Assembly (NCBI GenBank): GCA_035652635.1
Contig: DASRDL010000143.1
Coordinates: forward strand, 899 to 64,898
Length of the DNA stretch: 64,000 nucleotides
Direction of reading: 5' to 3'
Source: Hyphomicrobiaceae bacterium
Lineage (GTDB): Bacteria > Pseudomonadota > Alphaproteobacteria > Rhizobiales > Hyphomicrobiaceae
In this document: positions 1 through 64,000 of the stretch, one piece after another
Position numbering within the stretch: position 1 is the stretch's first letter
Layout of the letters: the number at the start of each line of letters is the position of its first letter
Notes under the pieces: generated by a model
What the model was told of the DNA's origin: nothing
Database searches by the model: none
The model's input: the letters and a program-made list of their open reading frames with translations, nothing else
Translations under genes and position numbers: made by a program

Positions 1-1
1 C

Positions 2-427
2 TTCGAGCTCTACGGCCTGGGCTTCGAGCACAAGCACCTCCCCGAGCTGCAGACATACGCCAAGCTGACGCGCCGGCCGATCTTCGTGCCTTCGGTCGGC
101 AACTACCGGCAGGGCATGCTGGTGAGCGTGCCGCTGCATCTGGACACCCTGCCCGGCAAGCCCGCGGCACGCGACCTCGAGGCGGCGCTCGCGAAGCACT
201 ACGCCGGCGCCAAGCTGGTGAAGGTGGTGCCGGCCGGCGACGGGGCCGCGAAGGACAAGCGCATCGAGCCCGAGGCGCTCAACGGCACGGATGTGCTGGA
301 GCTGCGCGTTTATGCCAGCGAGAAATATGCCCAGGCCGTGCTCGTCGCCCGCCTCGACAACCTGGGCAAGGGCGCATCCGGCGCGGCCGTGCAGTGCATG
401 GGGCTGATGCTGGGGATTGCGACGTAG
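2..427 (+). CDS. argC: N-acetyl-gamma-glutamyl-phosphate reductase, C-terminal fragment (5' end outside window)
   Basis: Frame 2 is open from the window edge (FELYGLGFEHKHLPEL...) to TAG 425-427. C-terminal LDNLGKGASGAAVQC motif is typical of ArgC. Confidence 0.85.
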   Translation, partial: FELYGLGFEHKHLPELQTYAKLTRRPIFVPSVGNYRQGMLVSVPLHLDTLPGKPAARDLEAALAKHYAGAKLVKVVPAGDGAAKDKRIEPEALNGTDVLELRVYASEKYAQAVLVARLDNLGKGASGAAVQCMGLMLGIAT

Positions 428-558
428 CGAATGTGGGGGGTCAGCCCCCTCGCGTCCAGCGGTTCCGTTGAATTGCCAACGCTGGAGGCGAGGGGTCTGG
501 CCCCCGCTGCGCACCGGATATTCGCTTCGCGAATTCCGGGATGACAGTAAGATCGTGC

Positions 559-1299
559 ATGGCTCGTTACGACTTCAGGGCGCAGCGCATCTTCGTCGAG
601 GCCGACCTGGCGGAGGCTGCCGTCATCGCCTGCAGCGCCGAGCAGGCCAACTACCTCAGGAACGTCCTGCGGCTGAAGCCGGGCGATCCGATCCTCGTCT
701 TCAACGGGCGGGACGGAGAGTGGCGGGCCGTGCTGGCCGACGCCGGGCGGCGGAGCGCGGCGGTATCGGTCCAGTCCAAGGTGCGCGAGCAGGAGGGCGG
801 ACCCGACATCGACTACCTCTTCGCTCCGTTGAAGCGTGCACGCCTCGACTACCTCGTGCAGAAGGCCACCGAGATGGGCGTGGCGCGGCTGCGGCCGGTC
901 ATTACGCACCACACGATCGCCGAGCGGGTCAACGTCGAGCGCATGCGCGCGAATACGATCGAGGCGGCCGAGCAATGCGGCATCCTGCGCATCCCCGAGG
1001 TGATGCCGCCGGCGAAGCTCGAGGGCTTGATCGCGGGCTGGGACGCCCAACGTCCGCTGATCTTCTGCGACGAGGCGAGCGAGGAGCGCTGCCCCTTCAG
1101 CGCGCTCGCAGGCGTGCAGCCCGGTCCGGTCGCGTTGCTGGTGGGACCGGAGGGGGGCTTCGACGAGGCCGAGCGGGCATTGCTGACATCGAAATCCTTC
1201 GTCACGCGCATATCATTGGGTCCCCGCATACTGCGCGCCGATACGGCCGCCGTCGCCGCTCTCGCCCTTGTGAACGCGGTCCTGGGCGATTGGCGTTAG
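559..1299 (+). CDS. rsmE: 16S rRNA (uracil1498-N3)-methyltransferase RsmE
   Basis: ORF 541-1299. RsmE-like N-terminus MARYDFRAQRIFV and SPOUT motif LLVGPEGGFDEAE. ATG 559 preferred as start, ATG 541 possible. Confidence 0.85.
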   Translation: MARYDFRAQRIFVEADLAEAAVIACSAEQANYLRNVLRLKPGDPILVFNGRDGEWRAVLADAGRRSAAVSVQSKVREQEGGPDIDYLFAPLKRARLDYLVQKATEMGVARLRPVITHHTIAERVNVERMRANTIEAAEQCGILRIPEVMPPAKLEGLIAGWDAQRPLIFCDEASEERCPFSALAGVQPGPVALLVGPEGGFDEAERALLTSKSFVTRISLGPRILRADTAAVAALALVNAVLGDWR

Positions 1300-1412
1300 C
1301 TCTGGACCCTCCACGCGGCTTGTGCGGGCCCGTGCTTTTCAATTAACAAGGGATGCCGCCGCCGCGAACCCATCGCGAAACCCTTCCTCCGCCAGCGAAA
1401 GCAGTCAACCCA

Positions 1413-2795
1413 ATGTCCACCCGACAGGACAGCGCACCCGCCCCGACCGTGCGCTCGCGCGCGGACCTCATCGCCTGGATCGCGGCGGGCTCCAAGCCGG
1501 CGGAGGCATGGCGCATCGGCACGGAGCACGAGAAGTTCCTGTTCTACACCGATACGCTGCGGCCGGTGCCCTACGAGGGACCGCGCGGGGTGCGCGCCCT
1601 GATGGAGGGGCTCATCGCCCGCTTCGGCTGGGAGCCGATCCTGGAGGGCGAGAACATCATCGCCCTCAAGCGACCCGAGGGGGAGCCGGGCGGCACCGTC
1701 TCCCTGGAGCCGGGCGGGCAGTTCGAGCTTTCGGGCGCGCCGCTGCGGACTGTGCACGAGGTGGGCGCGGAGACGCAGGAGCATCTCGACCAGGTGCTCG
1801 CCGCCGGCACGCCGCTGCGCATCGGCTTCCTGGGCGTCGGCTTCTCACCCGACTGGACGCTCGAGGAAACGCCGCGCATGCCCAAGCAGCGCTACCAGGT
1901 GATGACGCGCTACATGCCTCTGGTGGGCACGCGCGGCCTCGACATGATGTACCGCACGGCGACCATCCAGGTGAACCTCGACTTCGCCGACGAAGCCGAC
2001 ATGGTCAAGAAGTTCCGCGTGTCGCTGGCGCTGCAGCCGATCGCGACGGCGATGCTCGCCTCCTCGCCGTTCACTGAAGGAAAGCCCAACGGGTTCCTGT
2101 CCATGCGCAGCGAGGTATGGCGCGACACCGACAAGGCCCGCACCGGCATGCTGCCGTTCGTGTTCGAGCCCGGCATGAGCTTCGAGCGCTACGTCGACTA
2201 TGCGCTCGGCGTGCCGATGTATTTCGTCTACCGCAGCGGCCGGTATATCGACGTGGCCGGTGCCTCGTTCCGCGATTTTCTCGCCGGACGCTTGCCCCAG
2301 CTGCCGGGCGAGTTCCCGACCGAGGACGACTGGTCGGATCATCTCACGACGCTCTTCCCCGAAGTCCGCATGAAGCGGTTCCTGGAGATGCGCGGCGCCG
2401 ACGGCGGCCGCTGGCGGCGCATCTGCGCCGTGCCGGCGCTGTGGGCCGGCCTGCTCTACGACCGCACCTCGCTCGATGCGGCCTGGGACCTCGTCAAGGG
2501 CTGGAGCGCCGAGGAGCGGCAGAGGCTGCGCGATGCGGTGCCGAGGACGGCGCTGCGCACGCGCTTTCGCGACACGACGGTTCTGGAGGTGGCCAGGCAG
2601 GTGCTGGCGATCGCCAGGGCGGGGCTCAGCCGGCGGGGCTTCACCAATGCGAAGGGCGAGGACGAGGCGATCTTCCTCGAGCCGCTGGAGGCGATCCTGC
2701 GCGACGGCCTCACGCCGGCCGACGAGATCCTTTTTCGCTACGAGCGCGACTGGGGCCGCAGAACCGCCCCTCTCTTCACGGATTATGCCTTCTGA
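1413..2795 (+). CDS. gshA: glutamate--cysteine ligase, plant/alphaproteobacterial GCS2 type
   Basis: ORF 1353-2795. About 460 aa from ATG 1413 (MSTRQD). WRIGTEHEKFLF and the overall GCS2-family pattern. Confidence 0.9.
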   Translation: MSTRQDSAPAPTVRSRADLIAWIAAGSKPAEAWRIGTEHEKFLFYTDTLRPVPYEGPRGVRALMEGLIARFGWEPILEGENIIALKRPEGEPGGTVSLEPGGQFELSGAPLRTVHEVGAETQEHLDQVLAAGTPLRIGFLGVGFSPDWTLEETPRMPKQRYQVMTRYMPLVGTRGLDMMYRTATIQVNLDFADEADMVKKFRVSLALQPIATAMLASSPFTEGKPNGFLSMRSEVWRDTDKARTGMLPFVFEPGMSFERYVDYALGVPMYFVYRSGRYIDVAGASFRDFLAGRLPQLPGEFPTEDDWSDHLTTLFPEVRMKRFLEMRGADGGRWRRICAVPALWAGLLYDRTSLDAAWDLVKGWSAEERQRLRDAVPRTALRTRFRDTTVLEVARQVLAIARAGLSRRGFTNAKGEDEAIFLEPLEAILRDGLTPADEILFRYERDWGRRTAPLFTDYAF

Positions 2796-2942
2796 GGCGG
2801 CGAGGGGGCGCCAGCGGGGCGCCCGACGGCGCGCCACAGTCTTCCGGAAATAATCCCCAGCCCGCTGTGTCCAAGTTGCCGGTCGCACCGGGAAAGCAGT
2901 ATCCAGTCATTCACGTGCTCGGGCAGCAGTGGGGGCTGTGTG

Positions 2943-3542
2943 ATGTCTTGGCTTTCGCGGCGCGTACAATGCGCGCTGGTCCTCTCGCTCGCATGGCTGG
3001 CTCCCGCCCTCGCCCAGGAGCCTGTACAGACCTACCGGGTCGTGGGCGTGGCCTACGACGATGTGCTCAATATCCGGTCAGGCCCGGCGATTGGCTACGC
3101 CATCGTCGGCACGATCCCTCCGCGCGGGCGCGGCGTGCGCATCGTCGGCCGCTGCGAGGAGTGGTGCCCGGTCAGGTACAACGGCGCGTCGGGATGGGTG
3201 AACCGCTACTATCTCGCGGCGGAGCCGGCGGAAGCCTCATATGATCCCTCCCTCCAGGGCATCGAGCCGGAGCAGCCGCGCGCCCATCGCAGGCGCGCGC
3301 ATCTGCCCGCGTACTGGCAGGTGACGGGGGTGGCCGAGGGCGAGAGCCTCAAGGTGCACGACAGCCCCTCGGCCGACGCCACGGTGGTGCATGCATTCGA
3401 GCCCCAGAGCGGCTGCATCAGGCTCGCCGGCGCCTGCAAGAAGCCCTGGTGCCAAGTGACTTTCCCCGGCCTCAGCGGCGATCGGGTCGGGTGGGTCGAC
3501 TCCAAGAACCTGTCGCCGTCCGACGCGAACTGCTCGCGGTAG
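2943..3542 (+). CDS. secreted protein with two bacterial SH3-like modules
   Basis: Signal peptide ending LAPALAQE. Two similar modules ending GASGWVNRYYL and GDRVGWVDSKNL, each with conserved Cys residues. Confidence 0.7.
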   Translation: MSWLSRRVQCALVLSLAWLAPALAQEPVQTYRVVGVAYDDVLNIRSGPAIGYAIVGTIPPRGRGVRIVGRCEEWCPVRYNGASGWVNRYYLAAEPAEASYDPSLQGIEPEQPRAHRRRAHLPAYWQVTGVAEGESLKVHDSPSADATVVHAFEPQSGCIRLAGACKKPWCQVTFPGLSGDRVGWVDSKNLSPSDANCSR

Positions 3543-3806
3543 TGCGGCTGCCTGGGGTGCGCCGCGCGCGTATACGCGACCGGCAGCACCCATCCCGCTC
3601 TCGACATATTGAAGGGGGCTCGCTTGATCGATCGGCCCCCTTGTGCGGGATCCCCTTGTGCGGGATAGAGAGAGGCCCCGCTCTGCGAGGCAGCCCTGAC
3701 ACGGCATTCAGCGGCCGTTCATTGTGCGTCCCGTAGCACTACGGCCACCGCTTGCCAGGCGTTTTCAGGTCAGGCATTCGGTTACGAGCCGACCGGGAGC
3801 CCACCT

Positions 3807-4028
3807 GTGAAACGCCGCAGGACTTTGCTGATCGCCTCGGCTGTTCTCTTCGTCGCTGTGGGCCTTGCCGCGGTCACCCTGCCGCCGTGCATCGTCAGCG
3901 CCGAGGCCTCCTGCTCGTCCGGCTGCAAGGCGGCGTACGGGGCATGCTACAAGAAGACCCAGGACCGGTCGAAGTGCCAGGCGCAGCTGCAACGCTGCCT
4001 CGAGGGCTGCATCAAGAGCCGGCGCTGA
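3807..4028 (+). CDS. small secreted cysteine-rich peptide (73-aa precursor, about 41-aa mature)
   Basis: GTG start 8 nt after GGGAG. KRRR plus hydrophobic signal peptide with a VSA-E cleavage-like site. GC-rich third codon positions. Six Cys in symmetric spacing. Confidence 0.65.
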   Translation: MKRRRTLLIASAVLFVAVGLAAVTLPPCIVSAEASCSSGCKAAYGACYKKTQDRSKCQAQLQRCLEGCIKSRR

Positions 4029-4052
4029 CCCGGCCGGCGGCGACGGCAAATC

Positions 4053-4736
4053 TCAATCGCGCACCAGGATGACGCACAGGCGGCGGGGGCCGTGGGCGCC
4101 CATGACCAGCTGACCGCCGATGTCGGCCGTGCGAGACGGGCCGGAGACGAAGTTCACGGTGCGCGGCATGGCGCGGCGCCCGAAGCGCGCGCGAATTCTC
4201 TCCCACGCCCCCTCGTAGCCGCCGACGAGCACCTTCTCCTCGACGACGACGATGTGCGTCTCGGGCAGGAAATTCAACGTGACCGGATTGTCCGGACCCG
4301 AGGCCATGACGAGCGTGCCGGTCTCGGCCACGGCTGCCGTCGCGTGGCTGAGACCCACCTCGTCGTCGCCGCGGGCCGGGCCGCTCAGGCGCTCCAGCGC
4401 GGGCTCCGCCTGCCAGGCCAGCGAGCGCAGATAGGAATCATCGCCGACGCGCACCCTGAGCGGCAGGTTGCTCGAGCGCAGGAAGCGCGCGATCGCCGCC
4501 GGCACGTCGCCTGCGCGCTCGACCTCGAGGAAGGTCGCGGACTGGCCCTCGAGGAAGGTGCGCAGCTGGCGCCGGCGCTCGTCCGCCGGCCGGCGCGCGC
4601 GCTCGGGCACGAGCGGCGCCTCGGGCGTGGCGATGCGCCGGGCCACGGCCGATCTGCGCGCGGCCGAGTCGTACGTGCCGAGGCCCAGCCTGATACGGGC
4701 GATGACGGCCTCGCGCCTGCGCTCGGCTTCGGTCAT
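4053..4736 (-). CDS. lutC: lactate utilization protein C (LUD domain)
   Basis: C-terminal part of ORF 4053-5867 starting MTEAERRREAVIARI. LUD-domain pattern. ATGA overlap with the lutB stop. Confidence 0.85.
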   Translation of the reverse strand: MTEAERRREAVIARIRLGLGTYDSAARRSAVARRIATPEAPLVPERARRPADERRRQLRTFLEGQSATFLEVERAGDVPAAIARFLRSSNLPLRVRVGDDSYLRSLAWQAEPALERLSGPARGDDEVGLSHATAAVAETGTLVMASGPDNPVTLNFLPETHIVVVEEKVLVGGYEGAWERIRARFGRRAMPRTVNFVSGPSRTADIGGQLVMGAHGPRRLCVILVRD

Positions 4737-6160
4737 CGCGGCACGCCTGCCTTGTGGTCGGCCCACAGCGCCTGGAACGTGCGTCCCTGCGGCGCGGCCA
4801 GGTCGCGGTGCTTCGTCCAGCCGCGCGCCAGCGGCAGGTGGCGGAAGGCGCCCGTGCGGCGACCCAGCGCGCCGAGCACCGGCATCAGGGTCCGCACCAG
4901 TGCGTGGTAGACGCGCGGCCGCCGCGCGATCGAGGCCCAAGCCTTGAGACCCAGCCTGTAGAGGAGCGGCGTGTCGCCGGCGCTGAACTCCTCCTCGCGC
5001 CAATGGCGCATGAGGCCGGGAAGCGGAATCTTCATCGGGCACACCTCCTCGCAGCGCCCGCAGAAGGTGGAGGCGTTGGGCAGGTGCGCGGCGCTGTGCA
5101 CGCCGATGAGCGCGGGCGTGAGCACGGAGCCGATGGGGCCAGGATAGACCCAGCCGTAGGCGTGACCGCCGATGGCCGTATAGACCGGGCAGTGGTTCAT
5201 GCACGCCCCGCAGCGGATGCAGCGCAGGACCTCGCGGAAGGCCGTGCCCAGAAGCTCCGACCGGCCGTTGTCGAGGATGACGACGTGGCAGGCCTCGGGT
5301 CCGTCCGGATCGCCGGCGCGCCGCGGCCCGGTGGAGAAAGTGGTGTAGGTGGAAATCTCCTGGCCCGTCGCCGAGCGCGCCAGCAGGCGGATGAGCGTGT
5401 CCGCGTCCTCCAGGGTGGGCACCATCTTCTCGATGGAGGCGAGCACGATGTGCACCCTGGGCAGGGACTGGGTGAGGTCGCCGTTGCCTTCGTTGGTGAC
5501 GATGACCGAGGAGCCGGTCTCGGCGATGAGGAAGTTGGCACCCGTGATGCCGACGTCGGCGGAGAGGAACTTGTCGCGCAGGATCTGGCGCGCCTCGGCC
5601 ACGAGCTGGGTGGGCTCGATCAGCACGCGATCCTTCCGCAGGCCCTTGTGCAGCCGCCGGAAATCCGCCTCCACCTGGTCCTGAGTCAAGTGGATGGCGG
5701 GGGCGATGATGTGGCTCGGCGTCTCCCCGCGGATCTGGATGAGGTACTCGCCCAGATCGGTCTCGACCACCTCGAGGCCGGCGCCCTCGAGGTGGGCATT
5801 GAGGCCGACCTCCTCCGAGATCATCGACTTGCCCTTGGTGACGATGCGCGCGCCCGCCTCGCGGCAAATCGCGGCGATGATCTGCCGCGCATCCTCGGCC
5901 GTGGGCGCGAAGTGCACTCTGGAGCCCGCTTCTGTCGCCTTCCTCTCGAACTCCTCCAGGTAGAGATCGAGATGCGCAAGCGTGTGGTCCTTGATGGCGC
6001 GGCCGCGCTCGCGCAGCGCCTCGAACTCGGGCAACCCGGCACGGGCGGCGCTGCGCCTCGCCGCCAGCCCAGGCGCGACTTCCGAGAGCGCGCGCTGCAG
6101 CTGCGCGTCGGCGAGTGCTGCCCGCGCATTGGCTTTGAAGGCGGGCGAGGTGGATCTCAT
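4733..6160 (-). CDS. lutB: lactate utilization iron-sulfur protein LutB
   Basis: Starts MRSTSPAFKANARAAL. Two 4Fe-4S motifs, CIRCGACMNHCP and CGRCEEVCP. 4-bp overlaps with lutA and lutC. Confidence 0.9.
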   Translation of the reverse strand: MRSTSPAFKANARAALADAQLQRALSEVAPGLAARRSAARAGLPEFEALRERGRAIKDHTLAHLDLYLEEFERKATEAGSRVHFAPTAEDARQIIAAICREAGARIVTKGKSMISEEVGLNAHLEGAGLEVVETDLGEYLIQIRGETPSHIIAPAIHLTQDQVEADFRRLHKGLRKDRVLIEPTQLVAEARQILRDKFLSADVGITGANFLIAETGSSVIVTNEGNGDLTQSLPRVHIVLASIEKMVPTLEDADTLIRLLARSATGQEISTYTTFSTGPRRAGDPDGPEACHVVILDNGRSELLGTAFREVLRCIRCGACMNHCPVYTAIGGHAYGWVYPGPIGSVLTPALIGVHSAAHLPNASTFCGRCEEVCPMKIPLPGLMRHWREEEFSAGDTPLLYRLGLKAWASIARRPRVYHALVRTLMPVLGALGRRTGAFRHLPLARGWTKHRDLAAPQGRTFQALWADHKAGVPR

Positions 6161-6936
6161 GGGCGTTCGCAGATCGCCGGATCGGAAAGCTCGCCGGCCA
6201 GGACTTCCGCCACGTGTCGCACCGCGATCTTGCGGCCCTGGCGGGACAGCTTGCCCGCCATGTTCATCAGGCAGCCGAGATCGCCGGCGAGCAGCATGCC
6301 GGCGCCGGTGGCGGCAATTCGCTCGGCCTTGCGCTCGACGATGGCGTTGGAGATGTCGGGATACTTGACAGAGAAGGTGCCGCCGAAGCCGCAGCAGACC
6401 TCGGCGTCCCCCATCTCGACGAGCTCCAGTCCCTTGACCGTGCGCAGGAGTTGCCGCGGCTGCTCCCTGACGCCGAGCTCGCGCAGCCCCGAGCAGCTGT
6501 CGTGGTAGGTGGCGCGCGCATCGAGCCGCGCATCGACCTTGTCGAGCCCGCGCACGTCGACCAGGAAGGAGATGAGCTCGTGCACCTTGGCGGAGAAGGC
6601 CGCCGCGCGAGCCTTCCAGGCCGGATCGTCCGCCAGCAGGACAGGATAGTGCACCTTGAGCATGCCGGCGCAGGAGCCGGACGGGGCGACCACGTAGTCG
6701 TAGCCCTCCAGCGCCGCGATCGTCTGGCGCGCGAGGTCCTCGGCCGTCGCCTTGTCTCCCGAGTTGTAGGCCGGCTGACCGCAGCAGGTCTGGCCGACCG
6801 GAACGTCGACATCGCAGCCGGCATCGCGCAACAGCTTGACCGCCGCGAAACCGACCGACGGGCGAAAGAGATCGACGAGACACGTCACGAAGAGACCGAC
6901 GCGCGGACGCCCTGCAGACCCTCCCATGGCCGCCAC
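6157..6936 (-). CDS. lutA: (Fe-S) oxidoreductase LutA (CCG-domain protein)
   Basis: Cysteine-rich CCG motifs CCGQPAYNSG and CCGFGGTFSVKYP. Confidence 0.9.
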   Translation of the reverse strand: MAAMGGSAGRPRVGLFVTCLVDLFRPSVGFAAVKLLRDAGCDVDVPVGQTCCGQPAYNSGDKATAEDLARQTIAALEGYDYVVAPSGSCAGMLKVHYPVLLADDPAWKARAAAFSAKVHELISFLVDVRGLDKVDARLDARATYHDSCSGLRELGVREQPRQLLRTVKGLELVEMGDAEVCCGFGGTFSVKYPDISNAIVERKAERIAATGAGMLLAGDLGCLMNMAGKLSRQGRKIAVRHVAEVLAGELSDPAICERP

Positions 6937-6961
6937 CGTAGTCTCCGAGCCCGAGCAGGGG

Positions 6962-7369
6962 CTATTTCTTCGTGAACTGCTTCAGGTACGCGATCACGTC
7001 CTTGCGGTCCTGCGGATCCTTGAGGCCAGCAAACGACATCTTGGTTCCCGGCATGAACGTGGGTGGGTTCTCCAGGTACTTGAGCAGCACCTCCTCCGTC
7101 CACACCAGGCCCTTGCCTCCGGCGGCCTTGTTGGCCTCCGAGTACGGAAAGCCCTCGATGGTGCCGGCCTTGCGGCCGATGATGTCGTTGAGCACCGGCC
7201 CGACCTTGTTGGTGGCGGTGGGGCCGATCTCGTGGCAGGCGCGGCACTTCTTGAAGACCTCCGCGCCCTCCTCGGCATTGCCTTCCTGCGCCGAGGCCGG
7301 CGATGCCGCGCCGAGCACGATCCAGGCAATCGCCGCTGCCAAGCAAGCTTCAATGGTATGCCATCTCAT
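6962..7369 (-). CDS. class I c-type cytochrome (c2/c550-like), periplasmic
   Basis: Signal peptide, haem motif CRACH, distal Met region PGTKMSFAGL. Lies 25 bp upstream of lutA on the same strand. Confidence 0.9.
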   Translation of the reverse strand: MRWHTIEACLAAAIAWIVLGAASPASAQEGNAEEGAEVFKKCRACHEIGPTATNKVGPVLNDIIGRKAGTIEGFPYSEANKAAGGKGLVWTEEVLLKYLENPPTFMPGTKMSFAGLKDPQDRKDVIAYLKQFTKK

Positions 7370-7410
7370 CTTCAGCTCGCGCTTCGCAATTCGTTGTCAA
7401 TGCCCGGCAA

Positions 7411-7487
7411 CCTAGTGTCCTGATCGCGAAATTCGTCGACATCTGCGGCAAGCTCGGAACGAATTTCGCGATCTGAAGGACACTAGG
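7411..7487. repeat. long imperfect hairpin H1 (26 bp stem with 3-nt bulge, 22-nt loop)
   Basis: CCTAGTGTCCTGATCGCGAAATTCGT (7411-7436) pairs with ACGAATTTCGCGATCtgaAGGACACTAGG (7459-7487). Confidence 0.9.
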
Positions 7488-7498
7488 AAAGCCAATGA

Positions 7499-7579
7499 GC
7501 TAGTGTGATTCAGATCGAGAAGTCCGCTTCCCCACCAAGCCCAGAGCGATGATGCGGACTTCTCGATCATCACACTAGC
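7499..7579. repeat. long imperfect hairpin H2, diverged paralogue of H1
   Basis: GCTAGTGTGATTCAGATCGAGAAGTCCGC (7499-7527) pairs with GCGGACTTCTCGATCATCACACTAGC (7554-7579). Shares CTAGTGT...GATCG...GAA core with H1. Confidence 0.9.
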
Positions 7580-7742
7580 AGACGGATGCCTACTTCCTAC
7601 GCGACGCTTCGCAGCAGGACAGAGCGCTCCGCGGATGGCGATGCCGGCCGAACCGGGATATACCATAGCCGCAAGGACTGACGAGCATGACGGCCGGGCC
7701 GTCCCCCCTCGAAAATGCGGCCCGCCAGGAGCGAGGAAAGCC

Positions 7743-9191
7743 ATGGGACTGGTAGCGCTGCCGGAGCCGGACCGTGCGATCGTCTCGCGCCGCGCTGCAA
7801 TCGTTGAGAGCCTGCGCCGCCTGGTGGGCGGCGAGGCCGTGATCGCCGACGAGGACGGCCGGCGCGCCTTCGAGACGGATGCGCTGACCGCCTACCGGCG
7901 CCTGCCGCTGGCGGTCGTCCTGCCGGCCTCGACCGAGGAGGTGTCGCGCGTCCTTGGCTATTGCCGTGAGCACGGCATCAAGGTCGTGGCGCGCGGTGCC
8001 GGCACGTCGCTCTCGGGCGGTGCACTGCCGGCCGAGGACGCGGTGGTGGTGGGCATCTCGCGCATGAACCGGGTGCTGGAGATCGACTACGTGAACCGCA
8101 TGGCTCGCGTGGAGGTGGGCGTCACCAACCTCGGCATCAGCGAGGCCGTCAAGTCGCGCGACTTCTTCTACGCCCCCGACCCCTCGAGCCAGCTCGCCTG
8201 CACGCTGGGCGGCAACATCGCCATGAACTCGGGGGGCGCGCACTGCCTCAAGTATGGCGTGACGACCAACAACGTGCTCGGCCTGAAGATGGTGCTGATG
8301 GACGGCGAGGTGGTGGAGATCGGCGGGTCGCACCTCGATTCGGCCGGATACGACCTCCTGGGGCTCGTGGTGGGCTCGGAGGGGCAGCTCGGCATCGTCA
8401 CGGAGGCCACCGTGCGCATCCTGCGCGCGGCCGAGGGCGCACGGCCGATGCTGCTCGGCTTCGACTCGAGCGAGGCCGCCGGACAGTGCGTCTCGGCCAT
8501 CATCGGCGCCGGCATCATTCCGGTGGCCATCGAGTTCATGGACAAGCCGGCGATCCACGTGTGCGAAGCCTTCGCCAAGGCCGGCTACCCTCTGGAGGTC
8601 GAGGCGCTGCTGATCATCGAGGTGGAGGGATCGCAGGAGGAGATGGACGACCTGCTCGCGGTGATCTCGGACATCGCCAAGCGGTTCGCCCCCAGGGCCG
8701 TGCGCATCAGCCAGAGCGCCGAGCAGAGCGCCGCCATCTGGAAGGGGCGCAAGGCGGCCTTCGGCGCCATCGGCCGGATCTCGGACTACTACTGCATGGA
8801 CGGCGTCATCCCGTTGGGCAAGCTCGGGGACGTGCTGGTCTCCATCGCGCACATCTGCGACAAGCACGGGCTGCGCGTCGCCAACATCTTCCATGCCGGC
8901 GACGGCAACCTGCATCCCCTGGTGCTGTACGACGCCAACGATGCGCGCCAGGCCGAGCGCGCCGAGCAGGCGGGCCACGAGATACTGGAGCTGTGCGTGG
9001 CCTCCGGCGGTTGCCTCACCGGCGAGCACGGGGTGGGCATCGAGAAGCGCGACCTGATGCGCACCCAGTTCACCGAGACCGACCTTGCCCAGCAGATGCG
9101 CGTCAAGACGGTGTTCGATCCGAAATGGCTGCTGAACCCGGCCAAGGTCTTTCCACTCGATGGCCGCGAGCCGGCAACGGAAGCCGCCTGA
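7743..9191 (+). CDS. glcD: glycolate oxidase subunit GlcD (FAD-linked oxidase)
   Basis: ORF 7635-9191. ATG 7743 follows GAGGAAAG. FAD-binding PCMH pattern VVARGAGTSLSGG. Confidence 0.9.
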   Translation: MGLVALPEPDRAIVSRRAAIVESLRRLVGGEAVIADEDGRRAFETDALTAYRRLPLAVVLPASTEEVSRVLGYCREHGIKVVARGAGTSLSGGALPAEDAVVVGISRMNRVLEIDYVNRMARVEVGVTNLGISEAVKSRDFFYAPDPSSQLACTLGGNIAMNSGGAHCLKYGVTTNNVLGLKMVLMDGEVVEIGGSHLDSAGYDLLGLVVGSEGQLGIVTEATVRILRAAEGARPMLLGFDSSEAAGQCVSAIIGAGIIPVAIEFMDKPAIHVCEAFAKAGYPLEVEALLIIEVEGSQEEMDDLLAVISDIAKRFAPRAVRISQSAEQSAAIWKGRKAAFGAIGRISDYYCMDGVIPLGKLGDVLVSIAHICDKHGLRVANIFHAGDGNLHPLVLYDANDARQAERAEQAGHEILELCVASGGCLTGEHGVGIEKRDLMRTQFTETDLAQQMRVKTVFDPKWLLNPAKVFPLDGREPATEAA

Positions 9192-9203
9192 GGAGAGTGC
9201 GAC

Positions 9204-10424
9204 GTGCTCACCAACATGCGCCCGGTCGACGAGCGGGAGTTCTCGCGCCTGCTGGCGGAGGCCACGGCTACGACGACGCCGATTGCGCTCGTGGGCGGCG
9301 GCTCGAAGGAGCGGGTGGGACGGCCCATGCAGACGGCGGCCACCATCTCGACCAGGGGCCTGCGCGGGATCACGCTCTACGAGCCGAGCGAGATGGTGAT
9401 GTCGGCCCGCGCCGGAACGCCGCTGACTCAGGTCGAGGACGCGCTCGCTGCGCGCGGGCAGATGCTCGCGTTCGAGCCGATCGAGCTCGCCGGCATGGGG
9501 GGCGGTCAGGCCGGTGAAGGCACCATCGGCGGCGTGTTCGCCACCAACATCTCGGGCGCGCGCCGTATTCGCGCCGGGGCGGCGCGCGACCACCTCCTGG
9601 GGCTGCGCGCCGTGAACGGCCGCGGCGAGATATTCAAGGCCGGCGGCCGGGTGATGAAGAACGTGACGGGCTACGACCTGTGCCGCGGCCTCGCGGGGAG
9701 CTGGGGCACGCTCGCGGTCATGTGCGAGGTGACGTTCAAGGTGCAGCCCATGCCCGAGGACACGGCGACGCTGATCCTGCTCGGCCTGCCCGACGAGATC
9801 GCGATAGAGGTGCTGTGCGATGCCATGGGCACGCCGTTCGAGCTGTCCGGGGCCGTGCACCTGCAGCCTGCGCTGGTGGCGCGCCTGTGGCATGAAGGCC
9901 TGCGCCGGCAGGGCCAGGCGATCACCGCGCTGCGGCTCGAGAACTTCGCCAAGTCGGTGGCCTACCGCAAGGGAAGGCTCAAGGAGCATTTGCGGGCCTA
10001 CGGTGACATCCACGACCTCGACGGGGAGAACTCGCTCGCCTTCTGGGGTGAGCTGCGCCAGCTCTCGGTGCTGCAAGGCAACGATGCTCCTTTGTGGCGT
10101 ATCTCGACCGCGCCCAGCGTCGCGCCCAAGGTGGTGGCCGCCATCTCGGCCTACATGGAGTGCCGCGTCTTCTACGACTGGTCGGGCGGGCTCGTCTGGG
10201 CCGAGGTTCTGCCCACCACCGACGCCGGCGCGGCCGACGTGCGGCGCGTCATCGCCATGCACGGGGGCCATGCCACGCTGGTCCGCGCGGAGCCGCAGGT
10301 GCGCTCAGCGGTGGAGGTGTTCCAGCCGCTGGAGACAGGCCTCGAGCGCCTGTCGCGCAAGCTGAAGGCCGCCTTCGATCCCGCCGGCATCCTCAACCCC
10401 GGCCGCATGTACGCCAACATCTAG
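9204..10424 (+). CDS. glcE: glycolate oxidase FAD-binding subunit GlcE
   Basis: GTG start 12 nt after the glcD stop. GlcE-like FAD-binding domain. Synteny glcD-glcE-glcF. Confidence 0.85.
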   Translation: MLTNMRPVDEREFSRLLAEATATTTPIALVGGGSKERVGRPMQTAATISTRGLRGITLYEPSEMVMSARAGTPLTQVEDALAARGQMLAFEPIELAGMGGGQAGEGTIGGVFATNISGARRIRAGAARDHLLGLRAVNGRGEIFKAGGRVMKNVTGYDLCRGLAGSWGTLAVMCEVTFKVQPMPEDTATLILLGLPDEIAIEVLCDAMGTPFELSGAVHLQPALVARLWHEGLRRQGQAITALRLENFAKSVAYRKGRLKEHLRAYGDIHDLDGENSLAFWGELRQLSVLQGNDAPLWRISTAPSVAPKVVAAISAYMECRVFYDWSGGLVWAEVLPTTDAGAADVRRVIAMHGGHATLVRAEPQVRSAVEVFQPLETGLERLSRKLKAAFDPAGILNPGRMYANI

Positions 10425-10441
10425 GGAAGCGCTGGCCCGCC

Positions 10442-11800
10442 ATGCAGACGAGCTTCACCGCACAGCAGCTCAAGAGCCCGCGCATCGCGGAGATCGACAA
10501 GATCCTGCGGCGCTGCGTGCACTGCGGCTTCTGCACCGCCACCTGCCCGACCTATGTGCTGCTGGGCGACGAGCGCGACAGCCCGCGCGGCCGCATCTAC
10601 CTGATGAAGGAGATGTTCGAGCACGATCGGCCGGCGAGCCCCGAGGTGCAGCACCACGTCGACCGCTGCCTCTCCTGCCTCTCGTGCATGAGCACCTGTC
10701 CGAGCGGCGTGGACTACATGCACCTCGTCGATCACACGCGTGCGCATATCGAGGCGACGGGCCGGCGCGGTTTCCGCGAGCGCCTGGCCCGGACCCTGCT
10801 CGCCGCCGTCCTGCCCTATCCGGAGCGCTTCCGCCTGGCGCTGAGGGGCGCGCGCTTCGCCCGGCCGTTCACCGGCCTGCTGCGCAGGCTCGGATTCAAG
10901 GAGCTGGTGGCCATGCTGGAGCTGGCTCCGATGGGCCTGCTGCGCAGCGCCCGCTTCACCGGCCCGGGCACCGCCAGCACCAAGGCCGAGCGTCGCAAGC
11001 GAGTGATCCTGCTCGCCGGCTGCGCCCAGCAGGTGCTGCGGCCGGAAATCAACGATGCCACCATCCGCCTGCTGGCGCGGCGGGGCGTGGACGTGGAGGT
11101 GGCGCCGGGTGCAGGCTGCTGCGGCGCGCTGGTGCATCACATGGGCCGGGAGGCCGACGCCGTCGCGATGGCCAAGCGCAACGTCGATGCGTGGACGAAG
11201 CTCATGGACCGCGGCGAGCGCATCGATGCCGTGATCGTCAACGCGTCGGGCTGCGGCACCACCGTGAAGGACTACGCGCACATGCTGGCGCGCGAGCCCG
11301 GCTATGCCGAGCGGGCGGCCAAGATCGCCGGCATGGCCCGCGACGTGACCGAGTTCCTCGCCAGCTACGACATGGGCCCGCCGGCGCGCTGGTCGTCGCT
11401 GCGCGTCGCCTACCATTCGGCCTGCTCCCTGCAGCACGGCCAGCGCATCTCCGAGGAGCCGCGCAAGCTGTTGCGCAACGCGGGCTTCACCGTGGTCGAG
11501 GTCCCCGAAGGCCACCTGTGCTGCGGCTCGGCCGGCACCTACAACATCCTGCAGCCCGCGATCGCCGCCGAGCTGCGCGACCGCAAGGTCGCCAACATCA
11601 AGAGCATGCGGCCCGATGTGGTGGCGGCCGGCAACATCGGCTGCATCACCCAGCTCGCGACCGGCATGAGCATCCCGATTGCGCACACGGTCGAGCTGCT
11701 GGACTGGGCCTACGGCGGCCCGATGCCGCGCGGGCTCGAGGAGCTCGCCGGCCACGTGCAGGACGTGCCTCTTCCCAAGCCGCTGATGGCGGTCACCTGA
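10442..11800 (+). CDS. glcF: glycolate oxidase iron-sulfur subunit GlcF
   Basis: Starts MQTSFTAQQLK inside ORF 10094-11800. CVHCGFCTATCP and CLSCLSCMSTCP clusters plus CCG motifs CCGALVHH and CCGSAGTY. Confidence 0.9.
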   Translation: MQTSFTAQQLKSPRIAEIDKILRRCVHCGFCTATCPTYVLLGDERDSPRGRIYLMKEMFEHDRPASPEVQHHVDRCLSCLSCMSTCPSGVDYMHLVDHTRAHIEATGRRGFRERLARTLLAAVLPYPERFRLALRGARFARPFTGLLRRLGFKELVAMLELAPMGLLRSARFTGPGTASTKAERRKRVILLAGCAQQVLRPEINDATIRLLARRGVDVEVAPGAGCCGALVHHMGREADAVAMAKRNVDAWTKLMDRGERIDAVIVNASGCGTTVKDYAHMLAREPGYAERAAKIAGMARDVTEFLASYDMGPPARWSSLRVAYHSACSLQHGQRISEEPRKLLRNAGFTVVEVPEGHLCCGSAGTYNILQPAIAAELRDRKVANIKSMRPDVVAAGNIGCITQLATGMSIPIAHTVELLDWAYGGPMPRGLEELAGHVQDVPLPKPLMAVT

Positions 11801-11865
11801 GGACCTGCTTCAGGCCGCGCATCTCTGATACCCATGAGCGCGAAGCTTGACCCGCCGCCCGGTGT

Positions 11866-11984
11866 GTCATCCACGCGCTCCGCCCCCTCGCTGACGCACC
11901 TACCCCGTCCTGAGCTTGTCGAAGGACGGACCACGCGTGCCAGCCGTGCTTCGACAAGCTCAGCACGGGGTTGCAGCGTGTGAC
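11866..11984. repeat. palindromic repeat family 2, copy 1 (REPIN/MITE-like)
   Basis: Core GTCCTGAGCTTGTCGAAGGACGGACC-N-CGTGCTTCGACAAGCTCAGCACGGGGTTGCAGCGTGTGAC with outer inverted ends CACGCGCTCC / GCAGCGTGTG. Same element at 32670 and 57919. Confidence 0.9.
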
Positions 11985-12172
11985 GCGACGCCAAGGGCTG
12001 GGCTGGTCCCAACCAAACGCGCGGCGACATGACTTGCGCTCCATTCATCCGGGACCATGGCCATCTGACCGTGCAGCATCGCGGAGAAAGGCTTGCGGCA
12101 AGTCGGCGGTTTTCCGGAGAGCGGCGCAACTATATGCTCCGCCGCTGAGTCCTGCCCCTGGAGACCCCCACA

Positions 12173-13291
12173 ATGCGCATCGGCGTGCCGAAAGAGATCA
12201 AGGTTCACGAATATCGCGTCGGCATGACGCCGGCCAGCGTGCGCGAGGCGGTTGACCACGGCCACGCGGTCTACGTGCAGCACGACGCCGCGGCGCGCCA
12301 GGGCATCACCGACCAGGACTACCAGCGGGCGGGCGCCAAGGTGCTGGCCAACGCGGCCGAGGTGTTCGCGACCGCCGATCTCATCGTCAAGGTGAAGGAG
12401 CCGCAACCCGAGGAATGCGCCATGCTGCGCGAGGGGCAGACCCTCTTCACCTATCTGCACCTTGCGCCCGATCCCGAGCAGGCCAAGGCGCTGATGCGAT
12501 CCGGCGTCACCGCCATCGCCTACGAGACGGTGACGAACGCGCGCGGCGGGCTGCCGCTGCTGGCACCCATGAGCGAGGTGGCCGGCCGGATGGCGATCCA
12601 GGCCGGCGCGCATTGCCTGGAGATGGAGCAGGGCGGCCGCGGCATGCTGCTCGGCGGCGTCGCCGGGGTGGCGCCGGCCAAGATCGTCGTGCTGGGCGGC
12701 GGCGTGTCCGGCGTCAACGCCGCGCGCATGGGAATCGGGCTCGAGGCGCAGGTGACGGTGCTCGACATCAACGTCGACCGGCTCTACGCCATCGACCAGC
12801 AGTTCGGGGCGGCGGTCAACACCATCTTCTCCACGCGCCAGGCGGTGGAGGACTACGTGCTCGATGCAGATCTCGTGGTCGGGGCCGTGCTGGTGCCCGG
12901 CGCGGCGGCACCGAAGCTCGTCACGGAGAAGCTCGTCAAGGAGATGAAGCGCGGCTCGGTGCTGGTCGACATCTCCATCGACCAGGGCGGCTGCTCGGAG
13001 ACGTCGCGGCCGACCACGCACGCCAAGCCGACCTATGTGCTGCACGAGGTGGTGCACTATTGCGTGACGAACATGCCGGGCGCGGTGGCCCGGACCTCGA
13101 CGTTCGCGCTCAACAACGCCACGCTGCCCTTCATCCTGGCGCTGGCCGACAAGGGTCCCGAGGCTGCCATGGCGGCCGACCCGCACCTGCTCGACGGGCT
13201 CAACGTCTACAAGGGGCGCATCGTCTATCCGGCGGTCGCGGCGGCGCTGGGCATCGAGGCCGCCGACCCGCGCAAGCTGATGAAGCATTGA
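12173..13291 (+). CDS. ald: alanine dehydrogenase
   Basis: N-terminus MRIGVPKEIKVHEYRVGMTP, NAD fold VVLGGGVSGVNAA, full-length 372 aa. Confidence 0.92.
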   Translation: MRIGVPKEIKVHEYRVGMTPASVREAVDHGHAVYVQHDAAARQGITDQDYQRAGAKVLANAAEVFATADLIVKVKEPQPEECAMLREGQTLFTYLHLAPDPEQAKALMRSGVTAIAYETVTNARGGLPLLAPMSEVAGRMAIQAGAHCLEMEQGGRGMLLGGVAGVAPAKIVVLGGGVSGVNAARMGIGLEAQVTVLDINVDRLYAIDQQFGAAVNTIFSTRQAVEDYVLDADLVVGAVLVPGAAAPKLVTEKLVKEMKRGSVLVDISIDQGGCSETSRPTTHAKPTYVLHEVVHYCVTNMPGAVARTSTFALNNATLPFILALADKGPEAAMAADPHLLDGLNVYKGRIVYPAVAAALGIEAADPRKLMKH

Positions 13292-13323
13292 GCGCGGCGA
13301 CAAGAAGGAAGGTTGAGGGTGTG

Positions 13324-14115
13324 ATGCAGGATCAAGCAGCAGGTGAGCTGATCTACGAGGTGAAGGATGCGGTCGGCGTCGTCACCTTCAACCGGCCGGC
13401 GGCGCACAATGCCCTCACCTTCGCCATGTACGACCGCCTGGGCGAGATCTGCGCCACGGCCCCCACCGACGGCAGCCTGCGCGCGCTCATCATCACCGGT
13501 GCGGGTGGGCGCGCCTTCGCCGCCGGAACCGACATCTCGCTCTTTCGCGACTTCCGTGCCGCCGCCGACGGGCTCGCCTACGAGGAGCGCATGGAAGGCA
13601 TGTTCGGCAAGCTCGAAAGCTGCCCGGTGCCCACCATCGCGGCGATCCCGGGCATCTGCACCGGCGGAGCTGCCGTGATCGCGGCTGCCTGCGACTTGAG
13701 GCTCGCCACGCGCAGCCTCAAATTCGGCTTTCCCATTGCCCGCACGCTTGCCAATTGCCTGTCCGCGGCGAACATTGCCAGGGTCGCGGCGCTCACGGGC
13801 GTGGGACGCGCGGTCGACATGCTGATGACAACGCGCCTGATGGAGGCCGAGGAGGCGCTGGCCGTCGGCCTCGTCAACGAGCTGTTCGATACGCCGGAGG
13901 CGCTGATGCAGCGCGCGCACGCGCTCGCCGCCCAGATCGCCACCCAAGCGCCTCTGACCATGCGCGCCGCCAAGGAGGTGGTGCGCCGCCTGCGCGAGCG
14001 GGCCGCCGCCGTGGACGACATGGACCTGATCGCCATGTGCTACGGCAGCGCCGACTTCCGGGAGGGGCTCGATGCGTTCCTGACCAAGCGCGCGCCGAAG
14101 TTCAGCGGGCGCTAG
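13324..14115 (+). CDS. enoyl-CoA hydratase/isomerase (crotonase) family protein
   Basis: Starts MQDQAAGELIYEV within ORF 12415-14115. Crotonase pattern ITGAGGRAFAAGTDI and C-terminal FREGLDAFLTKRAPKF. Confidence 0.85.
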   Translation: MQDQAAGELIYEVKDAVGVVTFNRPAAHNALTFAMYDRLGEICATAPTDGSLRALIITGAGGRAFAAGTDISLFRDFRAAADGLAYEERMEGMFGKLESCPVPTIAAIPGICTGGAAVIAAACDLRLATRSLKFGFPIARTLANCLSAANIARVAALTGVGRAVDMLMTTRLMEAEEALAVGLVNELFDTPEALMQRAHALAAQIATQAPLTMRAAKEVVRRLRERAAAVDDMDLIAMCYGSADFREGLDAFLTKRAPKFSGR

Positions 14116-14198
14116 CCCAGACTGGCCGCCCCACTCGCGCCGCGGTCGGCGCGAACACTGGTATACTTCGTGCACGCTGGCGATTTTGGGAGCGAGAC

Positions 14199-15245
14199 AT
14201 GGGCCGCAAGTTCCAGAGCATCCTGGAGACGGTGGGCAACACGCCCGTCGTGAGGATCAACCGGCTGGCGCCGCAAGGGGTGAACCTCTTCGTCAAGATC
14301 GAGGCGTTCAACCCCCTGGGCTCGGTGAAGGACCGGCTCGCGCTCGGCGTCATCGAGGCGGCGGAGAAGGCCGGCCAGCTGAAAGCCGGCCAGACGGTGA
14401 TCGAGGCCACCAGCGGCAACACCGGCATCGGGCTTGCCATGGTCTGCGCCCAGAAGGGCTATCCCCTCGTCGTGACCATGGCGGAGACGTTCAGCGTCGA
14501 GCGCCGCAAGCTGATGCGCTTCCTGGGCGCCAAGGTGGTGCTGACGCCGGCGGCCCTGCGCGGCATGGGCATGGTCACCAAGGCGGTCGAGCTCGCCAGG
14601 ATGCACGGCTGGTTCCTGACGCGCCAGTTCGAGAACGAGGCCAATCCCGACATGCACTCGCGCACCACGGCGCGCGAGATCATCGAGGACTTCAAGGGCG
14701 AGCCGCTCGACTACTGGGTGACCGGCTACGGCACCGGCGGCACGCTCAAGGGCGTGGCGCGCGTGCTGGCCAAGGAGCGCCCCGAGACCAAGATCATCGT
14801 GTGCGAGCCGGAGGATGCGCAGCTGCTCGGCAGCGGCGTCGCGCAGGCGCGCAACCCCGACGGCACGGCGGCAGGCGCGCACCCCTCCTTCAAGCCGCAT
14901 CCGATGCAGGGATGGACGCCGGATTTCATCCCCAAGCTGACAGGCGACGTGGTCGACACGGGCGTGATCAGCCGCATCCTTCCCATCGCCGCCGCCGATG
15001 CCATGCGCTGCAGCCAGGACCTGGCGCAGAAGGAAGGGATCTTCGTCGGCATCACCGCCGGGGCCACGTTCGCAGGCGCGCTGCGCGTGTGCAAGGAGGC
15101 AAGCAAGGGCGCGACCGTGCTCTGCATGCTTCCCGATACGGGCGAGCGCTACCTCAGCACGCCGCTGTTCGCCAACGTGCCGGCGGACATGACACCGGAG
15201 GAGCTGCAGATCTCCCGCTCGACGCCCGGCGCCCAGTTCGCCTGA
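14199..15245 (+). CDS. cysK: cysteine synthase A (O-acetylserine sulfhydrylase)
   Basis: Starts MGRKFQSILETVGNTP. PLP-lysine motif NPLGSVKDR and TSGNTGIGLA. Confidence 0.9.
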   Translation: MGRKFQSILETVGNTPVVRINRLAPQGVNLFVKIEAFNPLGSVKDRLALGVIEAAEKAGQLKAGQTVIEATSGNTGIGLAMVCAQKGYPLVVTMAETFSVERRKLMRFLGAKVVLTPAALRGMGMVTKAVELARMHGWFLTRQFENEANPDMHSRTTAREIIEDFKGEPLDYWVTGYGTGGTLKGVARVLAKERPETKIIVCEPEDAQLLGSGVAQARNPDGTAAGAHPSFKPHPMQGWTPDFIPKLTGDVVDTGVISRILPIAAADAMRCSQDLAQKEGIFVGITAGATFAGALRVCKEASKGATVLCMLPDTGERYLSTPLFANVPADMTPEELQISRSTPGAQFA

Positions 15246-15512
15246 GATCGTTGAGCCGCCCAATGATACTTTGTGTGGGGCCGCGCCCCTGGGCGCCTGA
15301 CACTGCAGCAGGAATCGTCTGCGGCCGGGCCGTGCAACAGCTTCCTTGGCCTCGGCGAAGGGGCCAGGGAGGCGCGGCTTCACAAAATTGCGACTTGCCC
15401 CTTCACGCTCCACACTGATGAATTCCCGCGCTGGTTTTGACCTAGGACAATGCCGCCCGAGCGTGGCGCTCGCACAAGTGGGCCATTGTCCGGCAGATTA
15501 AGGAATTGAGCC

Positions 15513-16247
15513 GTGAAGCCGACCATGAATTTGTCGCGGCATGCCTTGTACGCACAGGTCTACGAGGCGCTCGTTCAGCGGGTGGTCAGCGGTGCCTGGA
15601 AGCCGGGAGATTGCCTTCCCAACGAGATCGAGCTGGCGCGGGAATTCGGCGTGAGCCCCGGCACCATGCGCAAGGCGCTCGACAAGCTGGAGACCGACCG
15701 CCTGGTCGTGCGTCGCCAGGGCAGGGGAACGTTCGTTCTCGACCACGCCAGCAAGGCACTCGCCACGCGCTACAACAATCTCATGGATGAGCGCGGAGAA
15801 TTGCTCGCTCCCAGCGGCAGCACGCTCCTGTCGCAGGACATCGGGACGCCCGTGGGCGCCGAGTGTGACCGCCTCGGCATCCGGGCGAGCGAGAAGGTGC
15901 TGCGCACCCGTCGCGTCCGCTGCCGCCAGGGGCGGCCCTACATGTACGAGGAGGCCGCGATCGCGGCGGGCCGCCTTCCCGGCCTGGAGCATGACGGAGC
16001 GGCAGCCGCCGGCGATTACCTGATCGTTCCGCTGGCGCAGAGATACGGACGGCATCTGGGGCGCGCTGCGGAGAAGGTCGGCAGCACGCCGGCATCGCCG
16101 GAGGTCGCAGGGCTGCTCGGGGTGAGGCTGGACACACCGCTGCTGCAGCTCGACCGGATCATCTTCACCATCGACGAGCAGCCGCTGGAGTGGCGGATCG
16201 CGCTGTGCCATCTGAAGGACGAGTACTACTTCGCGCAAACCACCTGA
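15513..16247 (+). CDS. GntR/HutC-family transcriptional regulator (wHTH + UTRA)
   Basis: wHTH ELAREFGVSPGTMRKALDKL, VVRRQGRGTFV, UTRA-like C-terminus. GTG 15513 or ATG 15525 as start. Confidence 0.85.
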   Translation: MKPTMNLSRHALYAQVYEALVQRVVSGAWKPGDCLPNEIELAREFGVSPGTMRKALDKLETDRLVVRRQGRGTFVLDHASKALATRYNNLMDERGELLAPSGSTLLSQDIGTPVGAECDRLGIRASEKVLRTRRVRCRQGRPYMYEEAAIAAGRLPGLEHDGAAAAGDYLIVPLAQRYGRHLGRAAEKVGSTPASPEVAGLLGVRLDTPLLQLDRIIFTIDEQPLEWRIALCHLKDEYYFAQTT

Positions 16248-16289
16248 GCGACCCGCGCGGCCGCTCGCGGCGATGCGGCGGCGCTTGCC

Positions 16290-17492
16290 CTACAGCAGCG
16301 CCTGGTAGACGAGGTTGCGCATCATTTGCCGGTAGCGCAGGCGGATCTGGCCCGGGGCAGCCGCCATGAACACGACGCTGAGCTCCTCCTTGGGGTCGAC
16401 CCAGAAGTAGGTGCCGTAGACGCCGGACCAGTAGTAGTCGCCGGCGCTGCCCGCCATGGCGGCGATGCCGGCCTGCCGCCGCACGGCAACGCCAAGCCCG
16501 AAACCGTAGCCGGTGGCGGCGGGGTCCATCTTGTCGGCGATCATGTTGGTGAAGGACGCAGGCAGGTGATCGGCAGTCATGAGCGCCACGGTGCCGCGGC
16601 CGAGGATCTCCACCGCGCCGAGCCTGCCGCCACCGCGCAGCATCTCGGCGAAGCGCAGGTAGTCCGAGGCGCTCGACACGCAGCCGCCGCCGCCCGACTC
16701 CCACCCCTGCGTCTTGTCGGTGGCGTGATGGACGGGCGCATTGGGCTCGCCGGTGACCGGGTCCTTGGGCAGCACCAGCGCATAGCGCGGACGCTTGGCC
16801 GCGGGCAGCGCGAAACTGGTGTCGCTCATGCCGAGCGGGCCCCACAGCCGCTCCTGCAGGAAGCTGCCGAGCGGCTTGCCCGCCACCGCCTCCACGACGA
16901 AGCCCAGCACGTCGGTGGAGAAGCCGTACTCCCAGTTGGAGCCGGGGTCGAACAGCAGGGGCGACCTGGCGAGCGCGGCGATCGTCTCGTCCTTCGACAG
17001 CCGCTCCGCCGCCCAGATCGAGGAGCCCGGATAGAGCGCATGGGCGGGCGTGGTGCCGCGCTCGCGGTACGTCAGCCCGGAGGTGTGCCGCAGAAGGTCC
17101 TGGATGGTGGGGTTCTGTTTCGGCGCCCGGGTGCCGCCGGAGGGCTCCGCCACCTTCAGATCGGCGAGCGGGGGCAGGTACTTGGAGACCGGGTCGGCGA
17201 GCAGCACGCGGCCCTCCTCCACCAGCATCATGATCGCCGTGGACGTCATCGCCTTGGTCATGGAGGCGATGGAGAAGAGCGCGTCCACCTTCATCGGCTC
17301 GCGGGAGGCAGGATCGCGGTGGCCGACAGCCTCGAGGTGGGCCAGGCGGCCGGCGCGCATGATGCCCACGACCGCGCCAGGGAGCTGGTGAGCCTCCATA
17401 TCGCGGCGCAGCGCCTCGCCGATCCGGCGCAATCGCGAAGAGGAAAGGCCCACGCTCTCGGGCTCGACGCGGGGAAGGGCGGACTGGGACAT
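16290..17492 (-). CDS. serine hydrolase, beta-lactamase/esterase (class C-like) family
   Basis: S-x-x-K motif SIASMTKAM. Start MSQSALPRVEP chosen inside ORF 16290-17558. Confidence 0.8.
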   Translation of the reverse strand: MSQSALPRVEPESVGLSSSRLRRIGEALRRDMEAHQLPGAVVGIMRAGRLAHLEAVGHRDPASREPMKVDALFSIASMTKAMTSTAIMMLVEEGRVLLADPVSKYLPPLADLKVAEPSGGTRAPKQNPTIQDLLRHTSGLTYRERGTTPAHALYPGSSIWAAERLSKDETIAALARSPLLFDPGSNWEYGFSTDVLGFVVEAVAGKPLGSFLQERLWGPLGMSDTSFALPAAKRPRYALVLPKDPVTGEPNAPVHHATDKTQGWESGGGGCVSSASDYLRFAEMLRGGGRLGAVEILGRGTVALMTADHLPASFTNMIADKMDPAATGYGFGLGVAVRRQAGIAAMAGSAGDYYWSGVYGTYFWVDPKEELSVVFMAAAPGQIRLRYRQMMRNLVYQALL

Positions 17493-17699
17493 GGCGCAAC
17501 CTCGTCGGCTATCGGTTCCCGACAGCATAGTGGCGAAGCGGCGCGGCGGAAACGCCATCCTCGTTCACGAGGCCGTCACGTGGCTGCTCCACGCTGCCTG
17601 GCAGGGCTCTCCGTCTGGCGCCGCATACAGATCGATTGGCGCGATCGGCCGGACTTGGCATACACTCGACGGGCGGGCGCGCGCCGGAAGATTGCACCC

Positions 17700-17915
17700 A
17701 TGCCGCAGTGGCAATACCGCAAGATCGACCTCTCCAGCCACGACCCGAGAGGCGACGGCATCGATCTGCTCAACGCGGCCGGCCGGGACGGCTGGGAGCT
17801 CGTCATCATCACGAGCAACCACATCGCCTACCTGAAGCGCCCGGTGGTCGAGGCTGCGGCCACGCGGAAGGCGGTGGTGCCGGTGCAGAAGCGCACGCCC
17901 GCGGGGACTGGGTAG
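17700..17915 (+). CDS. small conserved-looking protein (DUF4177-like, 71 aa)
   Basis: MPQWQYRKIDL...GRDGWELVIITSN pattern. GC-rich third codon positions. Occupies an otherwise empty gap. Confidence 0.55.
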   Translation: MPQWQYRKIDLSSHDPRGDGIDLLNAAGRDGWELVIITSNHIAYLKRPVVEAAATRKAVVPVQKRTPAGTG

Positions 17916-18049
17916 GACCCACGACGGCGCGTGCGCTCCCCTCCCCATCACGCCGAAGGCGTGTCCTCGCGCCCGCGCCAATCCGTTGCGGGATCGCGGG
18001 CCGGCGTACTACACCATGCGTCGGCGCGGAGACGCTGGGAGGAACAGGG

Positions 18050-19597
18050 ATGGGCCGGCTGCTGCACATGGGGGAGACGCTCGCCCTCAACGCCCACTTG
18101 CATCCCGACAAGACGGCCGCGCGCGGCAGCACGCGGGCAATGACGTTCCGGCAATGGAACGAGCGCGCCTGCCGGCTGGCCAACGCGCTGCTGGGCCTGG
18201 GGTTGCGCCGGGGCGACGCCGTCGCCATCCTCGCCTTCAACTCGGTGGAGTGGCTGGAGATCTACGCGGCGACCGCCAAGGCGGGCCTCGTCATGGTGCC
18301 GATCAACTTCCGGCTCGTCGGCAGCGAGATCCTCTACATCGCCGAGAACAGCGAGGCCAAGGCCTTCATCGTCCAGGACGAGCTGGCGGACCGCGTGGAG
18401 GGCATCCGCGGCAGCCTCGCGATCGCGAGCGGCAACTACATCCACCTCGGTGCGGCCGCTGCGCCGAAAGGCTACGTGGGCTACGAGGATCTGATCGCGG
18501 CGGCCTCCTCGCGCGAGCCCGACGTAGAGGTGCGGCCGGAGGATACCTGGGCGCTCATCTACACGTCGGGCACCACCGGCCGGCCCAAAGGCGCCATGCG
18601 CAGCCACGCGAGCCACGCGCTGTCGAACTTCGCCACGATCACGAACATGGGCTTCGGCCGTGACGACACGTGCCTGCTCGTCATGCCGCTGTGCCACGCC
18701 AACTCGCTGTTCTTTGCCTCGGCCTTCGCCGCGGCGGGCGCGACGTGCTGCGTCTACGACGCCCGGAGCTTCGAGCCGGAGCACCTGCTGCGGTCGCTGG
18801 CCGAGACCCGCACCACCTTCACCTCCCTCGTGCCCACGCACTACATCATGATGCTCGGGCTGCCCGATGCCGTGCGGGCAAAGTACGACGTCGACGGCGT
18901 GACGAAGCTGCTGGTCTCCTCCGCGCCCGCGCGCAAGGACACCAAGCTCGCCATCATGGAGTGCTTCCGGAACTCTCAGCTCTTCGAGATGTACGGATCG
19001 ACCGAGGCCGGCTGGGCGACGCTGCTGCGCCCCGACGAGCAGCTCTCCAAGCTCGGCTCCGTCGGCCGCGAGCTGATCGGCTCGGGCAGGGTCAAGCTGC
19101 TGGACGAGAGCGGCAACGAGGTGGCGGACGGCGCGGTGGGCGAGCTCTATTCGCACACGCCCTGGTGCTTCGAGGGCTATTGGAAGCTCCCCGACAAGAC
19201 GGCCGAGGCCTTCCGCGGCCCCTACCTGTCGGTCGGCGACATGGCCCGCCGCGACGAGCAGGGCTACTACTATCTCGTCGACCGCAAGAAGAACATGATC
19301 ATCTCCGGCGGCGAGAACGTCTACCCGTCGGAGGTGGAGAACCTGCTCGGCTCGCACCCGAAGGTGAAGGACGTCGCCGTGATCGGCCGGCCGCACGAGA
19401 AGTGGGGCGAGGCCGTGCACGCGGTGATCGTGCTGCGCGACGGCGCCGCGGCCTCCGAGCGCGAGATCCTCGACTGGTGCACGGAGAAGATCGCCGGCTA
19501 CAAGCGGCCGCGGTCGGTGACCTTCATTGCCGACGCAGACATGCCCAGGACCGCCACCGGCAAGATCCTGCATCGCGTGCTCAAGGAGCGGTTGTGA
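18050..19597 (+). CDS. AMP-dependent acyl-CoA synthetase/ligase
   Basis: Starts MGRLLHMGETLAL within ORF 17636-19597. AMP-binding motif YTSGTTGRPKG. C-terminal GKILHRVLKE. Confidence 0.9.
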   Translation: MGRLLHMGETLALNAHLHPDKTAARGSTRAMTFRQWNERACRLANALLGLGLRRGDAVAILAFNSVEWLEIYAATAKAGLVMVPINFRLVGSEILYIAENSEAKAFIVQDELADRVEGIRGSLAIASGNYIHLGAAAAPKGYVGYEDLIAAASSREPDVEVRPEDTWALIYTSGTTGRPKGAMRSHASHALSNFATITNMGFGRDDTCLLVMPLCHANSLFFASAFAAAGATCCVYDARSFEPEHLLRSLAETRTTFTSLVPTHYIMMLGLPDAVRAKYDVDGVTKLLVSSAPARKDTKLAIMECFRNSQLFEMYGSTEAGWATLLRPDEQLSKLGSVGRELIGSGRVKLLDESGNEVADGAVGELYSHTPWCFEGYWKLPDKTAEAFRGPYLSVGDMARRDEQGYYYLVDRKKNMIISGGENVYPSEVENLLGSHPKVKDVAVIGRPHEKWGEAVHAVIVLRDGAAASEREILDWCTEKIAGYKRPRSVTFIADADMPRTATGKILHRVLKERL

Positions 19598-19633
19598 GGG
19601 GGTAGGGCCTTAGGCGACAGAAGGCGCAACGAG

Positions 19634-20401
19634 ATGGCCGCACGCTGGCGCACGGCATGGATCACGGGAGCGAGCAGCGGCATCGGGCAGGCGCTCGCCA
19701 TCGAGCTCGCGCGCCGCGGCGTGAAGGTTGCCGCCTCGGCACGGTCGGCCGAGAGGCTCGCCCGCCTGGCAGGCGCCTATCCGGGCATCGCGCCCCTCCC
19801 CCTCGACGTCAGGGACGGCGCCGCCATGGCGCAAGCGGCGCGCAGCGTCGCCGGCACGCTCGGCTCCCTCGATCTCGTCGTGCTCAACGCCGGCATCTGG
19901 GAGCCGATGTCGGCGCGCAACTTCTCCGCCGCCAAGGCGGCCCGCTCCATGGCCGTGAACTACCTCGGCGTCGTCAACGGCGTCGAGGCGGTGCTGCCCC
20001 TGATGCTCGAGCGCGGCGAAGGCCACATCGCCATGATGGCATCGGTTGCCGGATATCGGGGCCTCGGGCCGACCGCCGCCTACGGGCCCAGCAAGGCCGC
20101 CGTCATCAATCTTGCCGAGACGCTGCACAATGATCTGGCCCAGCGCGGCGTGAGGGTCAGCGTCATCAACCCCGGCTATGTCGAGACGCCGATGACGAGC
20201 CTCAACAAGTTTCCCATGCCCTTCATCATCCCGGCGGAGGATGCGGCCCGCCGCATCGTTCGCGGCCTGGAGAAGGGCCGCTTCGAGATCGCCTTTCCCT
20301 GGCAGCTCGTCGGCCTGATGAAGCTCGGCCGCCTGATGCCCAACCGGCTGTTCTTCTGGTATGCGCGCACGCTGCTGGCGCCGCCGCGCAAGGGGCCGTG
20401 A
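19634..20401 (+). CDS. short-chain dehydrogenase/reductase (SDR)
   Basis: TGASSGIG cofactor motif and catalytic YGPSK. Confidence 0.9.
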   Translation: MAARWRTAWITGASSGIGQALAIELARRGVKVAASARSAERLARLAGAYPGIAPLPLDVRDGAAMAQAARSVAGTLGSLDLVVLNAGIWEPMSARNFSAAKAARSMAVNYLGVVNGVEAVLPLMLERGEGHIAMMASVAGYRGLGPTAAYGPSKAAVINLAETLHNDLAQRGVRVSVINPGYVETPMTSLNKFPMPFIIPAEDAARRIVRGLEKGRFEIAFPWQLVGLMKLGRLMPNRLFFWYARTLLAPPRKGP

Positions 20402-20417
20402 GCGCGCCGCATGAGAA

Positions 20418-20440
20418 CCCCTCCCCGTGAGGGGGAGGGG
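20418..20440 (+). terminator. GC-rich hairpin (CCCTCCCC family) just after the SDR stop, possible terminator
   Basis: CCCCTCCCC-GTGA-GGGGGAGGGG 17 nt after the stop. No T-run follows. Confidence 0.4.
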
Positions 20441-20682
20441 AGCTCCGCACGGCGCTGTTCTCGTTCCCGCCACCCCATTTGCGCGCGTCACAGGAGCTAG
20501 GTTGCGGGTGGGCAGCAGAAATGCACCATGATGTGAGCACGCCGCCGGCCGACCTGGATCGCGGCCAAGTCATTGATTCGCGTTGCCGGGCGGCCACCCT
20601 CGGAAGCCGGCAATTCACTAGCATGCGGCCAGAGCGAATCAGGGTATGCCGAGTCGGGGACGGCTGCGACAGGGGATCGAGC

Positions 20683-21471
20683 ATGCGGGCGCTGAGACTT
20701 GGGGCCGCCGCGATCTTGGGGCTGGCGGCAGGCCTGCCCATCGGCACGGCGGCTGCGGACGGCTACATCGCCAGGCCCACCGACCCTTACATCTACGTGG
20801 CGCCGGCCGCCCTTCCCCTGACCTACGACTGGACGGGCTTCTACATCGGCGGGAATGTCGGCGCTGCCCACACCAGCACGGAATTCAGCTACGACGCGAT
20901 CGTCGATCCCATCTTCTTCCTCCCGGAACAGTTCGGAATCAGCACGGCAGGCTTCGTCGGCGGCGGCTTCGTGGGCGCACAGAAGCAGTGGAGCTGGCTC
21001 CTGCTCGGCGTCGAGGCGGGCTACCTCTGGATCGATCAGTCCGGCTCAACGGTGTCGGCGTTCAATCCCAACGTCACCCTGACGCGGGGCGTGAGCAACC
21101 TGTTCCTGGTCACCGGCAAGTTCGGTTGGACCTGGGACAACATTCTCGGCTACTTCAAGGGCGGCTGGGCGAGCGGCGACGTCGAGTTCCGCACCAGCAC
21201 CACGGGCACGGGCACGCCGCTCACCACGTCAAGCGGCCGGGAGAACGGCTGGACGGCGGGGGCGGGGCTGGAATACGCGCTGTGGGACCATGTCATCCTC
21301 GGCGTCGAGTATGATTACATTCAGCTCAATCCGGGCACGCGCACGCAGGAGCCGGTCGGCGCGGGACCGTCCGGCACGCACATCAGCGGCGGGGTCGACA
21401 TCCAGTCGGTCACGGCCCGGCTGAGCTTCAAGTTCGGCGGCTCGAGGGTCGAGGTTGATCCCGTCAAATAG
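20683..21471 (+). CDS. outer-membrane beta-barrel protein (Omp25/Omp31/OmpA-like porin family)
   Basis: Starts MRALRLGAAAILGLAAG (signal peptide). Alternating beta-strand pattern YIGGNVGAA, GWTAGAGLEY. C-terminal ARLSFKFG. Confidence 0.8.
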   Translation: MRALRLGAAAILGLAAGLPIGTAAADGYIARPTDPYIYVAPAALPLTYDWTGFYIGGNVGAAHTSTEFSYDAIVDPIFFLPEQFGISTAGFVGGGFVGAQKQWSWLLLGVEAGYLWIDQSGSTVSAFNPNVTLTRGVSNLFLVTGKFGWTWDNILGYFKGGWASGDVEFRTSTTGTGTPLTTSSGRENGWTAGAGLEYALWDHVILGVEYDYIQLNPGTRTQEPVGAGPSGTHISGGVDIQSVTARLSFKFGGSRVEVDPVK

Positions 21472-21680
21472 CGATGGGCGACGCCCTGTCGCCCCATGTC
21501 CGCGCCAAAGTCGCCACAAATGGCTGGACCTAATGGGCGGCGCCGATTCTCCGGCGTGGTGAGAAGCGCGTGTTGCTGTGCTGCCAGACTTGGCCACCAT
21601 GGTGGTCCGGCAGCCGGTGTCGGCTGGTCACGCACCCTACCGGCCGCTAGATTTGCGCGCGAACCAGGAGAGACTATCCC

Positions 21681-23858
21681 ATGCTTGGACGTGCTGCCTG
21701 CGCCGCCGCCGCGGCTCTTGGTCTGGCGGTGGCCTTGGGTGCCGTGACGCCCGCGACCGCGCAGGCGACAGAGCCCGGCGCAGCTTCGAGTGCCGTGCAC
21801 GCCTCCGCCGAGCAGGGAACGGACGCGACGGACGCGGCGCCGGCCGATGCACCGGCCGTGACGCCCACGACGGAGAAGATGCCGGCGCCCCAGCCGACAA
21901 GCCCGTCCGCAGCAGCGGCCGAGCCCGCACCGGCCTCGCCGCCAACGGCCGCGCCTGCCACCTCCACGGCGGCTCCGGCGGCATCCACGCAGCAGCCCAC
22001 AGGATCGACGACGGCCGCGGCCGAGAAACCGGCAGCGCCACCGCCTGCCGCCTCCTCATCAGCCGGCCAGCCGGCCGCCAGCGCCGCGAGCGAGCAGCCG
22101 GCCGCGCCCACGCCGGCCGCAGCCGAGCAGCCGCCCGCGCCGCCCCCGGTCGACCCGGTGGTGGCCGAGGTGCGGCGTCTGCTCGCCCAGCCGCTGAAGG
22201 GCAGCAGCGAGCGCGCCGACCGGGCCGCGCTCACCGCCTTCTATGCCGCGCGGACCGATCCGCCGCTCTGGGTCGGAAGCGACGGCTTCACGGCCAGGGC
22301 ACGCCATGCCATGGCCGAGATCCGCAGGGCCGACGACTGGGGGCTCTCGGCGTCCGCCTTCGAGCTGCCGCATCTGGCCCAGGGTGAAGCGTCGCCGGCG
22401 ACGCTGGCCGCCGCCGAGATCAAGCTCGGCCTCGCCGTTCTCAAGTATGCGCGCCATGCGCGCGGAGGCCGCCTCGATCCGGCGCAGATCAGCAAGAACA
22501 TCGACGTCAAGCTGAGCCTGCGCGATCCCAAGGTGGTGCTGGAGGCGGTGGCGGCGAGCGAGACGCCCGGCAACTACCTGCGCGACCTCAATCCCAAGCA
22601 GGAAGGGTTCCGGCGTCTGCGCGAGGCGCTGCTGAGGGCACGCGGCGGGCATGCCGACCCGAGGCCCGCGGCGATGGCAAGGCCCGCTCCCGCCGCGGCT
22701 CTGCCCGACGGGCCCACGCTCAGGCTCGGCACCGACCACCCGCAGGTGGCGATGCTGCGCCAGCGGCTCGGGCTGCCGATGCCCAGGGGCGCAGAGAACA
22801 TCTATGACCTGCAGGTGCAGGATGCGGTGAGGGCGTTCCAGGAGCAGAACAACATCCAGCCGAGCGGCATCCTCACGCCCAGGACTCGCGCCGCCCTCAA
22901 CGGCAGCGTCCGGCCCGAGGCGAGGGCGGAGAGAGCGCCGCCCGCGGCGGGCGGCGCGGACGTCCAGCGCATCATCGTCAACATGGAGCGCTGGCGCTGG
23001 ATGCCGGAGCACATGGGCGAGCTCTACATCCAGGACAACCTGCCGGAGTTCATGACGCGCGTCGTCAAGAAGGGCCAGGTCATCCATTCGGCGCGCATCG
23101 TCGTCGGCAAGGTGGACACGCCGACGGCGGTCTTCTCCGCCAACATGCGCACAATCGTCTTCAACCCCGAATGGAACGTGCCGGATTCGATCAAGGTGAA
23201 GGAGCTGGCGCCATATCTGTCGAGCGGCAGCAGCGGCGGCGGCTTCCTGTTCTTCGGCGGGGGCGGCGACACCTCCATCCTCGACCGGCAGAGGCTGCGC
23301 GTCGTCTACAACGGGCGCACCATCAGCCCGTCCTCGGTGGACTGGGGCCAGGTGGACGTGCGGCGCTTCAGCTTCGTCCAGTCGGCCGGCCCGCACAACG
23401 TGCTGGGCGTGGTGAAGTTCATGTTCCCGAACCGGCACGACATCTACATGCACGATACCCCGCAGCGCGAGCTGCTGGATCGGCCGGTGCGCCTGTTCAG
23501 CCACGGCTGCATGCGCGTGCAGAACCCGGAGCGGCTCGCCGAGCTGCTGCTGGCGGAGGACAAGGGATGGCCGGCCGAGCATGTGCGCGGCCTGCTCTCC
23601 CAGAGCTACAACGCCGAGGTCCCGCTCGCGCGCGAGATCCCTGTGCACGTCACCTATTTCACGATGGTGGCCGGCGAGGGCGGGCAGGTGAGCACGTTCA
23701 GCGACATCTACGGCTACGACAGCCGCATGGCGGCGGCGCTCGGCGGCCGGCCGCTGCCGCCAGAGGTGATCCCATCGGGCGATGACCCCGTGCGCGACGC
23801 ACGCCGCGGCCGCCCGCGCAAGGAGGCGGATTTCTTCTCGGGTTTGTTCGGGAACTGA
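21681..23858 (+). CDS. L,D-transpeptidase, YcbB-like (PG-binding + YkuD domains) with long Pro/Ala-rich linker
   Basis: Signal peptide. PG_binding-like VRAFQEQNNIQPSGILTPRTRAALN. Catalytic YkuD motif FSHGCMRVQNP. Confidence 0.88.
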   Translation: MLGRAACAAAAALGLAVALGAVTPATAQATEPGAASSAVHASAEQGTDATDAAPADAPAVTPTTEKMPAPQPTSPSAAAAEPAPASPPTAAPATSTAAPAASTQQPTGSTTAAAEKPAAPPPAASSSAGQPAASAASEQPAAPTPAAAEQPPAPPPVDPVVAEVRRLLAQPLKGSSERADRAALTAFYAARTDPPLWVGSDGFTARARHAMAEIRRADDWGLSASAFELPHLAQGEASPATLAAAEIKLGLAVLKYARHARGGRLDPAQISKNIDVKLSLRDPKVVLEAVAASETPGNYLRDLNPKQEGFRRLREALLRARGGHADPRPAAMARPAPAAALPDGPTLRLGTDHPQVAMLRQRLGLPMPRGAENIYDLQVQDAVRAFQEQNNIQPSGILTPRTRAALNGSVRPEARAERAPPAAGGADVQRIIVNMERWRWMPEHMGELYIQDNLPEFMTRVVKKGQVIHSARIVVGKVDTPTAVFSANMRTIVFNPEWNVPDSIKVKELAPYLSSGSSGGGFLFFGGGGDTSILDRQRLRVVYNGRTISPSSVDWGQVDVRRFSFVQSAGPHNVLGVVKFMFPNRHDIYMHDTPQRELLDRPVRLFSHGCMRVQNPERLAELLLAEDKGWPAEHVRGLLSQSYNAEVPLAREIPVHVTYFTMVAGEGGQVSTFSDIYGYDSRMAAALGGRPLPPEVIPSGDDPVRDARRGRPRKEADFFSGLFGN

Positions 23859-23888
23859 CGGACCTCATATCCGCCGAGCGGAGCGACT

Positions 23889-23975
23889 TCGGCGCAATAC
23901 GCCTGACGGCTATTGCGCCCTACACCCCCGCCTCGCGAACCGTAGGGCGCAAGAGGCGAAGCCGTATTGCGCCGA
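23889..23975. repeat. REP doublet A (REPIN), family 1
   Basis: TCGGCGCAATACGCCTGACGGCTATTGCGCCCTAC (23889-23923) inverted relative to GTAGGGCGCAAGAGGCGAAGCCGTATTGCGCCGA (23942-23975). Confidence 0.92.
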
Positions 23976-24026
23976 TCGCTGCGCTCAACGACGGGCAGGC
24001 CTGCGTGTGCGCGGGACTGACGGCGG

Positions 24027-24473
24027 CTAGCGGCACACCAGCACGGGGACGGGGCTGAGCGTCACCACCTTGGCGGCTTGGCTGCCGAGGAAGAGCTTGG
24101 ACAGGCCCCGTCGCCCGTGGGAAGCCATGACGATCAGGTCGCAGCCTTGCGACTTCGCGGCCTCGAGGATGCCTTCGGCCGGGTAGCGATCCTTCACGTA
24201 AAGCGTCAAGCAAGGCTGGTCCTGCTTCTTGGCAGCCTCGCTGACCGACCACAGCACGCGATTGGCGTAAGCCGCCATGCGCTCCTCGTAGTCGGCCACC
24301 GGATTGGGAATGCGCTGCTCGGCCATGGCTGCCATGGAAAGGGCATCCCACGGCTCCGTCACCACCACGGCCGTCGCCTTGGCGCCGAGCCGCTTGGCCA
24401 GCTCCAAACCCTGCGCGACGGCCTTCTGCGCCAGCTCGGAGCCGTCGGTGGCGATCAGGATGTGCTTGTACAT
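24027..24473 (-). CDS. universal stress protein (single UspA domain)
   Basis: MYKHILIATDGSELA..., MASHGRRGLSKLFLGSQAAKVV. GGAGGAGG RBS upstream. Confidence 0.9.
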   Translation of the reverse strand: MYKHILIATDGSELAQKAVAQGLELAKRLGAKATAVVVTEPWDALSMAAMAEQRIPNPVADYEERMAAYANRVLWSVSEAAKKQDQPCLTLYVKDRYPAEGILEAAKSQGCDLIVMASHGRRGLSKLFLGSQAAKVVTLSPVPVLVCR

Positions 24474-24533
24474 TTCCTCCTCCCATTCATGAGCGTGTGA
24501 TGCGCCATCTGGCTGCGGACGGCCGGGCGTGGT

Positions 24534-25259
24534 CTAGAAGTCCTCCTCGCCACCAGCGAGCGCCTCGAGCGCCTCGAGATCGGTGATCTGCACGTGGTTG
24601 CTCTGCGGCAGCTCGATGAGGCCCATCACCCTGAGCTTGGTGAACGTGCGGCTCACCGTCTCGATGGTCAGGCCCAGGAAGTCGGCGATGTCGGCGCGCG
24701 TCATCGGCAGGTCGAACGCGCACGGATCCTTCGCCGTGCGCTCGTTGCGGCGCGAGAACGCGAGCAGGAAGGCCACCACGCGCTCGGTGGCGCTGCGCTG
24801 GCCGGTGGTGAGCAGAAGGTCACGCGTGGTCGCAAGCTCGCGCGCCACCGCCTCGTAGAGCTTGAAGCCGAGGCGGGCGTCCTGGCGCGCCATCTGGTTC
24901 AGGGCCGCCAGCGGCAGGCAGCGCAGGCGCGTCGGCTTGATGGCCTGGGCGTTCATGACGTGCTCGCCCTCGGCGCCGAGGCCGATGAGGTCGCCGGGAT
25001 AGGCGAAGCCCACCACCTGGCGCCGGCCGTCGCTCAGCACCTTGTAGAGCGCCACCGCGCCCGTCTCCACCTGGAAGATGTGGGTGGTGGGGTCGCCCTC
25101 GGCGAACACGAACTCCTTGGCCTCCACGCGGCGCAGCGATGCCTGCGCGAGGCGCGCCTCCAGATCCTGCGAGGACGGCGCCGAGCCCACGACGGGCTGA
25201 AGGGCGAGGCGGGGCTGGCTGGCGGTGCTGAGCGCGGGCATTGGCTTCTCCTCGGGCAT
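24534..25259 (-). CDS. CRP/FNR-family transcriptional regulator, FixK-like (no N-terminal Cys cluster)
   Basis: cNMP-binding fold plus HTH ADIADFLGLTIETVSRTFTKL with the E-x2-SR recognition motif. Start MPEEKP chosen within ORF 24534-25352. Confidence 0.85.
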   Translation of the reverse strand: MPEEKPMPALSTASQPRLALQPVVGSAPSSQDLEARLAQASLRRVEAKEFVFAEGDPTTHIFQVETGAVALYKVLSDGRRQVVGFAYPGDLIGLGAEGEHVMNAQAIKPTRLRCLPLAALNQMARQDARLGFKLYEAVARELATTRDLLLTTGQRSATERVVAFLLAFSRRNERTAKDPCAFDLPMTRADIADFLGLTIETVSRTFTKLRVMGLIELPQSNHVQITDLEALEALAGGEEDF

Positions 25260-25400
25260 CTGCGCGTGCAAATCGGATGCGCCAAAGGAACCATCGGCCT
25301 GTAGCCGGCATTCAGCGTGCCTGTAACGAAGTGTAATAGATTGTCCGGGCATCCGCGGATGTGTCCGGGGGGCGCGGCGAGCCGGCGGCGCGAGCCGAGG

Positions 25401-26414
25401 TCAAGACGCCGCGAGGGCGCGCACCTCGGCAAGCAGCCCGGCATCCACCGTCACACCTTCGGAGCGCGCCTTGGCACGCAGCGCGATGCGGCGCGAGCCC
25501 GGCAGCCGCGCGCCGCCGTCACCCTCGATCATCGCCACCAGCAAGGTCATGCGCTCGGCAAACGCATCGCGGCCGGCGAAGGCGCCCGGATCGAGGACGA
25601 GGAGCAGCTGCCCGACCCCGGGCGGCGGGCCTTCCGCGTCGAAGAAGGAGCTGGCCTCGAAGCCGAACTGCGCGCCGGTGAGGGCGACGGCGAGGATCTC
25701 CACCATCAGGGCCAGCGCCGCACCCTTGGCGCCGCCGATGGGCTGCAGCGCGCCCTTGAGGGCGGCGGCGGCGTCGGTGGTGGGCCTGCCGCTCTCGTCC
25801 ACGGCCCAGTCCGCGGGGATGGGCTCGCCCTTCTGCGCGGCGGTGAGGATCTTGCCGCGCGCCACCTGGCTGAGCGCAAGGTCGACCACGACGGGCGGGC
25901 CGCTCCCTTGCGGCGCGGCGAAGGCGACGGGGTTGGTGCCGAACAGCGCCCGCCGGCCGCCCCACGGCGCCATCGCCTTCGGCGTGTTGCCGAAGGCCAG
26001 TGCCACCAGTCCCGTCTCGGCCAGGCGCTCCACGTGGCGGCCGACGACGCCGAAATGGTGCGAGCGCACGAAGCCGGCGGCGGCGATCCCACAGGCGGCC
26101 GCGAGCGCGGGCAACCGGTCGATGGCGAGATCGAAGGCAGGAAACGCGAAGCCGTTGGCAACGTCGATCATGAGGCTGCCCGGACGCGTCCGGCGCAGGA
26201 CCGGCGTGGCGTGGCCGTCGACCTTGCCCGTCTTGGCCTGGGCCGCATAGCTCGGCACACGCGAAAGGCCGTGCCCCTTCTGTCCGTCGATCTCGGCCTG
26301 GGTCAGGGCGCGCGCCACGGAGCGGGCGTTGGGCTCGCTGGTGTCGGAGGCAGCGAGCGCCGCCGTGATCAGTGCTTCGAGCTCGGGCGTCGTGACAGTC
26401 GTGGTCTCGCTCAT
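25401..26414 (-). CDS. Ldh_2 family (malate/L-lactate/sulfolactate-type) NAD(P)H-dependent oxidoreductase
   Basis: Starts MSETTTVTTPELEAL. Family pattern GQKGHGLSRVPSY, FGTNPVAFAAP, GGAKGAALALMVEIL. Confidence 0.85.
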   Translation of the reverse strand: MSETTTVTTPELEALITAALAASDTSEPNARSVARALTQAEIDGQKGHGLSRVPSYAAQAKTGKVDGHATPVLRRTRPGSLMIDVANGFAFPAFDLAIDRLPALAAACGIAAAGFVRSHHFGVVGRHVERLAETGLVALAFGNTPKAMAPWGGRRALFGTNPVAFAAPQGSGPPVVVDLALSQVARGKILTAAQKGEPIPADWAVDESGRPTTDAAAALKGALQPIGGAKGAALALMVEILAVALTGAQFGFEASSFFDAEGPPPGVGQLLLVLDPGAFAGRDAFAERMTLLVAMIEGDGGARLPGSRRIALRAKARSEGVTVDAGLLAEVRALAAS

Positions 26415-26434
26415 AGGTCTTCTCGCCGACCGAA

Positions 26435-26487
26435 TTCCCCTCCCCGTCCATGCGCAGCACGGCTTCGCCATGACGCGGGGAGGGGGA
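26435..26487. repeat. CCCTCCCC/GGGGAGGG family hairpin (split, long loop)
   Basis: TTCCCCTCCCCG (26435-26446) complementary to CGGGGAGGGGGA (26476-26487). Confidence 0.6.
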
Positions 26488-26552
26488 GCTGCAATTGTTG
26501 CGCCTGCGGCTTCACCCCACCCGGCTTTTCACGCCAAGAGCGTGCCAAGCCG

Positions 26553-26573
26553 CCCTCCCCGTCAAGGGGAGGG
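26553..26573. repeat. CCCTCCCC/GGGGAGGG family hairpin downstream of the enolase-family gene
   Basis: CCCTCCCC-GTCAA-GGGGAGGG, 26 nt beyond the stop of the minus-strand gene 26599-27771. Confidence 0.6.
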
Positions 26574-26598
26574 TGGACACGCAGGCTGCTGCGGCAAG

Positions 26599-27771
26599 TC
26601 ATTCGTACCCCAGCCGCGTGCGCAGCTCGGCGAACAGCTTGGGCTTCAGCTCGATGCCGATGCCGGGCTCCTCGTGCGGGCGCACGTAGCCGTCGGCGAT
26701 GGGGATGGCGTCGGCAAAGCCGCCGTAGGGCTGGAACACGCCCGGATAGCTCTCCGAGCCGCCAAGCTGGAGGCCCGCGGCGATGTTGAGCGCGAGCTGA
26801 TGCCCGCCGTGCGGGATGAAGCGCCGCCGCGACCAGCCCAACTGCCTGGCCACATCGAGGAAGCGCAGATACTCCGTAAGCCCATAGGCGAGCGCCGGGT
26901 CGATCTGCACCCAATCACGGTCGGGCCGCAGGCCGCCGTAGCGCAGCAGGTTGCGGCCGTCGATGGCGGAGAACAGGTTTTCGCCCGTGGCGAGCGCGCC
27001 CGCATAGTGCTCGGCGAGCACGGCGTTGAGCCGGTAGTCAAGCGGGTCGCCCGGCTCCTCGTACCAGAAGAGGCCGTACCCCTCGATCGCTTTGCCGTAG
27101 GCCAGCGCGTTGTCGAGATCGAAGCGGCCGTTGGCGTCGACCGCGACGTTGGCGCCACCGCCGGCGACCTCGATCACGGCCTCGATGCGCGCAAGGTCGG
27201 TGGCGAGGTCGGCGCCCCCGATCTTCATCTTGACGACCTTGTAGCCCTGCTCCTGATAGCCGCGCATCTCGGCCTTGAGGGCGTCGAGCTCCTTGCCGGG
27301 GTAGTAGTAGCCGCCGCCCGGATAGACCAGCACGCGCGCGTCCGCCTGCCCGCCGTTGAAGCGCTCGGCCAGGAGCTTCCACAACGGCTGGCCGGCAACC
27401 TTGGCGACGGCGTCCCATACGGCCATGTCGAGTGCGCCGGCCGCATGCGCGCGGTCGCCGTGGCCGCCCGGCTTCTCGTTGGCCATGAAGCATTTCCACA
27501 TGGCGCCGGGATCGAGATTGGCGCCGCCGGCATCGACGAGCGTCTCGGGATCGGCCGCAAGGATGCGGGGGATGAAGCGCTCGCGCAGGATGCCGCTCTG
27601 CGCATAGCGCCCGTTGGAGGAGAAGCCGTAGCCGATGACAGGCTTGCCCTCGCGCACGACGTCGGTCTCGACCGCGACCAGGCTGACGGTCATGGTGGAG
27701 AACGAGATGAAGGCGTTGCGGATCTCGGAGGCGATCGGCGCGGTCGCCTCGCGGATGCGCGTGATCTTCAT
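26599..27771 (-). CDS. enolase-superfamily dehydratase (mandelate racemase/muconate lactonizing family), D-tartrate dehydratase-like
   Basis: VVKMKIGG (KxK), AVDANGRF, FWYEEPGDPLDY, ATGENLFS, IPHGGHQ. Overall resemblance, from memory, to Bradyrhizobium TarD. Confidence 0.85.
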   Translation of the reverse strand: MKITRIREATAPIASEIRNAFISFSTMTVSLVAVETDVVREGKPVIGYGFSSNGRYAQSGILRERFIPRILAADPETLVDAGGANLDPGAMWKCFMANEKPGGHGDRAHAAGALDMAVWDAVAKVAGQPLWKLLAERFNGGQADARVLVYPGGGYYYPGKELDALKAEMRGYQEQGYKVVKMKIGGADLATDLARIEAVIEVAGGGANVAVDANGRFDLDNALAYGKAIEGYGLFWYEEPGDPLDYRLNAVLAEHYAGALATGENLFSAIDGRNLLRYGGLRPDRDWVQIDPALAYGLTEYLRFLDVARQLGWSRRRFIPHGGHQLALNIAAGLQLGGSESYPGVFQPYGGFADAIPIADGYVRPHEEPGIGIELKPKLFAELRTRLGYE

Positions 27772-28361
27772 GAGCGATGCTCCCGGCGTTCGCCAGCGGC
27801 GGCGCCCAGATCGATGCGATAGCGCAGCCGCACCCCGTCACCATAGGCACGGTTGACGAATTCCTCCACGAGGTATCCGTGGTTGGCCTCGATGACGCGT
27901 CCCGAGGCGAAGTTGCCCTTGTCGGTGGTGATCTCCAGGCTGCGCAGGCCGACCGCGCGCGCGTCGTCCAGCATCAGGCGCAGCGCCTCGGTGGCGTAGC
28001 CGCGGCGGCGCTTCCAGGGCACGACCGCGTAGCCCACGTGGCCGAGCGCGTGGGGCGGAAGAGCGTCCGTGCCCGGCTGCCAGCGCAGCCCGATCTGCCC
28101 CGCGAATTCGCCGTCCCACATCCAGCGCACCCGGTTGGGCAGCTTCGGCACCTCGCGGCCGTCCGGCAGCGTGATGGTGCCGGACTGGCTCAGCAGCGAC
28201 GCCAGGAACGCAGGCGCATCCGCGCGGATGGCGCGCAAATGCTCGGCGCTCACGTCGCGGACGTTGTTGGGCGACCAGCCCCGGCTCAAAGCGTCCGCAT
28301 AGCCCGGCAGCAGCGCGAGGCTCGGCTCGACGAGACGCAGGCGGGAGTCCGGCGCTGCCAT
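27768..28361 (-). CDS. GNAT-family N-acetyltransferase
   Basis: Starts MAAPDSRLRLVEP within ORF 27768-29660. Acetyl-CoA motif WKRRRGYATEALR. ATGA overlap with the downstream enolase-family start. Confidence 0.8.
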   Translation of the reverse strand: MAAPDSRLRLVEPSLALLPGYADALSRGWSPNNVRDVSAEHLRAIRADAPAFLASLLSQSGTITLPDGREVPKLPNRVRWMWDGEFAGQIGLRWQPGTDALPPHALGHVGYAVVPWKRRRGYATEALRLMLDDARAVGLRSLEITTDKGNFASGRVIEANHGYLVEEFVNRAYGDGVRLRYRIDLGAAAGERREHRS

Positions 28362-28381
28362 TGGCCTCCCACACCCCGCGC

Positions 28382-29602
28382 CTACGCGCTGCGGTAGAGC
28401 TTCGTCATGACGAACTCGCGATGGCCCAGCGTCTCGGCCGCGGTGAGGCGACCGTTGGCGGTACGGATGACCATGTCGATCAGGGCATCGCCCGCGGTGT
28501 CGAGCGTCAGCTCCCGGCGCAGGATGCCCGACACGTCGAGGTCGATGTGCTCGGACATGGTGCGCACCGTGCGCGGATTGGCGGAGAGCTTGATCACCGG
28601 CACGATAGGGTTGCCGATGATGTTGCCCTGGCCGGTCGGGAAGGTGTGCACGACATAGCCGGCCGCGGCCATCAGGGTCACGCATTCCGCCGCCGCCGAG
28701 GACGTATCCATGTAGTAGAGGCCGGGGCCTGCCGCCGGCGCCTCGGCCGGCTCGAGCACCTCGATGAATTTGCAGGTGCGGCCGATCTTCTCGAGGTTGC
28801 CCAGCGCCTTCTCCTCGATGGTGGTGAGCCCGCCGGCGATGTTGCCCTTGGTTGGCTGGCTGTCCATGAGATTGTCGGTCCTGTGGGCCTCGATCACCTC
28901 GTCCTGGTAGGCTTTGAACACCTCCATCCATTTCTTGCCGATCTCGGGCGTGGCGGCGCGCGCCGCGGCGATGTGCTCGGCGCCGGTGATCTCCGAGGTC
29001 TCGCCGAATACACCGTAGATGCCCTTGGGAATGAGCTTGTCGTACATGTTGCCGACGGTCGGGCAGGAGCCGAGCCCCGTCGTGGTGTCGCTCTCGCCGC
29101 ACTTGGTCGACACCCACAGATCCGAGATGGCGCACTCCTCGCGCTTGAGCTCGGAGGCCCACTGCAGGAACTCCTTGGCCTTGTAGGAGGCCTTGGCGAT
29201 GGTGGCGATGTCGCCGTGGAGCTCGATGCCGAAGCCGGCCACCGGCTTGCCGGTCTTGGCGATGCCGTCGACGACGCGCTGGGTCCAGCCGTCCTCGATG
29301 CCGATGACGACGACGGCGGCGACGTTGGGGTTGGAGCCGGTGCCGATCAGCGTGCGGAAATGCAGGTCGAGGTCGGCGCCGAACTGAAGCCGGCCGTAGG
29401 CATGCGGCAGCGCCAGCGTGCCCTTGATGTTGTTGGCCACCGCTTCGCACGCCGCGTTGGAGAGGTCGTCGAGCGGCAGGATGACGACGTGGTTGCGTAC
29501 GCCGACGCGGCCGTTCTCGCGGCGCCAGCCGTGAAAGCTCAGGTTGCTGCCGGACTTGGCCGGCTTGCCGTTGGACTTCGTTGCCATCGTGTTTGCTCTC
29601 AC
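28382..29602 (-). CDS. UxaA/GarD/SuyB-type dehydratase, large (catalytic) subunit
   Basis: Altronate-dehydratase C-terminal domain pattern ([29 protein letters not shown]). GTG 29602 overlaps the small-subunit stop. ATG 29587 is an alternative start. Confidence 0.85.
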
Positions 29603-29886
29603 CAGCGCTTGGTCTTGAGGTTCTGCACGTGGACGTGCTCGCCCACGCCGGCGTCGGCAACCATGCGGCCGATGTCCTCGCCGTACTTGATCACCGTCTC
29701 GCCCTTCTTCAGGGGCTTCAGCGCCACCTTGTGGCCGATGGGGATGTCGTCCTTGGCCTTGAGCGACATGGTCTTGTCGGTCTCGGTGATCACGCCCAGC
29801 ATGTCGGTGCCGGCGCGCAGGCCCTCGACCACGATGACGCCCACGTTGTCCTTCGGGCTATGGACCAGAAAGTGCGGTGTTGACAC
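29599..29886 (-). CDS. UxaA/SuyA-type dehydratase, small SAF-domain subunit
   Basis: [17 protein letters not shown]...[26 protein letters not shown]...GEHVHVQNL matches the N-terminal SAF domain of UxaA. GTG 29886 preceded by AAGGGGA. ATG 29919 is an alternative start. Confidence 0.8.
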
Positions 29887-29957
29887 GCTTTTTCCCCTTG
29901 TTCCTCGACCGGCGCCCATGCTTGGTGGTCGCCCGTGTACGTGCATACGGCGCCTAT

Positions 29958-29969
29958 TCTTATATAAGA
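29958..29969. promoter_or_regulatory. perfect 12-bp palindrome TCTTATATAAGA (candidate GntR operator)
   Basis: AT-rich palindrome in the 127-bp divergent region between the dehydratase operon and the GntR gene. Confidence 0.45.
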
Positions 29970-29987
29970 TATGGCGGGTAATCCAGC

Positions 29988-29999
29988 GGCCAATTGGCC
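29988..29999. promoter_or_regulatory. perfect 12-bp palindrome GGCCAATTGGCC
   Basis: Second palindrome, 15 bp upstream of the GntR ATG at 30014. Confidence 0.35.
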
Positions 30000-30013
30000 C
30001 ACGAGCGCGCGCC

Positions 30014-30739
30014 ATGAGCCAGCCCCAGGAAGACGACAGCCGACCGCTCTATGTGCAGGTGCGGGAGCGCCTCATCGACCGCATCCGCTCGGGTGCCTGG
30101 AAGCCGGGCCAGCTGATCCCCAACGAGTTCGAGATCGCCGCCGAATATGGCGTGAGCCAGGGCACGGCGCGCAAAGCCATCAGCGAACTGGCCTCCGAGG
30201 GGCTGGTGGTGCGCCGCCAGGGCCGCGGCACGTTCGTGGTGGAGCACACACCCGCGCACGTCCTGTTCCGCTTCTTCAACCTCTACGATGCGAGCGGCGC
30301 GCCGGTGATCCCCGACAGCCGGGACTGGCGGCGGAGCGTCGGCCGCGCGACGGCCGAGGAGCGCGCTACGCTCGGCCTCGGCGAGGACGCCGCCGTGATC
30401 CGCATGGTGCGCACCCGCACCCGGGAGGGGCGGCCGTTCATCGCGGAGACCATCACGCTGCCCGAGGCGCTGTTTCCGGGACTGGCCAACGCGCCCGAGG
30501 TACCCAACACGCTCTACGATCTCTTCCAGAAGGCCTACGGCGTGCTCATGACGCGCACGAGCGACCGGCTCTCGGCGGTGGCCGCCGATGCGGAGACCGC
30601 GGCCACGCTGGGCATCGCGCCGGGGACGCCGCTGCTGCGCATCGACCGCATCGGCTTCGCCCTCGACGACACGCCGGTGGAATGGCGCGTGAGCCTGTGC
30701 AACCTCGAGAACGCGCACTACCTGGCGCGGAACAAGTAG
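30014..30739 (+). CDS. GntR/HutC-family transcriptional regulator (wHTH + UTRA), paralogue of 15513-16247
   Basis: Starts MSQPQEDDSRPLYVQV within ORF 28361-30739. EIAAEYGVSQGTARKAI, VVRRQGRGTFV. Divergent from the dehydratase operon. Confidence 0.88.
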   Translation: MSQPQEDDSRPLYVQVRERLIDRIRSGAWKPGQLIPNEFEIAAEYGVSQGTARKAISELASEGLVVRRQGRGTFVVEHTPAHVLFRFFNLYDASGAPVIPDSRDWRRSVGRATAEERATLGLGEDAAVIRMVRTRTREGRPFIAETITLPEALFPGLANAPEVPNTLYDLFQKAYGVLMTRTSDRLSAVAADAETAATLGIAPGTPLLRIDRIGFALDDTPVEWRVSLCNLENAHYLARNK

Positions 30740-30743
30740 GGGT

Positions 30744-30838
30744 GTAGGGCGCAAGAGGCGAAGCCGTATTGCGCCGACACGTCGAGTTGCCGGCGATGTT
30801 GGATGGGCGCAATACGCCTGACGGCTCTTGCGCCCTAC
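30744..30838. repeat. REP doublet B (REPIN), family 1
   Basis: GTAGGGCGCAAGAGGCGAAGCCGTATTGCGCCGA (30744-30777) and inverted TGGGCGCAATACGCCTGACGGCTCTTGCGCCCTAC (30804-30838). Confidence 0.92.
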
Positions 30839-30854
30839 GCCGCGGGCGCGTGGT

Positions 30855-32522
30855 TCACACCTTGCCGTCGACAATCACGTCGAGCAGCTTGGGGCCCGGC
30901 GTGGAGAAGGCGCGGCGCAGCGCGGGGCCGACCGCATCGGGCTCGGCGATGCGCTCGGACGGCATGCCCATGGACTGGGCCAGCGCGGCGAAGTCGATCT
31001 TGGGGTCGGCGAAGTCCATGCCGATGAAGTTGCTGTTGCCGTGGAAGGAGAGGAGGCGCTGCTTGATGATGCGGTAGCCGCCGTTGTTGGCGATGACGTA
31101 GGTGATGGGCAGCTTGAGGTGCGCCGCGGTCCACAGCGCCTGGATCGTATACATTGCGCTGCCGTCGCCCGAGTAGCACAGCACCGGTCGCGGGGCCTGC
31201 GCCAGTGCCACGCCCACCGCCGCCGGCACTCCCCAGCCGATGCCGCCCGAGGCCAGCGCGTGGTAGCCGTAGCGGTCGCGATAGGGGATGAGGTCGCTCA
31301 AGTGGCGCCCGGAGGTCAGGCTCTCGTTGACGACGACGGCGTCCTTCGGCAGGGCATTGGCGATCTGCAGGGAGAGCCAGTCCCCATCGATCGGCGTCGC
31401 CGCGGCGCGGCCCTCGAAACGCTCCGCCAGGCCGGCGCGCTTGGCCGTCCAATTGCTCTTCGCCAGCTCAGCGATAGCCGCCTTGGCCCGGGCTGCGAGG
31501 CGATCGCCGCCTTGCTTCCCCAGCACGGGCACCAGCGCCGTCAGCGTCTCGCGCACGTCGGCGCGCACGGCCATCTCCGCGGGGTAGTTCTTGCCCATGT
31601 CCCAGTCGATGAGGCCGATGTGGACGGTGGCCATGCCCTCGGGCAGCGGCTCGACCTCGCTCCACACCGACATGCGCACCGGATCGGAGCCCAGCGCGAC
31701 GAGCAGATCGTACTTGGAGAGCACGCCGCGCACCTGGGCCTGGTCGCGCGAGAGCCCGCCCATGTAGCAGGGATGCTCGGAGAGGAAATGGGCGCCGTAA
31801 GCGACGCTCTGCTGCAGGACGGGCGCGCCCAGCGCTTCGGCGAACCTGGCTGCGGCCTCCAGCGCGTCGCTCTTCACGATCTCGTCGCCGACGACGATGA
31901 CGGGGCGCTCCGCCTGCAGCAGCCGCCTGGCCAGCCGGTCGAGCACGGCGTCGGAGGGGCGGGCGCGGGTCTCGACGCGGGTCGAGGCGCCGAGCTCGAT
32001 GCCGGCCTCGGCGTTGAGGATGTCGCCGGGCAGCGACAGGAACACGGGGCCGGTCGGCGGCGTCATCGCCACCTTGGCCGCGCGCCGCACGATGCGCGGC
32101 AGGTCTTCCAGGCGCGTCACCTCAACGGCCCACTTCACCAGCGGCGAGGCGATCGGCACCAGCGGATCGTAGAGCAGCGGCTCGGTGAGGCCGTGGCCCT
32201 GCTCCTGCTGGCCGGCGGTGAGGATCATCGGCGTGCCGGTGAACTTGGCGTTGTAGAGCGAGCCCATGGCATTGCCGAGGCCGGGCGCCACGTGCACGTT
32301 GCAGGCGACGAGCTTGCCGCTGGCGCGCGAGTAGCCGTCCGCCATGGCGACGACGATGCCCTCGTGCAGGCCCAGCACGTAGGTGAGATCCGGGTGCTCC
32401 TTCAGCGCATGCATGATCGGCAGCTCGGTGGTGCCCGGGTTGCCGAAGAGATGCGTGACACCCTCGTCCTTGAGGAGCGCGAGGAAGGCTGAGCGGCCGG
32501 TGATGCGGTTCATGGGGGCCAT
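30855..32522 (-). CDS. thiamine-diphosphate enzyme, benzoylformate decarboxylase-like
   Basis: Starts MAPMNRITG within ORF 30855-32747. FGNPGTTELP, LVKWAVEV, ThDP motif GDGSAMYTIQALWTAAHLKLPITYVIANNGGY. Resembles P. putida MdlC throughout. Confidence 0.85.
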   Translation of the reverse strand: MAPMNRITGRSAFLALLKDEGVTHLFGNPGTTELPIMHALKEHPDLTYVLGLHEGIVVAMADGYSRASGKLVACNVHVAPGLGNAMGSLYNAKFTGTPMILTAGQQEQGHGLTEPLLYDPLVPIASPLVKWAVEVTRLEDLPRIVRRAAKVAMTPPTGPVFLSLPGDILNAEAGIELGASTRVETRARPSDAVLDRLARRLLQAERPVIVVGDEIVKSDALEAAARFAEALGAPVLQQSVAYGAHFLSEHPCYMGGLSRDQAQVRGVLSKYDLLVALGSDPVRMSVWSEVEPLPEGMATVHIGLIDWDMGKNYPAEMAVRADVRETLTALVPVLGKQGGDRLAARAKAAIAELAKSNWTAKRAGLAERFEGRAAATPIDGDWLSLQIANALPKDAVVVNESLTSGRHLSDLIPYRDRYGYHALASGGIGWGVPAAVGVALAQAPRPVLCYSGDGSAMYTIQALWTAAHLKLPITYVIANNGGYRIIKQRLLSFHGNSNFIGMDFADPKIDFAALAQSMGMPSERIAEPDAVGPALRRAFSTPGPKLLDVIVDGKV

Positions 32523-32669
32523 GGGAACTGGGCCTCGATTTGCGAGCGAGCCGCGACAAGCTACGTCGCGCGGCCGCTGATGAGAAGCACGTTGGAGGAG
32601 TGATGGCCGCATCGAAGGACTGTTTTGCCGCCACGCGTCAGATTGGACCAGCCCAGCCCTCGGCATCAT

Positions 32670-32804
32670 GTCACACGCTCCGCCCGCGTCCTGAGCTTGT
32701 CGAAGGACGGACCGCGCATGCAAACCGTGCTTCGACAGGCTCAGCACGGGGTTGGAGAGTCAGCATGGGGTTGGAGCGTGTCGGCACGGGTTGGAGCGTG
32801 TGAG
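32670..32804. repeat. palindromic repeat family 2, copy 2, with triplicated terminal module
   Basis: GTCACACGCTCC...GTCCTGAGCTTGTCGAAGGACGG...GTGCTTCGACAGGCTCAGCACGGGGTTGGAGAGT, then two further GGGGTTGGAGCGTGT modules. Confidence 0.9.
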
Positions 32805-33016
32805 ATGAGATACCGGGCGGCGGGCCGAGCCTGCGCCCATGGGTATTGCACTCGCTCTTTCACTCTTTCGGGAACCGCAGCAACCAATCCATGTGATCCT
32901 CGCCACGCGGGCCTTGAAGGGCTTGCCCTCGGCGGGGCCCGCGTTTAGCGTGGCACCACAACAACAACGCCGGTTGCCGGTCAAGGCATCGGCGAGGGGC
33001 CCTGGGGAGGAAAGTG

Positions 33017-34612
33017 ATGCGCTCGAAGCTCGTCTTCGGAATTGCTTTGGCGTTTGCCGCCGCGAGTCAGGCCGCCGCGCCGGCGCTGGCCCAGAAGCAG
33101 GGCGGCACGCTGCGCATCTACCATCGCGACAACCTGCCGAGCGGCTCGATCCACGAGGAAGCCACCATCTCCACGGTGCAGCCCTTCATGGGCGTGTTCA
33201 ACAACCTCGTCGTCTACGACCAGCAGAAGCCGCTGAACACGCCCGAGACCATCGTGCCCGACCTCGCCGACAGCTGGGCCTGGGACGCGACCAACACCAA
33301 GCTCACGTTCAAGCTGCACCAGGGCGTCAAGTGGCACGACGGCAAGCCGTTCACCGCCAAGGACGTGCAGTGCACGTGGAACAAGCTGACGGGCAAGGAC
33401 CCCGACGACTTCCGCAAGAACCCGCGCGCCATCTGGTGGCACAACCTCAAGGAAGTGACGGTCAACGGCGACTACGAGGTGACCTTCGTCCTCAACCGGC
33501 CGCAGCCGTCGTTCCTGTCGCTGTTCGCCTCGGGCTACACGCCCGTCTATCCCTGCCACGTGTCGACCAAGGACATGCGCACCAATCCCATCGGCACGGG
33601 GCCGTTCAAATTCGTCGAGTTCAAGCGCGGCGACACGGTGAAGTTCGCGCGCAACCCCGACTACTTCAAGAAGGGCAAGCCCCACGTCGACGCTATCGAG
33701 TGGAAGGTGATCGAGAACCGCTCGACGCGCATCCTCGCGTTCGTGGCCGGCGAGTTCGACATGACATTCGGCACCGACGTGACGATCCCCCTGCTCAAGG
33801 ATGTCAACTCCCAGGCGCCGAAGGCCGTGTGCGAGGTCGCCCCGACGTACGTCTCGATCAACCTGATCATCAATCCCAAGACTGCGCCGTTCAACGATCC
33901 CAAGATCCGCAAGGCGATGGCGCTGGCCCTCGATCGCAAGGCGTTCATCGATATCCTGAGCAACGGCAAGGACGATATCGCGGGGGTCATGCTGCCTCCG
34001 CCGGAGGGCAAGTGGGGAATGCCGCCGGAAGTCCTGCAAACACTGCCTGGATATGCCGCGGACGTGGAGAAGAGCCGCGCCGAGGCACGCAAGATCATGG
34101 AAGGCCTCGGCTACAGCGAGGCCAAGCCGCTGCCCGTCAAGGTTTCGACGCGCAACATCGCCGTCTATCGCGACCCGGCCGTCATCCTCATCGATCAGCT
34201 CAAGAAGGTTCATATCGCCGGCGAGCTGGATGTCGTCGATACCAGCATCTGGCATGCCAAGGTGACGCGCGGCGAATACTCGGTCGGCCTGAACCTCACC
34301 GGGGTAAGTGTCGATGATCCCGACGTGAACCTCTACGAGAACTACAGCTGCAACTCCGAGCGCAACCTGACCAAGTACTGCAACAAGGAGGTGGACGCGC
34401 TCATCGACAAGCAATCGCAGGAACTCGACGTCGAGAAGCGCAAGCAGATCGTATGGGAGATCGAGAGAAAGCTCGCCGAGGACCTCGCCCGGCCGATCAT
34501 CTCCTACCAGCGGTCGGCCACCTGCTGGCAGCCCTACGTGAAAGGCTTCGTGCTGCACCACAACAGCATCTACAACAACTGGCGCTACGAGGACGTCTGG
34601 CTGGACAAGTGA
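33017..34612 (+). CDS. ABC transporter substrate-binding protein, family 5 (peptide/opine/nickel type)
   Basis: Signal peptide AAPALAQ, SBP_bac_5 pattern, first gene of a 5-gene transporter operon. GTG 33014 is an alternative start. Confidence 0.88.
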   Translation: MRSKLVFGIALAFAAASQAAAPALAQKQGGTLRIYHRDNLPSGSIHEEATISTVQPFMGVFNNLVVYDQQKPLNTPETIVPDLADSWAWDATNTKLTFKLHQGVKWHDGKPFTAKDVQCTWNKLTGKDPDDFRKNPRAIWWHNLKEVTVNGDYEVTFVLNRPQPSFLSLFASGYTPVYPCHVSTKDMRTNPIGTGPFKFVEFKRGDTVKFARNPDYFKKGKPHVDAIEWKVIENRSTRILAFVAGEFDMTFGTDVTIPLLKDVNSQAPKAVCEVAPTYVSINLIINPKTAPFNDPKIRKAMALALDRKAFIDILSNGKDDIAGVMLPPPEGKWGMPPEVLQTLPGYAADVEKSRAEARKIMEGLGYSEAKPLPVKVSTRNIAVYRDPAVILIDQLKKVHIAGELDVVDTSIWHAKVTRGEYSVGLNLTGVSVDDPDVNLYENYSCNSERNLTKYCNKEVDALIDKQSQELDVEKRKQIVWEIERKLAEDLARPIISYQRSATCWQPYVKGFVLHHNSIYNNWRYEDVWLDK

Positions 34613-34621
34613 GAGTCCCGA

Positions 34622-34647
34622 CCCTCTCCCCGCAAGCGGGGAGAGGG
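34622..34647 (+). terminator. GC-rich hairpin (CCCTCCCC family variant) after the SBP gene, possible attenuating terminator
   Basis: CCCTCTCCCCGC-AA-GCGGGGAGAGGG, 10 nt after the stop. No T-run. Confidence 0.4.
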
Positions 34648-34682
34648 AGTTCGCCACACCAAGGAAGGCCAGGAGACCTGAA

Positions 34683-35630
34683 GTGGGAGCCTACATCGCC
34701 CGCCGCCTGCTCCTGATGCTCGTGACCTTGATCGGCATGTCGATGCTGATCTTCGTGATGCTGCGCCTCGTGCCCGGCAACATCACGGACATCATCTTCG
34801 ACTCCGCGGGCTTCGTGAACCCGGCGGCAAAGAAGAAGATCGAGCACCAGCTCGGGCTCGACCAGCCGATCGCCGTCCAGTACGTCAACTGGATCGGCGG
34901 GCTGATGCGCGGCGACCTCGGCTACGCCTACGTGTCGGAGAAGCCGGCCATCGACGAGATCCTGCCGCGCATCCCCGTCACCGCCAAGCTGGCCGGCCTC
35001 GCGCTCGTCTTCGCCACGCTGTTCGGCGTGCCGCTGGGCGTCGTCAGCGCCGTGCGCCAGAACACGACACTCGACTACGTGCTCAGGGTGATAAGCCTGA
35101 GCGGGCTATCGCTGCCTTCATTCTGGCTCGGCCTGCTGATCCTGATGGCTTTCGTCCAGTTCCTGGGCTGGATCCCAATCTACAAGAGCAACCCCGCCAG
35201 CGTGTGGGAGGAGATCGCGCTGCTCAGCATCCCCGCGGCAGCTGTCGGCTTCCGCAGCTCGGCCCTCGTCATGCGGCTCACGCGCTCGTCCATGCTGGAG
35301 GTGCTGCGCCAGGACTATATCCGCACCGCGCGGGCGAAGGGCGCATCCGAGACCTCGGTCAACTACGACCACGCGCTGCGCAACGCGGTGCTGCCGGTGG
35401 TCACCATCATCGGCATCGAGGCGGCCTTCCTGATCGGCGGCCTGATCGTCACCGAGACCGTCTTCAACATTCCAGGCGTCGCCCGCTTCCTGGTGGAGGC
35501 GATCCGCTGGCGCGACTATCCGATCGTGCAGAACCTCGTGATGTTCATCGCGGTAATCGTGGTGTTCGTGAACTTCATCGTCGACCTGTTGTACGTCGTG
35601 CTCGATCCGCGCATCAAGTACGAGGGATAG
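34683..35630 (+). CDS. ABC transporter permease (DppB/OppB-like)
   Basis: Six hydrophobic segments. N-terminal YIARRLLLMLVTLIG and EAA-like region typical of BPD_transp_1 permeases. Confidence 0.88.
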   Translation: MGAYIARRLLLMLVTLIGMSMLIFVMLRLVPGNITDIIFDSAGFVNPAAKKKIEHQLGLDQPIAVQYVNWIGGLMRGDLGYAYVSEKPAIDEILPRIPVTAKLAGLALVFATLFGVPLGVVSAVRQNTTLDYVLRVISLSGLSLPSFWLGLLILMAFVQFLGWIPIYKSNPASVWEEIALLSIPAAAVGFRSSALVMRLTRSSMLEVLRQDYIRTARAKGASETSVNYDHALRNAVLPVVTIIGIEAAFLIGGLIVTETVFNIPGVARFLVEAIRWRDYPIVQNLVMFIAVIVVFVNFIVDLLYVVLDPRIKYEG

Positions 35631-35637
35631 GAGCCAA

Positions 35638-36531
35638 GTGGCGGTCATCGATCACGATGCCGAGCTGGCCCGAGCGGGAGCCAACGTCCATGGCTGGCTC
35701 GGGGCGCTGCTGTTCTTCGTGCGCCGCTATCCGCTGGGGGCCATCGGCGCGGTGATCATGGCGGCATTCCTGGCCATGGCGATGTTCGCTCCCAACATCG
35801 CCACCTTCGATCCCCTCACCACGAATGCGCGCATCTCGTTGGCGCCGCCCGGCGGGGAGCACTTGCTGGGCGCGGACTTCATGGGCCGCGACGTGTTCGC
35901 CCGCATCGTCTACGGCGCGCGCATCTCGCTCGCCGTCAGCGTCGGGGCGACGGTGCTGGGCTGCCTCGTCGGCGTGACGATCGGGCTGATGTCCGGCTTC
36001 TTCGGCGGCTGGTTCGACCTTCTCGTGCAGCGGCTCATGGACATCATGCAGTCCCTGCCGCTCCTGGTGATGGCACTCGTCATGGCGGCCTCGCTCGGGC
36101 CGTCGCTGACCAACACCATCATCGCCATCGCCATTCCTCTGGTGCCCAACGTGGCGCGCATCATCCGCTCCAACACGCTGTCGCTGCGGGAGATGCCGTT
36201 CGTGGAGGCGGCGCGCGCCATCGGCATGACGGAGACGCGCATCGCCGTCGTGCACGTGCTGCCCAACACGCTGGCCCCGCTCATCGTGCTGGCAACCGCC
36301 CAGCTGGGCTCCGCCATCCTGGTCGAGTCGGCGCTGGCCTTCCTGGGCCTCGGCGTGCCCGAGCCCCACCCATCGTGGGGGCGCATGCTCTCCGAGTCGG
36401 CCGCCGAGTACGTGCGCACGGCACCCTGGCTCGTGATCTTCCCCGGCATCGCCATCAGCGCCGTGGTGTTCGGCACCAACCTGTTCGGCGACGCCATCCG
36501 CGACATCCTCGACCCGCGGCAGCGCCTCTGA
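35638..36531 (+). CDS. ABC transporter permease (DppC/OppC-like)
   Basis: GTG start. HLLGADFMGRDVFARIVYGARISL motif typical of OppC/DppC. Confidence 0.88.
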   Translation: MAVIDHDAELARAGANVHGWLGALLFFVRRYPLGAIGAVIMAAFLAMAMFAPNIATFDPLTTNARISLAPPGGEHLLGADFMGRDVFARIVYGARISLAVSVGATVLGCLVGVTIGLMSGFFGGWFDLLVQRLMDIMQSLPLLVMALVMAASLGPSLTNTIIAIAIPLVPNVARIIRSNTLSLREMPFVEAARAIGMTETRIAVVHVLPNTLAPLIVLATAQLGSAILVESALAFLGLGVPEPHPSWGRMLSESAAEYVRTAPWLVIFPGIAISAVVFGTNLFGDAIRDILDPRQRL

Positions 36532-37598
36532 TGTCGGCCCCGCTTGCCATGCCCGTGGACGGCGAGACGCGGCAGGCAGCGCGCGCGAGCCCGCACGTGC
36601 TGGAGGTCGAGGGCCTGCAGACCTACTTCTACACGCGCGCGGGGCTGGTCAAGGCGGTGGACGGGGTGTCGTTCGCGCTGAGGCGGGGCGAGACGCTGGC
36701 GATCGTGGGCGAATCGGGCTGCGGCAAGAGCGTCACGGCCCTCTCGCTGATGCGCCTGATCGCCGATCCGCCGGGACGCATCGTCGGGGGCTCGATCAGG
36801 CTCGACGGCGTCGATCTGCTGGGGCTCGACGCGGAGGCCATGCGCGCGGTGCGCGGCAACCAGATCTCCATGGTGTTCCAGGAGCCGATGACGTCGCTCA
36901 ACCCGGTCATGACCATCGGCCGGCAGATCGGCGAGGCGGTAATGCTGCACCAGCAGCTGTCGCAGAAGGCGGCGCTGGCGCGTGCGGTCGAGATGCTGCA
37001 GCTCGTGGGCATCCCCGAACCCAAACAGCGCGTCAAGGATTACCCGCACCAGCTGTCGGGCGGCATGCGCCAGCGCGCGATGATCGCCATGGCGCTCGCC
37101 TGCAATCCCAAGGTGCTGATCGCGGACGAGCCCACTTCGGCGCTCGACGTCACCATCCAGGCGCAGATCCTCGACCTCGTCGGCAAGCTGCAGCGCGAGC
37201 TCGGCACGGCCGTGATCCTCATCACGCACGACCTGGGCGTCGTGGCCGAGACGGCCGAGCGGGTGATCGTGATGTATGCCGGGCGGAAGGTGGAAGAGGC
37301 CTCGGTGGAGGAGCTGTTCGCGCGCCCGCTGCACCCCTATACGCGCGGCCTCATGAACTCCATCCCGCGCCTCGCCCTGATGCGGCGCGAGGGTGCCGCG
37401 GAGGAGCGCCTGCAGGAGATCCCCGGCGTGGTGCCGGCGCTCAGCAACCTGCCGCAAGCCTGCACGTTCGCGCCGCGCTGCGCCTTCGCCGACGACAAGT
37501 GCCGCGGGCAGTTCCCGCCCTACCAGGAGAAGGCGCCCGGCCACTGGGCCGCGTGCTGGCACTCCGACAAGCTCGCCGGGGCGGCCGATGCTCGATGA
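36531..37598 (+). CDS. ABC transporter ATP-binding protein (DppD/OppD-like)
   Basis: Starts [11 protein letters not shown]. Walker A GESGCGKS, signature LSGGMRQR, Walker [12 protein letters not shown]. 1-nt overlap with the permease stop. Confidence 0.9.
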
Positions 37599-38565
37599 CG
37601 CGCCGCCGCCGGTGCTGGAGGTCGCGGGCCTCTCCAAGCACTTCCCCGTGCGCAAGGGGCTGCTGCGGCGCACGGTGGGGCACGTCTATGCCGTCGACGA
37701 CGTGAGCTTCTCCATCGGCCGGGGAGAGACGCTGGGGCTCGTCGGCGAGTCGGGCTGCGGCAAGACCACCGTGGGCCGCACCATCCTGCGCCTGATCGAG
37801 CCCACGGCCGGTGCCATCCGCCTCGACGGCCGCGACGTGACCCGGCTCGGCAAGATGGAGATGCGCCCGTTCCGGCGGCAGATGCAGATCATCTTCCAGG
37901 ACCCGTTCTCCTCGCTGAACCCGAGGAAGCGCGCGGGCGACATCGTCGGCGAGCCGCTCAAGGTGCACGGTCTGGCGACGGGCGAGGCGCGGCGCCAGCG
38001 GGTGGCGGAGCTGTTCGAGCGCGTGGGGCTGAGGCGCGCGCAGATGGACAACTTCCCGCACCAGTTCTCCGGTGGCCAGCGCCAGCGCATCGGTGTGGCG
38101 CGCGCGCTCGCCCTGAACCCCAGGCTCATCATCGGCGACGAGCCGGTGTCTGCGCTCGACGTGTCGATCCAGGCCCAGGTGATCAACCTGCTGATGGACC
38201 TGCAGCGCGACCTGAAGCTGTCCTACCTCTTCATCTCGCACAACCTGGCGGTGGTCGAGCACATCAGCCACCGCATCGCCGTCATGTACCTGGGCCGCAT
38301 CGTCGAGTACACGGACAAGGTCACCCTGTTCACGCGGCCGCTCCATCCCTACACCGAGGCGCTGCTGGCAGCGGTGCCCGTGCCCGACCCCAAGATCAAG
38401 CGCATCAAGCGCGTGGTGCAGGGCGACGTGCCGAGCCCGCTCAAGCCGCCGCCGGGCTGCCGCTTCCACACCCGCTGCCCCTACGCCGAGGCGCGCTGCC
38501 GGCAAGAGGTGCCGGCGCTGCGCGAGGTGGAGACCGGGCACCTGGTGGCGTGCCACTTGCGGTGA
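37588..38565 (+). CDS. ABC transporter ATP-binding protein (DppF/OppF-like)
   Basis: Starts [12 protein letters not shown]. Walker A GESGCGKT, signature FSGGQRQR, Walker [12 protein letters not shown]. Confidence 0.9.
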
Positions 38566-38831
38566 CCTTTGCCTCCCCCCTCCAGGGGGGCAAACTCGCG
38601 GTCCGCTGTCTTGGTGGGTCATCGCTGGCACTGCAAAGAACGGACGTCGTATGACCATCGTGATAGCCGGCGCTCATCCGCGGTGTGCCGGGGTCCGGAT
38701 GCGGCGAGCCTGGGCGTTCGGAGCCCATCAGCAAACCCAGGTCAGCCGGGCTCACGAGCGCCCAGCTCCTTCTATCCGACGCAAATCCTCGAGCGGAGAG
38801 CCGCTGCGAGGGCAGTGGTGTCGGCGGAGGC

Positions 38832-38911
38832 GTAGGGTGCAATAGGCGAAGCCGTATTGCACCGATCTGTCGTCGCTCGGCGCAATACGGCTGACGCCTA
38901 TTGCGCCCTAC
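38832..38911. repeat. REP doublet C (REPIN), family 1
   Basis: GTAGGGTGCAATAGGCGAAGCCGTATTGCACCGA (38832-38865) and inverted TCGGCGCAATACGGCTGACGCCTATTGCGCCCTAC (38877-38911). Confidence 0.92.
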
Positions 38912-39297
38912 CCGCGCAGCGCCTCGAGCTTGTGCTTATCCACGGGCGCCAGGTTCACCGACTCGCCGCAGCCGCAGGAGCCGGTCTGGTTGGGGTTGGA
39001 GAAGACGAACTGGGCGGAGAGCTTGTCGGTCTTGTAGTCCATCTCCGTGCCGAGCAGGTACATGACCGCCTTGGGGTCGATGAGCACGCGGGCGCCGTTG
39101 TGCTCCACCACCTCGTCGAAGCGCTGCTGCTCGGCGGCCCAGTCGAGCGTGTATTCCATGCCGGCGCAGCCGCCCTTCTTGACGCCGATGCGCAGGCCAG
39201 CGGCGCCAGCGCCCTGGCTGGCCATGATGGACTTGATGCGCTCGGCCGCCCTGTCGGTGAGCTTCATCACCTGCGGCCGGGGTCTTGGCGTGCTCAT
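38908..39297 (-). CDS. iron-sulfur cluster insertion/carrier protein (HesB/IscA/ErpA family)
   Basis: GGCAGMEY and C-terminal SCGCGES motifs. The stop codon lies inside REP doublet C. ATG at 39267 (MKLTDRA) is an alternative start. Confidence 0.85.
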   Translation of the reverse strand: MSTPRPRPQVMKLTDRAAERIKSIMASQGAGAAGLRIGVKKGGCAGMEYTLDWAAEQQRFDEVVEHNGARVLIDPKAVMYLLGTEMDYKTDKLSAQFVFSNPNQTGSCGCGESVNLAPVDKHKLEALRG

Positions 39298-39389
39298 GTC
39301 GCTTCTCGTGACGTCGTCGCGGATTTGAGACCCGACTTGGGGACTCGGATATGCCGAATATAGGGTGATTTCTCCCCGAAAGCGAGATG

Positions 39390-41006
39390 TCAGCTGTGAG
39401 GGTCCCAGCTGCGCCGCTTGAAATCTCGAATGATTTCAAACGCTGCGTTGCGCCCCGGCAGGCCCGTGACCCCGCCGCCGGGGTGGGCGCCGGAGCCGCA
39501 CAGGTAGAGCGCGGAGAGCGGCATGCGGTGGTCGGCATGACCCAGCACGGGCCGGGCACTGTAGAGCTGGTCGAGCGTGAGCTGGCCGTGGAAGATGTCG
39601 CCGTCGACGAGGCCGAAGCGGCGCTCCAGATCGAGCGGCGAGAGCACCTGGCGGGCGAGGATGCTGGCCCTGAAGTTGGGGGCGTGCCGGCCGACCGTCT
39701 CGATCACCAGATCGGCGAATTGGTCCTTGGCATCGTCCCAGCTCCGCCCATCGGGCAAGTGCGGCGCGACGTGCTGCACGAACAGGCTCGCGACGTGCCG
39801 GCCGGCGGGCGCAAGGGTGGCGTCGAGGGTGGAGGGGATCAGCATCTCCACCACCGGCTCGCGCGACCAGCCGTGGGCGCGGGCATCGAGATAGGCGCGC
39901 TCCAGGTAGCCGAGCGTCGGGCCGATGATGATGCCCGAGCCGTGGTGGTCGCTGGGCGCCTTGCCCGGACGGCAGGTGAAATCCGGCAGCTCGGAGAGGG
40001 CGACGTTCATGCGGAACGTGCCGGAACCCGATTTGAGGCCGGTGAAGCGGCGATGGAGATCGGGCGCGATGGCGCCGTCCGGAACGAGATCGCGGAAGAG
40101 CAGCTTGGGGGGAACGTTGGCCGCAACCGCGCGCGCGGCGATCTCCTCGCCCGACCGCAGGCGCACGCCGCGCGCCTGGCCGGCCTCCACCATGACCGCA
40201 GCGACCTCCGCGTCCGTGCGGATGACGGCGCCGCGCTCCTGGGCGGCGCGCGCCATGGCCTCACTGATGGCGCCCATCCCGCCGATCGCGTGCCCCCACA
40301 CGCCCGGCTTGCCGTTGACCTCGCCGAAGCAGTGGTGGAGCAGCACGTAGGCCGTGCCGGGGGTGAAGGGGCTGGCGTAAGCGCCGACGATGCCGTCAAA
40401 GGCAAAAGCCGCCTTGACGGCCTCGCTCTCGAACCAGCCGCCGAGGAAATCACCGGCACTCTTGGTCAGGAGATCGAGGAGCAGGCGCTTGTCGGGTAGC
40501 GAGAGCGCAAGCAGCCGCCGGCCGAGGCCGGCACCGGCGATGAGCTCAAGGAGGCCGCCGCCGGCGTTGGGCGGCCGCCGCAGCGCGAGCGCGCGCAGGA
40601 GCGAGGCTGCACGATCGAGCGCTGCGTCGTAGGCCGGCAGCCGCTCCGCATCCCTGGCCGAGAAGGCGGCAATCGCCCGCTGCCGGTTGGCGAGGCCGTA
40701 GGACATCAGCAGATAGCGGCGCTCGTCCAACGGCCAGAAGTTGGCGGCGGGGCGCTCGACAATGCGGAGCCCGTGGCGGGCAAGCTCGAGGTCGGCGATC
40801 ACCCTCGGGTTGAGGAGGCTCACGGTGTAGGCCGCCACCGAGTTGCGGAAGCCCGGATGGAACTCCTCCGTCAGCGCCGCGCCGCCGATCGCTGCATTCT
40901 TCTCGAGCACGACGACGCGCAGCCCGGCGCCCGCCAGATAGGCAGCGCAGGTGAGGCCGTTGTGGCCCCCGCCGATGATGGCGACGTCGCAGGTGACGTG
41001 GGTCAT
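39390..41006 (-). CDS. FAD/NAD(P)-dependent oxidoreductase, phytoene-desaturase (CrtI)-like family
   Basis: Rossmann motif DVAIIGGGHNGLTCAAYLA...VVVLEK. 538 aa, full-length family pattern. Confidence 0.8.
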   Translation of the reverse strand: MTHVTCDVAIIGGGHNGLTCAAYLAGAGLRVVVLEKNAAIGGAALTEEFHPGFRNSVAAYTVSLLNPRVIADLELARHGLRIVERPAANFWPLDERRYLLMSYGLANRQRAIAAFSARDAERLPAYDAALDRAASLLRALALRRPPNAGGGLLELIAGAGLGRRLLALSLPDKRLLLDLLTKSAGDFLGGWFESEAVKAAFAFDGIVGAYASPFTPGTAYVLLHHCFGEVNGKPGVWGHAIGGMGAISEAMARAAQERGAVIRTDAEVAAVMVEAGQARGVRLRSGEEIAARAVAANVPPKLLFRDLVPDGAIAPDLHRRFTGLKSGSGTFRMNVALSELPDFTCRPGKAPSDHHGSGIIIGPTLGYLERAYLDARAHGWSREPVVEMLIPSTLDATLAPAGRHVASLFVQHVAPHLPDGRSWDDAKDQFADLVIETVGRHAPNFRASILARQVLSPLDLERRFGLVDGDIFHGQLTLDQLYSARPVLGHADHRMPLSALYLCGSGAHPGGGVTGLPGRNAAFEIIRDFKRRSWDPHS

Positions 41007-41108
41007 ATCCCAATTGTGCGAGACGGTTTGGCCTCGGGCAAATGCGACATTGAACGGCTGGCGCCCGCAATGCTAGGAGGCAAAGCGCATGCGCGGAGAG
41101 GAAGAAGA

Positions 41109-42080
41109 ATGTCGAAGCCTGGCCTGCTCAATACCGGTCCGATGATGAGCCTGATCGAGGAGGGGCTCGAGGCGGCGTTCGTCGTGCATCGCCTGCAGCA
41201 GGCGACGGATGCCGAGTCGCTGCTCAAAAGGATCGCGCCCGACGTGCGCGCCATCTGCACGGGCGGACACACCGGCGTGCGGACCGATGAGGCCCTCATG
41301 GCACGCTTCCCCGGTCTCAAGGTCATCGGCAACTTCGGCGTCGGCTATGACACCATCGACATCCCGGCGGCGGCGGCCCGCGGCATCGTCATCACCAACA
41401 CGCCCGACGTGCTGACCGAGGAGGTGGCCGACACCGCCATCGGGCTGCTGCTCGCCACCGTGCGCGAGTTCTACGATGCCGAGAAGTGGCTGCGCGACGG
41501 GCGCTGGCCCAAAGAGGGCGACTACCGCCTGACTGCCTCGCTGCGCGACCGCAGCGTCGGCATCGCCGGCTTCGGCCGCATCGGCAAGGCGATCGCGCGC
41601 CGGCTGGAGGCGTTCGGGCTCACGGTGAGCTATTTCGGGCGCAACCCGCAGGCGGGCGTGAGCAACCGCTACTACAAGGACCTCGTCGCCATGGCGCGCG
41701 ACGTCGACACGCTGATCGTGGTGACCCCAGGCGGGCCGGCGACCACCAACCTCGTCAACGCCGCGGTGCTGGAGGCGCTGGGACCGCGCGGCGTGCTGAT
41801 CAACGTGGCACGCGGCTCGGTGGTAGACGAGGCGGCGCTGATCGCCGCGCTCAGGGCGCGCAAGATCTGGCGGGCCGGCCTCGATGTGTTCGTGGGCGAG
41901 CCCAACGTCAATCCGGCGCTGCTCGCGCTCGACAACGTCACGCTCCTGCCGCATGTCGGCTCGGCCTCGAACTACACGCGCGACGCCATGGGCCAGCTGG
42001 TGGTGGACAACCTCCTCGCCTTCGCCGCCGGCAAGCCGCCGCTGACCCCGGTGCCGGAGACGCCGTTCAGGGGGTGGTAG
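41109..42080 (+). CDS. D-isomer-specific 2-hydroxyacid dehydrogenase (glyoxylate/hydroxypyruvate reductase-like)
   Basis: Starts MSKPGLLNTGP. NAD motif GIAGFGRIGKAIARR. Catalytic NVARGSVVDE and PHVGSAS. Confidence 0.88.
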   Translation: MSKPGLLNTGPMMSLIEEGLEAAFVVHRLQQATDAESLLKRIAPDVRAICTGGHTGVRTDEALMARFPGLKVIGNFGVGYDTIDIPAAAARGIVITNTPDVLTEEVADTAIGLLLATVREFYDAEKWLRDGRWPKEGDYRLTASLRDRSVGIAGFGRIGKAIARRLEAFGLTVSYFGRNPQAGVSNRYYKDLVAMARDVDTLIVVTPGGPATTNLVNAAVLEALGPRGVLINVARGSVVDEAALIAALRARKIWRAGLDVFVGEPNVNPALLALDNVTLLPHVGSASNYTRDAMGQLVVDNLLAFAAGKPPLTPVPETPFRGW

Positions 42081-42084
42081 GGTG

Positions 42085-42162
42085 GTAGGGTGCAAAAGCG
42101 AAGCGCATTGCACCGGAATTCGGGTAGATCGGCGCAATACGGCTTCGCCTCTTGCGCCCTAC
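42085..42162. repeat. REP doublet D (REPIN), family 1, 3' flank of RAYT
   Basis: GTAGGGTGCAAAAGCGAAGCGCATTGCACCGG (42085-42117) and inverted TCGGCGCAATACGGCTTCGCCTCTTGCGCCCTAC (42129-42162). Confidence 0.92.
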
Positions 42163-42704
42163 GCGTCGCGTTCGCCGTAGGTGGCGTGGTCGGCTAAGGC
42201 CTTTTCGAATTCCGCATAGCTCGTGGGGGCCGCGTAATCGCGCATGTCCCGATGGAATGACGAGAACGGCCAGTCCTCGGGATTGGCGGCCAGCCCATGC
42301 TTGATCGGATTGAACCAGCAGTATTCGACATGATGGCGGTAGTCCCGCTCGTTGCGGATGAGGTGCTCCCAGTAGCGTCGCTGCCAGATGCCGCGTTCGC
42401 CTCGCGCCCTGCGTGTCGCGGTGAGCCATTCTCCCTTGGGAACGGATTTCGAGAACAAGATCTTGATGAGGCGCCACCGCTTGGAGAAATCATGGTCGTC
42501 ATCCGGCAGCGTCCAGATTGCATGGAGGTGGTCAGGAAGCACAACCATGGCGTCGATGTGGAAGGGATGGCGTTCGCTCGCTGTTCGAACCGCAGCTCTC
42601 AAGGCATCGATGCGTTCGGTCAGCAGGCGGCTTCGCCGATCGAACAGGTTCACAGTGAAGAACCAGCACCCGCCAGGAACAAACGCGCGACGATAGTTCG
42701 GCAT
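42159..42704 (-). CDS. REP-associated tyrosine transposase (RAYT; IS200/IS605-like Y1 HUH transposase)
   Basis: MPNYRRAFVPGGCWFFTVNL N-terminus, HUH motif VVLPDHLHAIW, catalytic Tyr region HVEYCWFNPIKHGL. Third codon positions visibly more A/T than in neighbours. Stop codon inside REP D. Confidence 0.9.
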   Translation of the reverse strand: MPNYRRAFVPGGCWFFTVNLFDRRSRLLTERIDALRAAVRTASERHPFHIDAMVVLPDHLHAIWTLPDDDHDFSKRWRLIKILFSKSVPKGEWLTATRRARGERGIWQRRYWEHLIRNERDYRHHVEYCWFNPIKHGLAANPEDWPFSSFHRDMRDYAAPTSYAEFEKALADHATYGERDA

Positions 42705-42752
42705 GCCCCATGTACGCCGCGGCGACGGCCCAACGCAATGCGCCGGAAGCCC

Positions 42753-42830
42753 GTAGGGTGCAAAAGCGGAGCGCATTGCACCGACTTGGCCGTTGATCGG
42801 CGCAATACGGCTTCGCCTCTTGCGCCCTAC
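42753..42830. repeat. REP doublet E (REPIN), family 1, 5' flank of RAYT
   Basis: GTAGGGTGCAAAAGCGGAGCGCATTGCACCGA (42753-42784) and inverted TCGGCGCAATACGGCTTCGCCTCTTGCGCCCTAC (42797-42830). Confidence 0.92.
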
Positions 42831-42868
42831 GCGCTGCCCCCCGTGCCGAGGACGCCGCTCAAAGGTTT

Positions 42869-42946
42869 GTCGGGTGCGAAAGCGGAGCGCATTGCACCGA
42901 ATTACCCGATGATCGGCGCAATGCGGCTTCGCCTCTTGCGCCCTAC
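42869..42946. repeat. REP doublet F (REPIN), family 1
   Basis: GTCGGGTGCGAAAGCGGAGCGCATTGCACCGA (42869-42900) and inverted TCGGCGCAATGCGGCTTCGCCTCTTGCGCCCTAC (42913-42946). Confidence 0.9.
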
Positions 42947-43722
42947 GCGCCGGCGTAGCGGTGGAGGTTGGTGCCCTCGTTGCGCAGCCAGTTCTTGGCT
43001 TCCTCGAGGAGGGGAACGCTGTCGGCCACCAGCTTCCAGAAGCGCGGCCCGTGGTTCATCTCGAGGAGATGGGCGACCTCGTGCGCGGCGACGTAATCGA
43101 GCACGTAAGCCGGGGCGAGGATGAGCCGCCAGGAGAACGACAGGTAGCCGCTGGCCGAGCAGGAGCCCCAGCGGGTGGTCTGGTCGCGCAGGCTGATGTG
43201 CCGGGCGCGCACGCCGAGCTTGGCCGCATGGGAGGCAACGCGCGCACCGAGGTCCCTGTGCGCCTCGGCGATGAGCCAGTCCTTGAGCCGGCGGGGAGCA
43301 TGCTCCGGCCGGCCGGCAACCTCCAGGCGTCCCGTGCCCCGAGGAGGTGTCTCGACCCTCACCACCGGAGCGCCGCGCGTCTGCCCCGAGTGGAAGATGC
43401 GATGCGGGCGCCCCCGCAGCGGAATGACAGCCCCGTCGACGAGGGGCACCGGCTCCGGCACGCGGCCCAGACGGTCGCGCACCCAGTCGGCGTGAGTCTT
43501 GAGAAACCGGTCGGCGTCCTCGATGCGGCAGGTCGACGGCAGCGTCATCACCACGGCGCGGCGCGTCTTGCTCACCCGAAGCGTGAGCCGCCGCGCGCTC
43601 GCATTCCTCCGCACCTCGACCGGCACGCCGATGCCTTCAACGCTGAGCGCGACGGTTCTCGCCCCCTTCTTGCTGCTCGATCGCACTGTTCTTGCCCTCT
43701 CTGCGAAACGACTCCCGCGCAA
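42943..43722 (-). CDS. M48-family zinc metallopeptidase (YgjP/DUF45-like)
   Basis: HEVAHLLEMNHGPRFW (HExxH) near the C-terminus. VEVRRNASARRLTLRV N-terminal pattern. Stop inside REP F. Start uncertain. Confidence 0.8.
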   Translation of the reverse strand: MRGSRFAERARTVRSSSKKGARTVALSVEGIGVPVEVRRNASARRLTLRVSKTRRAVVMTLPSTCRIEDADRFLKTHADWVRDRLGRVPEPVPLVDGAVIPLRGRPHRIFHSGQTRGAPVVRVETPPRGTGRLEVAGRPEHAPRRLKDWLIAEAHRDLGARVASHAAKLGVRARHISLRDQTTRWGSCSASGYLSFSWRLILAPAYVLDYVAAHEVAHLLEMNHGPRFWKLVADSVPLLEEAKNWLRNEGTNLHRYAGA

Positions 43723-43886
43723 AGGGCGCCTACCAAGCGCACCACTGACGCAGACTGCACACGATTCCCGCTACCCTGGCCTAGCAAATAATTGTGGTGC
43801 GCACAGCCCCGATTGGGGTGGCACGTTCCCGCATGTTGCGCTGGGGCGACAGACTGCCGGGCGCGCCTTGACAACTGGTTAGCGCC

Positions 43887-45230
43887 TCACTCGGCGGCGA
43901 AGCTGAAGGCGAGGCTCTCGAACTCCTGCGGACGCCGTCCGCGCCGTGGCATCGTCGCCATGTGCTCCAGCTGCGCGATGGTGAGCGCGGTGTCCGCGCA
44001 CGGATCGTGCGCGCGCATGAACTTCGCCATGCGCGGGGCGATCTCGGTGCGGAAGCGCGAGCCGTTGAAGACGCCGTAATGGCCGACCTTGGGGCACTCG
44101 AAGTGGGCCTTGCGCTCGGGCGCGATGTTGACGCACAGATCGAGCGCGGCGCGGCATTGGCCGGTGCCGGTGATGTCGTCCTTCTCGCCCTCGACCGTCA
44201 TCAGCGCCGGGCGCCGGATGGCTGCGAGGTCCACAGGCCGGCCGCGCGACGTCATCAGCCCGCGCGGCATCAGGTGCTGCACGAACACGGTATCGACGGT
44301 TTGCAGGTAGAACTCCGCCGTGAGGTCCATTACCGCCAGATATTCGTCATAGAACTCGCGGTGCTTCTCGGCCGAGTCGCCGTCGCCGCGCACCAGGTGC
44401 AGGAACATGTCTTTGTGCGCCTGCATGTGCCGGTCGAGGTTCATGGTCATGAAGCCCGACAGCTGCAGGAAGCCCGGATAGACCTGCCGGCCGCGCCCCG
44501 GGCAGGGCCACGGCACGTTGGTGATGACGTTGCGGCGGAACCAGTCGGTGCCGCGCTTCTCGGCCAGCGTGTTGACCACGGTGCGATTGATGCGGGTGTC
44601 GACCGGGCCGCCGGCAAGGATCAGCGTCAGGGGCACGGCCGGGTCGCCCTCAGCCTCCATGAGCGCGGTGGCCGCCAGCACCGGCACGGAGGGCTGGCAG
44701 ACGGCGAACACGTGCACGTCGCCGCCGAAGAAGCGGAACATGGCGGCCATGGTGTCGATGTAGTCGTCGAGGTCGAAGCGGCCGTCCGAGAGCGGCACGT
44801 TGCGCGCATCCTGCCAGTCGGTGATGTAGACCTCGTGCTCGGGCAGGAACGTCTCGACGGTGCCGCGCAGAAGCGTGGCGAAGTGGCCGGAGACGGGCGC
44901 CACCAAGAGAAGGCGCGGATCCTGCGCGGCGCGGGCGGGCGCGATGTCGCGCTTGAAGTGGACGAGGCGGCAGAACGGCGTCTGCCACACCACCTCCTCG
45001 GTCACGGCGACGGAGCGTCCGCCGACGCGCGTGCTGGAGATGCCGAATTCGGGCTTGGAATAGCGGCGGGTGGCGCGCTCGAAGACCTCGCAGGCGGCTA
45101 CCGCGCTGCGGCCCACGGGGGTGTGGGTGAGCGGATTGAGCGGGTTGAAGAACAGCCGGCAGGAATCGGCTGCCGCCCGGGCGGGCCTGAAGGCAGCCCG
45201 GCCGAACTCATACCACTGGTAGAGCAGCAC
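43887..45230 (-). CDS. phaZ: intracellular polyhydroxyalkanoate (PHB) depolymerase
   Basis: N-terminus MLLYQWYEFGRAAFRPAR and full-length (447 aa) resemblance to intracellular PhaZ proteins of alphaproteobacteria. Confidence 0.85.
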   Translation of the reverse strand: MLLYQWYEFGRAAFRPARAAADSCRLFFNPLNPLTHTPVGRSAVAACEVFERATRRYSKPEFGISSTRVGGRSVAVTEEVVWQTPFCRLVHFKRDIAPARAAQDPRLLLVAPVSGHFATLLRGTVETFLPEHEVYITDWQDARNVPLSDGRFDLDDYIDTMAAMFRFFGGDVHVFAVCQPSVPVLAATALMEAEGDPAVPLTLILAGGPVDTRINRTVVNTLAEKRGTDWFRRNVITNVPWPCPGRGRQVYPGFLQLSGFMTMNLDRHMQAHKDMFLHLVRGDGDSAEKHREFYDEYLAVMDLTAEFYLQTVDTVFVQHLMPRGLMTSRGRPVDLAAIRRPALMTVEGEKDDITGTGQCRAALDLCVNIAPERKAHFECPKVGHYGVFNGSRFRTEIAPRMAKFMRAHDPCADTALTIAQLEHMATMPRRGRRPQEFESLAFSFAAE

Positions 45231-45417
45231 GTGTGTGTCCCCGGTATTGGTCCCTCGTGCGTCGCTGGAATCCGGGTCGCCGTTGAGCCCGGCGCTGCCT
45301 CGGATGCGGCAAGTGTTCCAAACTTCGCACCGATAGACACAGGAGAGTGCACTGATTCGTCATTTTGGTAAAAAGCTCGTGTTCTTGATGCCACATGGGT
45401 GTGCCCCTGCCGCCCTC

Positions 45418-46062
45418 CTAGGGGCTCCTCAGCATACCTGCCAAGCGCTCCGCCATGACATCGGCGCTCGTGGCATGCGTGAAGTGCCCGCGGTATTTGC
45501 CGTCCGGCCCCATGACGTAGATGATCGAGGAGTGATCCATGGTGTAGCCCGCAGTCGACTTAGGGTCCGGCACCTTCTTGACGTAGACGCGGTAGGCCCT
45601 GGCGGCGTCCTCGATCTCCTTCGGCGAGCCGGTGAGGCCGACGAGGCGCGGATGAAAGCTCTTCACGTACATGGCGAGTTGGGCGGGCGTGTCGCGCTCG
45701 GGGTCGATGGTGATGAGCACCGGCGTGATGCGCTCGGCCTCAGGCCCCAGCTTATCGAGCGCCGCCGCCATCACCTGCAGTGCCGTGGGGCACACGTCGG
45801 GGCAGAAGGTGAAGCCGAAATAGACGAGCATGAACTTGCCGCGGAAATCCTGGTCGGTGACGCGGCGGCCGGTCTGGTCGGTGAGCGTGAAGGGGCCCCC
45901 CACCAAGGCCTGCCCCACGGAATGCATCGCCAGGGGCGACAGCAGCCGCTCGCGCGCGGCCGGAAAGACGGCGAGCGCCGCGACGCCGCCGAGGGCGAAG
46001 CCGGCGAGGATGTAGAGCGCCAGCCGCACGCCGGACAACGATATGGCAACCGGGATCTTCAT
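45418..46062 (-). CDS. senC: SCO1/SenC/PrrC copper chaperone (thioredoxin fold)
   Basis: Starts MKIPVAISLSG with a membrane anchor. CPDVCP copper motif (FGFTFCPDVCP). DHSSIIYVMGPDG. ATGA overlap with the upstream permease gene. Confidence 0.88.
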   Translation of the reverse strand: MKIPVAISLSGVRLALYILAGFALGGVAALAVFPAARERLLSPLAMHSVGQALVGGPFTLTDQTGRRVTDQDFRGKFMLVYFGFTFCPDVCPTALQVMAAALDKLGPEAERITPVLITIDPERDTPAQLAMYVKSFHPRLVGLTGSPKEIEDAARAYRVYVKKVPDPKSTAGYTMDHSSIIYVMGPDGKYRGHFTHATSADVMAERLAGMLRSP

Positions 46063-46913
46063 TCGCCCATCTGGACCAGGGTGCCGTTGATGCGGGCACT
46101 CCGCAGGAAGTAGGCGAAGGTGGCGCAGCCGGCGAGGAAGTAGACGACGTTGAGAGCGAGCGCCGCGACCATGAGGTGGCCCTGGAAGACACCGTCGAGG
46201 ACGATGGCGCGCAGCCCCTCGAATACGTAGGTCGGGGGAAGGGCGAGCGCAACCGGCTGCAGCCAGCCGGGGAGCGCGGAGACGGGGTAGTAGACGCAGC
46301 ACAGGGGCAGGAACACGAAGACGATGAGCCAGGCGAAGCTCTCAGCACCCAGTCCCCAGCGCAGCACGACACCGGTCGAGACGAGCCCGAGCGACCAGCT
46401 CATGATGATCAGGTTGGCGAACAGCGCCGCGAAGGCGAACCCGAGACTCAGCACGTTGAAGCCGAAGAAGAGGTAGGCCAGCACCGCCACGGGCACCATG
46501 GCCACCAGCAGCTTGATGAGGCTGACGGCCATCAGCGCGGCGATGAGCTCGGAGGGCCTGAGCGGGCTCATCATGAGGTGACCGAGATTGCGCGACCAGA
46601 TCTCCTCCAGGAAGGCCACGGCGAAGCCGAGCTGGCTGCGCACCAGGATGTCCCACAAGAGCACGGCGCCGATGAAGAGGCCGGCCGCCTTGGCAGCGAA
46701 GCTCGCGGTCTGGGCGAGATAGCCCTGCAGGAAGCCCCACATGAGCATCTGCACCAGCGGCCAGTAGACGAGCTCGGCCGTGCGCGGCCAGGACGAGCGG
46801 ATGACGTACCAGTAGCGCAGCACCAGGCCGTAGACGCGGCGCGCGGAGGCTGCGAGCGTCGCCTGCTCGCCGAGCAGCGGGGCATGGAGCCCATCAGGCG
46901 CGCGCGCCGTCAT
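46059..46913 (-). CDS. ABC-2 type transporter permease
   Basis: Six hydrophobic segments with an ABC-2 membrane pattern. 4-bp overlaps with both neighbours. Confidence 0.8.
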   Translation of the reverse strand: MTARAPDGLHAPLLGEQATLAASARRVYGLVLRYWYVIRSSWPRTAELVYWPLVQMLMWGFLQGYLAQTASFAAKAAGLFIGAVLLWDILVRSQLGFAVAFLEEIWSRNLGHLMMSPLRPSELIAALMAVSLIKLLVAMVPVAVLAYLFFGFNVLSLGFAFAALFANLIIMSWSLGLVSTGVVLRWGLGAESFAWLIVFVFLPLCCVYYPVSALPGWLQPVALALPPTYVFEGLRAIVLDGVFQGHLMVAALALNVVYFLAGCATFAYFLRSARINGTLVQMGE

Positions 46914-47701
46914 GAGGAGCGCTCCGCATCCTCAGGGCCCTCCGCGCCGCGGCGCGCGATGGCGAGGAACACCTCCTCGAGATTGGCGCGACCGAAGCGC
47001 TTGATGAGCTCGGCCGGCGTCTCGTCGGCGATCAGCCGGCCCTTCTCCAGCATGAGCACGCGATCGGCGAGACGCTCGACCTCGGCCATGTTGTGGGAGG
47101 CGAGCACCACCGTGGCCGCCCGCCCGCGGCAGTAGAGCTCGAGCTTGGACCGCACCCAGTCGGCGGTGTCGGGATCGAGCGAGGCGGTGGGCTCGTCGAG
47201 CAGCAGCAGCTCGGGCTCGTTGAGGAGCGCCTTGGCGAGGCTCACGCGCGTCTTCTGGCCCGCGGAGAGCTTGCCGTAGGGCCGGTCCAGCAGCTCGGCC
47301 AGCCTGAACTCGTCCGCCATCTCGGCGATGCGCCCCTTCAGGTCGCGCACGCCGTAGAGCCTGGCGAACACCTCGAGGTTCTGCCGCACGGTGAGGCGCA
47401 TCGGCACGTCGACATAGGGGCTCTCGAAGTTCATCCGGTGCAGCACCTTGTGGCGCTCGCGCGCCATGTCGGCGCCGAACACGCGTGCCTCGCCGGCAGT
47501 GGGCACCACGAGCCCCATCAGCATGGAGATGGTGGTGGTCTTGCCCGCCCCGTTGCCGCCCAGGAGCGCGGTGATCGAGCCGCGCGCCAGGCTGAACGTG
47601 ATGCCGTCGACGGCGGCGATCTCGCGGTAGACCTTGCGCAGGTCCCGCACGGCGACGGGTGGCGGGACGGCGCCACTGCTCTGCAGCATCGTCTTTTGCA
47701 T
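46910..47701 (-). CDS. ABC transporter ATP-binding protein (ABC-2 exporter type)
   Basis: Starts MQKTMLQSSG. Walker A GGNGAGKTT, signature LSAGQKTR, Walker B LLLDEPTASLD. Confidence 0.88.
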   Translation of the reverse strand: MQKTMLQSSGAVPPPVAVRDLRKVYREIAAVDGITFSLARGSITALLGGNGAGKTTTISMLMGLVVPTAGEARVFGADMARERHKVLHRMNFESPYVDVPMRLTVRQNLEVFARLYGVRDLKGRIAEMADEFRLAELLDRPYGKLSAGQKTRVSLAKALLNEPELLLLDEPTASLDPDTADWVRSKLELYCRGRAATVVLASHNMAEVERLADRVLMLEKGRLIADETPAELIKRFGRANLEEVFLAIARRGAEGPEDAERSS

Positions 47702-47767
47702 CGGACGTGGTAGCCTGAGAATGCGCCGCACTGGCAGGATCGTGCGGGTTTCGGTCTCGGCGCTATG

Positions 47768-47784
47768 TTCTATCTGGGATAGAA
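47768..47784. promoter_or_regulatory. AT-rich inverted repeat TTCTATC-TGG-GATAGAA
   Basis: 7-bp perfect arms in the 152-bp divergent region between the ABC-senC operon and regB. Confidence 0.3.
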
Positions 47785-47853
47785 AGCTGCGCAAGGCAAG
47801 CTTCGGGACCTAGGCGCCCGGCGAGACCTAACCCCCGGAAGGACGAACGGACA

Positions 47854-49263
47854 ATGGCCATCCTTCAGGCCGAACGCCACAGGACCGAGCCGAGCCAGAG
47901 CCGGCTGCGCCTGCAGACCGCCGTGCGGCTGCGCTGGTTCGGGGTGATCGGCCAGCTGGTGACGGTCTGCTTCGTCTACCTCATCCTCGACTACCCGCTC
48001 CCGTTCGGGATCTGCCTCGCCTTCATCGCCCTGTCGGCGTGGCTCAACGTCTTCCTGCGCATCATCTACCCTGCCCGCACGCGGCTGAGCTCGGTATTCG
48101 CCACCTGCCTGCTCGCCTACGACATCCTGCAGCTCGCCGCCCTCCTCTACCTGACGGGCGGCATCGAGAACCCGTTCACCTTCCTGCTCGTGGCGCCGGT
48201 GACGGTGTCCGCCGCCACCCTGCCGCCGCGCAACACGATCGCGCTCGGGCTCGTCGGCGCGGCGGCCACGGTGCTGCTCTTGATCTATCACCTGCCGCTG
48301 CCGTGGCAGCGCTATGCGCCGTTCGAGCTGCCGATGCTCTACAAGCTCGGCCTCCTGGCCTCCGTGCTGTCGGGCATGATCTTCCTGGCCCTCTACGTGT
48401 GGCGCCTCGCCAAGGAGGGCCGGCAGATGGCGGATGCGCTGGCCGCCACCGAGATGGTGCTGGCGCGGGAGCAGCAGCTGCACGCGCTCGACGGCCTGGC
48501 GGCGGCGGCGGCGCACGAGCTGGGCACGCCGCTCTCCACCATCGCCGTGGTCGCCAAGGAGCTGGCGAGAGACGTGCCGAAAGGGAGCCAGCTCGCCGAG
48601 GACGTGACGCTGCTGCAGACCCAGGCCATGCGCTGCCGGGAGATCCTGCGCAAGCTGACGCGAGCCCCCACGGAGCCGGACCCACTGCACGCGCGCCTGA
48701 GCATCACCCAGCTGCTGGACGAAGCGGCCGCGCCCTACCGGGGCTTCAGCGCCGAGCTCATCCTCACCGCGGCCGCCGAGCCGGGGGCGGAGGGGGCGGC
48801 CCTGCACGAGCCCGTGGGCGAGCGTCGCCCTGGCGTGCTGCACGGGCTCGGCAACCTCATCGAGAACGCGGTGGACTTCGCCGACGCCCGCGTCGAGATC
48901 AGGGCGACGTGGTCGGCGCGCGAGGTCGTCATCGAGATCGCCGACGACGGTCCCGGCATCCCCCCCGACGTCATGGACGCGCTGGGAGAGCCTTACATAA
49001 CGACGCGTCCCGCGCGGCCCCGCGGTCCGTCAAAGGATGGCGGACCTTCGGGCCTCGGCCTCGGCTTCTTCATAGCCAAGACCCTGCTGGAGCGCTCCGG
49101 CGCCACGGTGACGCTCGACAACCGGGACCGGCCGAAGCACGGCGCCGTCGTCACGGTGAGCTGGCCGCGGGAGGTGTTCGAGACGAAGCGGGCTGCCGCC
49201 TCGGGCTTCACGGCAAGGCCGGCTGAGCCTCAGCACATGGATTTGGACCGCAGCATTCATTAA
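47854..49263 (+). CDS. regB: redox-responsive sensor histidine kinase RegB/PrrB/ActS
   Basis: Multi-pass membrane N-terminus with quinone-site motif GGIENPF. H-box AAAAHELGTPLS. Redox Cys in MRCREIL. HATPase GLGLGFFIAK. Confidence 0.9.
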   Translation: MAILQAERHRTEPSQSRLRLQTAVRLRWFGVIGQLVTVCFVYLILDYPLPFGICLAFIALSAWLNVFLRIIYPARTRLSSVFATCLLAYDILQLAALLYLTGGIENPFTFLLVAPVTVSAATLPPRNTIALGLVGAAATVLLLIYHLPLPWQRYAPFELPMLYKLGLLASVLSGMIFLALYVWRLAKEGRQMADALAATEMVLAREQQLHALDGLAAAAAHELGTPLSTIAVVAKELARDVPKGSQLAEDVTLLQTQAMRCREILRKLTRAPTEPDPLHARLSITQLLDEAAAPYRGFSAELILTAAAEPGAEGAALHEPVGERRPGVLHGLGNLIENAVDFADARVEIRATWSAREVVIEIADDGPGIPPDVMDALGEPYITTRPARPRGPSKDGGPSGLGLGFFIAKTLLERSGATVTLDNRDRPKHGAVVTVSWPREVFETKRAAASGFTARPAEPQHMDLDRSIH

Positions 49264-49335
49264 GAAGTCTGCCGGGCGCAGGCTTGGGGCCCATCGGCGG
49301 GCCGGATATACTGCGGTGGAGCTGGAGATACGGAC

Positions 49336-49899
49336 GTGACGGAAGACTTTGCATTCAGGCCGGACGAGCTGCCGGAGGACCGTTCGCTCATCCTGGTGGA
49401 CGATGATCGGGCCTTCGTGCTGCGGCTGGCACGCGCCATGGAGACGCGCGGTTTCGAGGTTCGCACCGCCCACTCGGTGGCGGAGGGCATGGAGCTGATA
49501 CGCCAGAAGGCGCCGGCGTTCGCCATCGTCGACATGCGCCTGGAGGACGGCAACGGCCTCGACGTGCTGGCGGAGCTTTCCAAGCTTCGCCCCGGCGCGC
49601 GCAGCATCGTGCTCACCGGCTACGGCAACATCGCCACGGCGGTGACGGCGGTGAAGCTCGGTGCCGTCGACTACCTGGCCAAGCCCGCCGACGCCGACGA
49701 GGTGACGGACGCGCTGCTGGCCCCGCCCAACGAGAAGGCACCCCCGCCGGAGAACCCCATGTCGGCCGACCGGGTGCGGTGGGAGCACATCCAGCGCGTC
49801 TACGAGCTGTGCAACCGCAATGTCTCGGAGACGGCCCGGCGCCTCAACATGCACCGGCGCACGCTGCAGCGCATCCTGGCCAAGCGCGCCCCGAAGTAG
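49336..49899 (+). CDS. regA: response regulator RegA/PrrA/ActR
   Basis: Receiver LILVDDD...VDMRLEDGNGLD and the strongly conserved HTH NVSETARRLNMHRRTLQRILAK. GTG start. Confidence 0.92.
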   Translation: MTEDFAFRPDELPEDRSLILVDDDRAFVLRLARAMETRGFEVRTAHSVAEGMELIRQKAPAFAIVDMRLEDGNGLDVLAELSKLRPGARSIVLTGYGNIATAVTAVKLGAVDYLAKPADADEVTDALLAPPNEKAPPPENPMSADRVRWEHIQRVYELCNRNVSETARRLNMHRRTLQRILAKRAPK

Positions 49900-50130
49900 G
49901 GTCGCGATCCCGCGCACCGTTTACTGCCATTGATCCTGCGCAAAGCGGGCCTCCCGGCACCGGGCAACGCTGCCGGCGATGGACGGAGGCGTGCCATGCC
50001 CGCCGCATGAGCGACGGCTGCGGGGAGCATTGCTCGTCTCTGTCCGTCATGCCCGCCGCGCCGTGCCGAACGGCCTCGCACGCCGCAACCGCGAGCTGGC
50101 GGGATCGAACGAGACGGGAGGAAGGACAAC

Positions 50131-51243
50131 ATGGCGGAAGAGGTCTTTCGCTTCGCCGACGAGCTGGGCCCGGAGAAGATCCTCCACATCTGGGAGCCGC
50201 GCCTCGGCCTCAAGGCTATCGTCGTGGTCGACAACACCGCGGCCGGCCCGGCCATCGGCGGCACGCGCATGGCGCCGGACGTGAGCGCCGAGGAGTGCTT
50301 CCGGCTCGCGCGCGCCATGACGTTCAAGAACGCGGCGGCCGGTCTGCCGCACGGCGGCGCCAAGTCGGTAATCTTCGGCGACCCATCGATGCCGGCGCCC
50401 GACAAGGAGCGGCGGGTGCGCGCCTTCGCAGCCGCCATACGCCGCGTCGAGGAGTATGTGCCCGGGCCGGACATGGGCACCAACGAGACCGCCATGGCCT
50501 GGGTGAAGGACGAGATCGGCCGCTGCGTCGGCCTCCCGCGCGAGGTGGGCGGCATCCCCCTCGACGAGATCGGCGCCACCGGCCTGGGCCTGGCCGTAGC
50601 GGCGGAAGCCGCGCAGGAGTTCTCCGGCGTCCGCCTCGAGGGCGCCAGGGTGGCCGTGCAGGGCTTCGGCGCCGTCGGTCATCACGCTGCGCGCTTCCTG
50701 GCCGCCAGGGGCGCGCGCCTCGTCGCGGCGTCCGACAGCAAGGGCGCGGTCTACGACCCGAAGGGCCTCGACATCGGCGAGCTGGAAGCGCTCAAGGCAA
50801 GGGGCGGAAGCCTTGCGCAGTGCGGTGCAGCAAAGAAGATCACGGCCGAGGACCTGATCGGCGTCGACTGCGACATCTGGATCCCGGCGGCGCGCCCCGA
50901 CGTTATCCGCGAGGACAACGTCGACGGCCTCAAGGCGCGGCTGGTGCTGCAGGGCGCCAACATTCCCGCAACACCCGGCGCGGAGCGGCGTATGCACGAG
51001 CGCGGCATACACTCGATCCCCGACTTCATCGCCAATGCCGGCGGGGTCATCGCCGCGTCTGTCGAGTATCACGGCGGGACGGAGAAGATTGCGTTGGATA
51101 CCATCGCCGAGAAGATCGCGGCCAACACGCGCGCGGTGCTCGACATGGCAAGAGGCAGGCGCATACTTCCGCGCGAGGCGGCCGTTGTGCTTGCGCGTCA
51201 GCGCGTCGAGCGGGCGATGAGCTTGCGGCGGTGGCAAGCCTGA
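50131..51243 (+). CDS. Glu/Leu/Phe/Val-family amino-acid dehydrogenase (leucine/valine dehydrogenase-like)
   Basis: Catalytic region FKNAAAGLPHGGAKSVI, NAD fold VAVQGFGAVGHHAARFL. Confidence 0.85.
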   Translation: MAEEVFRFADELGPEKILHIWEPRLGLKAIVVVDNTAAGPAIGGTRMAPDVSAEECFRLARAMTFKNAAAGLPHGGAKSVIFGDPSMPAPDKERRVRAFAAAIRRVEEYVPGPDMGTNETAMAWVKDEIGRCVGLPREVGGIPLDEIGATGLGLAVAAEAAQEFSGVRLEGARVAVQGFGAVGHHAARFLAARGARLVAASDSKGAVYDPKGLDIGELEALKARGGSLAQCGAAKKITAEDLIGVDCDIWIPAARPDVIREDNVDGLKARLVLQGANIPATPGAERRMHERGIHSIPDFIANAGGVIAASVEYHGGTEKIALDTIAEKIAANTRAVLDMARGRRILPREAAVVLARQRVERAMSLRRWQA

Positions 51244-51266
51244 TGCCGGGACGGGGTGGTGAGCCT

Positions 51267-52352
51267 ATGACGGACGAAGACCTGCCGGTGATCGCTCGCT
51301 TCGAGGTGCGTCGCCGCGGCTACTTGGCCCCGGACGGCAGGGCGCTCGGCAAGCTGCCCGGGTTCGCCGGCGATGCCGCCAACCTCATTGCGCTCTACCG
51401 GGCCATGGTGCTGACGCGCACCTTCGATCTCAAGGCGGTCTCCCTGCAGCGCACGGGGCGGCTCGGCACCTATGCGGTGTCGCTGGGGCAGGAGGCGGTG
51501 TCGGTCGGCGTCGCCAGCGCCATGCGCCAGGAGGACGTGCTGCTGCCCTCCTACCGCGACAACGGCACGCTGCTGTGGCGCGGGGTGAAGATGGAGGAGA
51601 TCCTGCTCTACTGGGGCGGCGACGAGCGCGGCAACCTCTCATCGGGCCCCGCGCACGACTTTCCCTTCTGTGTTCCCGTGGGCTCGCAAGCCCCGCACGC
51701 GGCGGGCGTTGCCTATGCCCTCAAATTCCGCAAGGAGCCGCGCGTCGCCGTGTGCCTGTTCGGCGACGGCGCCACCTCCAAGGGCGACGTGTACGAAGCC
51801 ATGAATTTCGCCGGCGCGCAGAAGCTGCCGCTCGTCTTCGTGGTCAACAACAACCAGTGGGCCATCTCGGTGCCGCTGAAGCAGCAGACCGCCTGCCAGA
51901 CGCTGGCGCAGAAGGCCATTGCCGGGGGCTTCCGCGGCGAGCAGGTGGACGGCAACGACGTGATCGCGGTTCGCGATGGTGTCGAGGAAGCGATTGCCGC
52001 GGCCCGCGACGGCAAGGGACCACACCTGATCGAGGCGCTCACGTACCGGCTGGGCGATCACACCACGGCCGACGACGCGGCCCGCTACCGCCCTCCGGAG
52101 GAGGTGCAGGCGCACTGGAAGGAGGAGCCGATCGCGCGGCTCAGAGTCCACCTCGTCGGCCGCAAGGCCTGGGGCAAGGCCGAGGAGGAGCAGCTGTCGG
52201 CCGAATGCCAGCAGCGCGTCGAGGCCGCGGTGGAGCGCTATCTCGCCATGGGGCCGCGCGCGCCGGAGACCATGTTCGATCACCTCTACGCCAGGCTGCC
52301 GGACGTCTACACGCCCCAGCGGAGCGAGCTGGAGGGCAGCTCCCATGGCTGA
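51267..52352 (+). CDS. 2-oxoacid (branched-chain/pyruvate type) dehydrogenase E1 alpha subunit
   Basis: Starts MTDEDLPVIARF within ORF 49779-52352. ThDP motif GDGATSKGDVYEAMNFAGAQKLPLVFVVNNNQWA. Confidence 0.88.
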   Translation: MTDEDLPVIARFEVRRRGYLAPDGRALGKLPGFAGDAANLIALYRAMVLTRTFDLKAVSLQRTGRLGTYAVSLGQEAVSVGVASAMRQEDVLLPSYRDNGTLLWRGVKMEEILLYWGGDERGNLSSGPAHDFPFCVPVGSQAPHAAGVAYALKFRKEPRVAVCLFGDGATSKGDVYEAMNFAGAQKLPLVFVVNNNQWAISVPLKQQTACQTLAQKAIAGGFRGEQVDGNDVIAVRDGVEEAIAAARDGKGPHLIEALTYRLGDHTTADDAARYRPPEEVQAHWKEEPIARLRVHLVGRKAWGKAEEEQLSAECQQRVEAAVERYLAMGPRAPETMFDHLYARLPDVYTPQRSELEGSSHG

Positions 52353-53325
52353 GGTGACGCTGGTCGAGGCCGTCAACCTGGCGCTGGCGCGCGCCATGCA
52401 GGAGGATCCGAGCGTCGTCGTGCTGGGCGAGGACGTCGGCGTCAACGGCGGCGTGTTTCGCGCCACGGTCGGCCTGCTGAAGCGCTTCGGGCCCGAGCGC
52501 GTGATCGACACGCCGCTGGCGGAGCTGCTCATCAGCGGCCTGTGCGTCGGCATGGCGGTGCAAGGGCTCAAGCCCGTGGGCGAGATCCAGTTCATGGGCT
52601 TTGTCTACCCGTGCATCGACCAGCTGGTGAACCACGCCTCGCGGCTGCGCAACCGAACGCAAGGGCGGCTCAGCTGCCCGATGGTGCTGCGCACACCGTG
52701 CGGCGCCGGCATCCGCGCGCCGGAGCATCACTCCGAGAGCACCGAGGCGATGCTGGCGCACATTCCCGGCCTGAGGGTCGTCGTTCCCTCCTCGCCGGAG
52801 CGGGCCTACGGCCTTCTGCTCGCGGCGATCCGCGATCCCGACCCGGTGGTGTTCCTCGAGCCGACGCGGCTCTACCGGTCGGGCAAGGGCGAGGTGGAGG
52901 ACAACGGCGAGGCGCTGCCACTCGACGTCGCGTTCGTCCTGCGGCAGGGCAAGGACGTGACGCTGATCGCCTGGGGTGCGATCCTGAAGGAGACTCTGGC
53001 GGCGGCGGAGGAATTGGCCGGCGAGGGCATCAGCGCCGAGGTGATCGACCTCGCCACGCTGAAGCCTTATGACGAGCGGACCATCCTCGCCTCGGTCGCG
53101 AAGACCGGGCGTTGCGTGATCGTGCACGAGGCCGCGCGCACGTGCGGCTTCGGCGCCGAGATCGCCGCGCTCATTGCCGAGCGCGGGCTCACGTCCCTGC
53201 TCGCTCCCATCGCGCGCGTCACGGGCTACGACACGGTGATCCCGCTGCCGCGGCTCGAGCAGCACTACATGCCCTCGGTCGGCCGCATCGTCGCGGCCGT
53301 GCGCCGGACCTGCCAGTTCGCCTGA
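52345..53325 (+). CDS. 2-oxoacid dehydrogenase E1 beta subunit
   Basis: MAEVTLVEAVNLALARAM...VVLGEDVG...RVIDTPLAE pattern. 8-bp overlap with E1 alpha. Confidence 0.9.
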   Translation: MAEVTLVEAVNLALARAMQEDPSVVVLGEDVGVNGGVFRATVGLLKRFGPERVIDTPLAELLISGLCVGMAVQGLKPVGEIQFMGFVYPCIDQLVNHASRLRNRTQGRLSCPMVLRTPCGAGIRAPEHHSESTEAMLAHIPGLRVVVPSSPERAYGLLLAAIRDPDPVVFLEPTRLYRSGKGEVEDNGEALPLDVAFVLRQGKDVTLIAWGAILKETLAAAEELAGEGISAEVIDLATLKPYDERTILASVAKTGRCVIVHEAARTCGFGAEIAALIAERGLTSLLAPIARVTGYDTVIPLPRLEQHYMPSVGRIVAAVRRTCQFA

Positions 53326-53338
53326 ACCGCATCGGAGG

Positions 53339-54445
53339 GTGCCCATGCGCCAGTTCCTCTTGCCGGACCTCGGGGAAGGCCTGGAGGAGGCCGAGATCGT
53401 CTCCTGGCACGTCACCGAGGGCGATCACGTGGTCGCCGACCAGCCGCTGGTCTCGGTGGAGACCGACAAGGCAGTGGTGGAGGTGCCCTCCCCGCACAGC
53501 GGCCGCATCGCCCGGCTGTTCGGCGCCAAGGGCGACCTCGTGAAGGTGGGTGCGCCCCTGGTCGAGTTCGCCGAGGGGCCCGAGGCCGACACGGGCACGG
53601 TCGTGGGCGAGCTGCGCCACGAGGAGCCGGAACGCCAACGGGAGGCGCCGGCCGAGGCGATGCGGGCCAAGCCCATTCAGGTGCTGCCGGCCGTGCGGGC
53701 GCTGGCGCGCAAGCTCGAGGTCGACCTCAACGTGGTCCACCCCACCGGGCCGGACGGCACCATCACCCGGGCCGACGTGGAGCGCGCGGCCAAGAGCCTA
53801 ACCGAGGCGGGCCCGGCCGAGCCGCTGCGGGGCATGCGCCGCGCCATGGCCCAGCGCATGGCGGCGGCCCATGCCGAGGTTGTGCCGGCCAGCGTGACGG
53901 AGGAGGCCGACATCGGCGACTGGCGGCCCGGCGAGGACGCCACCATCCGCCTCGTGCGCGCGATCGCGGCGGCCTGCAAGACGGAGCCGTCGCTCAACGC
54001 CTGGTACAACGCCGCGGCCGCCGAGCGCAGGCTCGTCAAGCGCGTCGACATCGGCATTGCGGTGGATACCGAGGGCGGGCTCATCGTGCCCGTGCTGCGC
54101 AACGTCGGCGAGCGCGATGCGCAGGATCTGCGGGCCGGCCTCAATCGCATGCGGGCCGATGCGGCGGCCCGCTCCATCCCGCCCGAGGAGCTGCGCGGCG
54201 CCACCATCACGCTCTCCAATTTCGGCATGATCGGCGGACGCTTCGCCAACCTCGTCGTGGTGCCGCCGCAGGTGGCGATTATCGGCGCGGGGCGCATCGC
54301 CCAGCGCGTGATGGTGCACGAGCGCCAGCCGGCGGTGCGCGCGGTGCTGCCCCTCTCGCTCACGTTCGACCACCGCGTGGTGAACGGAGGCGAGGCGGCG
54401 CGCTTCCTCGTAGCCCTGAAGCTCGATCTCGAGCGCGCGGCTTGA
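53339..54445 (+). CDS. dihydrolipoamide acyltransferase E2 component
   Basis: Lipoyl motif VSVETDKAVVEVPSP, E3/E1-binding LPAVRALARKLEVDL, catalytic SLTFDHRVVNGGEAARF. Confidence 0.9.
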   Translation: MPMRQFLLPDLGEGLEEAEIVSWHVTEGDHVVADQPLVSVETDKAVVEVPSPHSGRIARLFGAKGDLVKVGAPLVEFAEGPEADTGTVVGELRHEEPERQREAPAEAMRAKPIQVLPAVRALARKLEVDLNVVHPTGPDGTITRADVERAAKSLTEAGPAEPLRGMRRAMAQRMAAAHAEVVPASVTEEADIGDWRPGEDATIRLVRAIAAACKTEPSLNAWYNAAAAERRLVKRVDIGIAVDTEGGLIVPVLRNVGERDAQDLRAGLNRMRADAAARSIPPEELRGATITLSNFGMIGGRFANLVVVPPQVAIIGAGRIAQRVMVHERQPAVRAVLPLSLTFDHRVVNGGEAARFLVALKLDLERAA

Positions 54446-54465
54446 TGCCCGTGCGGCGGCGGCGC

Positions 54466-54690
54466 TCAGACCTTCTCGATGCTGAGCTGGGCGCCGTTCA
54501 GCTCCTCCAGCACGTCGTCGTTCAGTGTCTCCATCAGCGCGCCGATGCTGGTGGTCTTCTGCAGCCGGCGGTCCTGCATCTGCGCCCACACGTCGGCGAA
54601 GGCGCGACCGAAGCTTTCCGCATCCGTGATCACGTGGATGCCTTCGTAAAGGCTGGCGCCCTTTCTGCTGATGCTAAGCTTGATTTTCAT
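54466..54690 (-). CDS. hypothetical small protein (74 aa)
   Basis: ATG 54690 preceded by GGAGGTG. Sequence MKIKLSISRKGASLYEGIHVITDAESF... has non-repetitive, charged, helical-looking composition. No family recognised. Confidence 0.55.
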   Translation of the reverse strand: MKIKLSISRKGASLYEGIHVITDAESFGRAFADVWAQMQDRRLQKTTSIGALMETLNDDVLEELNGAQLSIEKV

Positions 54691-54793
54691 GGCCACCTCC
54701 AAGGCTGCCTGACACATTAGCTTGCGTGCGGCCCTTCGCCAGTCGTTGGAGCGCCGGCCCGTCGGCAGAGAAGCCGATGGCAGGGCGTCCGCC

Positions 54794-54807
54794 TTGATGC
54801 GCATCAA
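54794..54807. promoter_or_regulatory. perfect FNR/FixK-type box TTGAT-N4-ATCAA
   Basis: TTGATGCGCATCAA. 57 bp upstream of the pncB ATG and 104 bp upstream of the divergent 74-aa ORF. Confidence 0.6.
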
Positions 54808-54863
54808 CGTGGCCGGAGGGACCGCAATCCAACCTGGGCCAATCCAGCGCCAGTGGTGATCAC

Positions 54864-56222
54864 ATGGATGTCGCTGCAAGCCCGCTGCTGACCGACCTCT
54901 ATCAGCTCAACATGATCCAGGCCTACCTGGAGCATGGGGAGACGCGGCCGGCGGTGTTCGAATTCTTCGTGCGCAAGCTTCCCTCCCGGCGCGGGTTCCT
55001 GGTCGCGGCCGGCCTCGAGCAGGCGCTCGACTTCCTCGAAGAGCTGCGCTTCCCGCCGGAGGAGCTCGCATGGCTCGAGAGGAGCGGACGCTTCGGCGAG
55101 GACGTGCTCGCCTATCTTGCCGGGCTGCGCTTCACCGGCGATGTGCACGCCATGCCCGAGGGCACGGTGTTCTTCGCCAACGAGCCGATCCTGCGCGTGA
55201 CGGCGCCGCTGCCGCAGGCGCAGCTCGTGGAGACGCGCCTCATCAACGTGGTGCACTTCCAGTCACTGATCGCGGCCAAGGCCGCGCGCATGGTGCTGGC
55301 GGCGCCCGGCAAATTGCTGGTCGATTTCGGCCTGCGCCGCGCGCATGGCGCGGACGCCGGCCTGATGGCCGCGCGGGCGAGCTACATCGCGGGGTTCGCC
55401 GGCACCGCCACCATGCTGGCCGGCAAGCTGTTCGGCATTCCGATCTACGGCACGATGGCGCATTCCTTCGTGCAGGCCTGGGACGACGAGGCCGAGGCGT
55501 TCGCGGCGTTCGCCCGCTCCCGTCCGGAGAACCTGATCCTCCTGATCGACACCTATGACACCGAGGCGGCGGCCCACAAGGTCGTCGCGCTGGCTCCGCG
55601 CCTCCAAGCGGCCGGCATCAAGGTGCGCGGCGTGCGCCTCGACAGCGGCGATCTCATCGCCCTGTCCAAGAGCGTGCGGCGCATCCTGGATGAGGGCGGG
55701 CTCGGCGACGTCACCATCTTCGCGAGCGGCGGCATCGACGAGGACGAGCTGGTCGGGATGGCGGCAGAACACGCCCCCATCGACGGCTTCGGCATCGGCA
55801 CGAGCCTCACTACCTCCTCGGACGTGCCCGCGCTCGACTGCGCCTACAAGCTGCAGGAGTACGCCGGGCTGCCGCGCCGCAAGCGCTCGACGGGCAAGGC
55901 GACGTGGCCTGGCCGCAAGCAGGTGTGGCGCAGCTACGGCCCGGACGGCCGCATGTCCGGCGATACCCTCTCCGTGGAGGACGACCGCCAGCCCGGCGAG
56001 CCGCTGATCGAGCCCGTCATGCGCAATGGGCGGCGCCTCGGGACCCGGCCGACGCTGGCCGAGATCCGTGAGCGCACCGCTCACGCTCTCGCACGGCTGC
56101 CCGAGCCTCTGCGCCGGCTGGAGCCGGGCGCCCCCTATCCGGTACAAGTGACGGAGAGACTGGTGCAATTGGCGGCCGAGGTGGACGAGCGCCTGGCGCG
56201 GCAGGAAAGGGCCCGACCATGA
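54864..56222 (+). CDS. pncB: nicotinate phosphoribosyltransferase
   Basis: N-terminal LLTDLYQLNMIQAY. GTMAHSFVQ. 452 aa NAPRTase pattern. Confidence 0.88.
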   Translation: MDVAASPLLTDLYQLNMIQAYLEHGETRPAVFEFFVRKLPSRRGFLVAAGLEQALDFLEELRFPPEELAWLERSGRFGEDVLAYLAGLRFTGDVHAMPEGTVFFANEPILRVTAPLPQAQLVETRLINVVHFQSLIAAKAARMVLAAPGKLLVDFGLRRAHGADAGLMAARASYIAGFAGTATMLAGKLFGIPIYGTMAHSFVQAWDDEAEAFAAFARSRPENLILLIDTYDTEAAAHKVVALAPRLQAAGIKVRGVRLDSGDLIALSKSVRRILDEGGLGDVTIFASGGIDEDELVGMAAEHAPIDGFGIGTSLTTSSDVPALDCAYKLQEYAGLPRRKRSTGKATWPGRKQVWRSYGPDGRMSGDTLSVEDDRQPGEPLIEPVMRNGRRLGTRPTLAEIRERTAHALARLPEPLRRLEPGAPYPVQVTERLVQLAAEVDERLARQERARP

Positions 56223-56851
56223 GACATGCCATCGCCGACACCGACGTCCTGCTGGTCGTCGACGTGCAGAACGATTTCTGCCCGGGAGGCAGGCTGGCGG
56301 TGCCGCGCGGCGACGAGGTGGTGGGTCTCGTCAACCGGCTCGGCAGCCTCTTCCAGAACGTCGTGCTCACACAGGACTGGCATCCGCCGGGACACCGTTC
56401 GTTCGCCTCCACGCACCCGGGCAAGCAGCCCTACGAGACGGTCGCGTTCCCCTACGGCCCGCAGGTGCTGTGGCCGGACCACTGCGTGCAGGGCTCGCCG
56501 GGCGCGCAATTCCATCCCGGGCTCGACATCCCGCACGCCGAGCTGGTGCTGCGCAAGGGCTACCGCCGCGACATCGATTCCTATTCCACCTTCTACGAGA
56601 ACGACCACACGACGCCCACCGGTCTCGCCGGCTACCTGCGCGAGCGCGGGCTCACGCGGGTGGTCCTTGCAGGGTTGGCGTTCGACTTCTGCGTGCGCTA
56701 CTCGGCGGAGGACGCGCACCGCTGCGGCTTCGGCGTGACGGTGGTGGAGGACGCCTGCCGCGGCATCGATGTCGCCGGCTCGATGGATGCGGCGCGCCAG
56801 GCGCTCGCCCGCCTGAGCATTCCCTGCCTCGCCGCCGAGGCGGTCGGCTGA
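56219..56851 (+). CDS. pncA: nicotinamidase/pyrazinamidase (isochorismatase family)
   Basis: LLVVDVQNDFCPGG, metal and catalytic region, GLAFDFCV catalytic Cys. ATGA overlap with pncB. Confidence 0.9.
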   Translation: MRHAIADTDVLLVVDVQNDFCPGGRLAVPRGDEVVGLVNRLGSLFQNVVLTQDWHPPGHRSFASTHPGKQPYETVAFPYGPQVLWPDHCVQGSPGAQFHPGLDIPHAELVLRKGYRRDIDSYSTFYENDHTTPTGLAGYLRERGLTRVVLAGLAFDFCVRYSAEDAHRCGFGVTVVEDACRGIDVAGSMDAARQALARLSIPCLAAEAVG

Positions 56852-56875
56852 CCCGGCACGGAGCGGAGGCGGAAC

Positions 56876-57943
56876 GTGCCAGGTGATCCCCCGTCGGCCG
56901 CGCCAGACGAGCCGACGCTTGCCGACAAGGTGGCGTTCCTCAGCCGCCCCGACGCTTATCCCTATCCTGTCGAGGAGGTCGTGCGCCGGGAGACGCACAT
57001 GTCGTGGGTGTTTCTTGCCGGCAGCAAGGTCTACAAGCTGAAGAAGCCGGTGCGGTTTCCTTACCTCGACTTCTCCACGCTGGAGCGGCGGGAGGCGGCG
57101 TGCAGGGCGGAGTTCAGCCTCAACTGCCGGCTCGCGCCCGACGTCTACATCGGCGTTGCGCCCCTGGTGGCCACCCCGCGCGGTCTTGCGCTCGGCGGTG
57201 CGGGCCGCACCGTCGACTGGCTGGTGGTTATGCACCGCCTCGACGAGCGCTGGGTGCTCGAGGAGGTCCTGCGCGAGGGCCGGCTCGAGACCGGGCAGCT
57301 CGACCGGCTGGTCGCCACCCTCGTGGGCTTCTATCGGCACGCGCGGCCGGCCTACGTCTCGCCGGGCTTGCACCTGGCCGAATGGCGGAGCGACCTCGCC
57401 CTCAACCGCCGCATCCTGCTCGAGCCGCGGTTCGGCCTGCCGGCAGGGCTCGTCAGAAGGATCGACCGCGTTCTGCACCGTTTCCTGGCGCAGCGCGCCG
57501 GCCTGCTCGTCTCCCGCGTGCGCCGCCGTCGCATCGTCGACGGGCACGGCGACCTGCGCCCGGAGCACGTCTGGCTCGATCACCGCGTGCGCATCATCGA
57601 CTGCCTGGAGTTCAACACACGCCTGCGCACCGTCGACCCGCTGGACGAGGTCGCCTTCCTGACGCTGGAGTGCGAGCGGCTGGGCGGCGCGTGGGCCGGC
57701 CGCTACATCAAGCGAGGGGTCGAGCAGGGACTCCACGAAGACGCGCCGGAGGAGCTGTTCCTGTTCTATCGCTGCTACCGGGCGACGCTGCGGGCCCGCC
57801 TCGCCATCGCCCACCTCATCGAGCCGAAGCCCCGCACGCCGGAGAAATGGCCGCGGCTCGCACGCACCTACCTTGCCATCGCGGCACGCGACGCCAGGAA
57901 GCTCGAGGCCTGCCTCAGAACACGCGCTCCACCCCCGTCCTGA
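56876..57943 (+). CDS. aminoglycoside-phosphotransferase-fold (kinase-like) protein of unknown substrate
   Basis: GTG start. VYKLKKPV (Lys), catalytic-loop-like DGHGDLRPEHVW, IIDCLEF (metal Asp). The last codons and the stop lie in repeat family 2 copy 3. Confidence 0.7.
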   Translation: MPGDPPSAAPDEPTLADKVAFLSRPDAYPYPVEEVVRRETHMSWVFLAGSKVYKLKKPVRFPYLDFSTLERREAACRAEFSLNCRLAPDVYIGVAPLVATPRGLALGGAGRTVDWLVVMHRLDERWVLEEVLREGRLETGQLDRLVATLVGFYRHARPAYVSPGLHLAEWRSDLALNRRILLEPRFGLPAGLVRRIDRVLHRFLAQRAGLLVSRVRRRRIVDGHGDLRPEHVWLDHRVRIIDCLEFNTRLRTVDPLDEVAFLTLECERLGGAWAGRYIKRGVEQGLHEDAPEELFLFYRCYRATLRARLAIAHLIEPKPRTPEKWPRLARTYLAIAARDARKLEACLRTRAPPPS

Positions 57944-58032
57944 GCTTGTCGAAGGACGGACCACGCATGCCGGCCGTGCTTCGACAGGCTCAGCACGGGG
58001 TTGGAGCGTGTGACGGGGTTGGAGCGCGTGAC
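57919..58032. repeat. palindromic repeat family 2, copy 3, with duplicated terminal module
   Basis: AACACGCGCTCCACCCCCGTCCTGAGCTTGTCGAAGGACGG...GTGCTTCGACAGGCTCAGCACGGGGTTGGAGCGTGTGACGGGGTTGGAGCGCGTGAC. Confidence 0.9.
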
Positions 58033-58076
58033 ATGACGCCGAGGGCTGGGCGAGTCCGACCTAGCGCGCGGTGGTA

Positions 58077-59108
58077 TCAGAACACGACGAGGTCGGTGAG
58101 CGGGCAAGCGTCGTAGAGACGTGCGATCGCCTCGGCGAGGAGCGGAGCCGATGGGAGCAGCACGAGCTTGTCGCGGGCCGGCCCTTTCCCCAGGCGGAAG
58201 GGCGGCACGGCATCCGTGACGACGAGGCTGTCGATGGCCGGATCAGCCAGAACCTCGGCGGCGCCCTCCATGAACAGGCCGTGCGTCACCAGCGCCAAGA
58301 CCCGGCGTGCGCCCGCCGCACGCGCGCCCTTCGCGGCACGCAGGAGGGTGCCGCCGGTGCTGATCAGGTCGTCGATGACGAGGGCCGTGCAGCCTGCGAC
58401 ATCGCCCACGAACAGGTCGCCCGAGACGACGCCGGCGCTGCGATGCTTGTCGGCGAAGGCCTTGCCGACGGGACGGCCGCAGGCGGCCTCCAGCGTCTCG
58501 CGGAAAAGCTCCGCCCGCTTGGCGCCACCCGTGTCCGGCGACACGACGCAGAGCTTCTCGTCCCCGAGCTTGCGCGCATAGTCGACGAGCAGCGGAGTGC
58601 CCGTCAGCGCCACCGTGCGGCAACGGAAGGCATTCTCGAAGGCGACCGGATTGTGCACCTCCAGGGTGACGATCACGTCGGTGCCGACGGCTTCGAACAT
58701 GCCGGCGACGTAACGCGTGGTCACGGGGTCGTTGGGCTTGGTGCGGCGGTCCTTGCGCGCGTAGCACAGGTAGGGCACGACGGCCGTGACGCGGGCAGCG
58801 CCGGCGTCCTTGAGCGCGCCGATGAAGAACAGCAGGCGGCAGAGTTTGTCGTTGGCGCTCATGGCGGGCCCGCCGTGCAGGCTCTGGACGACGTAGACGT
58901 CCTGGCCGAGCACCGCATCGAGGGGGCGCGCCTTGTGCTCGCCGTCCTCGAAGTCGCGCTCCTCGTGGGAAGCGAGAGGCTGGCCGAGCGCGGTTGCTAT
59001 CGCCTTGCCGAGCTCCGCCGTTGCCCCGAGAGCGAACAATCGCAGCCGATCGCGCGGGGCTCGCCGCACAGGCTCACTCGGGCTCCACAGGGACGGCGAC
59101 TGAGGCAT
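58077..59108 (-). CDS. prs: ribose-phosphate pyrophosphokinase (PRPP synthase), divergent paralogue
   Basis: VVPYLCYARKDRR, VVSPDTGGAKRA and PRPP loop ALVIDDLISTGGTL align to the Prs pattern. The N-terminal extension and many substitutions suggest a second copy. Confidence 0.8.
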   Translation of the reverse strand: MPQSPSLWSPSEPVRRAPRDRLRLFALGATAELGKAIATALGQPLASHEERDFEDGEHKARPLDAVLGQDVYVVQSLHGGPAMSANDKLCRLLFFIGALKDAGAARVTAVVPYLCYARKDRRTKPNDPVTTRYVAGMFEAVGTDVIVTLEVHNPVAFENAFRCRTVALTGTPLLVDYARKLGDEKLCVVSPDTGGAKRAELFRETLEAACGRPVGKAFADKHRSAGVVSGDLFVGDVAGCTALVIDDLISTGGTLLRAAKGARAAGARRVLALVTHGLFMEGAAEVLADPAIDSLVVTDAVPPFRLGKGPARDKLVLLPSAPLLAEAIARLYDACPLTDLVVF

Positions 59109-59144
59109 ATCACTCTCTTCTCTCGATCGCGGCTCCAGCCCGCC

Positions 59145-60767
59145 TCACATCGCCAGCTCCGGCTCCGCCTGAGCTTCCTTCTTGCGCTCGGGCAGCTCGG
59201 TCATCGTCGCCTCCGTCAGCAGCAGGACGCCCGCCACCGAGACCGCGTTCTCGAGCGCGACGCGCACGACCTTGGTCGGGTCGATGATGCCGGCCTCGAC
59301 GAGGTCCACGTACTTGTTGCAGGCCGCATCGAAGCCGAAATTCCCCTGTCCTTCCACCATCTTGGCGACGACCACGCCGCCATCGACAGCCGAGTTGTCG
59401 GCGATCTGGCGCGCCGGGGCGCCGAGCGCGCGCTTGAGGATCTGAATGCCGGTCTTCTCGTCGCCCTCGCTATGGGCCTCCTCATCGCTCACGGCCTCGA
59501 TGCAGCGCAGCAGGGCCAATCCGCCGCCCGGCACGATCCCCTCGGCGACGGCCGCCTTGGTAGCGCTGATGGCGTCGTCGAGCGCCTCCTTCTTCGCCTT
59601 CATCTCGGACTCGGAGGGCGCGCCGACGCGGATCACGGCCACCCCGCCCGCCAGCTTCGCCAGCCGCTCGCGCAGCTTCTCCTTGTCGTAGTCGCTCGTC
59701 GACTTGTCGATCTCGCGGCGGATCTGCTGCACGCGGTCGTCGATGGCCTTGCGGCTGCCCGCGCCGCCGATGATGGTCGTGTTGTCCTTGTCGACGACGA
59801 CGCGCTTGGCGCGCCCGAGCTGGTCGAACGCGACGCTCTCGAGCTTGAGGCCAAGCTCCTCCGAGATCACCTGGCCGCCGGTGAGCACGGCGATGTCCTG
59901 CAGCATGGCCTTGCGGCGGTCGCCGAAGCCCGGTGCCTTGGCCGCGCAGCTCTTCAGCGCACCCCTCAGCTGGTTGACGATCAGCGTGGCGAGCGCCTCG
60001 CCCTCGATGTCCTCGGCAATCACCAGCAGCGGACGCGCCGCCTTCGCCACCTGCTCGAGCAGCGGGATCAGGTCCTTGAGGGCGCTGATCTTCCTGTCGC
60101 AGATCAGGATGAGCGCATCCTCGAGCACGGCCTCCATCTTCTCGGTGTTGGTGATGAAGTAGGGCGAGATGAAGCCGCGGTCGAACTGCATGCCTTCGAC
60201 GACGTCGAGCGCGGTCTCGGTGGTTTTCGATTCTTCGACGGTGATGACGCCCTCGTTGCCGACCTTCTCCATCGCGCCGGCGACCAGCTCGCCGATGACC
60301 GGATCGTTGTGAGCGGAGATGGTGGCGACCTGCGCCTTCTCCTTGCGCTCCCTGACCGGCCGCGACAGCGCCTTCAACCGGTCCACCGCCGCCTTGGCGC
60401 CCCGCTCGAGGCCGCGCTTCAGGTCGATGGCGCTGGCGCCGGCGACGACGTTGCGCACCCCGTCCGCGAAGATGGCATGAGCCAGCATCACCGAGGTGCT
60501 GGTGCCGTCGCCCACGGCCTCGCCCGTCTTCTCGGCGGCCTGGCGCAGCATCTGCGCCCCCAGGTTCTCCTCCGCGTCCTGCAGATCGAGCTCCTTGGCG
60601 ATGGTGACGCCGTCGTTGCACACGAGCGGCGCTCCCCACTTCCTCTGGATCAGCACGGACTTGGACTTGGGGCCAAGCGTCACGCGTACGGCATCGGCCA
60701 GCTGCGTGGCACCGTGCAACAGCTTCTCGCGGGCCACCGAACGGAACAGGACCTGCTTGTGCGGCAT
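59145..60767 (-). CDS. groEL: chaperonin GroEL paralogue (divergent, no adjacent groES)
   Basis: Starts [17 protein letters not shown] within ORF 59145-61184. [45 protein letters not shown]. Ends EPELAM without a GGM tail. Confidence 0.9.
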
Positions 60768-60870
60768 GAAATCGACCCTTCGCGCTGCGCCTCGACAGGC
60801 ACGCCCGGTCGAGGAGCCCGTCGCATGCGTTGCTCTGGCGAGAGAACAAGGCAGGACGGCATCGCCCACC

Positions 60871-60884
60871 TTGACACCGGTCAA
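60871..60884. promoter_or_regulatory. FNR/FixK-type box TTGAC-N4-GTCAA
   Basis: TTGACACCGGTCAA in the 228-bp divergent region between groEL (ATG 60767) and the 87-aa ORF (ATG 60996). Confidence 0.5.
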
Positions 60885-60995
60885 TGCCGGGGACGCCCTT
60901 GCGGCCGCCAATTCCGCCGAGATGTAGTGGTCCGAGCAATGCCCGGGGCGTTGCGACCTGCCCAGGCGGTCGAAGGTCAAAGAAGGAGAGAGAAG

Positions 60996-61259
60996 ATGGC
61001 CACACCCAAAAGCGACTCGAAAGCTCGGCCGCTCGCCTCGTCGATCGACGTGCGGCACGTGATCGGCCCGGTGACCGATGAGACGGTGGCGGCCATCCTG
61101 AAGTGCGGTGCGTCCGCGGAGGATCTGGAGCTCGTCGCCTGCTACCTGCGCGGCGAGGGCAACCGCGTGGACCGGGAAGGCCATCCCATTGCGGGCAGGG
61201 TGGCGCAGCTCTACGACATCGTGAGCGCCGACGAGCTCTACATGAACGAGGAGAGGTGA
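60996..61259 (+). CDS. hypothetical small protein (87 aa)
   Basis: ATG preceded by AAGGAGAG. Sequence [55 protein letters not shown]... No family recognised. Confidence 0.55.
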
Positions 61260-61280
61260 GGGCTGCCGCGCGGCCCCGTC

Positions 61281-61313
61281 ATTCCCGCGAGCGCGAAGCG
61301 CGTCAGCGGGAAT
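61281..61313. terminator. hairpin between convergent genes (ATTCCCGC...GCGGGAAT)
   Basis: 8-bp outer stem with inner GCGC-GAA-GCGC. Lies between the 87-aa ORF stop and the tandem-USP stop. No T-run. Confidence 0.35.
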
Positions 61314-61361
61314 CCAGCCGGAAACTCGACGTTCGCTTGGCGGGCATGACGTCGGGGGAAG

Positions 61362-62213
61362 CTATGCCCTCGCCACCAGCACGTCGCAGGGGGCCTCCAC
61401 CAGGAACTCCCGGGCGAGGCTGCCGATCATGGCAATCGCCAGGCCGCTTCGGGCATGGGTCCCCATGGCCACCAGGTCCGGCTGGTAGGATACGATGGCA
61501 TCGCGGAGCACGAAGAACGGGTTGCCCGCCGTCATCTCGACCCGTGGCGGCGAGGCCGGCATCGCGAGCTCGACGAGGTTGTCCTGCGCCTGCCGCTCGA
61601 TGCGCTTGCGGAGCAATTCGTTCTCTTTCACCATGGCCTTCTCGGCCGAGTCCCGGGTTCCGAAGCCGATCGGCGGCACCTGCCAGGCATGGACGATGAG
61701 GAATTCCGCGCCCGGTGCCACGGCATACGCGGCGTCCAGCGCGCGGGTGGCGCCCTTGGAGAAATCGACCGCGACGAGCACGCGGCGGTAGGCATCCCCG
61801 CCGGCACGTTTCACGACCAGCACGGGCCGGTCGCTGTGGCGGACGACACGCTCGGTCGTGGTGCCGGCGAAGAATTCCTTGAGGCCCTGCTTGCCAGGCT
61901 CGCCGACCACGATGAGATCGGCGCCGCGCTCGCGCGCATGCTCGATGATGACGGCAAAGGGCTCGCCGCCTTCCACGCTGAACCTTGCGCCCGCGCGATC
62001 CTCCTCCGGCTGCCGCGCCAGCCAGTCGCGCAGGTATTCTTCGGCCAGCGCCTGCCGGCGCTCCCGCACTTGCGCCACGAGGCCGTGCTCCACGACGTGC
62101 AGAAGGTCGAGCGTCGCGCCCCGCTCGCGGCGGAGGCGGGCGGCACGCTTGAAGGCCCGCTCCGAGCGCTCGCTCAAGTCCGTCGCCGCAAGGATGTGCT
62201 TGATGCCTGCCAT
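61362..62213 (-). CDS. universal stress protein with two tandem UspA domains
   Basis: Starts MAGIKHILAATDLSERS. A second domain begins RRVLVAVDFSKGA. C-terminal GSLAREFLVEAPCDVLV. Confidence 0.88.
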   Translation of the reverse strand: MAGIKHILAATDLSERSERAFKRAARLRRERGATLDLLHVVEHGLVAQVRERRQALAEEYLRDWLARQPEEDRAGARFSVEGGEPFAVIIEHARERGADLIVVGEPGKQGLKEFFAGTTTERVVRHSDRPVLVVKRAGGDAYRRVLVAVDFSKGATRALDAAYAVAPGAEFLIVHAWQVPPIGFGTRDSAEKAMVKENELLRKRIERQAQDNLVELAMPASPPRVEMTAGNPFFVLRDAIVSYQPDLVAMGTHARSGLAIAMIGSLAREFLVEAPCDVLVARA

Positions 62214-62262
62214 GCCTTCCTCTCTTGGCCTTCCTCTCTTGCGCGAGGCGCGCCTGCCGGCG

Positions 62263-62276
62263 TTGATCGAGGTCAA
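62263..62276. promoter_or_regulatory. FNR/FixK-type box TTGAT-N4-GTCAA
   Basis: TTGATCGAGGTCAA, 50 bp upstream of the tandem-USP ATG (62213). Confidence 0.5.
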
Positions 62277-62320
62277 CACGCGTGCCGGCCGGTCGCCGGT
62301 GCGCGCTGCCCCGCAGAAGA

Positions 62321-62737
62321 TCAGACGGCGGCGCGGTCTTCCGTCGAAAGACGAGCGGGGAGACAGCACAGCGGCAGCACACGCGCGGCGGTGCGCTGCT
62401 GTGCAGCTGAAAGTACGGCGAAGAGATCGGCAGCGGCAGCGCGCATCGAGTCCAGCGCCGCGAGCCGGGCCTTCGGCGTGCCGAAGGCCAGGTCCAGGGC
62501 ATCGAGCGACGCCTCGCCCGCAACGGGCAGGGAGCGCATGCGGCAGGCATTGCTCTCCAGCGTTGCCGCGAAGCCTTCCCATGCCTGCGCCTGCCGGGGC
62601 GTGATCGCCAGCGCCTTCTCCATGTCCGCCAGGAAGTCTGCGGGGGCGCGCGGCGGCGTCCTGTCACCCTTCCGGCGCCGCTGGAGGGCGCCGATGCCGC
62701 CGGGCGCGCGACCGGTGTGGTGCTGGGCTGTGGCCAT
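62321..62737 (-). CDS. hypothetical helical protein (138 aa), weak LTXXQ/Spy-like flavour, no signal peptide
   Basis: ATG 62737 preceded by GGAGGAGG. Contains ITPRQAQAWEGF... and LSAAQQRTAARVL. Confidence 0.5.
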   Translation of the reverse strand: MATAQHHTGRAPGGIGALQRRRKGDRTPPRAPADFLADMEKALAITPRQAQAWEGFAATLESNACRMRSLPVAGEASLDALDLAFGTPKARLAALDSMRAAAADLFAVLSAAQQRTAARVLPLCCLPARLSTEDRAAV

Positions 62738-62877
62738 CGGTGACCTCCTCCATTCGGATCGTTCGGCACCTTCAGCCGACCACCCGCGCGTCACCGCCGT
62801 GCATCGCATTTGAGACAAAGCGTAAGGAATTGTAACAGGGGCCTGCCGGGCTCGGTGCAGCGCGCCCGTCCGCACGC

Positions 62878-62916
62878 AAAAAAAGCGCGCCTCCGGGAAT
62901 GGAGGGAGGCGCGCTT
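62878..62916 (-). terminator. canonical Rho-independent terminator (minus strand)
   Basis: Minus-strand read: GCGCGCCTCC-ctccattccc-GGAGGCGCGC followed by TTTTTTT. No protein gene ends here. Confidence 0.75.
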
Positions 62917-63100
62917 GGGGAGGAAGCTGCGACTGGAGAGAGCGCAGCTCGAGGCAGCCTACCGGGCGACCCTGACAGGGGACTGACAGACGAGGCCATC
63001 GCCGCGGAGGCATTGGAATCTCTCGCGCGGCCAAGGCCTTGCGTGACGTCCGCGGAGAGCTTGCCGGCCTTGCGGCGGGCACAGATCGAGCACCGGGAAC
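62878..63100 (-). ncRNA. candidate small RNA (unclassified), 5' end uncertain
   Basis: The orphan terminator is preceded by several stem-loops (GCTGCG...CGCAGC, GCCGCG...CGCGGC). A single-stranded CUUCCUCCCC tract sits just upstream of the terminator. Possible -10 TATAGC at 63105-63110. Confidence 0.4.
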
Positions 63101-63163
63101 CCGTGCTATAGTCGCCCCGGCACCGCCACGCACCAAAGCGGCGGGCATCCGGGAGAAATGCTC

Positions 63164-64000
63164 ATGAAACGAACGTTGCTCGCGGCTGCCGCCGCGCTCG
63201 CCACCCTCGCGGCCACGACCGGTCTCGCCGGGGCCGCCCAGCAATCCAAGGGCGGCAACGGCGCCCCCCGCTACGTGGTCGATCCGTTCTGGCCCAAGGA
63301 CCTGCCCGAGAACTGGACGCTGGGCCAGGTGGCCGGCATCGCCGTCGACGGCCGGGACAATGTGTGGGTCCTGCACCGGCCGAGGACGCTGGTCGACGAC
63401 GAGAAGGGCGCGCAGAAGACGCCGCCCGAGACGCGCTGCTGCAAGGCGGCGCCGCCCGTGCTGCAGTTCACCGCCGACGGGCGGCTGCTCAAGAGCTGGG
63501 GCGGCCCGGGCCAGGGCTACGAGTGGCCGAAGAACGAGCACGGAATCCACATCGACGGCGAGGGCAACGTCTGGGTCGGCGGCAACGACAAGGACGACCA
63601 GATCCTGAAGTTCACGCCCGACGGCAAGTTCCTGCTCCAGGTCGGCAAGGCCGATACGGCGGGCGGCTCCAACAGCACGACCCGGCTCGGCAGGCCCGCG
63701 CACATGGTGACGGACGATGCCGCGGGCGAGCTCTTCGTCGCCGACGGCTACGGCAACCGCCGCGTCATCGTCTTCGACAGCAAGACCGGGGCCTACAAGC
63801 GCCACTGGGGCGCCTACGGCACCAAGACGCCGACCGACGACAAGCTGCCGGCCTACCAGCCGGTCGCCATCACGGCGCTGTCCAAGTCGTTCGCCAATCC
63901 GGTGCACTGCGTGCGCCTGTCGCGCGACGGCCTGGTCTACGTCTGCGACCGCGCCAACGACCGCATCCAGGTGTTCAAGAAGGACGGGTCGTTCGTGAAG
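63164..64000 (+). CDS. secreted NHL-repeat/beta-propeller protein (3' end outside window)
   Basis: Not in the ORF track because no stop is reached. MKRTLLAAAAALATLAATTGLAGA signal peptide. Repeated propeller-like blades (GIAVDGRDNVWV, GIHIDGEGNVWV, LFVADGYGNRRVIVF, VYVCDRANDRIQVF). ATG 63158 is an alternative start. Confidence 0.75.
   Translation, partial: MKRTLLAAAAALATLAATTGLAGAAQQSKGGNGAPRYVVDPFWPKDLPENWTLGQVAGIAVDGRDNVWVLHRPRTLVDDEKGAQKTPPETRCCKAAPPVLQFTADGRLLKSWGGPGQGYEWPKNEHGIHIDGEGNVWVGGNDKDDQILKFTPDGKFLLQVGKADTAGGSNSTTRLGRPAHMVTDDAAGELFVADGYGNRRVIVFDSKTGAYKRHWGAYGTKTPTDDKLPAYQPVAITALSKSFANPVHCVRLSRDGLVYVCDRANDRIQVFKKDGSFVK

Follow-up and report, generated by a model that had tools for sequence, protein, structure and literature searches.

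FNR/FixK-type boxes in a candidate low-oxygen island centred on a kinase-like gene and a PRPP synthetase paralogue

Three palindromes of the FNR/FixK type lie close together in a contig from a Hyphomicrobiaceae bacterium, raising the question of whether they organise the surrounding 8 kb into a single low-oxygen module. The window, meaning the whole 64-kb stretch analysed, belongs to one 65.5-kb metagenome contig, which is all that covers this genome; its GC content was 68.9%, in line with the roughly 70% estimated earlier. Box 1 (TTGATGCGCATCAA, 54794..54807), a perfect FNR/FixK anaerobox, occupies the divergent spacer between the gene for a 74-aa protein (p74) and pncB; box 2 (TTGACACCGGTCAA, 60871..60884) occupies that between groEL and the gene for an 87-aa protein (p87); and box 3 (TTGATCGAGGTCAA, 62263..62276) lies upstream of a tandem universal stress protein (USP) gene, with the 3' end of an LTXXQ gene on its other flank. 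The initial annotation had placed the three boxes at these coordinates, and the sequences were found exactly there. They are the only perfect matches to TTGA-N6-TCAA in the window, all within 7.5 kb, compared with 0.12 expected from 100 dinucleotide shuffles (none of which reached three) and 0.16 from a first-order Markov model, which agrees with the proposed chance rate of well under one per 64 kb. All are intergenic, and their centres were 63.5 bp from the start codon of pncB, 110.5 bp from that of p74, 110.5 bp from that of groEL (ATG at 60767, not 60770), 118.5 bp from that of p87 (ATG at 60996) and 56.5 bp from that of the tandem-USP gene, so that the suggested spacing of 50–120 bp was measured as 56–119 bp.

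The identities assigned to pncB, pncA, prs, groEL and the tandem-USP gene were borne out by Pfam and NCBIfam. On the plus strand, pncB (54864..56222; nicotinate phosphoribosyltransferase; NCBIfam NF006696, 653 bits, cut-off 503; Pfam NAPRTase_N/C) would be the first gene of a box 1 operon, followed by pncA (56219..56851; nicotinamidase/pyrazinamidase; NCBIfam NF008623, 198 bits, cut-off 174), whose start overlaps the pncB stop (ATGA), and, as the putative third gene, by one encoding a 355-aa kinase-like protein (56876..57943). On the minus strand, an orphan groEL (59145..60767; TIGR02348, 766 bits, cut-off 582) and a prs paralogue (58077..59108; ribose-phosphate diphosphokinase, or PRPP synthetase; Pfam Pribosyltran_N and Pribosyl_synth) are the predicted first and second genes of a box 2 operon. 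The Prs paralogue scored 227 bits against the TIGR01251 cut-off of 113 but fell under all equivalog cut-offs. GroEL lacks the GGM tail at its C-terminus, no GroES match was found anywhere in the window, and groEL orthologues stand behind boxes in the related loci L003, L004, L014 and L016, in Bosea (77% identity) and in Rhizobium leguminosarum (74%). The tandem-USP gene (61362..62213, minus strand; Pfam Usp in two stretches, E=1.9e-52) would be read from box 3. The conserved protein p74 (54466..54690, minus strand, divergent from box 1) and p87 (60996..61259, plus strand, divergent from box 2) are of unknown function and match no Pfam or NCBIfam family. The p74 family comprises at least 128 clusters, nearly all of 74–75 aa and every one named 'hypothetical'; its AF2 model (pLDDT 80; beta-beta-alpha-alpha-beta) had no PDB match. 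In other loci a box is often followed by p74 and, directly after it, the kinase-like gene. Six p87 clusters were present in a large protein database, and p87 homologues adjoin boxes in six loci. The LTXXQ gene (62321–62737) has no box, and nothing therefore assigns it to the regulon.

Across 80 related loci (1.34 Mb), 242 boxes were counted against 10.8 expected, an enrichment of about 22-fold, and these boxes precede the same gene families as in the window. T was preferred over C at position 5 and A over G at position 10, matching the inner-position preferences of the FNR/FixK2 consensus. In 39 of 77 loci, the 250 bp preceding the kinase-like gene, or preceding p74 where that gene follows it, contained a perfect box; prs was preceded by one in 21 of 61. 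Box 1 forms a conserved island in the p74–pncB spacer, which has otherwise diverged between the window, L003 and L004, and in the box 2 region CACCTTGACRCYGGTCAATG is kept in both of these loci, where −10-like hexamers lie on both sides, 29–34 nt from the box centre. Both boxes qualify as phylogenetic footprints. Conservation in orthologous intergenic regions and rarity elsewhere had been named in the initial annotation as tests of its proposal; the boxes do recur upstream of the same genes and in the spacers of L003 and L004, and elsewhere in the window the motif does not occur. Although the motif is short, with eight fixed bases, and the −10 candidates of the window itself are weak (TTCTCT, CCAACC, TTGTTC and CAAGAG), the notion that the palindromes are chance matches devoid of a regulatory role is effectively refuted by the enrichment, by the conserved spacers and by the reappearance of boxes, in cultured strains, ahead of these gene families, in addition to the clustering and shuffling results.

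The geometry of the orthologous promoters points to activation. In 33 of them, a −10-like element, T-A-(A/G)-(T/A)-T-T, lay 29–34 nt away from the centre of the box, a spacing that would place the box about 41 bp upstream of the transcription start, as in class II FNR promoters. For box 3, the −10 matrix, which separates directions poorly and whose 'no ORF' control set was not clean, scored the plus side at the 3rd percentile and the USP side at the median. The closest loci yielded no tandem-USP gene; elsewhere, such genes have a box 60.5 bp upstream in Bosea and 59.5 bp upstream in R. leguminosarum. No sigma-70 consensus promoter was found in the block, as expected of activator-dependent promoters.

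What is conserved among these loci is smaller than the block. The kinase-like gene and prs are convergent in 62 of the 80 loci, and the two are fused in a single protein, P0284, a fusion represented by one sequence on three contigs and perhaps by one organism. The conserved core is this convergent pair, each gene read from a box, with pncB–pncA, the orphan groEL, p74 and p87 as its recurrent accessories; in this lineage, pncBA and groEL are insertions in the kinase and prs transcription units. The conserved unit is the kinase-like/prs pair, not the whole of the 8-kb block that had been proposed. In several lineages (Halomonas-group genera and Gluconacetobacter) the pair has no perfect boxes nearby, and the regulatory link is therefore specific to some lineages. 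Plasmids of cultured Bosea and R. leguminosarum carry the same island with each gene behind a box; on the R. leguminosarum 22B plasmid, these are the kinase–prs pair, an orphan groEL and USPs.

The kinase-like protein, previously labelled an APH protein, does have a predicted fold of the APH/choline kinase/methylthioribose kinase superfamily (the protein-kinase-like fold), but it matched no NCBIfam model and, at thresholds as lenient as E≤5, no Pfam family. Its AF2 model (pLDDT 89) was matched best by Foldseek to choline/ethanolamine kinase, methylthioribose kinase and APHs, with TM scores of about 0.5 and solved structures only 11–18% identical. The family, comprising 11,517 clusters at 50% identity, has invariant VYKLKKPV, HGDLRPEH and IIDCLEF motifs; HGDLRPEH followed by IIDCLEF resembles the catalytic loop of the superfamily, except that the Asn of the canonical HxDxxxxN is replaced by His. 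Unlike its superfamily relatives, this gene is partnered in the genome by prs and not by resistance or lipid genes, and domain fusions within the family involve Prs, AAA_33 (a P-loop kinase), DUF2267 and HPPK. Of the likeness to Rv2004c suggested in the initial annotation, what the family shows is the fused layout of this domain with AAA_33.

A candidate for the cognate activator is encoded about 30 kb from the block (24534..25259, minus strand; translation may actually begin at the second ATG, position 25241, preceded by a GAGGAG ribosome-binding site). This CRP/FNR regulator had been called FixK-like, and the description holds: it has a cNMP-binding-type domain, a recognition helix of the E--SR type (TIETVSRTF) and no N-terminal Cys cluster, and its best NCBIfam match is the Caulobacter-type FixK (172 bits against an equivalog cut-off of 300). 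As also noted earlier, it adjoins another usp gene, encoding a single-domain USP (24027..24473, minus strand; 60 bp downstream; Pfam Usp, E=5e-36). Upstream of the fixK-like gene lies a direct repeat, ATTACA-CTTC-GTTACA (25322..25337, minus strand), resembling the FxkR consensus site or K-box, GTTACA-N4-GTTACA (PMC7888657); it is the sole match with at most one mismatch in the 64 kb, and none of 100 shuffles contains one. A 73%-identical orthologue of the regulator sits inside the island in L004, with a K-box-like site about 90 bp upstream that is one of three in 1.4 Mb of loci. The pairing of regulator and repeat in both places suggests an hFixL–FxkR–FixK cascade; fixL, fxkR and fixNOQP are absent from the window, as are respiratory genes (cbb3 oxidase and hemN).

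We consider it probable that the boxes are class II sites through which a FixK-like activator, most likely the protein encoded at 24534..25259, drives a low-oxygen maintenance programme. A dimeric CRP/FNR-family activator would bind the three palindromes, whose centres would lie about 41 bp ahead of the transcription starts, and five transcription units would be read: pncB–pncA–kinase and, divergently, p74 from box 1; groEL–prs and, divergently, p87 from box 2; and the tandem-USP gene from box 3. The regulator, lacking an oxygen-sensing Cys cluster, would probably be activated at the level of transcription through the K-box-like repeat, by a response regulator of the FxkR type, itself controlled by a hybrid-FixL oxygen sensor, both encoded outside the window. 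As output, the Prs paralogue would make PRPP, PncA and PncB would consume it in resynthesising NAD from nicotinamide, the GroES-less GroEL and the USP would protect protein, and a putative small-molecule kinase would work with Prs, a coupling suggested by their convergence and by the fusion. Box enrichment, conservation, spacing and the FixK-type regulator favour the co-regulated hypoxia module proposed in the initial annotation; that oxygen is the signal, which regulator is bound, how the operons are structured and what physiological role in hypoxia or quiescence they serve are parts of the model that we infer.

The best-surviving alternative, to which we assign a low probability, is that the boxes are functional but bound by another CRP/FNR paralogue encoded outside the window, perhaps an iron-sulphur oxygen sensor of the FnrN type or an NO sensor of the Dnr/NnrR type, the FixK-like protein being irrelevant or one input among others. 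Rhizobia possess FixK and FnrN side by side, with the anaerobox as their common site (PMC7888657, PMC4999443), and the sHSP gene of R. leguminosarum UPM791 is driven by FnrN and not FixK (PMC11784457); moreover, the window regulator is distant and under the FixK equivalog cut-off, and with 65.5 kb of the genome known, proteins of further CRP/FNR genes located elsewhere could bind these boxes too. Against this, the closest fixK-like orthologue lies within the island in L004, and both fixK-like copies have the K-box-like element expected if the regulator itself is induced by low oxygen; this alternative would also change only the identity of the binding protein, leaving the type of system as it is. 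It is improbable that the sites answer a non-oxygen signal (energy or carbon starvation, or stationary phase) or repress instead of activating. The regulator's cNMP-binding-type domain and missing oxygen-sensing cluster, the general quiescence functions of USPs, chaperones and ribosome-hibernation genes, and the lack of cbb3 oxidase or hemN in the window would fit such a signal, but the box-to-−10 spacing is that of activation, the K-box-like element ties the regulator to the hFixL–FxkR type of oxygen cascade (PMC7888657), and the experimentally studied TTGA-N6-TCAA regulons in our literature search all respond to low oxygen (PMC11784457, PMC3721108, PMC6515984, PMC7713065).

The FixK-like reading has its closest parallels in the rhizobial regulons (hFixL–FxkR–FixK plus FnrN in R. 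leguminosarum; FixLJ–FixK2 in B. diazoefficiens), which share the operator TTGA-N6-TCAA, a regulator family with the E--SR helix whose FixK type has no Cys cluster, a K-box upstream of fixK in R. leguminosarum and R. etli, and the anaerobox and K-box logic (PMC7888657). Their targets include USP, Hsp20 and host-attachment genes (PMC6515984, PMC11784457), and an anaerobox-bearing sHSP gene of R. leguminosarum is induced about 50-fold under microaerobic conditions in an FnrN-dependent manner (PMC11784457). In contrast, the window has no fixNOQP/GHIS or nif context, and it derives from an uncultured Hyphomicrobiaceae relative that is presumably free-living; prs, pncB, groEL and the kinase-like gene are unmentioned in the main text of Dufour 2010 (PMC2908626) and in the accessible main text and supplements of Tsoy 2016 (PMC4999443), although the FixK regulon predicted in the former includes a 'putative kinase'.

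Low-oxygen islands of this kind are already known, while the kinase-like/PRPP synthetase core has not previously been described. The lxa locus of Burkholderia cenocepacia is likewise a contiguous stress and metabolic island with many intergenic TGA-N6-TCA motifs (17 such motifs), is required for anoxic persistence, and carries multiple USPs, an alpha-crystallin, an FtsH-type protease and in-island CRP/FNR regulators (PMC3721108). It differs in being betaproteobacterial and in having about 50 genes, compared with three boxes and eight genes here; by text search of that paper, its genes include those for PHA synthesis, acetate kinase, class II RNR and ribokinase, and neither nicotinate phosphoribosyltransferase nor PRPP synthetase was found there (PMC3721108). 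The resemblance to the Mycobacterium tuberculosis DosR regulon noted in the initial annotation holds for gene families and extends further than was listed there, and the lxa authors had already remarked on a similar overlap (PMC3721108). It is a functional analogy and not membership, as the phylum differs and neither the regulator (DosR is a response regulator of the NarL type) nor the operator is related. The DosR genes pncB2 (Rv0573c) and USPs match genes of the window, whereas a putative PRTase (Rv0571c), a ribosome-hibernation factor (Rv0079), the CapA-like Rv0574c, Hsp20 (hspX) and RtcB, the last through its cofactor archease, are represented among the box-adjacent families of related loci (PMC5309233); for Rv2004c, weak phosphotransferase activity has been reported (PMC8701281).

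The window has a GC content of 68.9% and makes up 64 kb out of a 65.5-kb metagenome contig (ENA ERZ27279688, k141_777454), with uncultured Hyphomicrobiaceae MAGs as its nearest named relatives. Perfect matches to the FNR/FixK-type operator TTGA-N6-TCAA occur at 54794-54807, 60871-60884 and 62263-62276 (boxes 1, 2 and 3), compared with an expectation of 0.12 from dinucleotide shuffles (0 of 100 gave three) and 0.16 under a Markov-1 model. The initial annotation had placed three intergenic boxes at these positions and had estimated their chance occurrence at well under one per 64 kb; both statements were confirmed, and these are the only perfect matches in the 64 kb, all of them inside 7.5 kb. 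When at most one mismatch was allowed, 13 boxes were seen versus 5.3 expected. Conservation of the boxes in orthologous spacers had been set beforehand as a test, and boxes 1 and 2 are kept in two related loci, L003 and L004; in the aligned p74-pncB and groEL-p87 spacers of the window and these two loci, the boxes appear as conserved islands in diverged DNA. No orthologue of the tandem USP gene of the window was found by tblastn in the closest loci or in cultured strains, so that conservation of box 3 is supported at the level of the gene family only.

The gene content and the organization of the block were then assigned. Pfam and NCBIfam families identified pncB (54864-56222), pncA (56219-56851), whose start overlaps the pncB stop, groEL (59145-60767), a tandem USP gene (61362-62213) and a gene for an LTXXQ-family protein (62321-62737), and the prs paralogue (PRPP synthetase; 58077-59108) scored above the subfamily cut-off and below every equivalog cut-off. 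Even at permissive thresholds, including E≤5, no Pfam or NCBIfam family matched the 355-aa kinase-like protein (56876-57943) or the small proteins p74 (74 aa; 54466-54690) and p87 (87 aa; 60996-61259). GroEL reaches the GroEL equivalog score; it is nevertheless an orphan, non-canonical copy that does not qualify as canonical GroESL, because there is no groES anywhere in the 64-kb window and its C-terminus is devoid of the GGM-repeat tail. Judged from spacing and orientation, the genes would form five transcription units (distances from box centre to ATG): box 1 to pncB-pncA-kinase (63.5 bp) and to p74 (110.5 bp), box 2 to groEL-prs (110.5 bp, with a 36-bp gap between the two genes) and to p87 (118.5 bp), and box 3 to the tandem USP gene (56.5 bp). 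The reading of the block as a co-regulated island is supported, although the unit boundaries and the core given for it needed correcting, the core being the kinase-prs pair. The LTXXQ gene, which falls inside the block as first delimited, has no box upstream, so nothing places it in the regulon. The composition of the block is the same as that of its flanks, with no sign of recent horizontal acquisition; no RNA family was detected in the window with Rfam, no sigma-70 consensus promoter was present in the block, and terminator-like sites were not above chance. The kinase-prs spacer, which measures 133 bp between convergent stop codons, carries an 18-nt tandem direct repeat (ACGGGGTTGGAGCGTGTG / ACGGGGTTGGAGCGCGTG; 57995-58030) and, ahead of it, an 8-bp inverted repeat (TGTCGAAG...CTTCGACA; approximately 57943-57987).

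For comparison, 80 loci from species-representative genomes were fetched with an alignment of homologues of the 355-aa protein, covering Hyphomicrobiales, other Alphaproteobacteria, Burkholderiales and Gammaproteobacteria. These loci (1.34 Mb) contain 242 perfect boxes versus 10.8 expected, with T preferred over C at position 5 and A over G at position 10, matching the FNR/FixK2 consensus. The 355-aa gene is convergent with prs in 62 of the 80 loci. Of 77 loci, 39 have a perfect box no more than 250 bp upstream of the 355-aa gene or of a p74 gene that immediately precedes it, and prs has one upstream in 21 of 61. These counts are not fully independent, since L006 and L007 belong to a single MAG and a few of the loci from Bradyrhizobium are closely related. 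In the window, L003 and L004, pncB(-pncA) separates the 355-aa gene from its box, and groEL separates prs from its box; with these insertions assigned to the window lineage, the conserved layout is box, kinase, opposite-strand prs and box. No perfect TTGA-N6-TCAA was found within 10 kb of the kinase-like gene in five loci, from Halomonas, Vreelandella and Billgrantia (L066, L069, L073 and L076) and from Gluconacetobacter (L046). Four of the five (not L076) retain the convergent prs, indicating that the gene pairing is older or broader than FNR-type control.

The ORF just downstream of each box in the 80 loci was collected and the encoded proteins were clustered, revealing as box-adjacent families a 222-aa PRTase (18 loci), prs (17), the 355-aa gene (17), a protein fusing HPF to a cold-shock domain (HPF+CSD; 7), two Hsp20 clusters (6 and 3), p74 (6) and p87 (6). 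Other recurrent families are DUF2267, USP, pncB, PGA_cap, glutamine-dependent NAD synthetase, archease and pncA, to which DUF3775, host-attachment/baeRF12, a PCMT-erythromycin-esterase fusion, PolX and FtsH are added. The 222-aa PRTase, HPF+CSD, NAD synthetase, archease, PGA_cap, PCMT-erythromycin-esterase, PolX and FtsH are absent from the window; examples of such box-adjacent genes are L053 9899(-), L018 14371(-), L035 11384(+) and L065 12208(+). The box-adjacent families thus show that the islands couple the metabolism of PRPP and NAD to the protection of proteins and ribosomes.

When 33 promoters upstream of the 355-aa gene were aligned by their boxes, a -10-like element, T-A-(A/G)-(T/A)-T-T, was seen at 29-34 nt from the box centre; the box would accordingly lie near -41, where class II FNR/CRP sites are centred. 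Box 2 in L003 and L004 has -10-like hexamers on both sides, a pattern that fits its serving as one site for two divergent promoters; the -10 hexamers of the window itself are weak. A -10 position matrix derived from every box-ORF pair separated the directions poorly, and promoters missed by the ORF filter contaminated its 'no ORF' control; its sole clear call was box 3, which scored at the 3rd percentile on the side of the LTXXQ 3' end and at the median on the side of the USP gene.

The AF2 model of the 355-aa protein (pLDDT 89) matched ChoK, MTRK and APH structures in Foldseek with a probability of 1.0, TM values of 0.4-0.55 and 11-18% identity. The protein is thus predicted to have a protein-kinase-like bilobal fold of the choline/ethanolamine kinase, 5-methylthioribose kinase and aminoglycoside phosphotransferase type. 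The APH fold assigned in the initial annotation is upheld by the model, but the Pfam APH profile (PF01636) gave no significant match, and a profile search of PDB sequences with the family returned nothing. VYKLKKPV, HGDLRPEH (a catalytic-loop-like motif) and IIDCLEF are invariant in the family alignment, and the family comprises 11,517 clusters at 50% identity. The kinase-like domain is found fused to Prs (P0284), and to AAA_33 P-loop kinases in either order, DUF2267 and HPPK (among P0285, P0326 and P0250/P0253/P0266/P0345/P0357); HPPK is another pyrophosphokinase, DUF2267 recurs next to boxes in the related islands as well, and the AAA_33 fusions are named 'aminoglycoside phosphotransferase family enzyme/predicted kinase' or 'bifunctional aminoglycoside phosphotransferase/ATP-binding protein'. 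The Prs fusion is recorded on three contigs, each from a different source, although a single organism may lie behind them; together with the conserved pairing, this fusion argues that the kinase and Prs act in one process. Of the small proteins, p74 (at least 128 clusters, 74-75 aa) is a real conserved protein with a predicted beta-beta-alpha-alpha-beta fold, for which a search with the model gave no significant structural match, and p87 is rarer.

The window also encodes a CRP/FNR regulator (24534-25259) with HTH_Crp_2, Crp and cNMP_binding domains. Its recognition helix (...TIETVSRTF...) carries the E--SR DNA-recognition residues, and its two Cys residues, neither of them N-terminal, leave it with no N-terminal Cys cluster for an iron-sulphur centre; domains and sequence therefore agree with the ETVSR helix and missing cluster originally described. 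The regulator was also described as FixK-like, which stands insofar as its best NCBIfam match is NF050806 (Caulobacter FixK), but at 172 bits versus a cut-off of 300 it is FixK-like and below the curated FixK equivalog threshold. At one mismatch or fewer, the FxkR K-box GTTACA-N4-GTTACA has one match in the 64 kb (0 of 100 shuffles), the direct repeat ATTACA-CTTC-GTTACA (25322-25337, - strand). It precedes the fixK-like gene, at a distance of 70.5 bp to the first ATG and 88.5 bp to the second. This second in-frame ATG, at 25241, has GAGGAG ahead of it, and the annotated start of the ORF (25259) may be six codons too long; the spacing is compatible with the -62 position of the K-box in the fixK genes of R. 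leguminosarum (PMC7888657). Among the loci, L004 holds the sole close orthologue of the fixK-like protein (73% identity), its gene lying inside the island. About 90 bp ahead of that gene is a K-box-like site; 1.4 Mb of loci contain three such sites in total. These repeats suggest that the fixK-like gene may be under an FxkR-type response regulator, in a cascade of the hFixL-FxkR-FixK type; genes for the oxygen sensor and FxkR are absent from the window. Directly after the fixK-like gene lies a usp gene (24027-25259 for the two), the neighbour already noted for it. Adjacent USP and CRP/FNR regulator genes occur in B. cenocepacia H111, where uspA is upstream of anr2 (PMC9104464), and are implied for R. 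sphaeroides by the adjacent locus tags RSP0697/RSP0698 (PMC2908626).

Rhizobial FixK/FnrN systems share the operator, the type of regulator and the K-box logic seen here (PMC7888657). The block is an FNR/FixK anaerobox island of known type, and since its regulatory logic is textbook, the understanding of low-oxygen regulation is unchanged. The boxes would be bound by a CRP/FNR-family protein, probably the FixK-like one encoded in the window. In R. leguminosarum, microaerobic induction of an sHSP gene was demonstrated experimentally to depend on the anaerobox and FnrN (PMC11784457), and the lxa locus of Burkholderia cenocepacia is a contiguous low-oxygen island with many such motifs (PMC3721108); by analogy with these precedents for oxygen and regulator dependence, the block would respond to oxygen and may have its physiological role under low-oxygen stress. 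The available portions of two FnrL/FixK/FnrN regulon reconstructions (PMC2908626, PMC4999443) do not mention prs, pncB, groEL or the kinase-like gene, and the FixK regulon predicted by Dufour includes a 'putative kinase' (PMC2908626). The microoxia-induced genes bll3115-3117 of B. diazoefficiens (a prs paralogue and a thymidine-phosphorylase-like gene), which are not marked as a FixK2 target, were set aside as support because of their different context. The DosR regulon of mycobacteria contains pncB2, a putative PRTase, a ribosome-hibernation factor, a CapA-like protein, RtcB, USPs and Rv2004c (PMC5309233, PMC8701281), and its overlap with lxa was already pointed out by the authors of that study (PMC3721108). 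In the islands described here several of the box-adjacent families parallel the DosR-regulon families Rv0571c, Rv0079, Rv0574c and RtcB. The resemblance to DosR drawn in the initial annotation is thus borne out in shared gene families, but because the operator is of FNR type it is claimed as functional analogy only.

Cultured carriers were identified by tblastn against plasmids, with 109 records containing a member of the 355-aa family; the annotation is 'hypothetical protein' for close relatives and, for distant ones (32-36% identity), 'bifunctional aminoglycoside phosphotransferase/ATP-binding protein' or 'AAA family ATPase'. Plasmid pB32-1 of Bosea sp. F3-2 carries host-attachment genes, an orphan GroEL (77% identical), PRTase, the 355-aa gene convergent with prs, USP and tandem USP, with boxes upstream of GroEL, PRTase/kinase, tandem USP and one host-attachment gene. 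On plasmid pRL22b4 (R. leguminosarum bv. trifolii 22B), nine boxes fall within 19 kb, upstream of GroEL, glk/ppsA, tandem USP, the 355-aa gene, USP-prs, BON, Hsp20 and mgtA, and in Methylocella tundrae, whose locus also has boxes, an NAD synthase follows prs.

The value of these data lies in a very widespread kinase-fold family without a Pfam or NCBIfam model that is tightly paired with a PRPP-synthetase paralogue; low-oxygen stress islands in Alpha-, Beta- and Gammaproteobacteria have this pair as their core, surrounded by NAD-salvage genes, PRTase, orphan GroEL and two conserved small proteins. We put forward, as a speculative proposal that could well prove wrong, that the 355-aa protein and the Prs paralogue (fused in some organisms) would constitute a dedicated two-enzyme system that provides oxygen-starved, non-growing cells with PRPP, or with a phosphorylated ribose compound related to it, for the salvage of NAD and nucleotides. 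On this proposal, the module with PRTase, pncB, HPF, Hsp20 and USP would have been recruited independently under FNR/FixK in Proteobacteria and under DosR in mycobacteria (Rv2004c type). If this is true, a large unannotated family (>11,000 clusters at 50% identity), including a long-uncharacterised DosR-regulon protein, would gain a biochemical role. Because the same islands occur in tractable cultured Rhizobium leguminosarum and Bosea, the role of the pair in hypoxic survival is directly testable and, by extension, that of Rv2004c-like proteins; most worth pursuing are the conserved kinase-Prs pair and its small-protein companions, accessible in cultured rhizobia.

Several further features of the window were recorded. 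About 4.5 kb upstream of the block, a histidine kinase with six TM segments (HisKA/HATPase) and a response regulator of 187 aa are encoded close to a SCO1/SenC gene (47854-49899 and 45418-46062), an arrangement that may resemble the redox-sensing RegB/RegA (PrrBA/ActSR)-SenC type. Upstream of the SenC/ABC-transporter genes there is a PHB depolymerase (PHB_depo_C) gene without a box (43887-45230); low-oxygen islands such as lxa typically include genes for storage polymers. Among the one-mismatch boxes, that at 42301 was dropped as it lies inside a called ORF. The intergenic boxes TTGACCTAGGACAA (15437-15450), about 70 bp upstream of a GntR/UTRA regulator gene, and TTGATCCTGCGCAA (49930-49943) may be weak sites or chance matches; the latter is located 194 bp upstream of a Glu/Leu/Phe/Val dehydrogenase gene (50131), which is followed, apparently in a single operon, by 2-oxoacid dehydrogenase E1/E2 genes.
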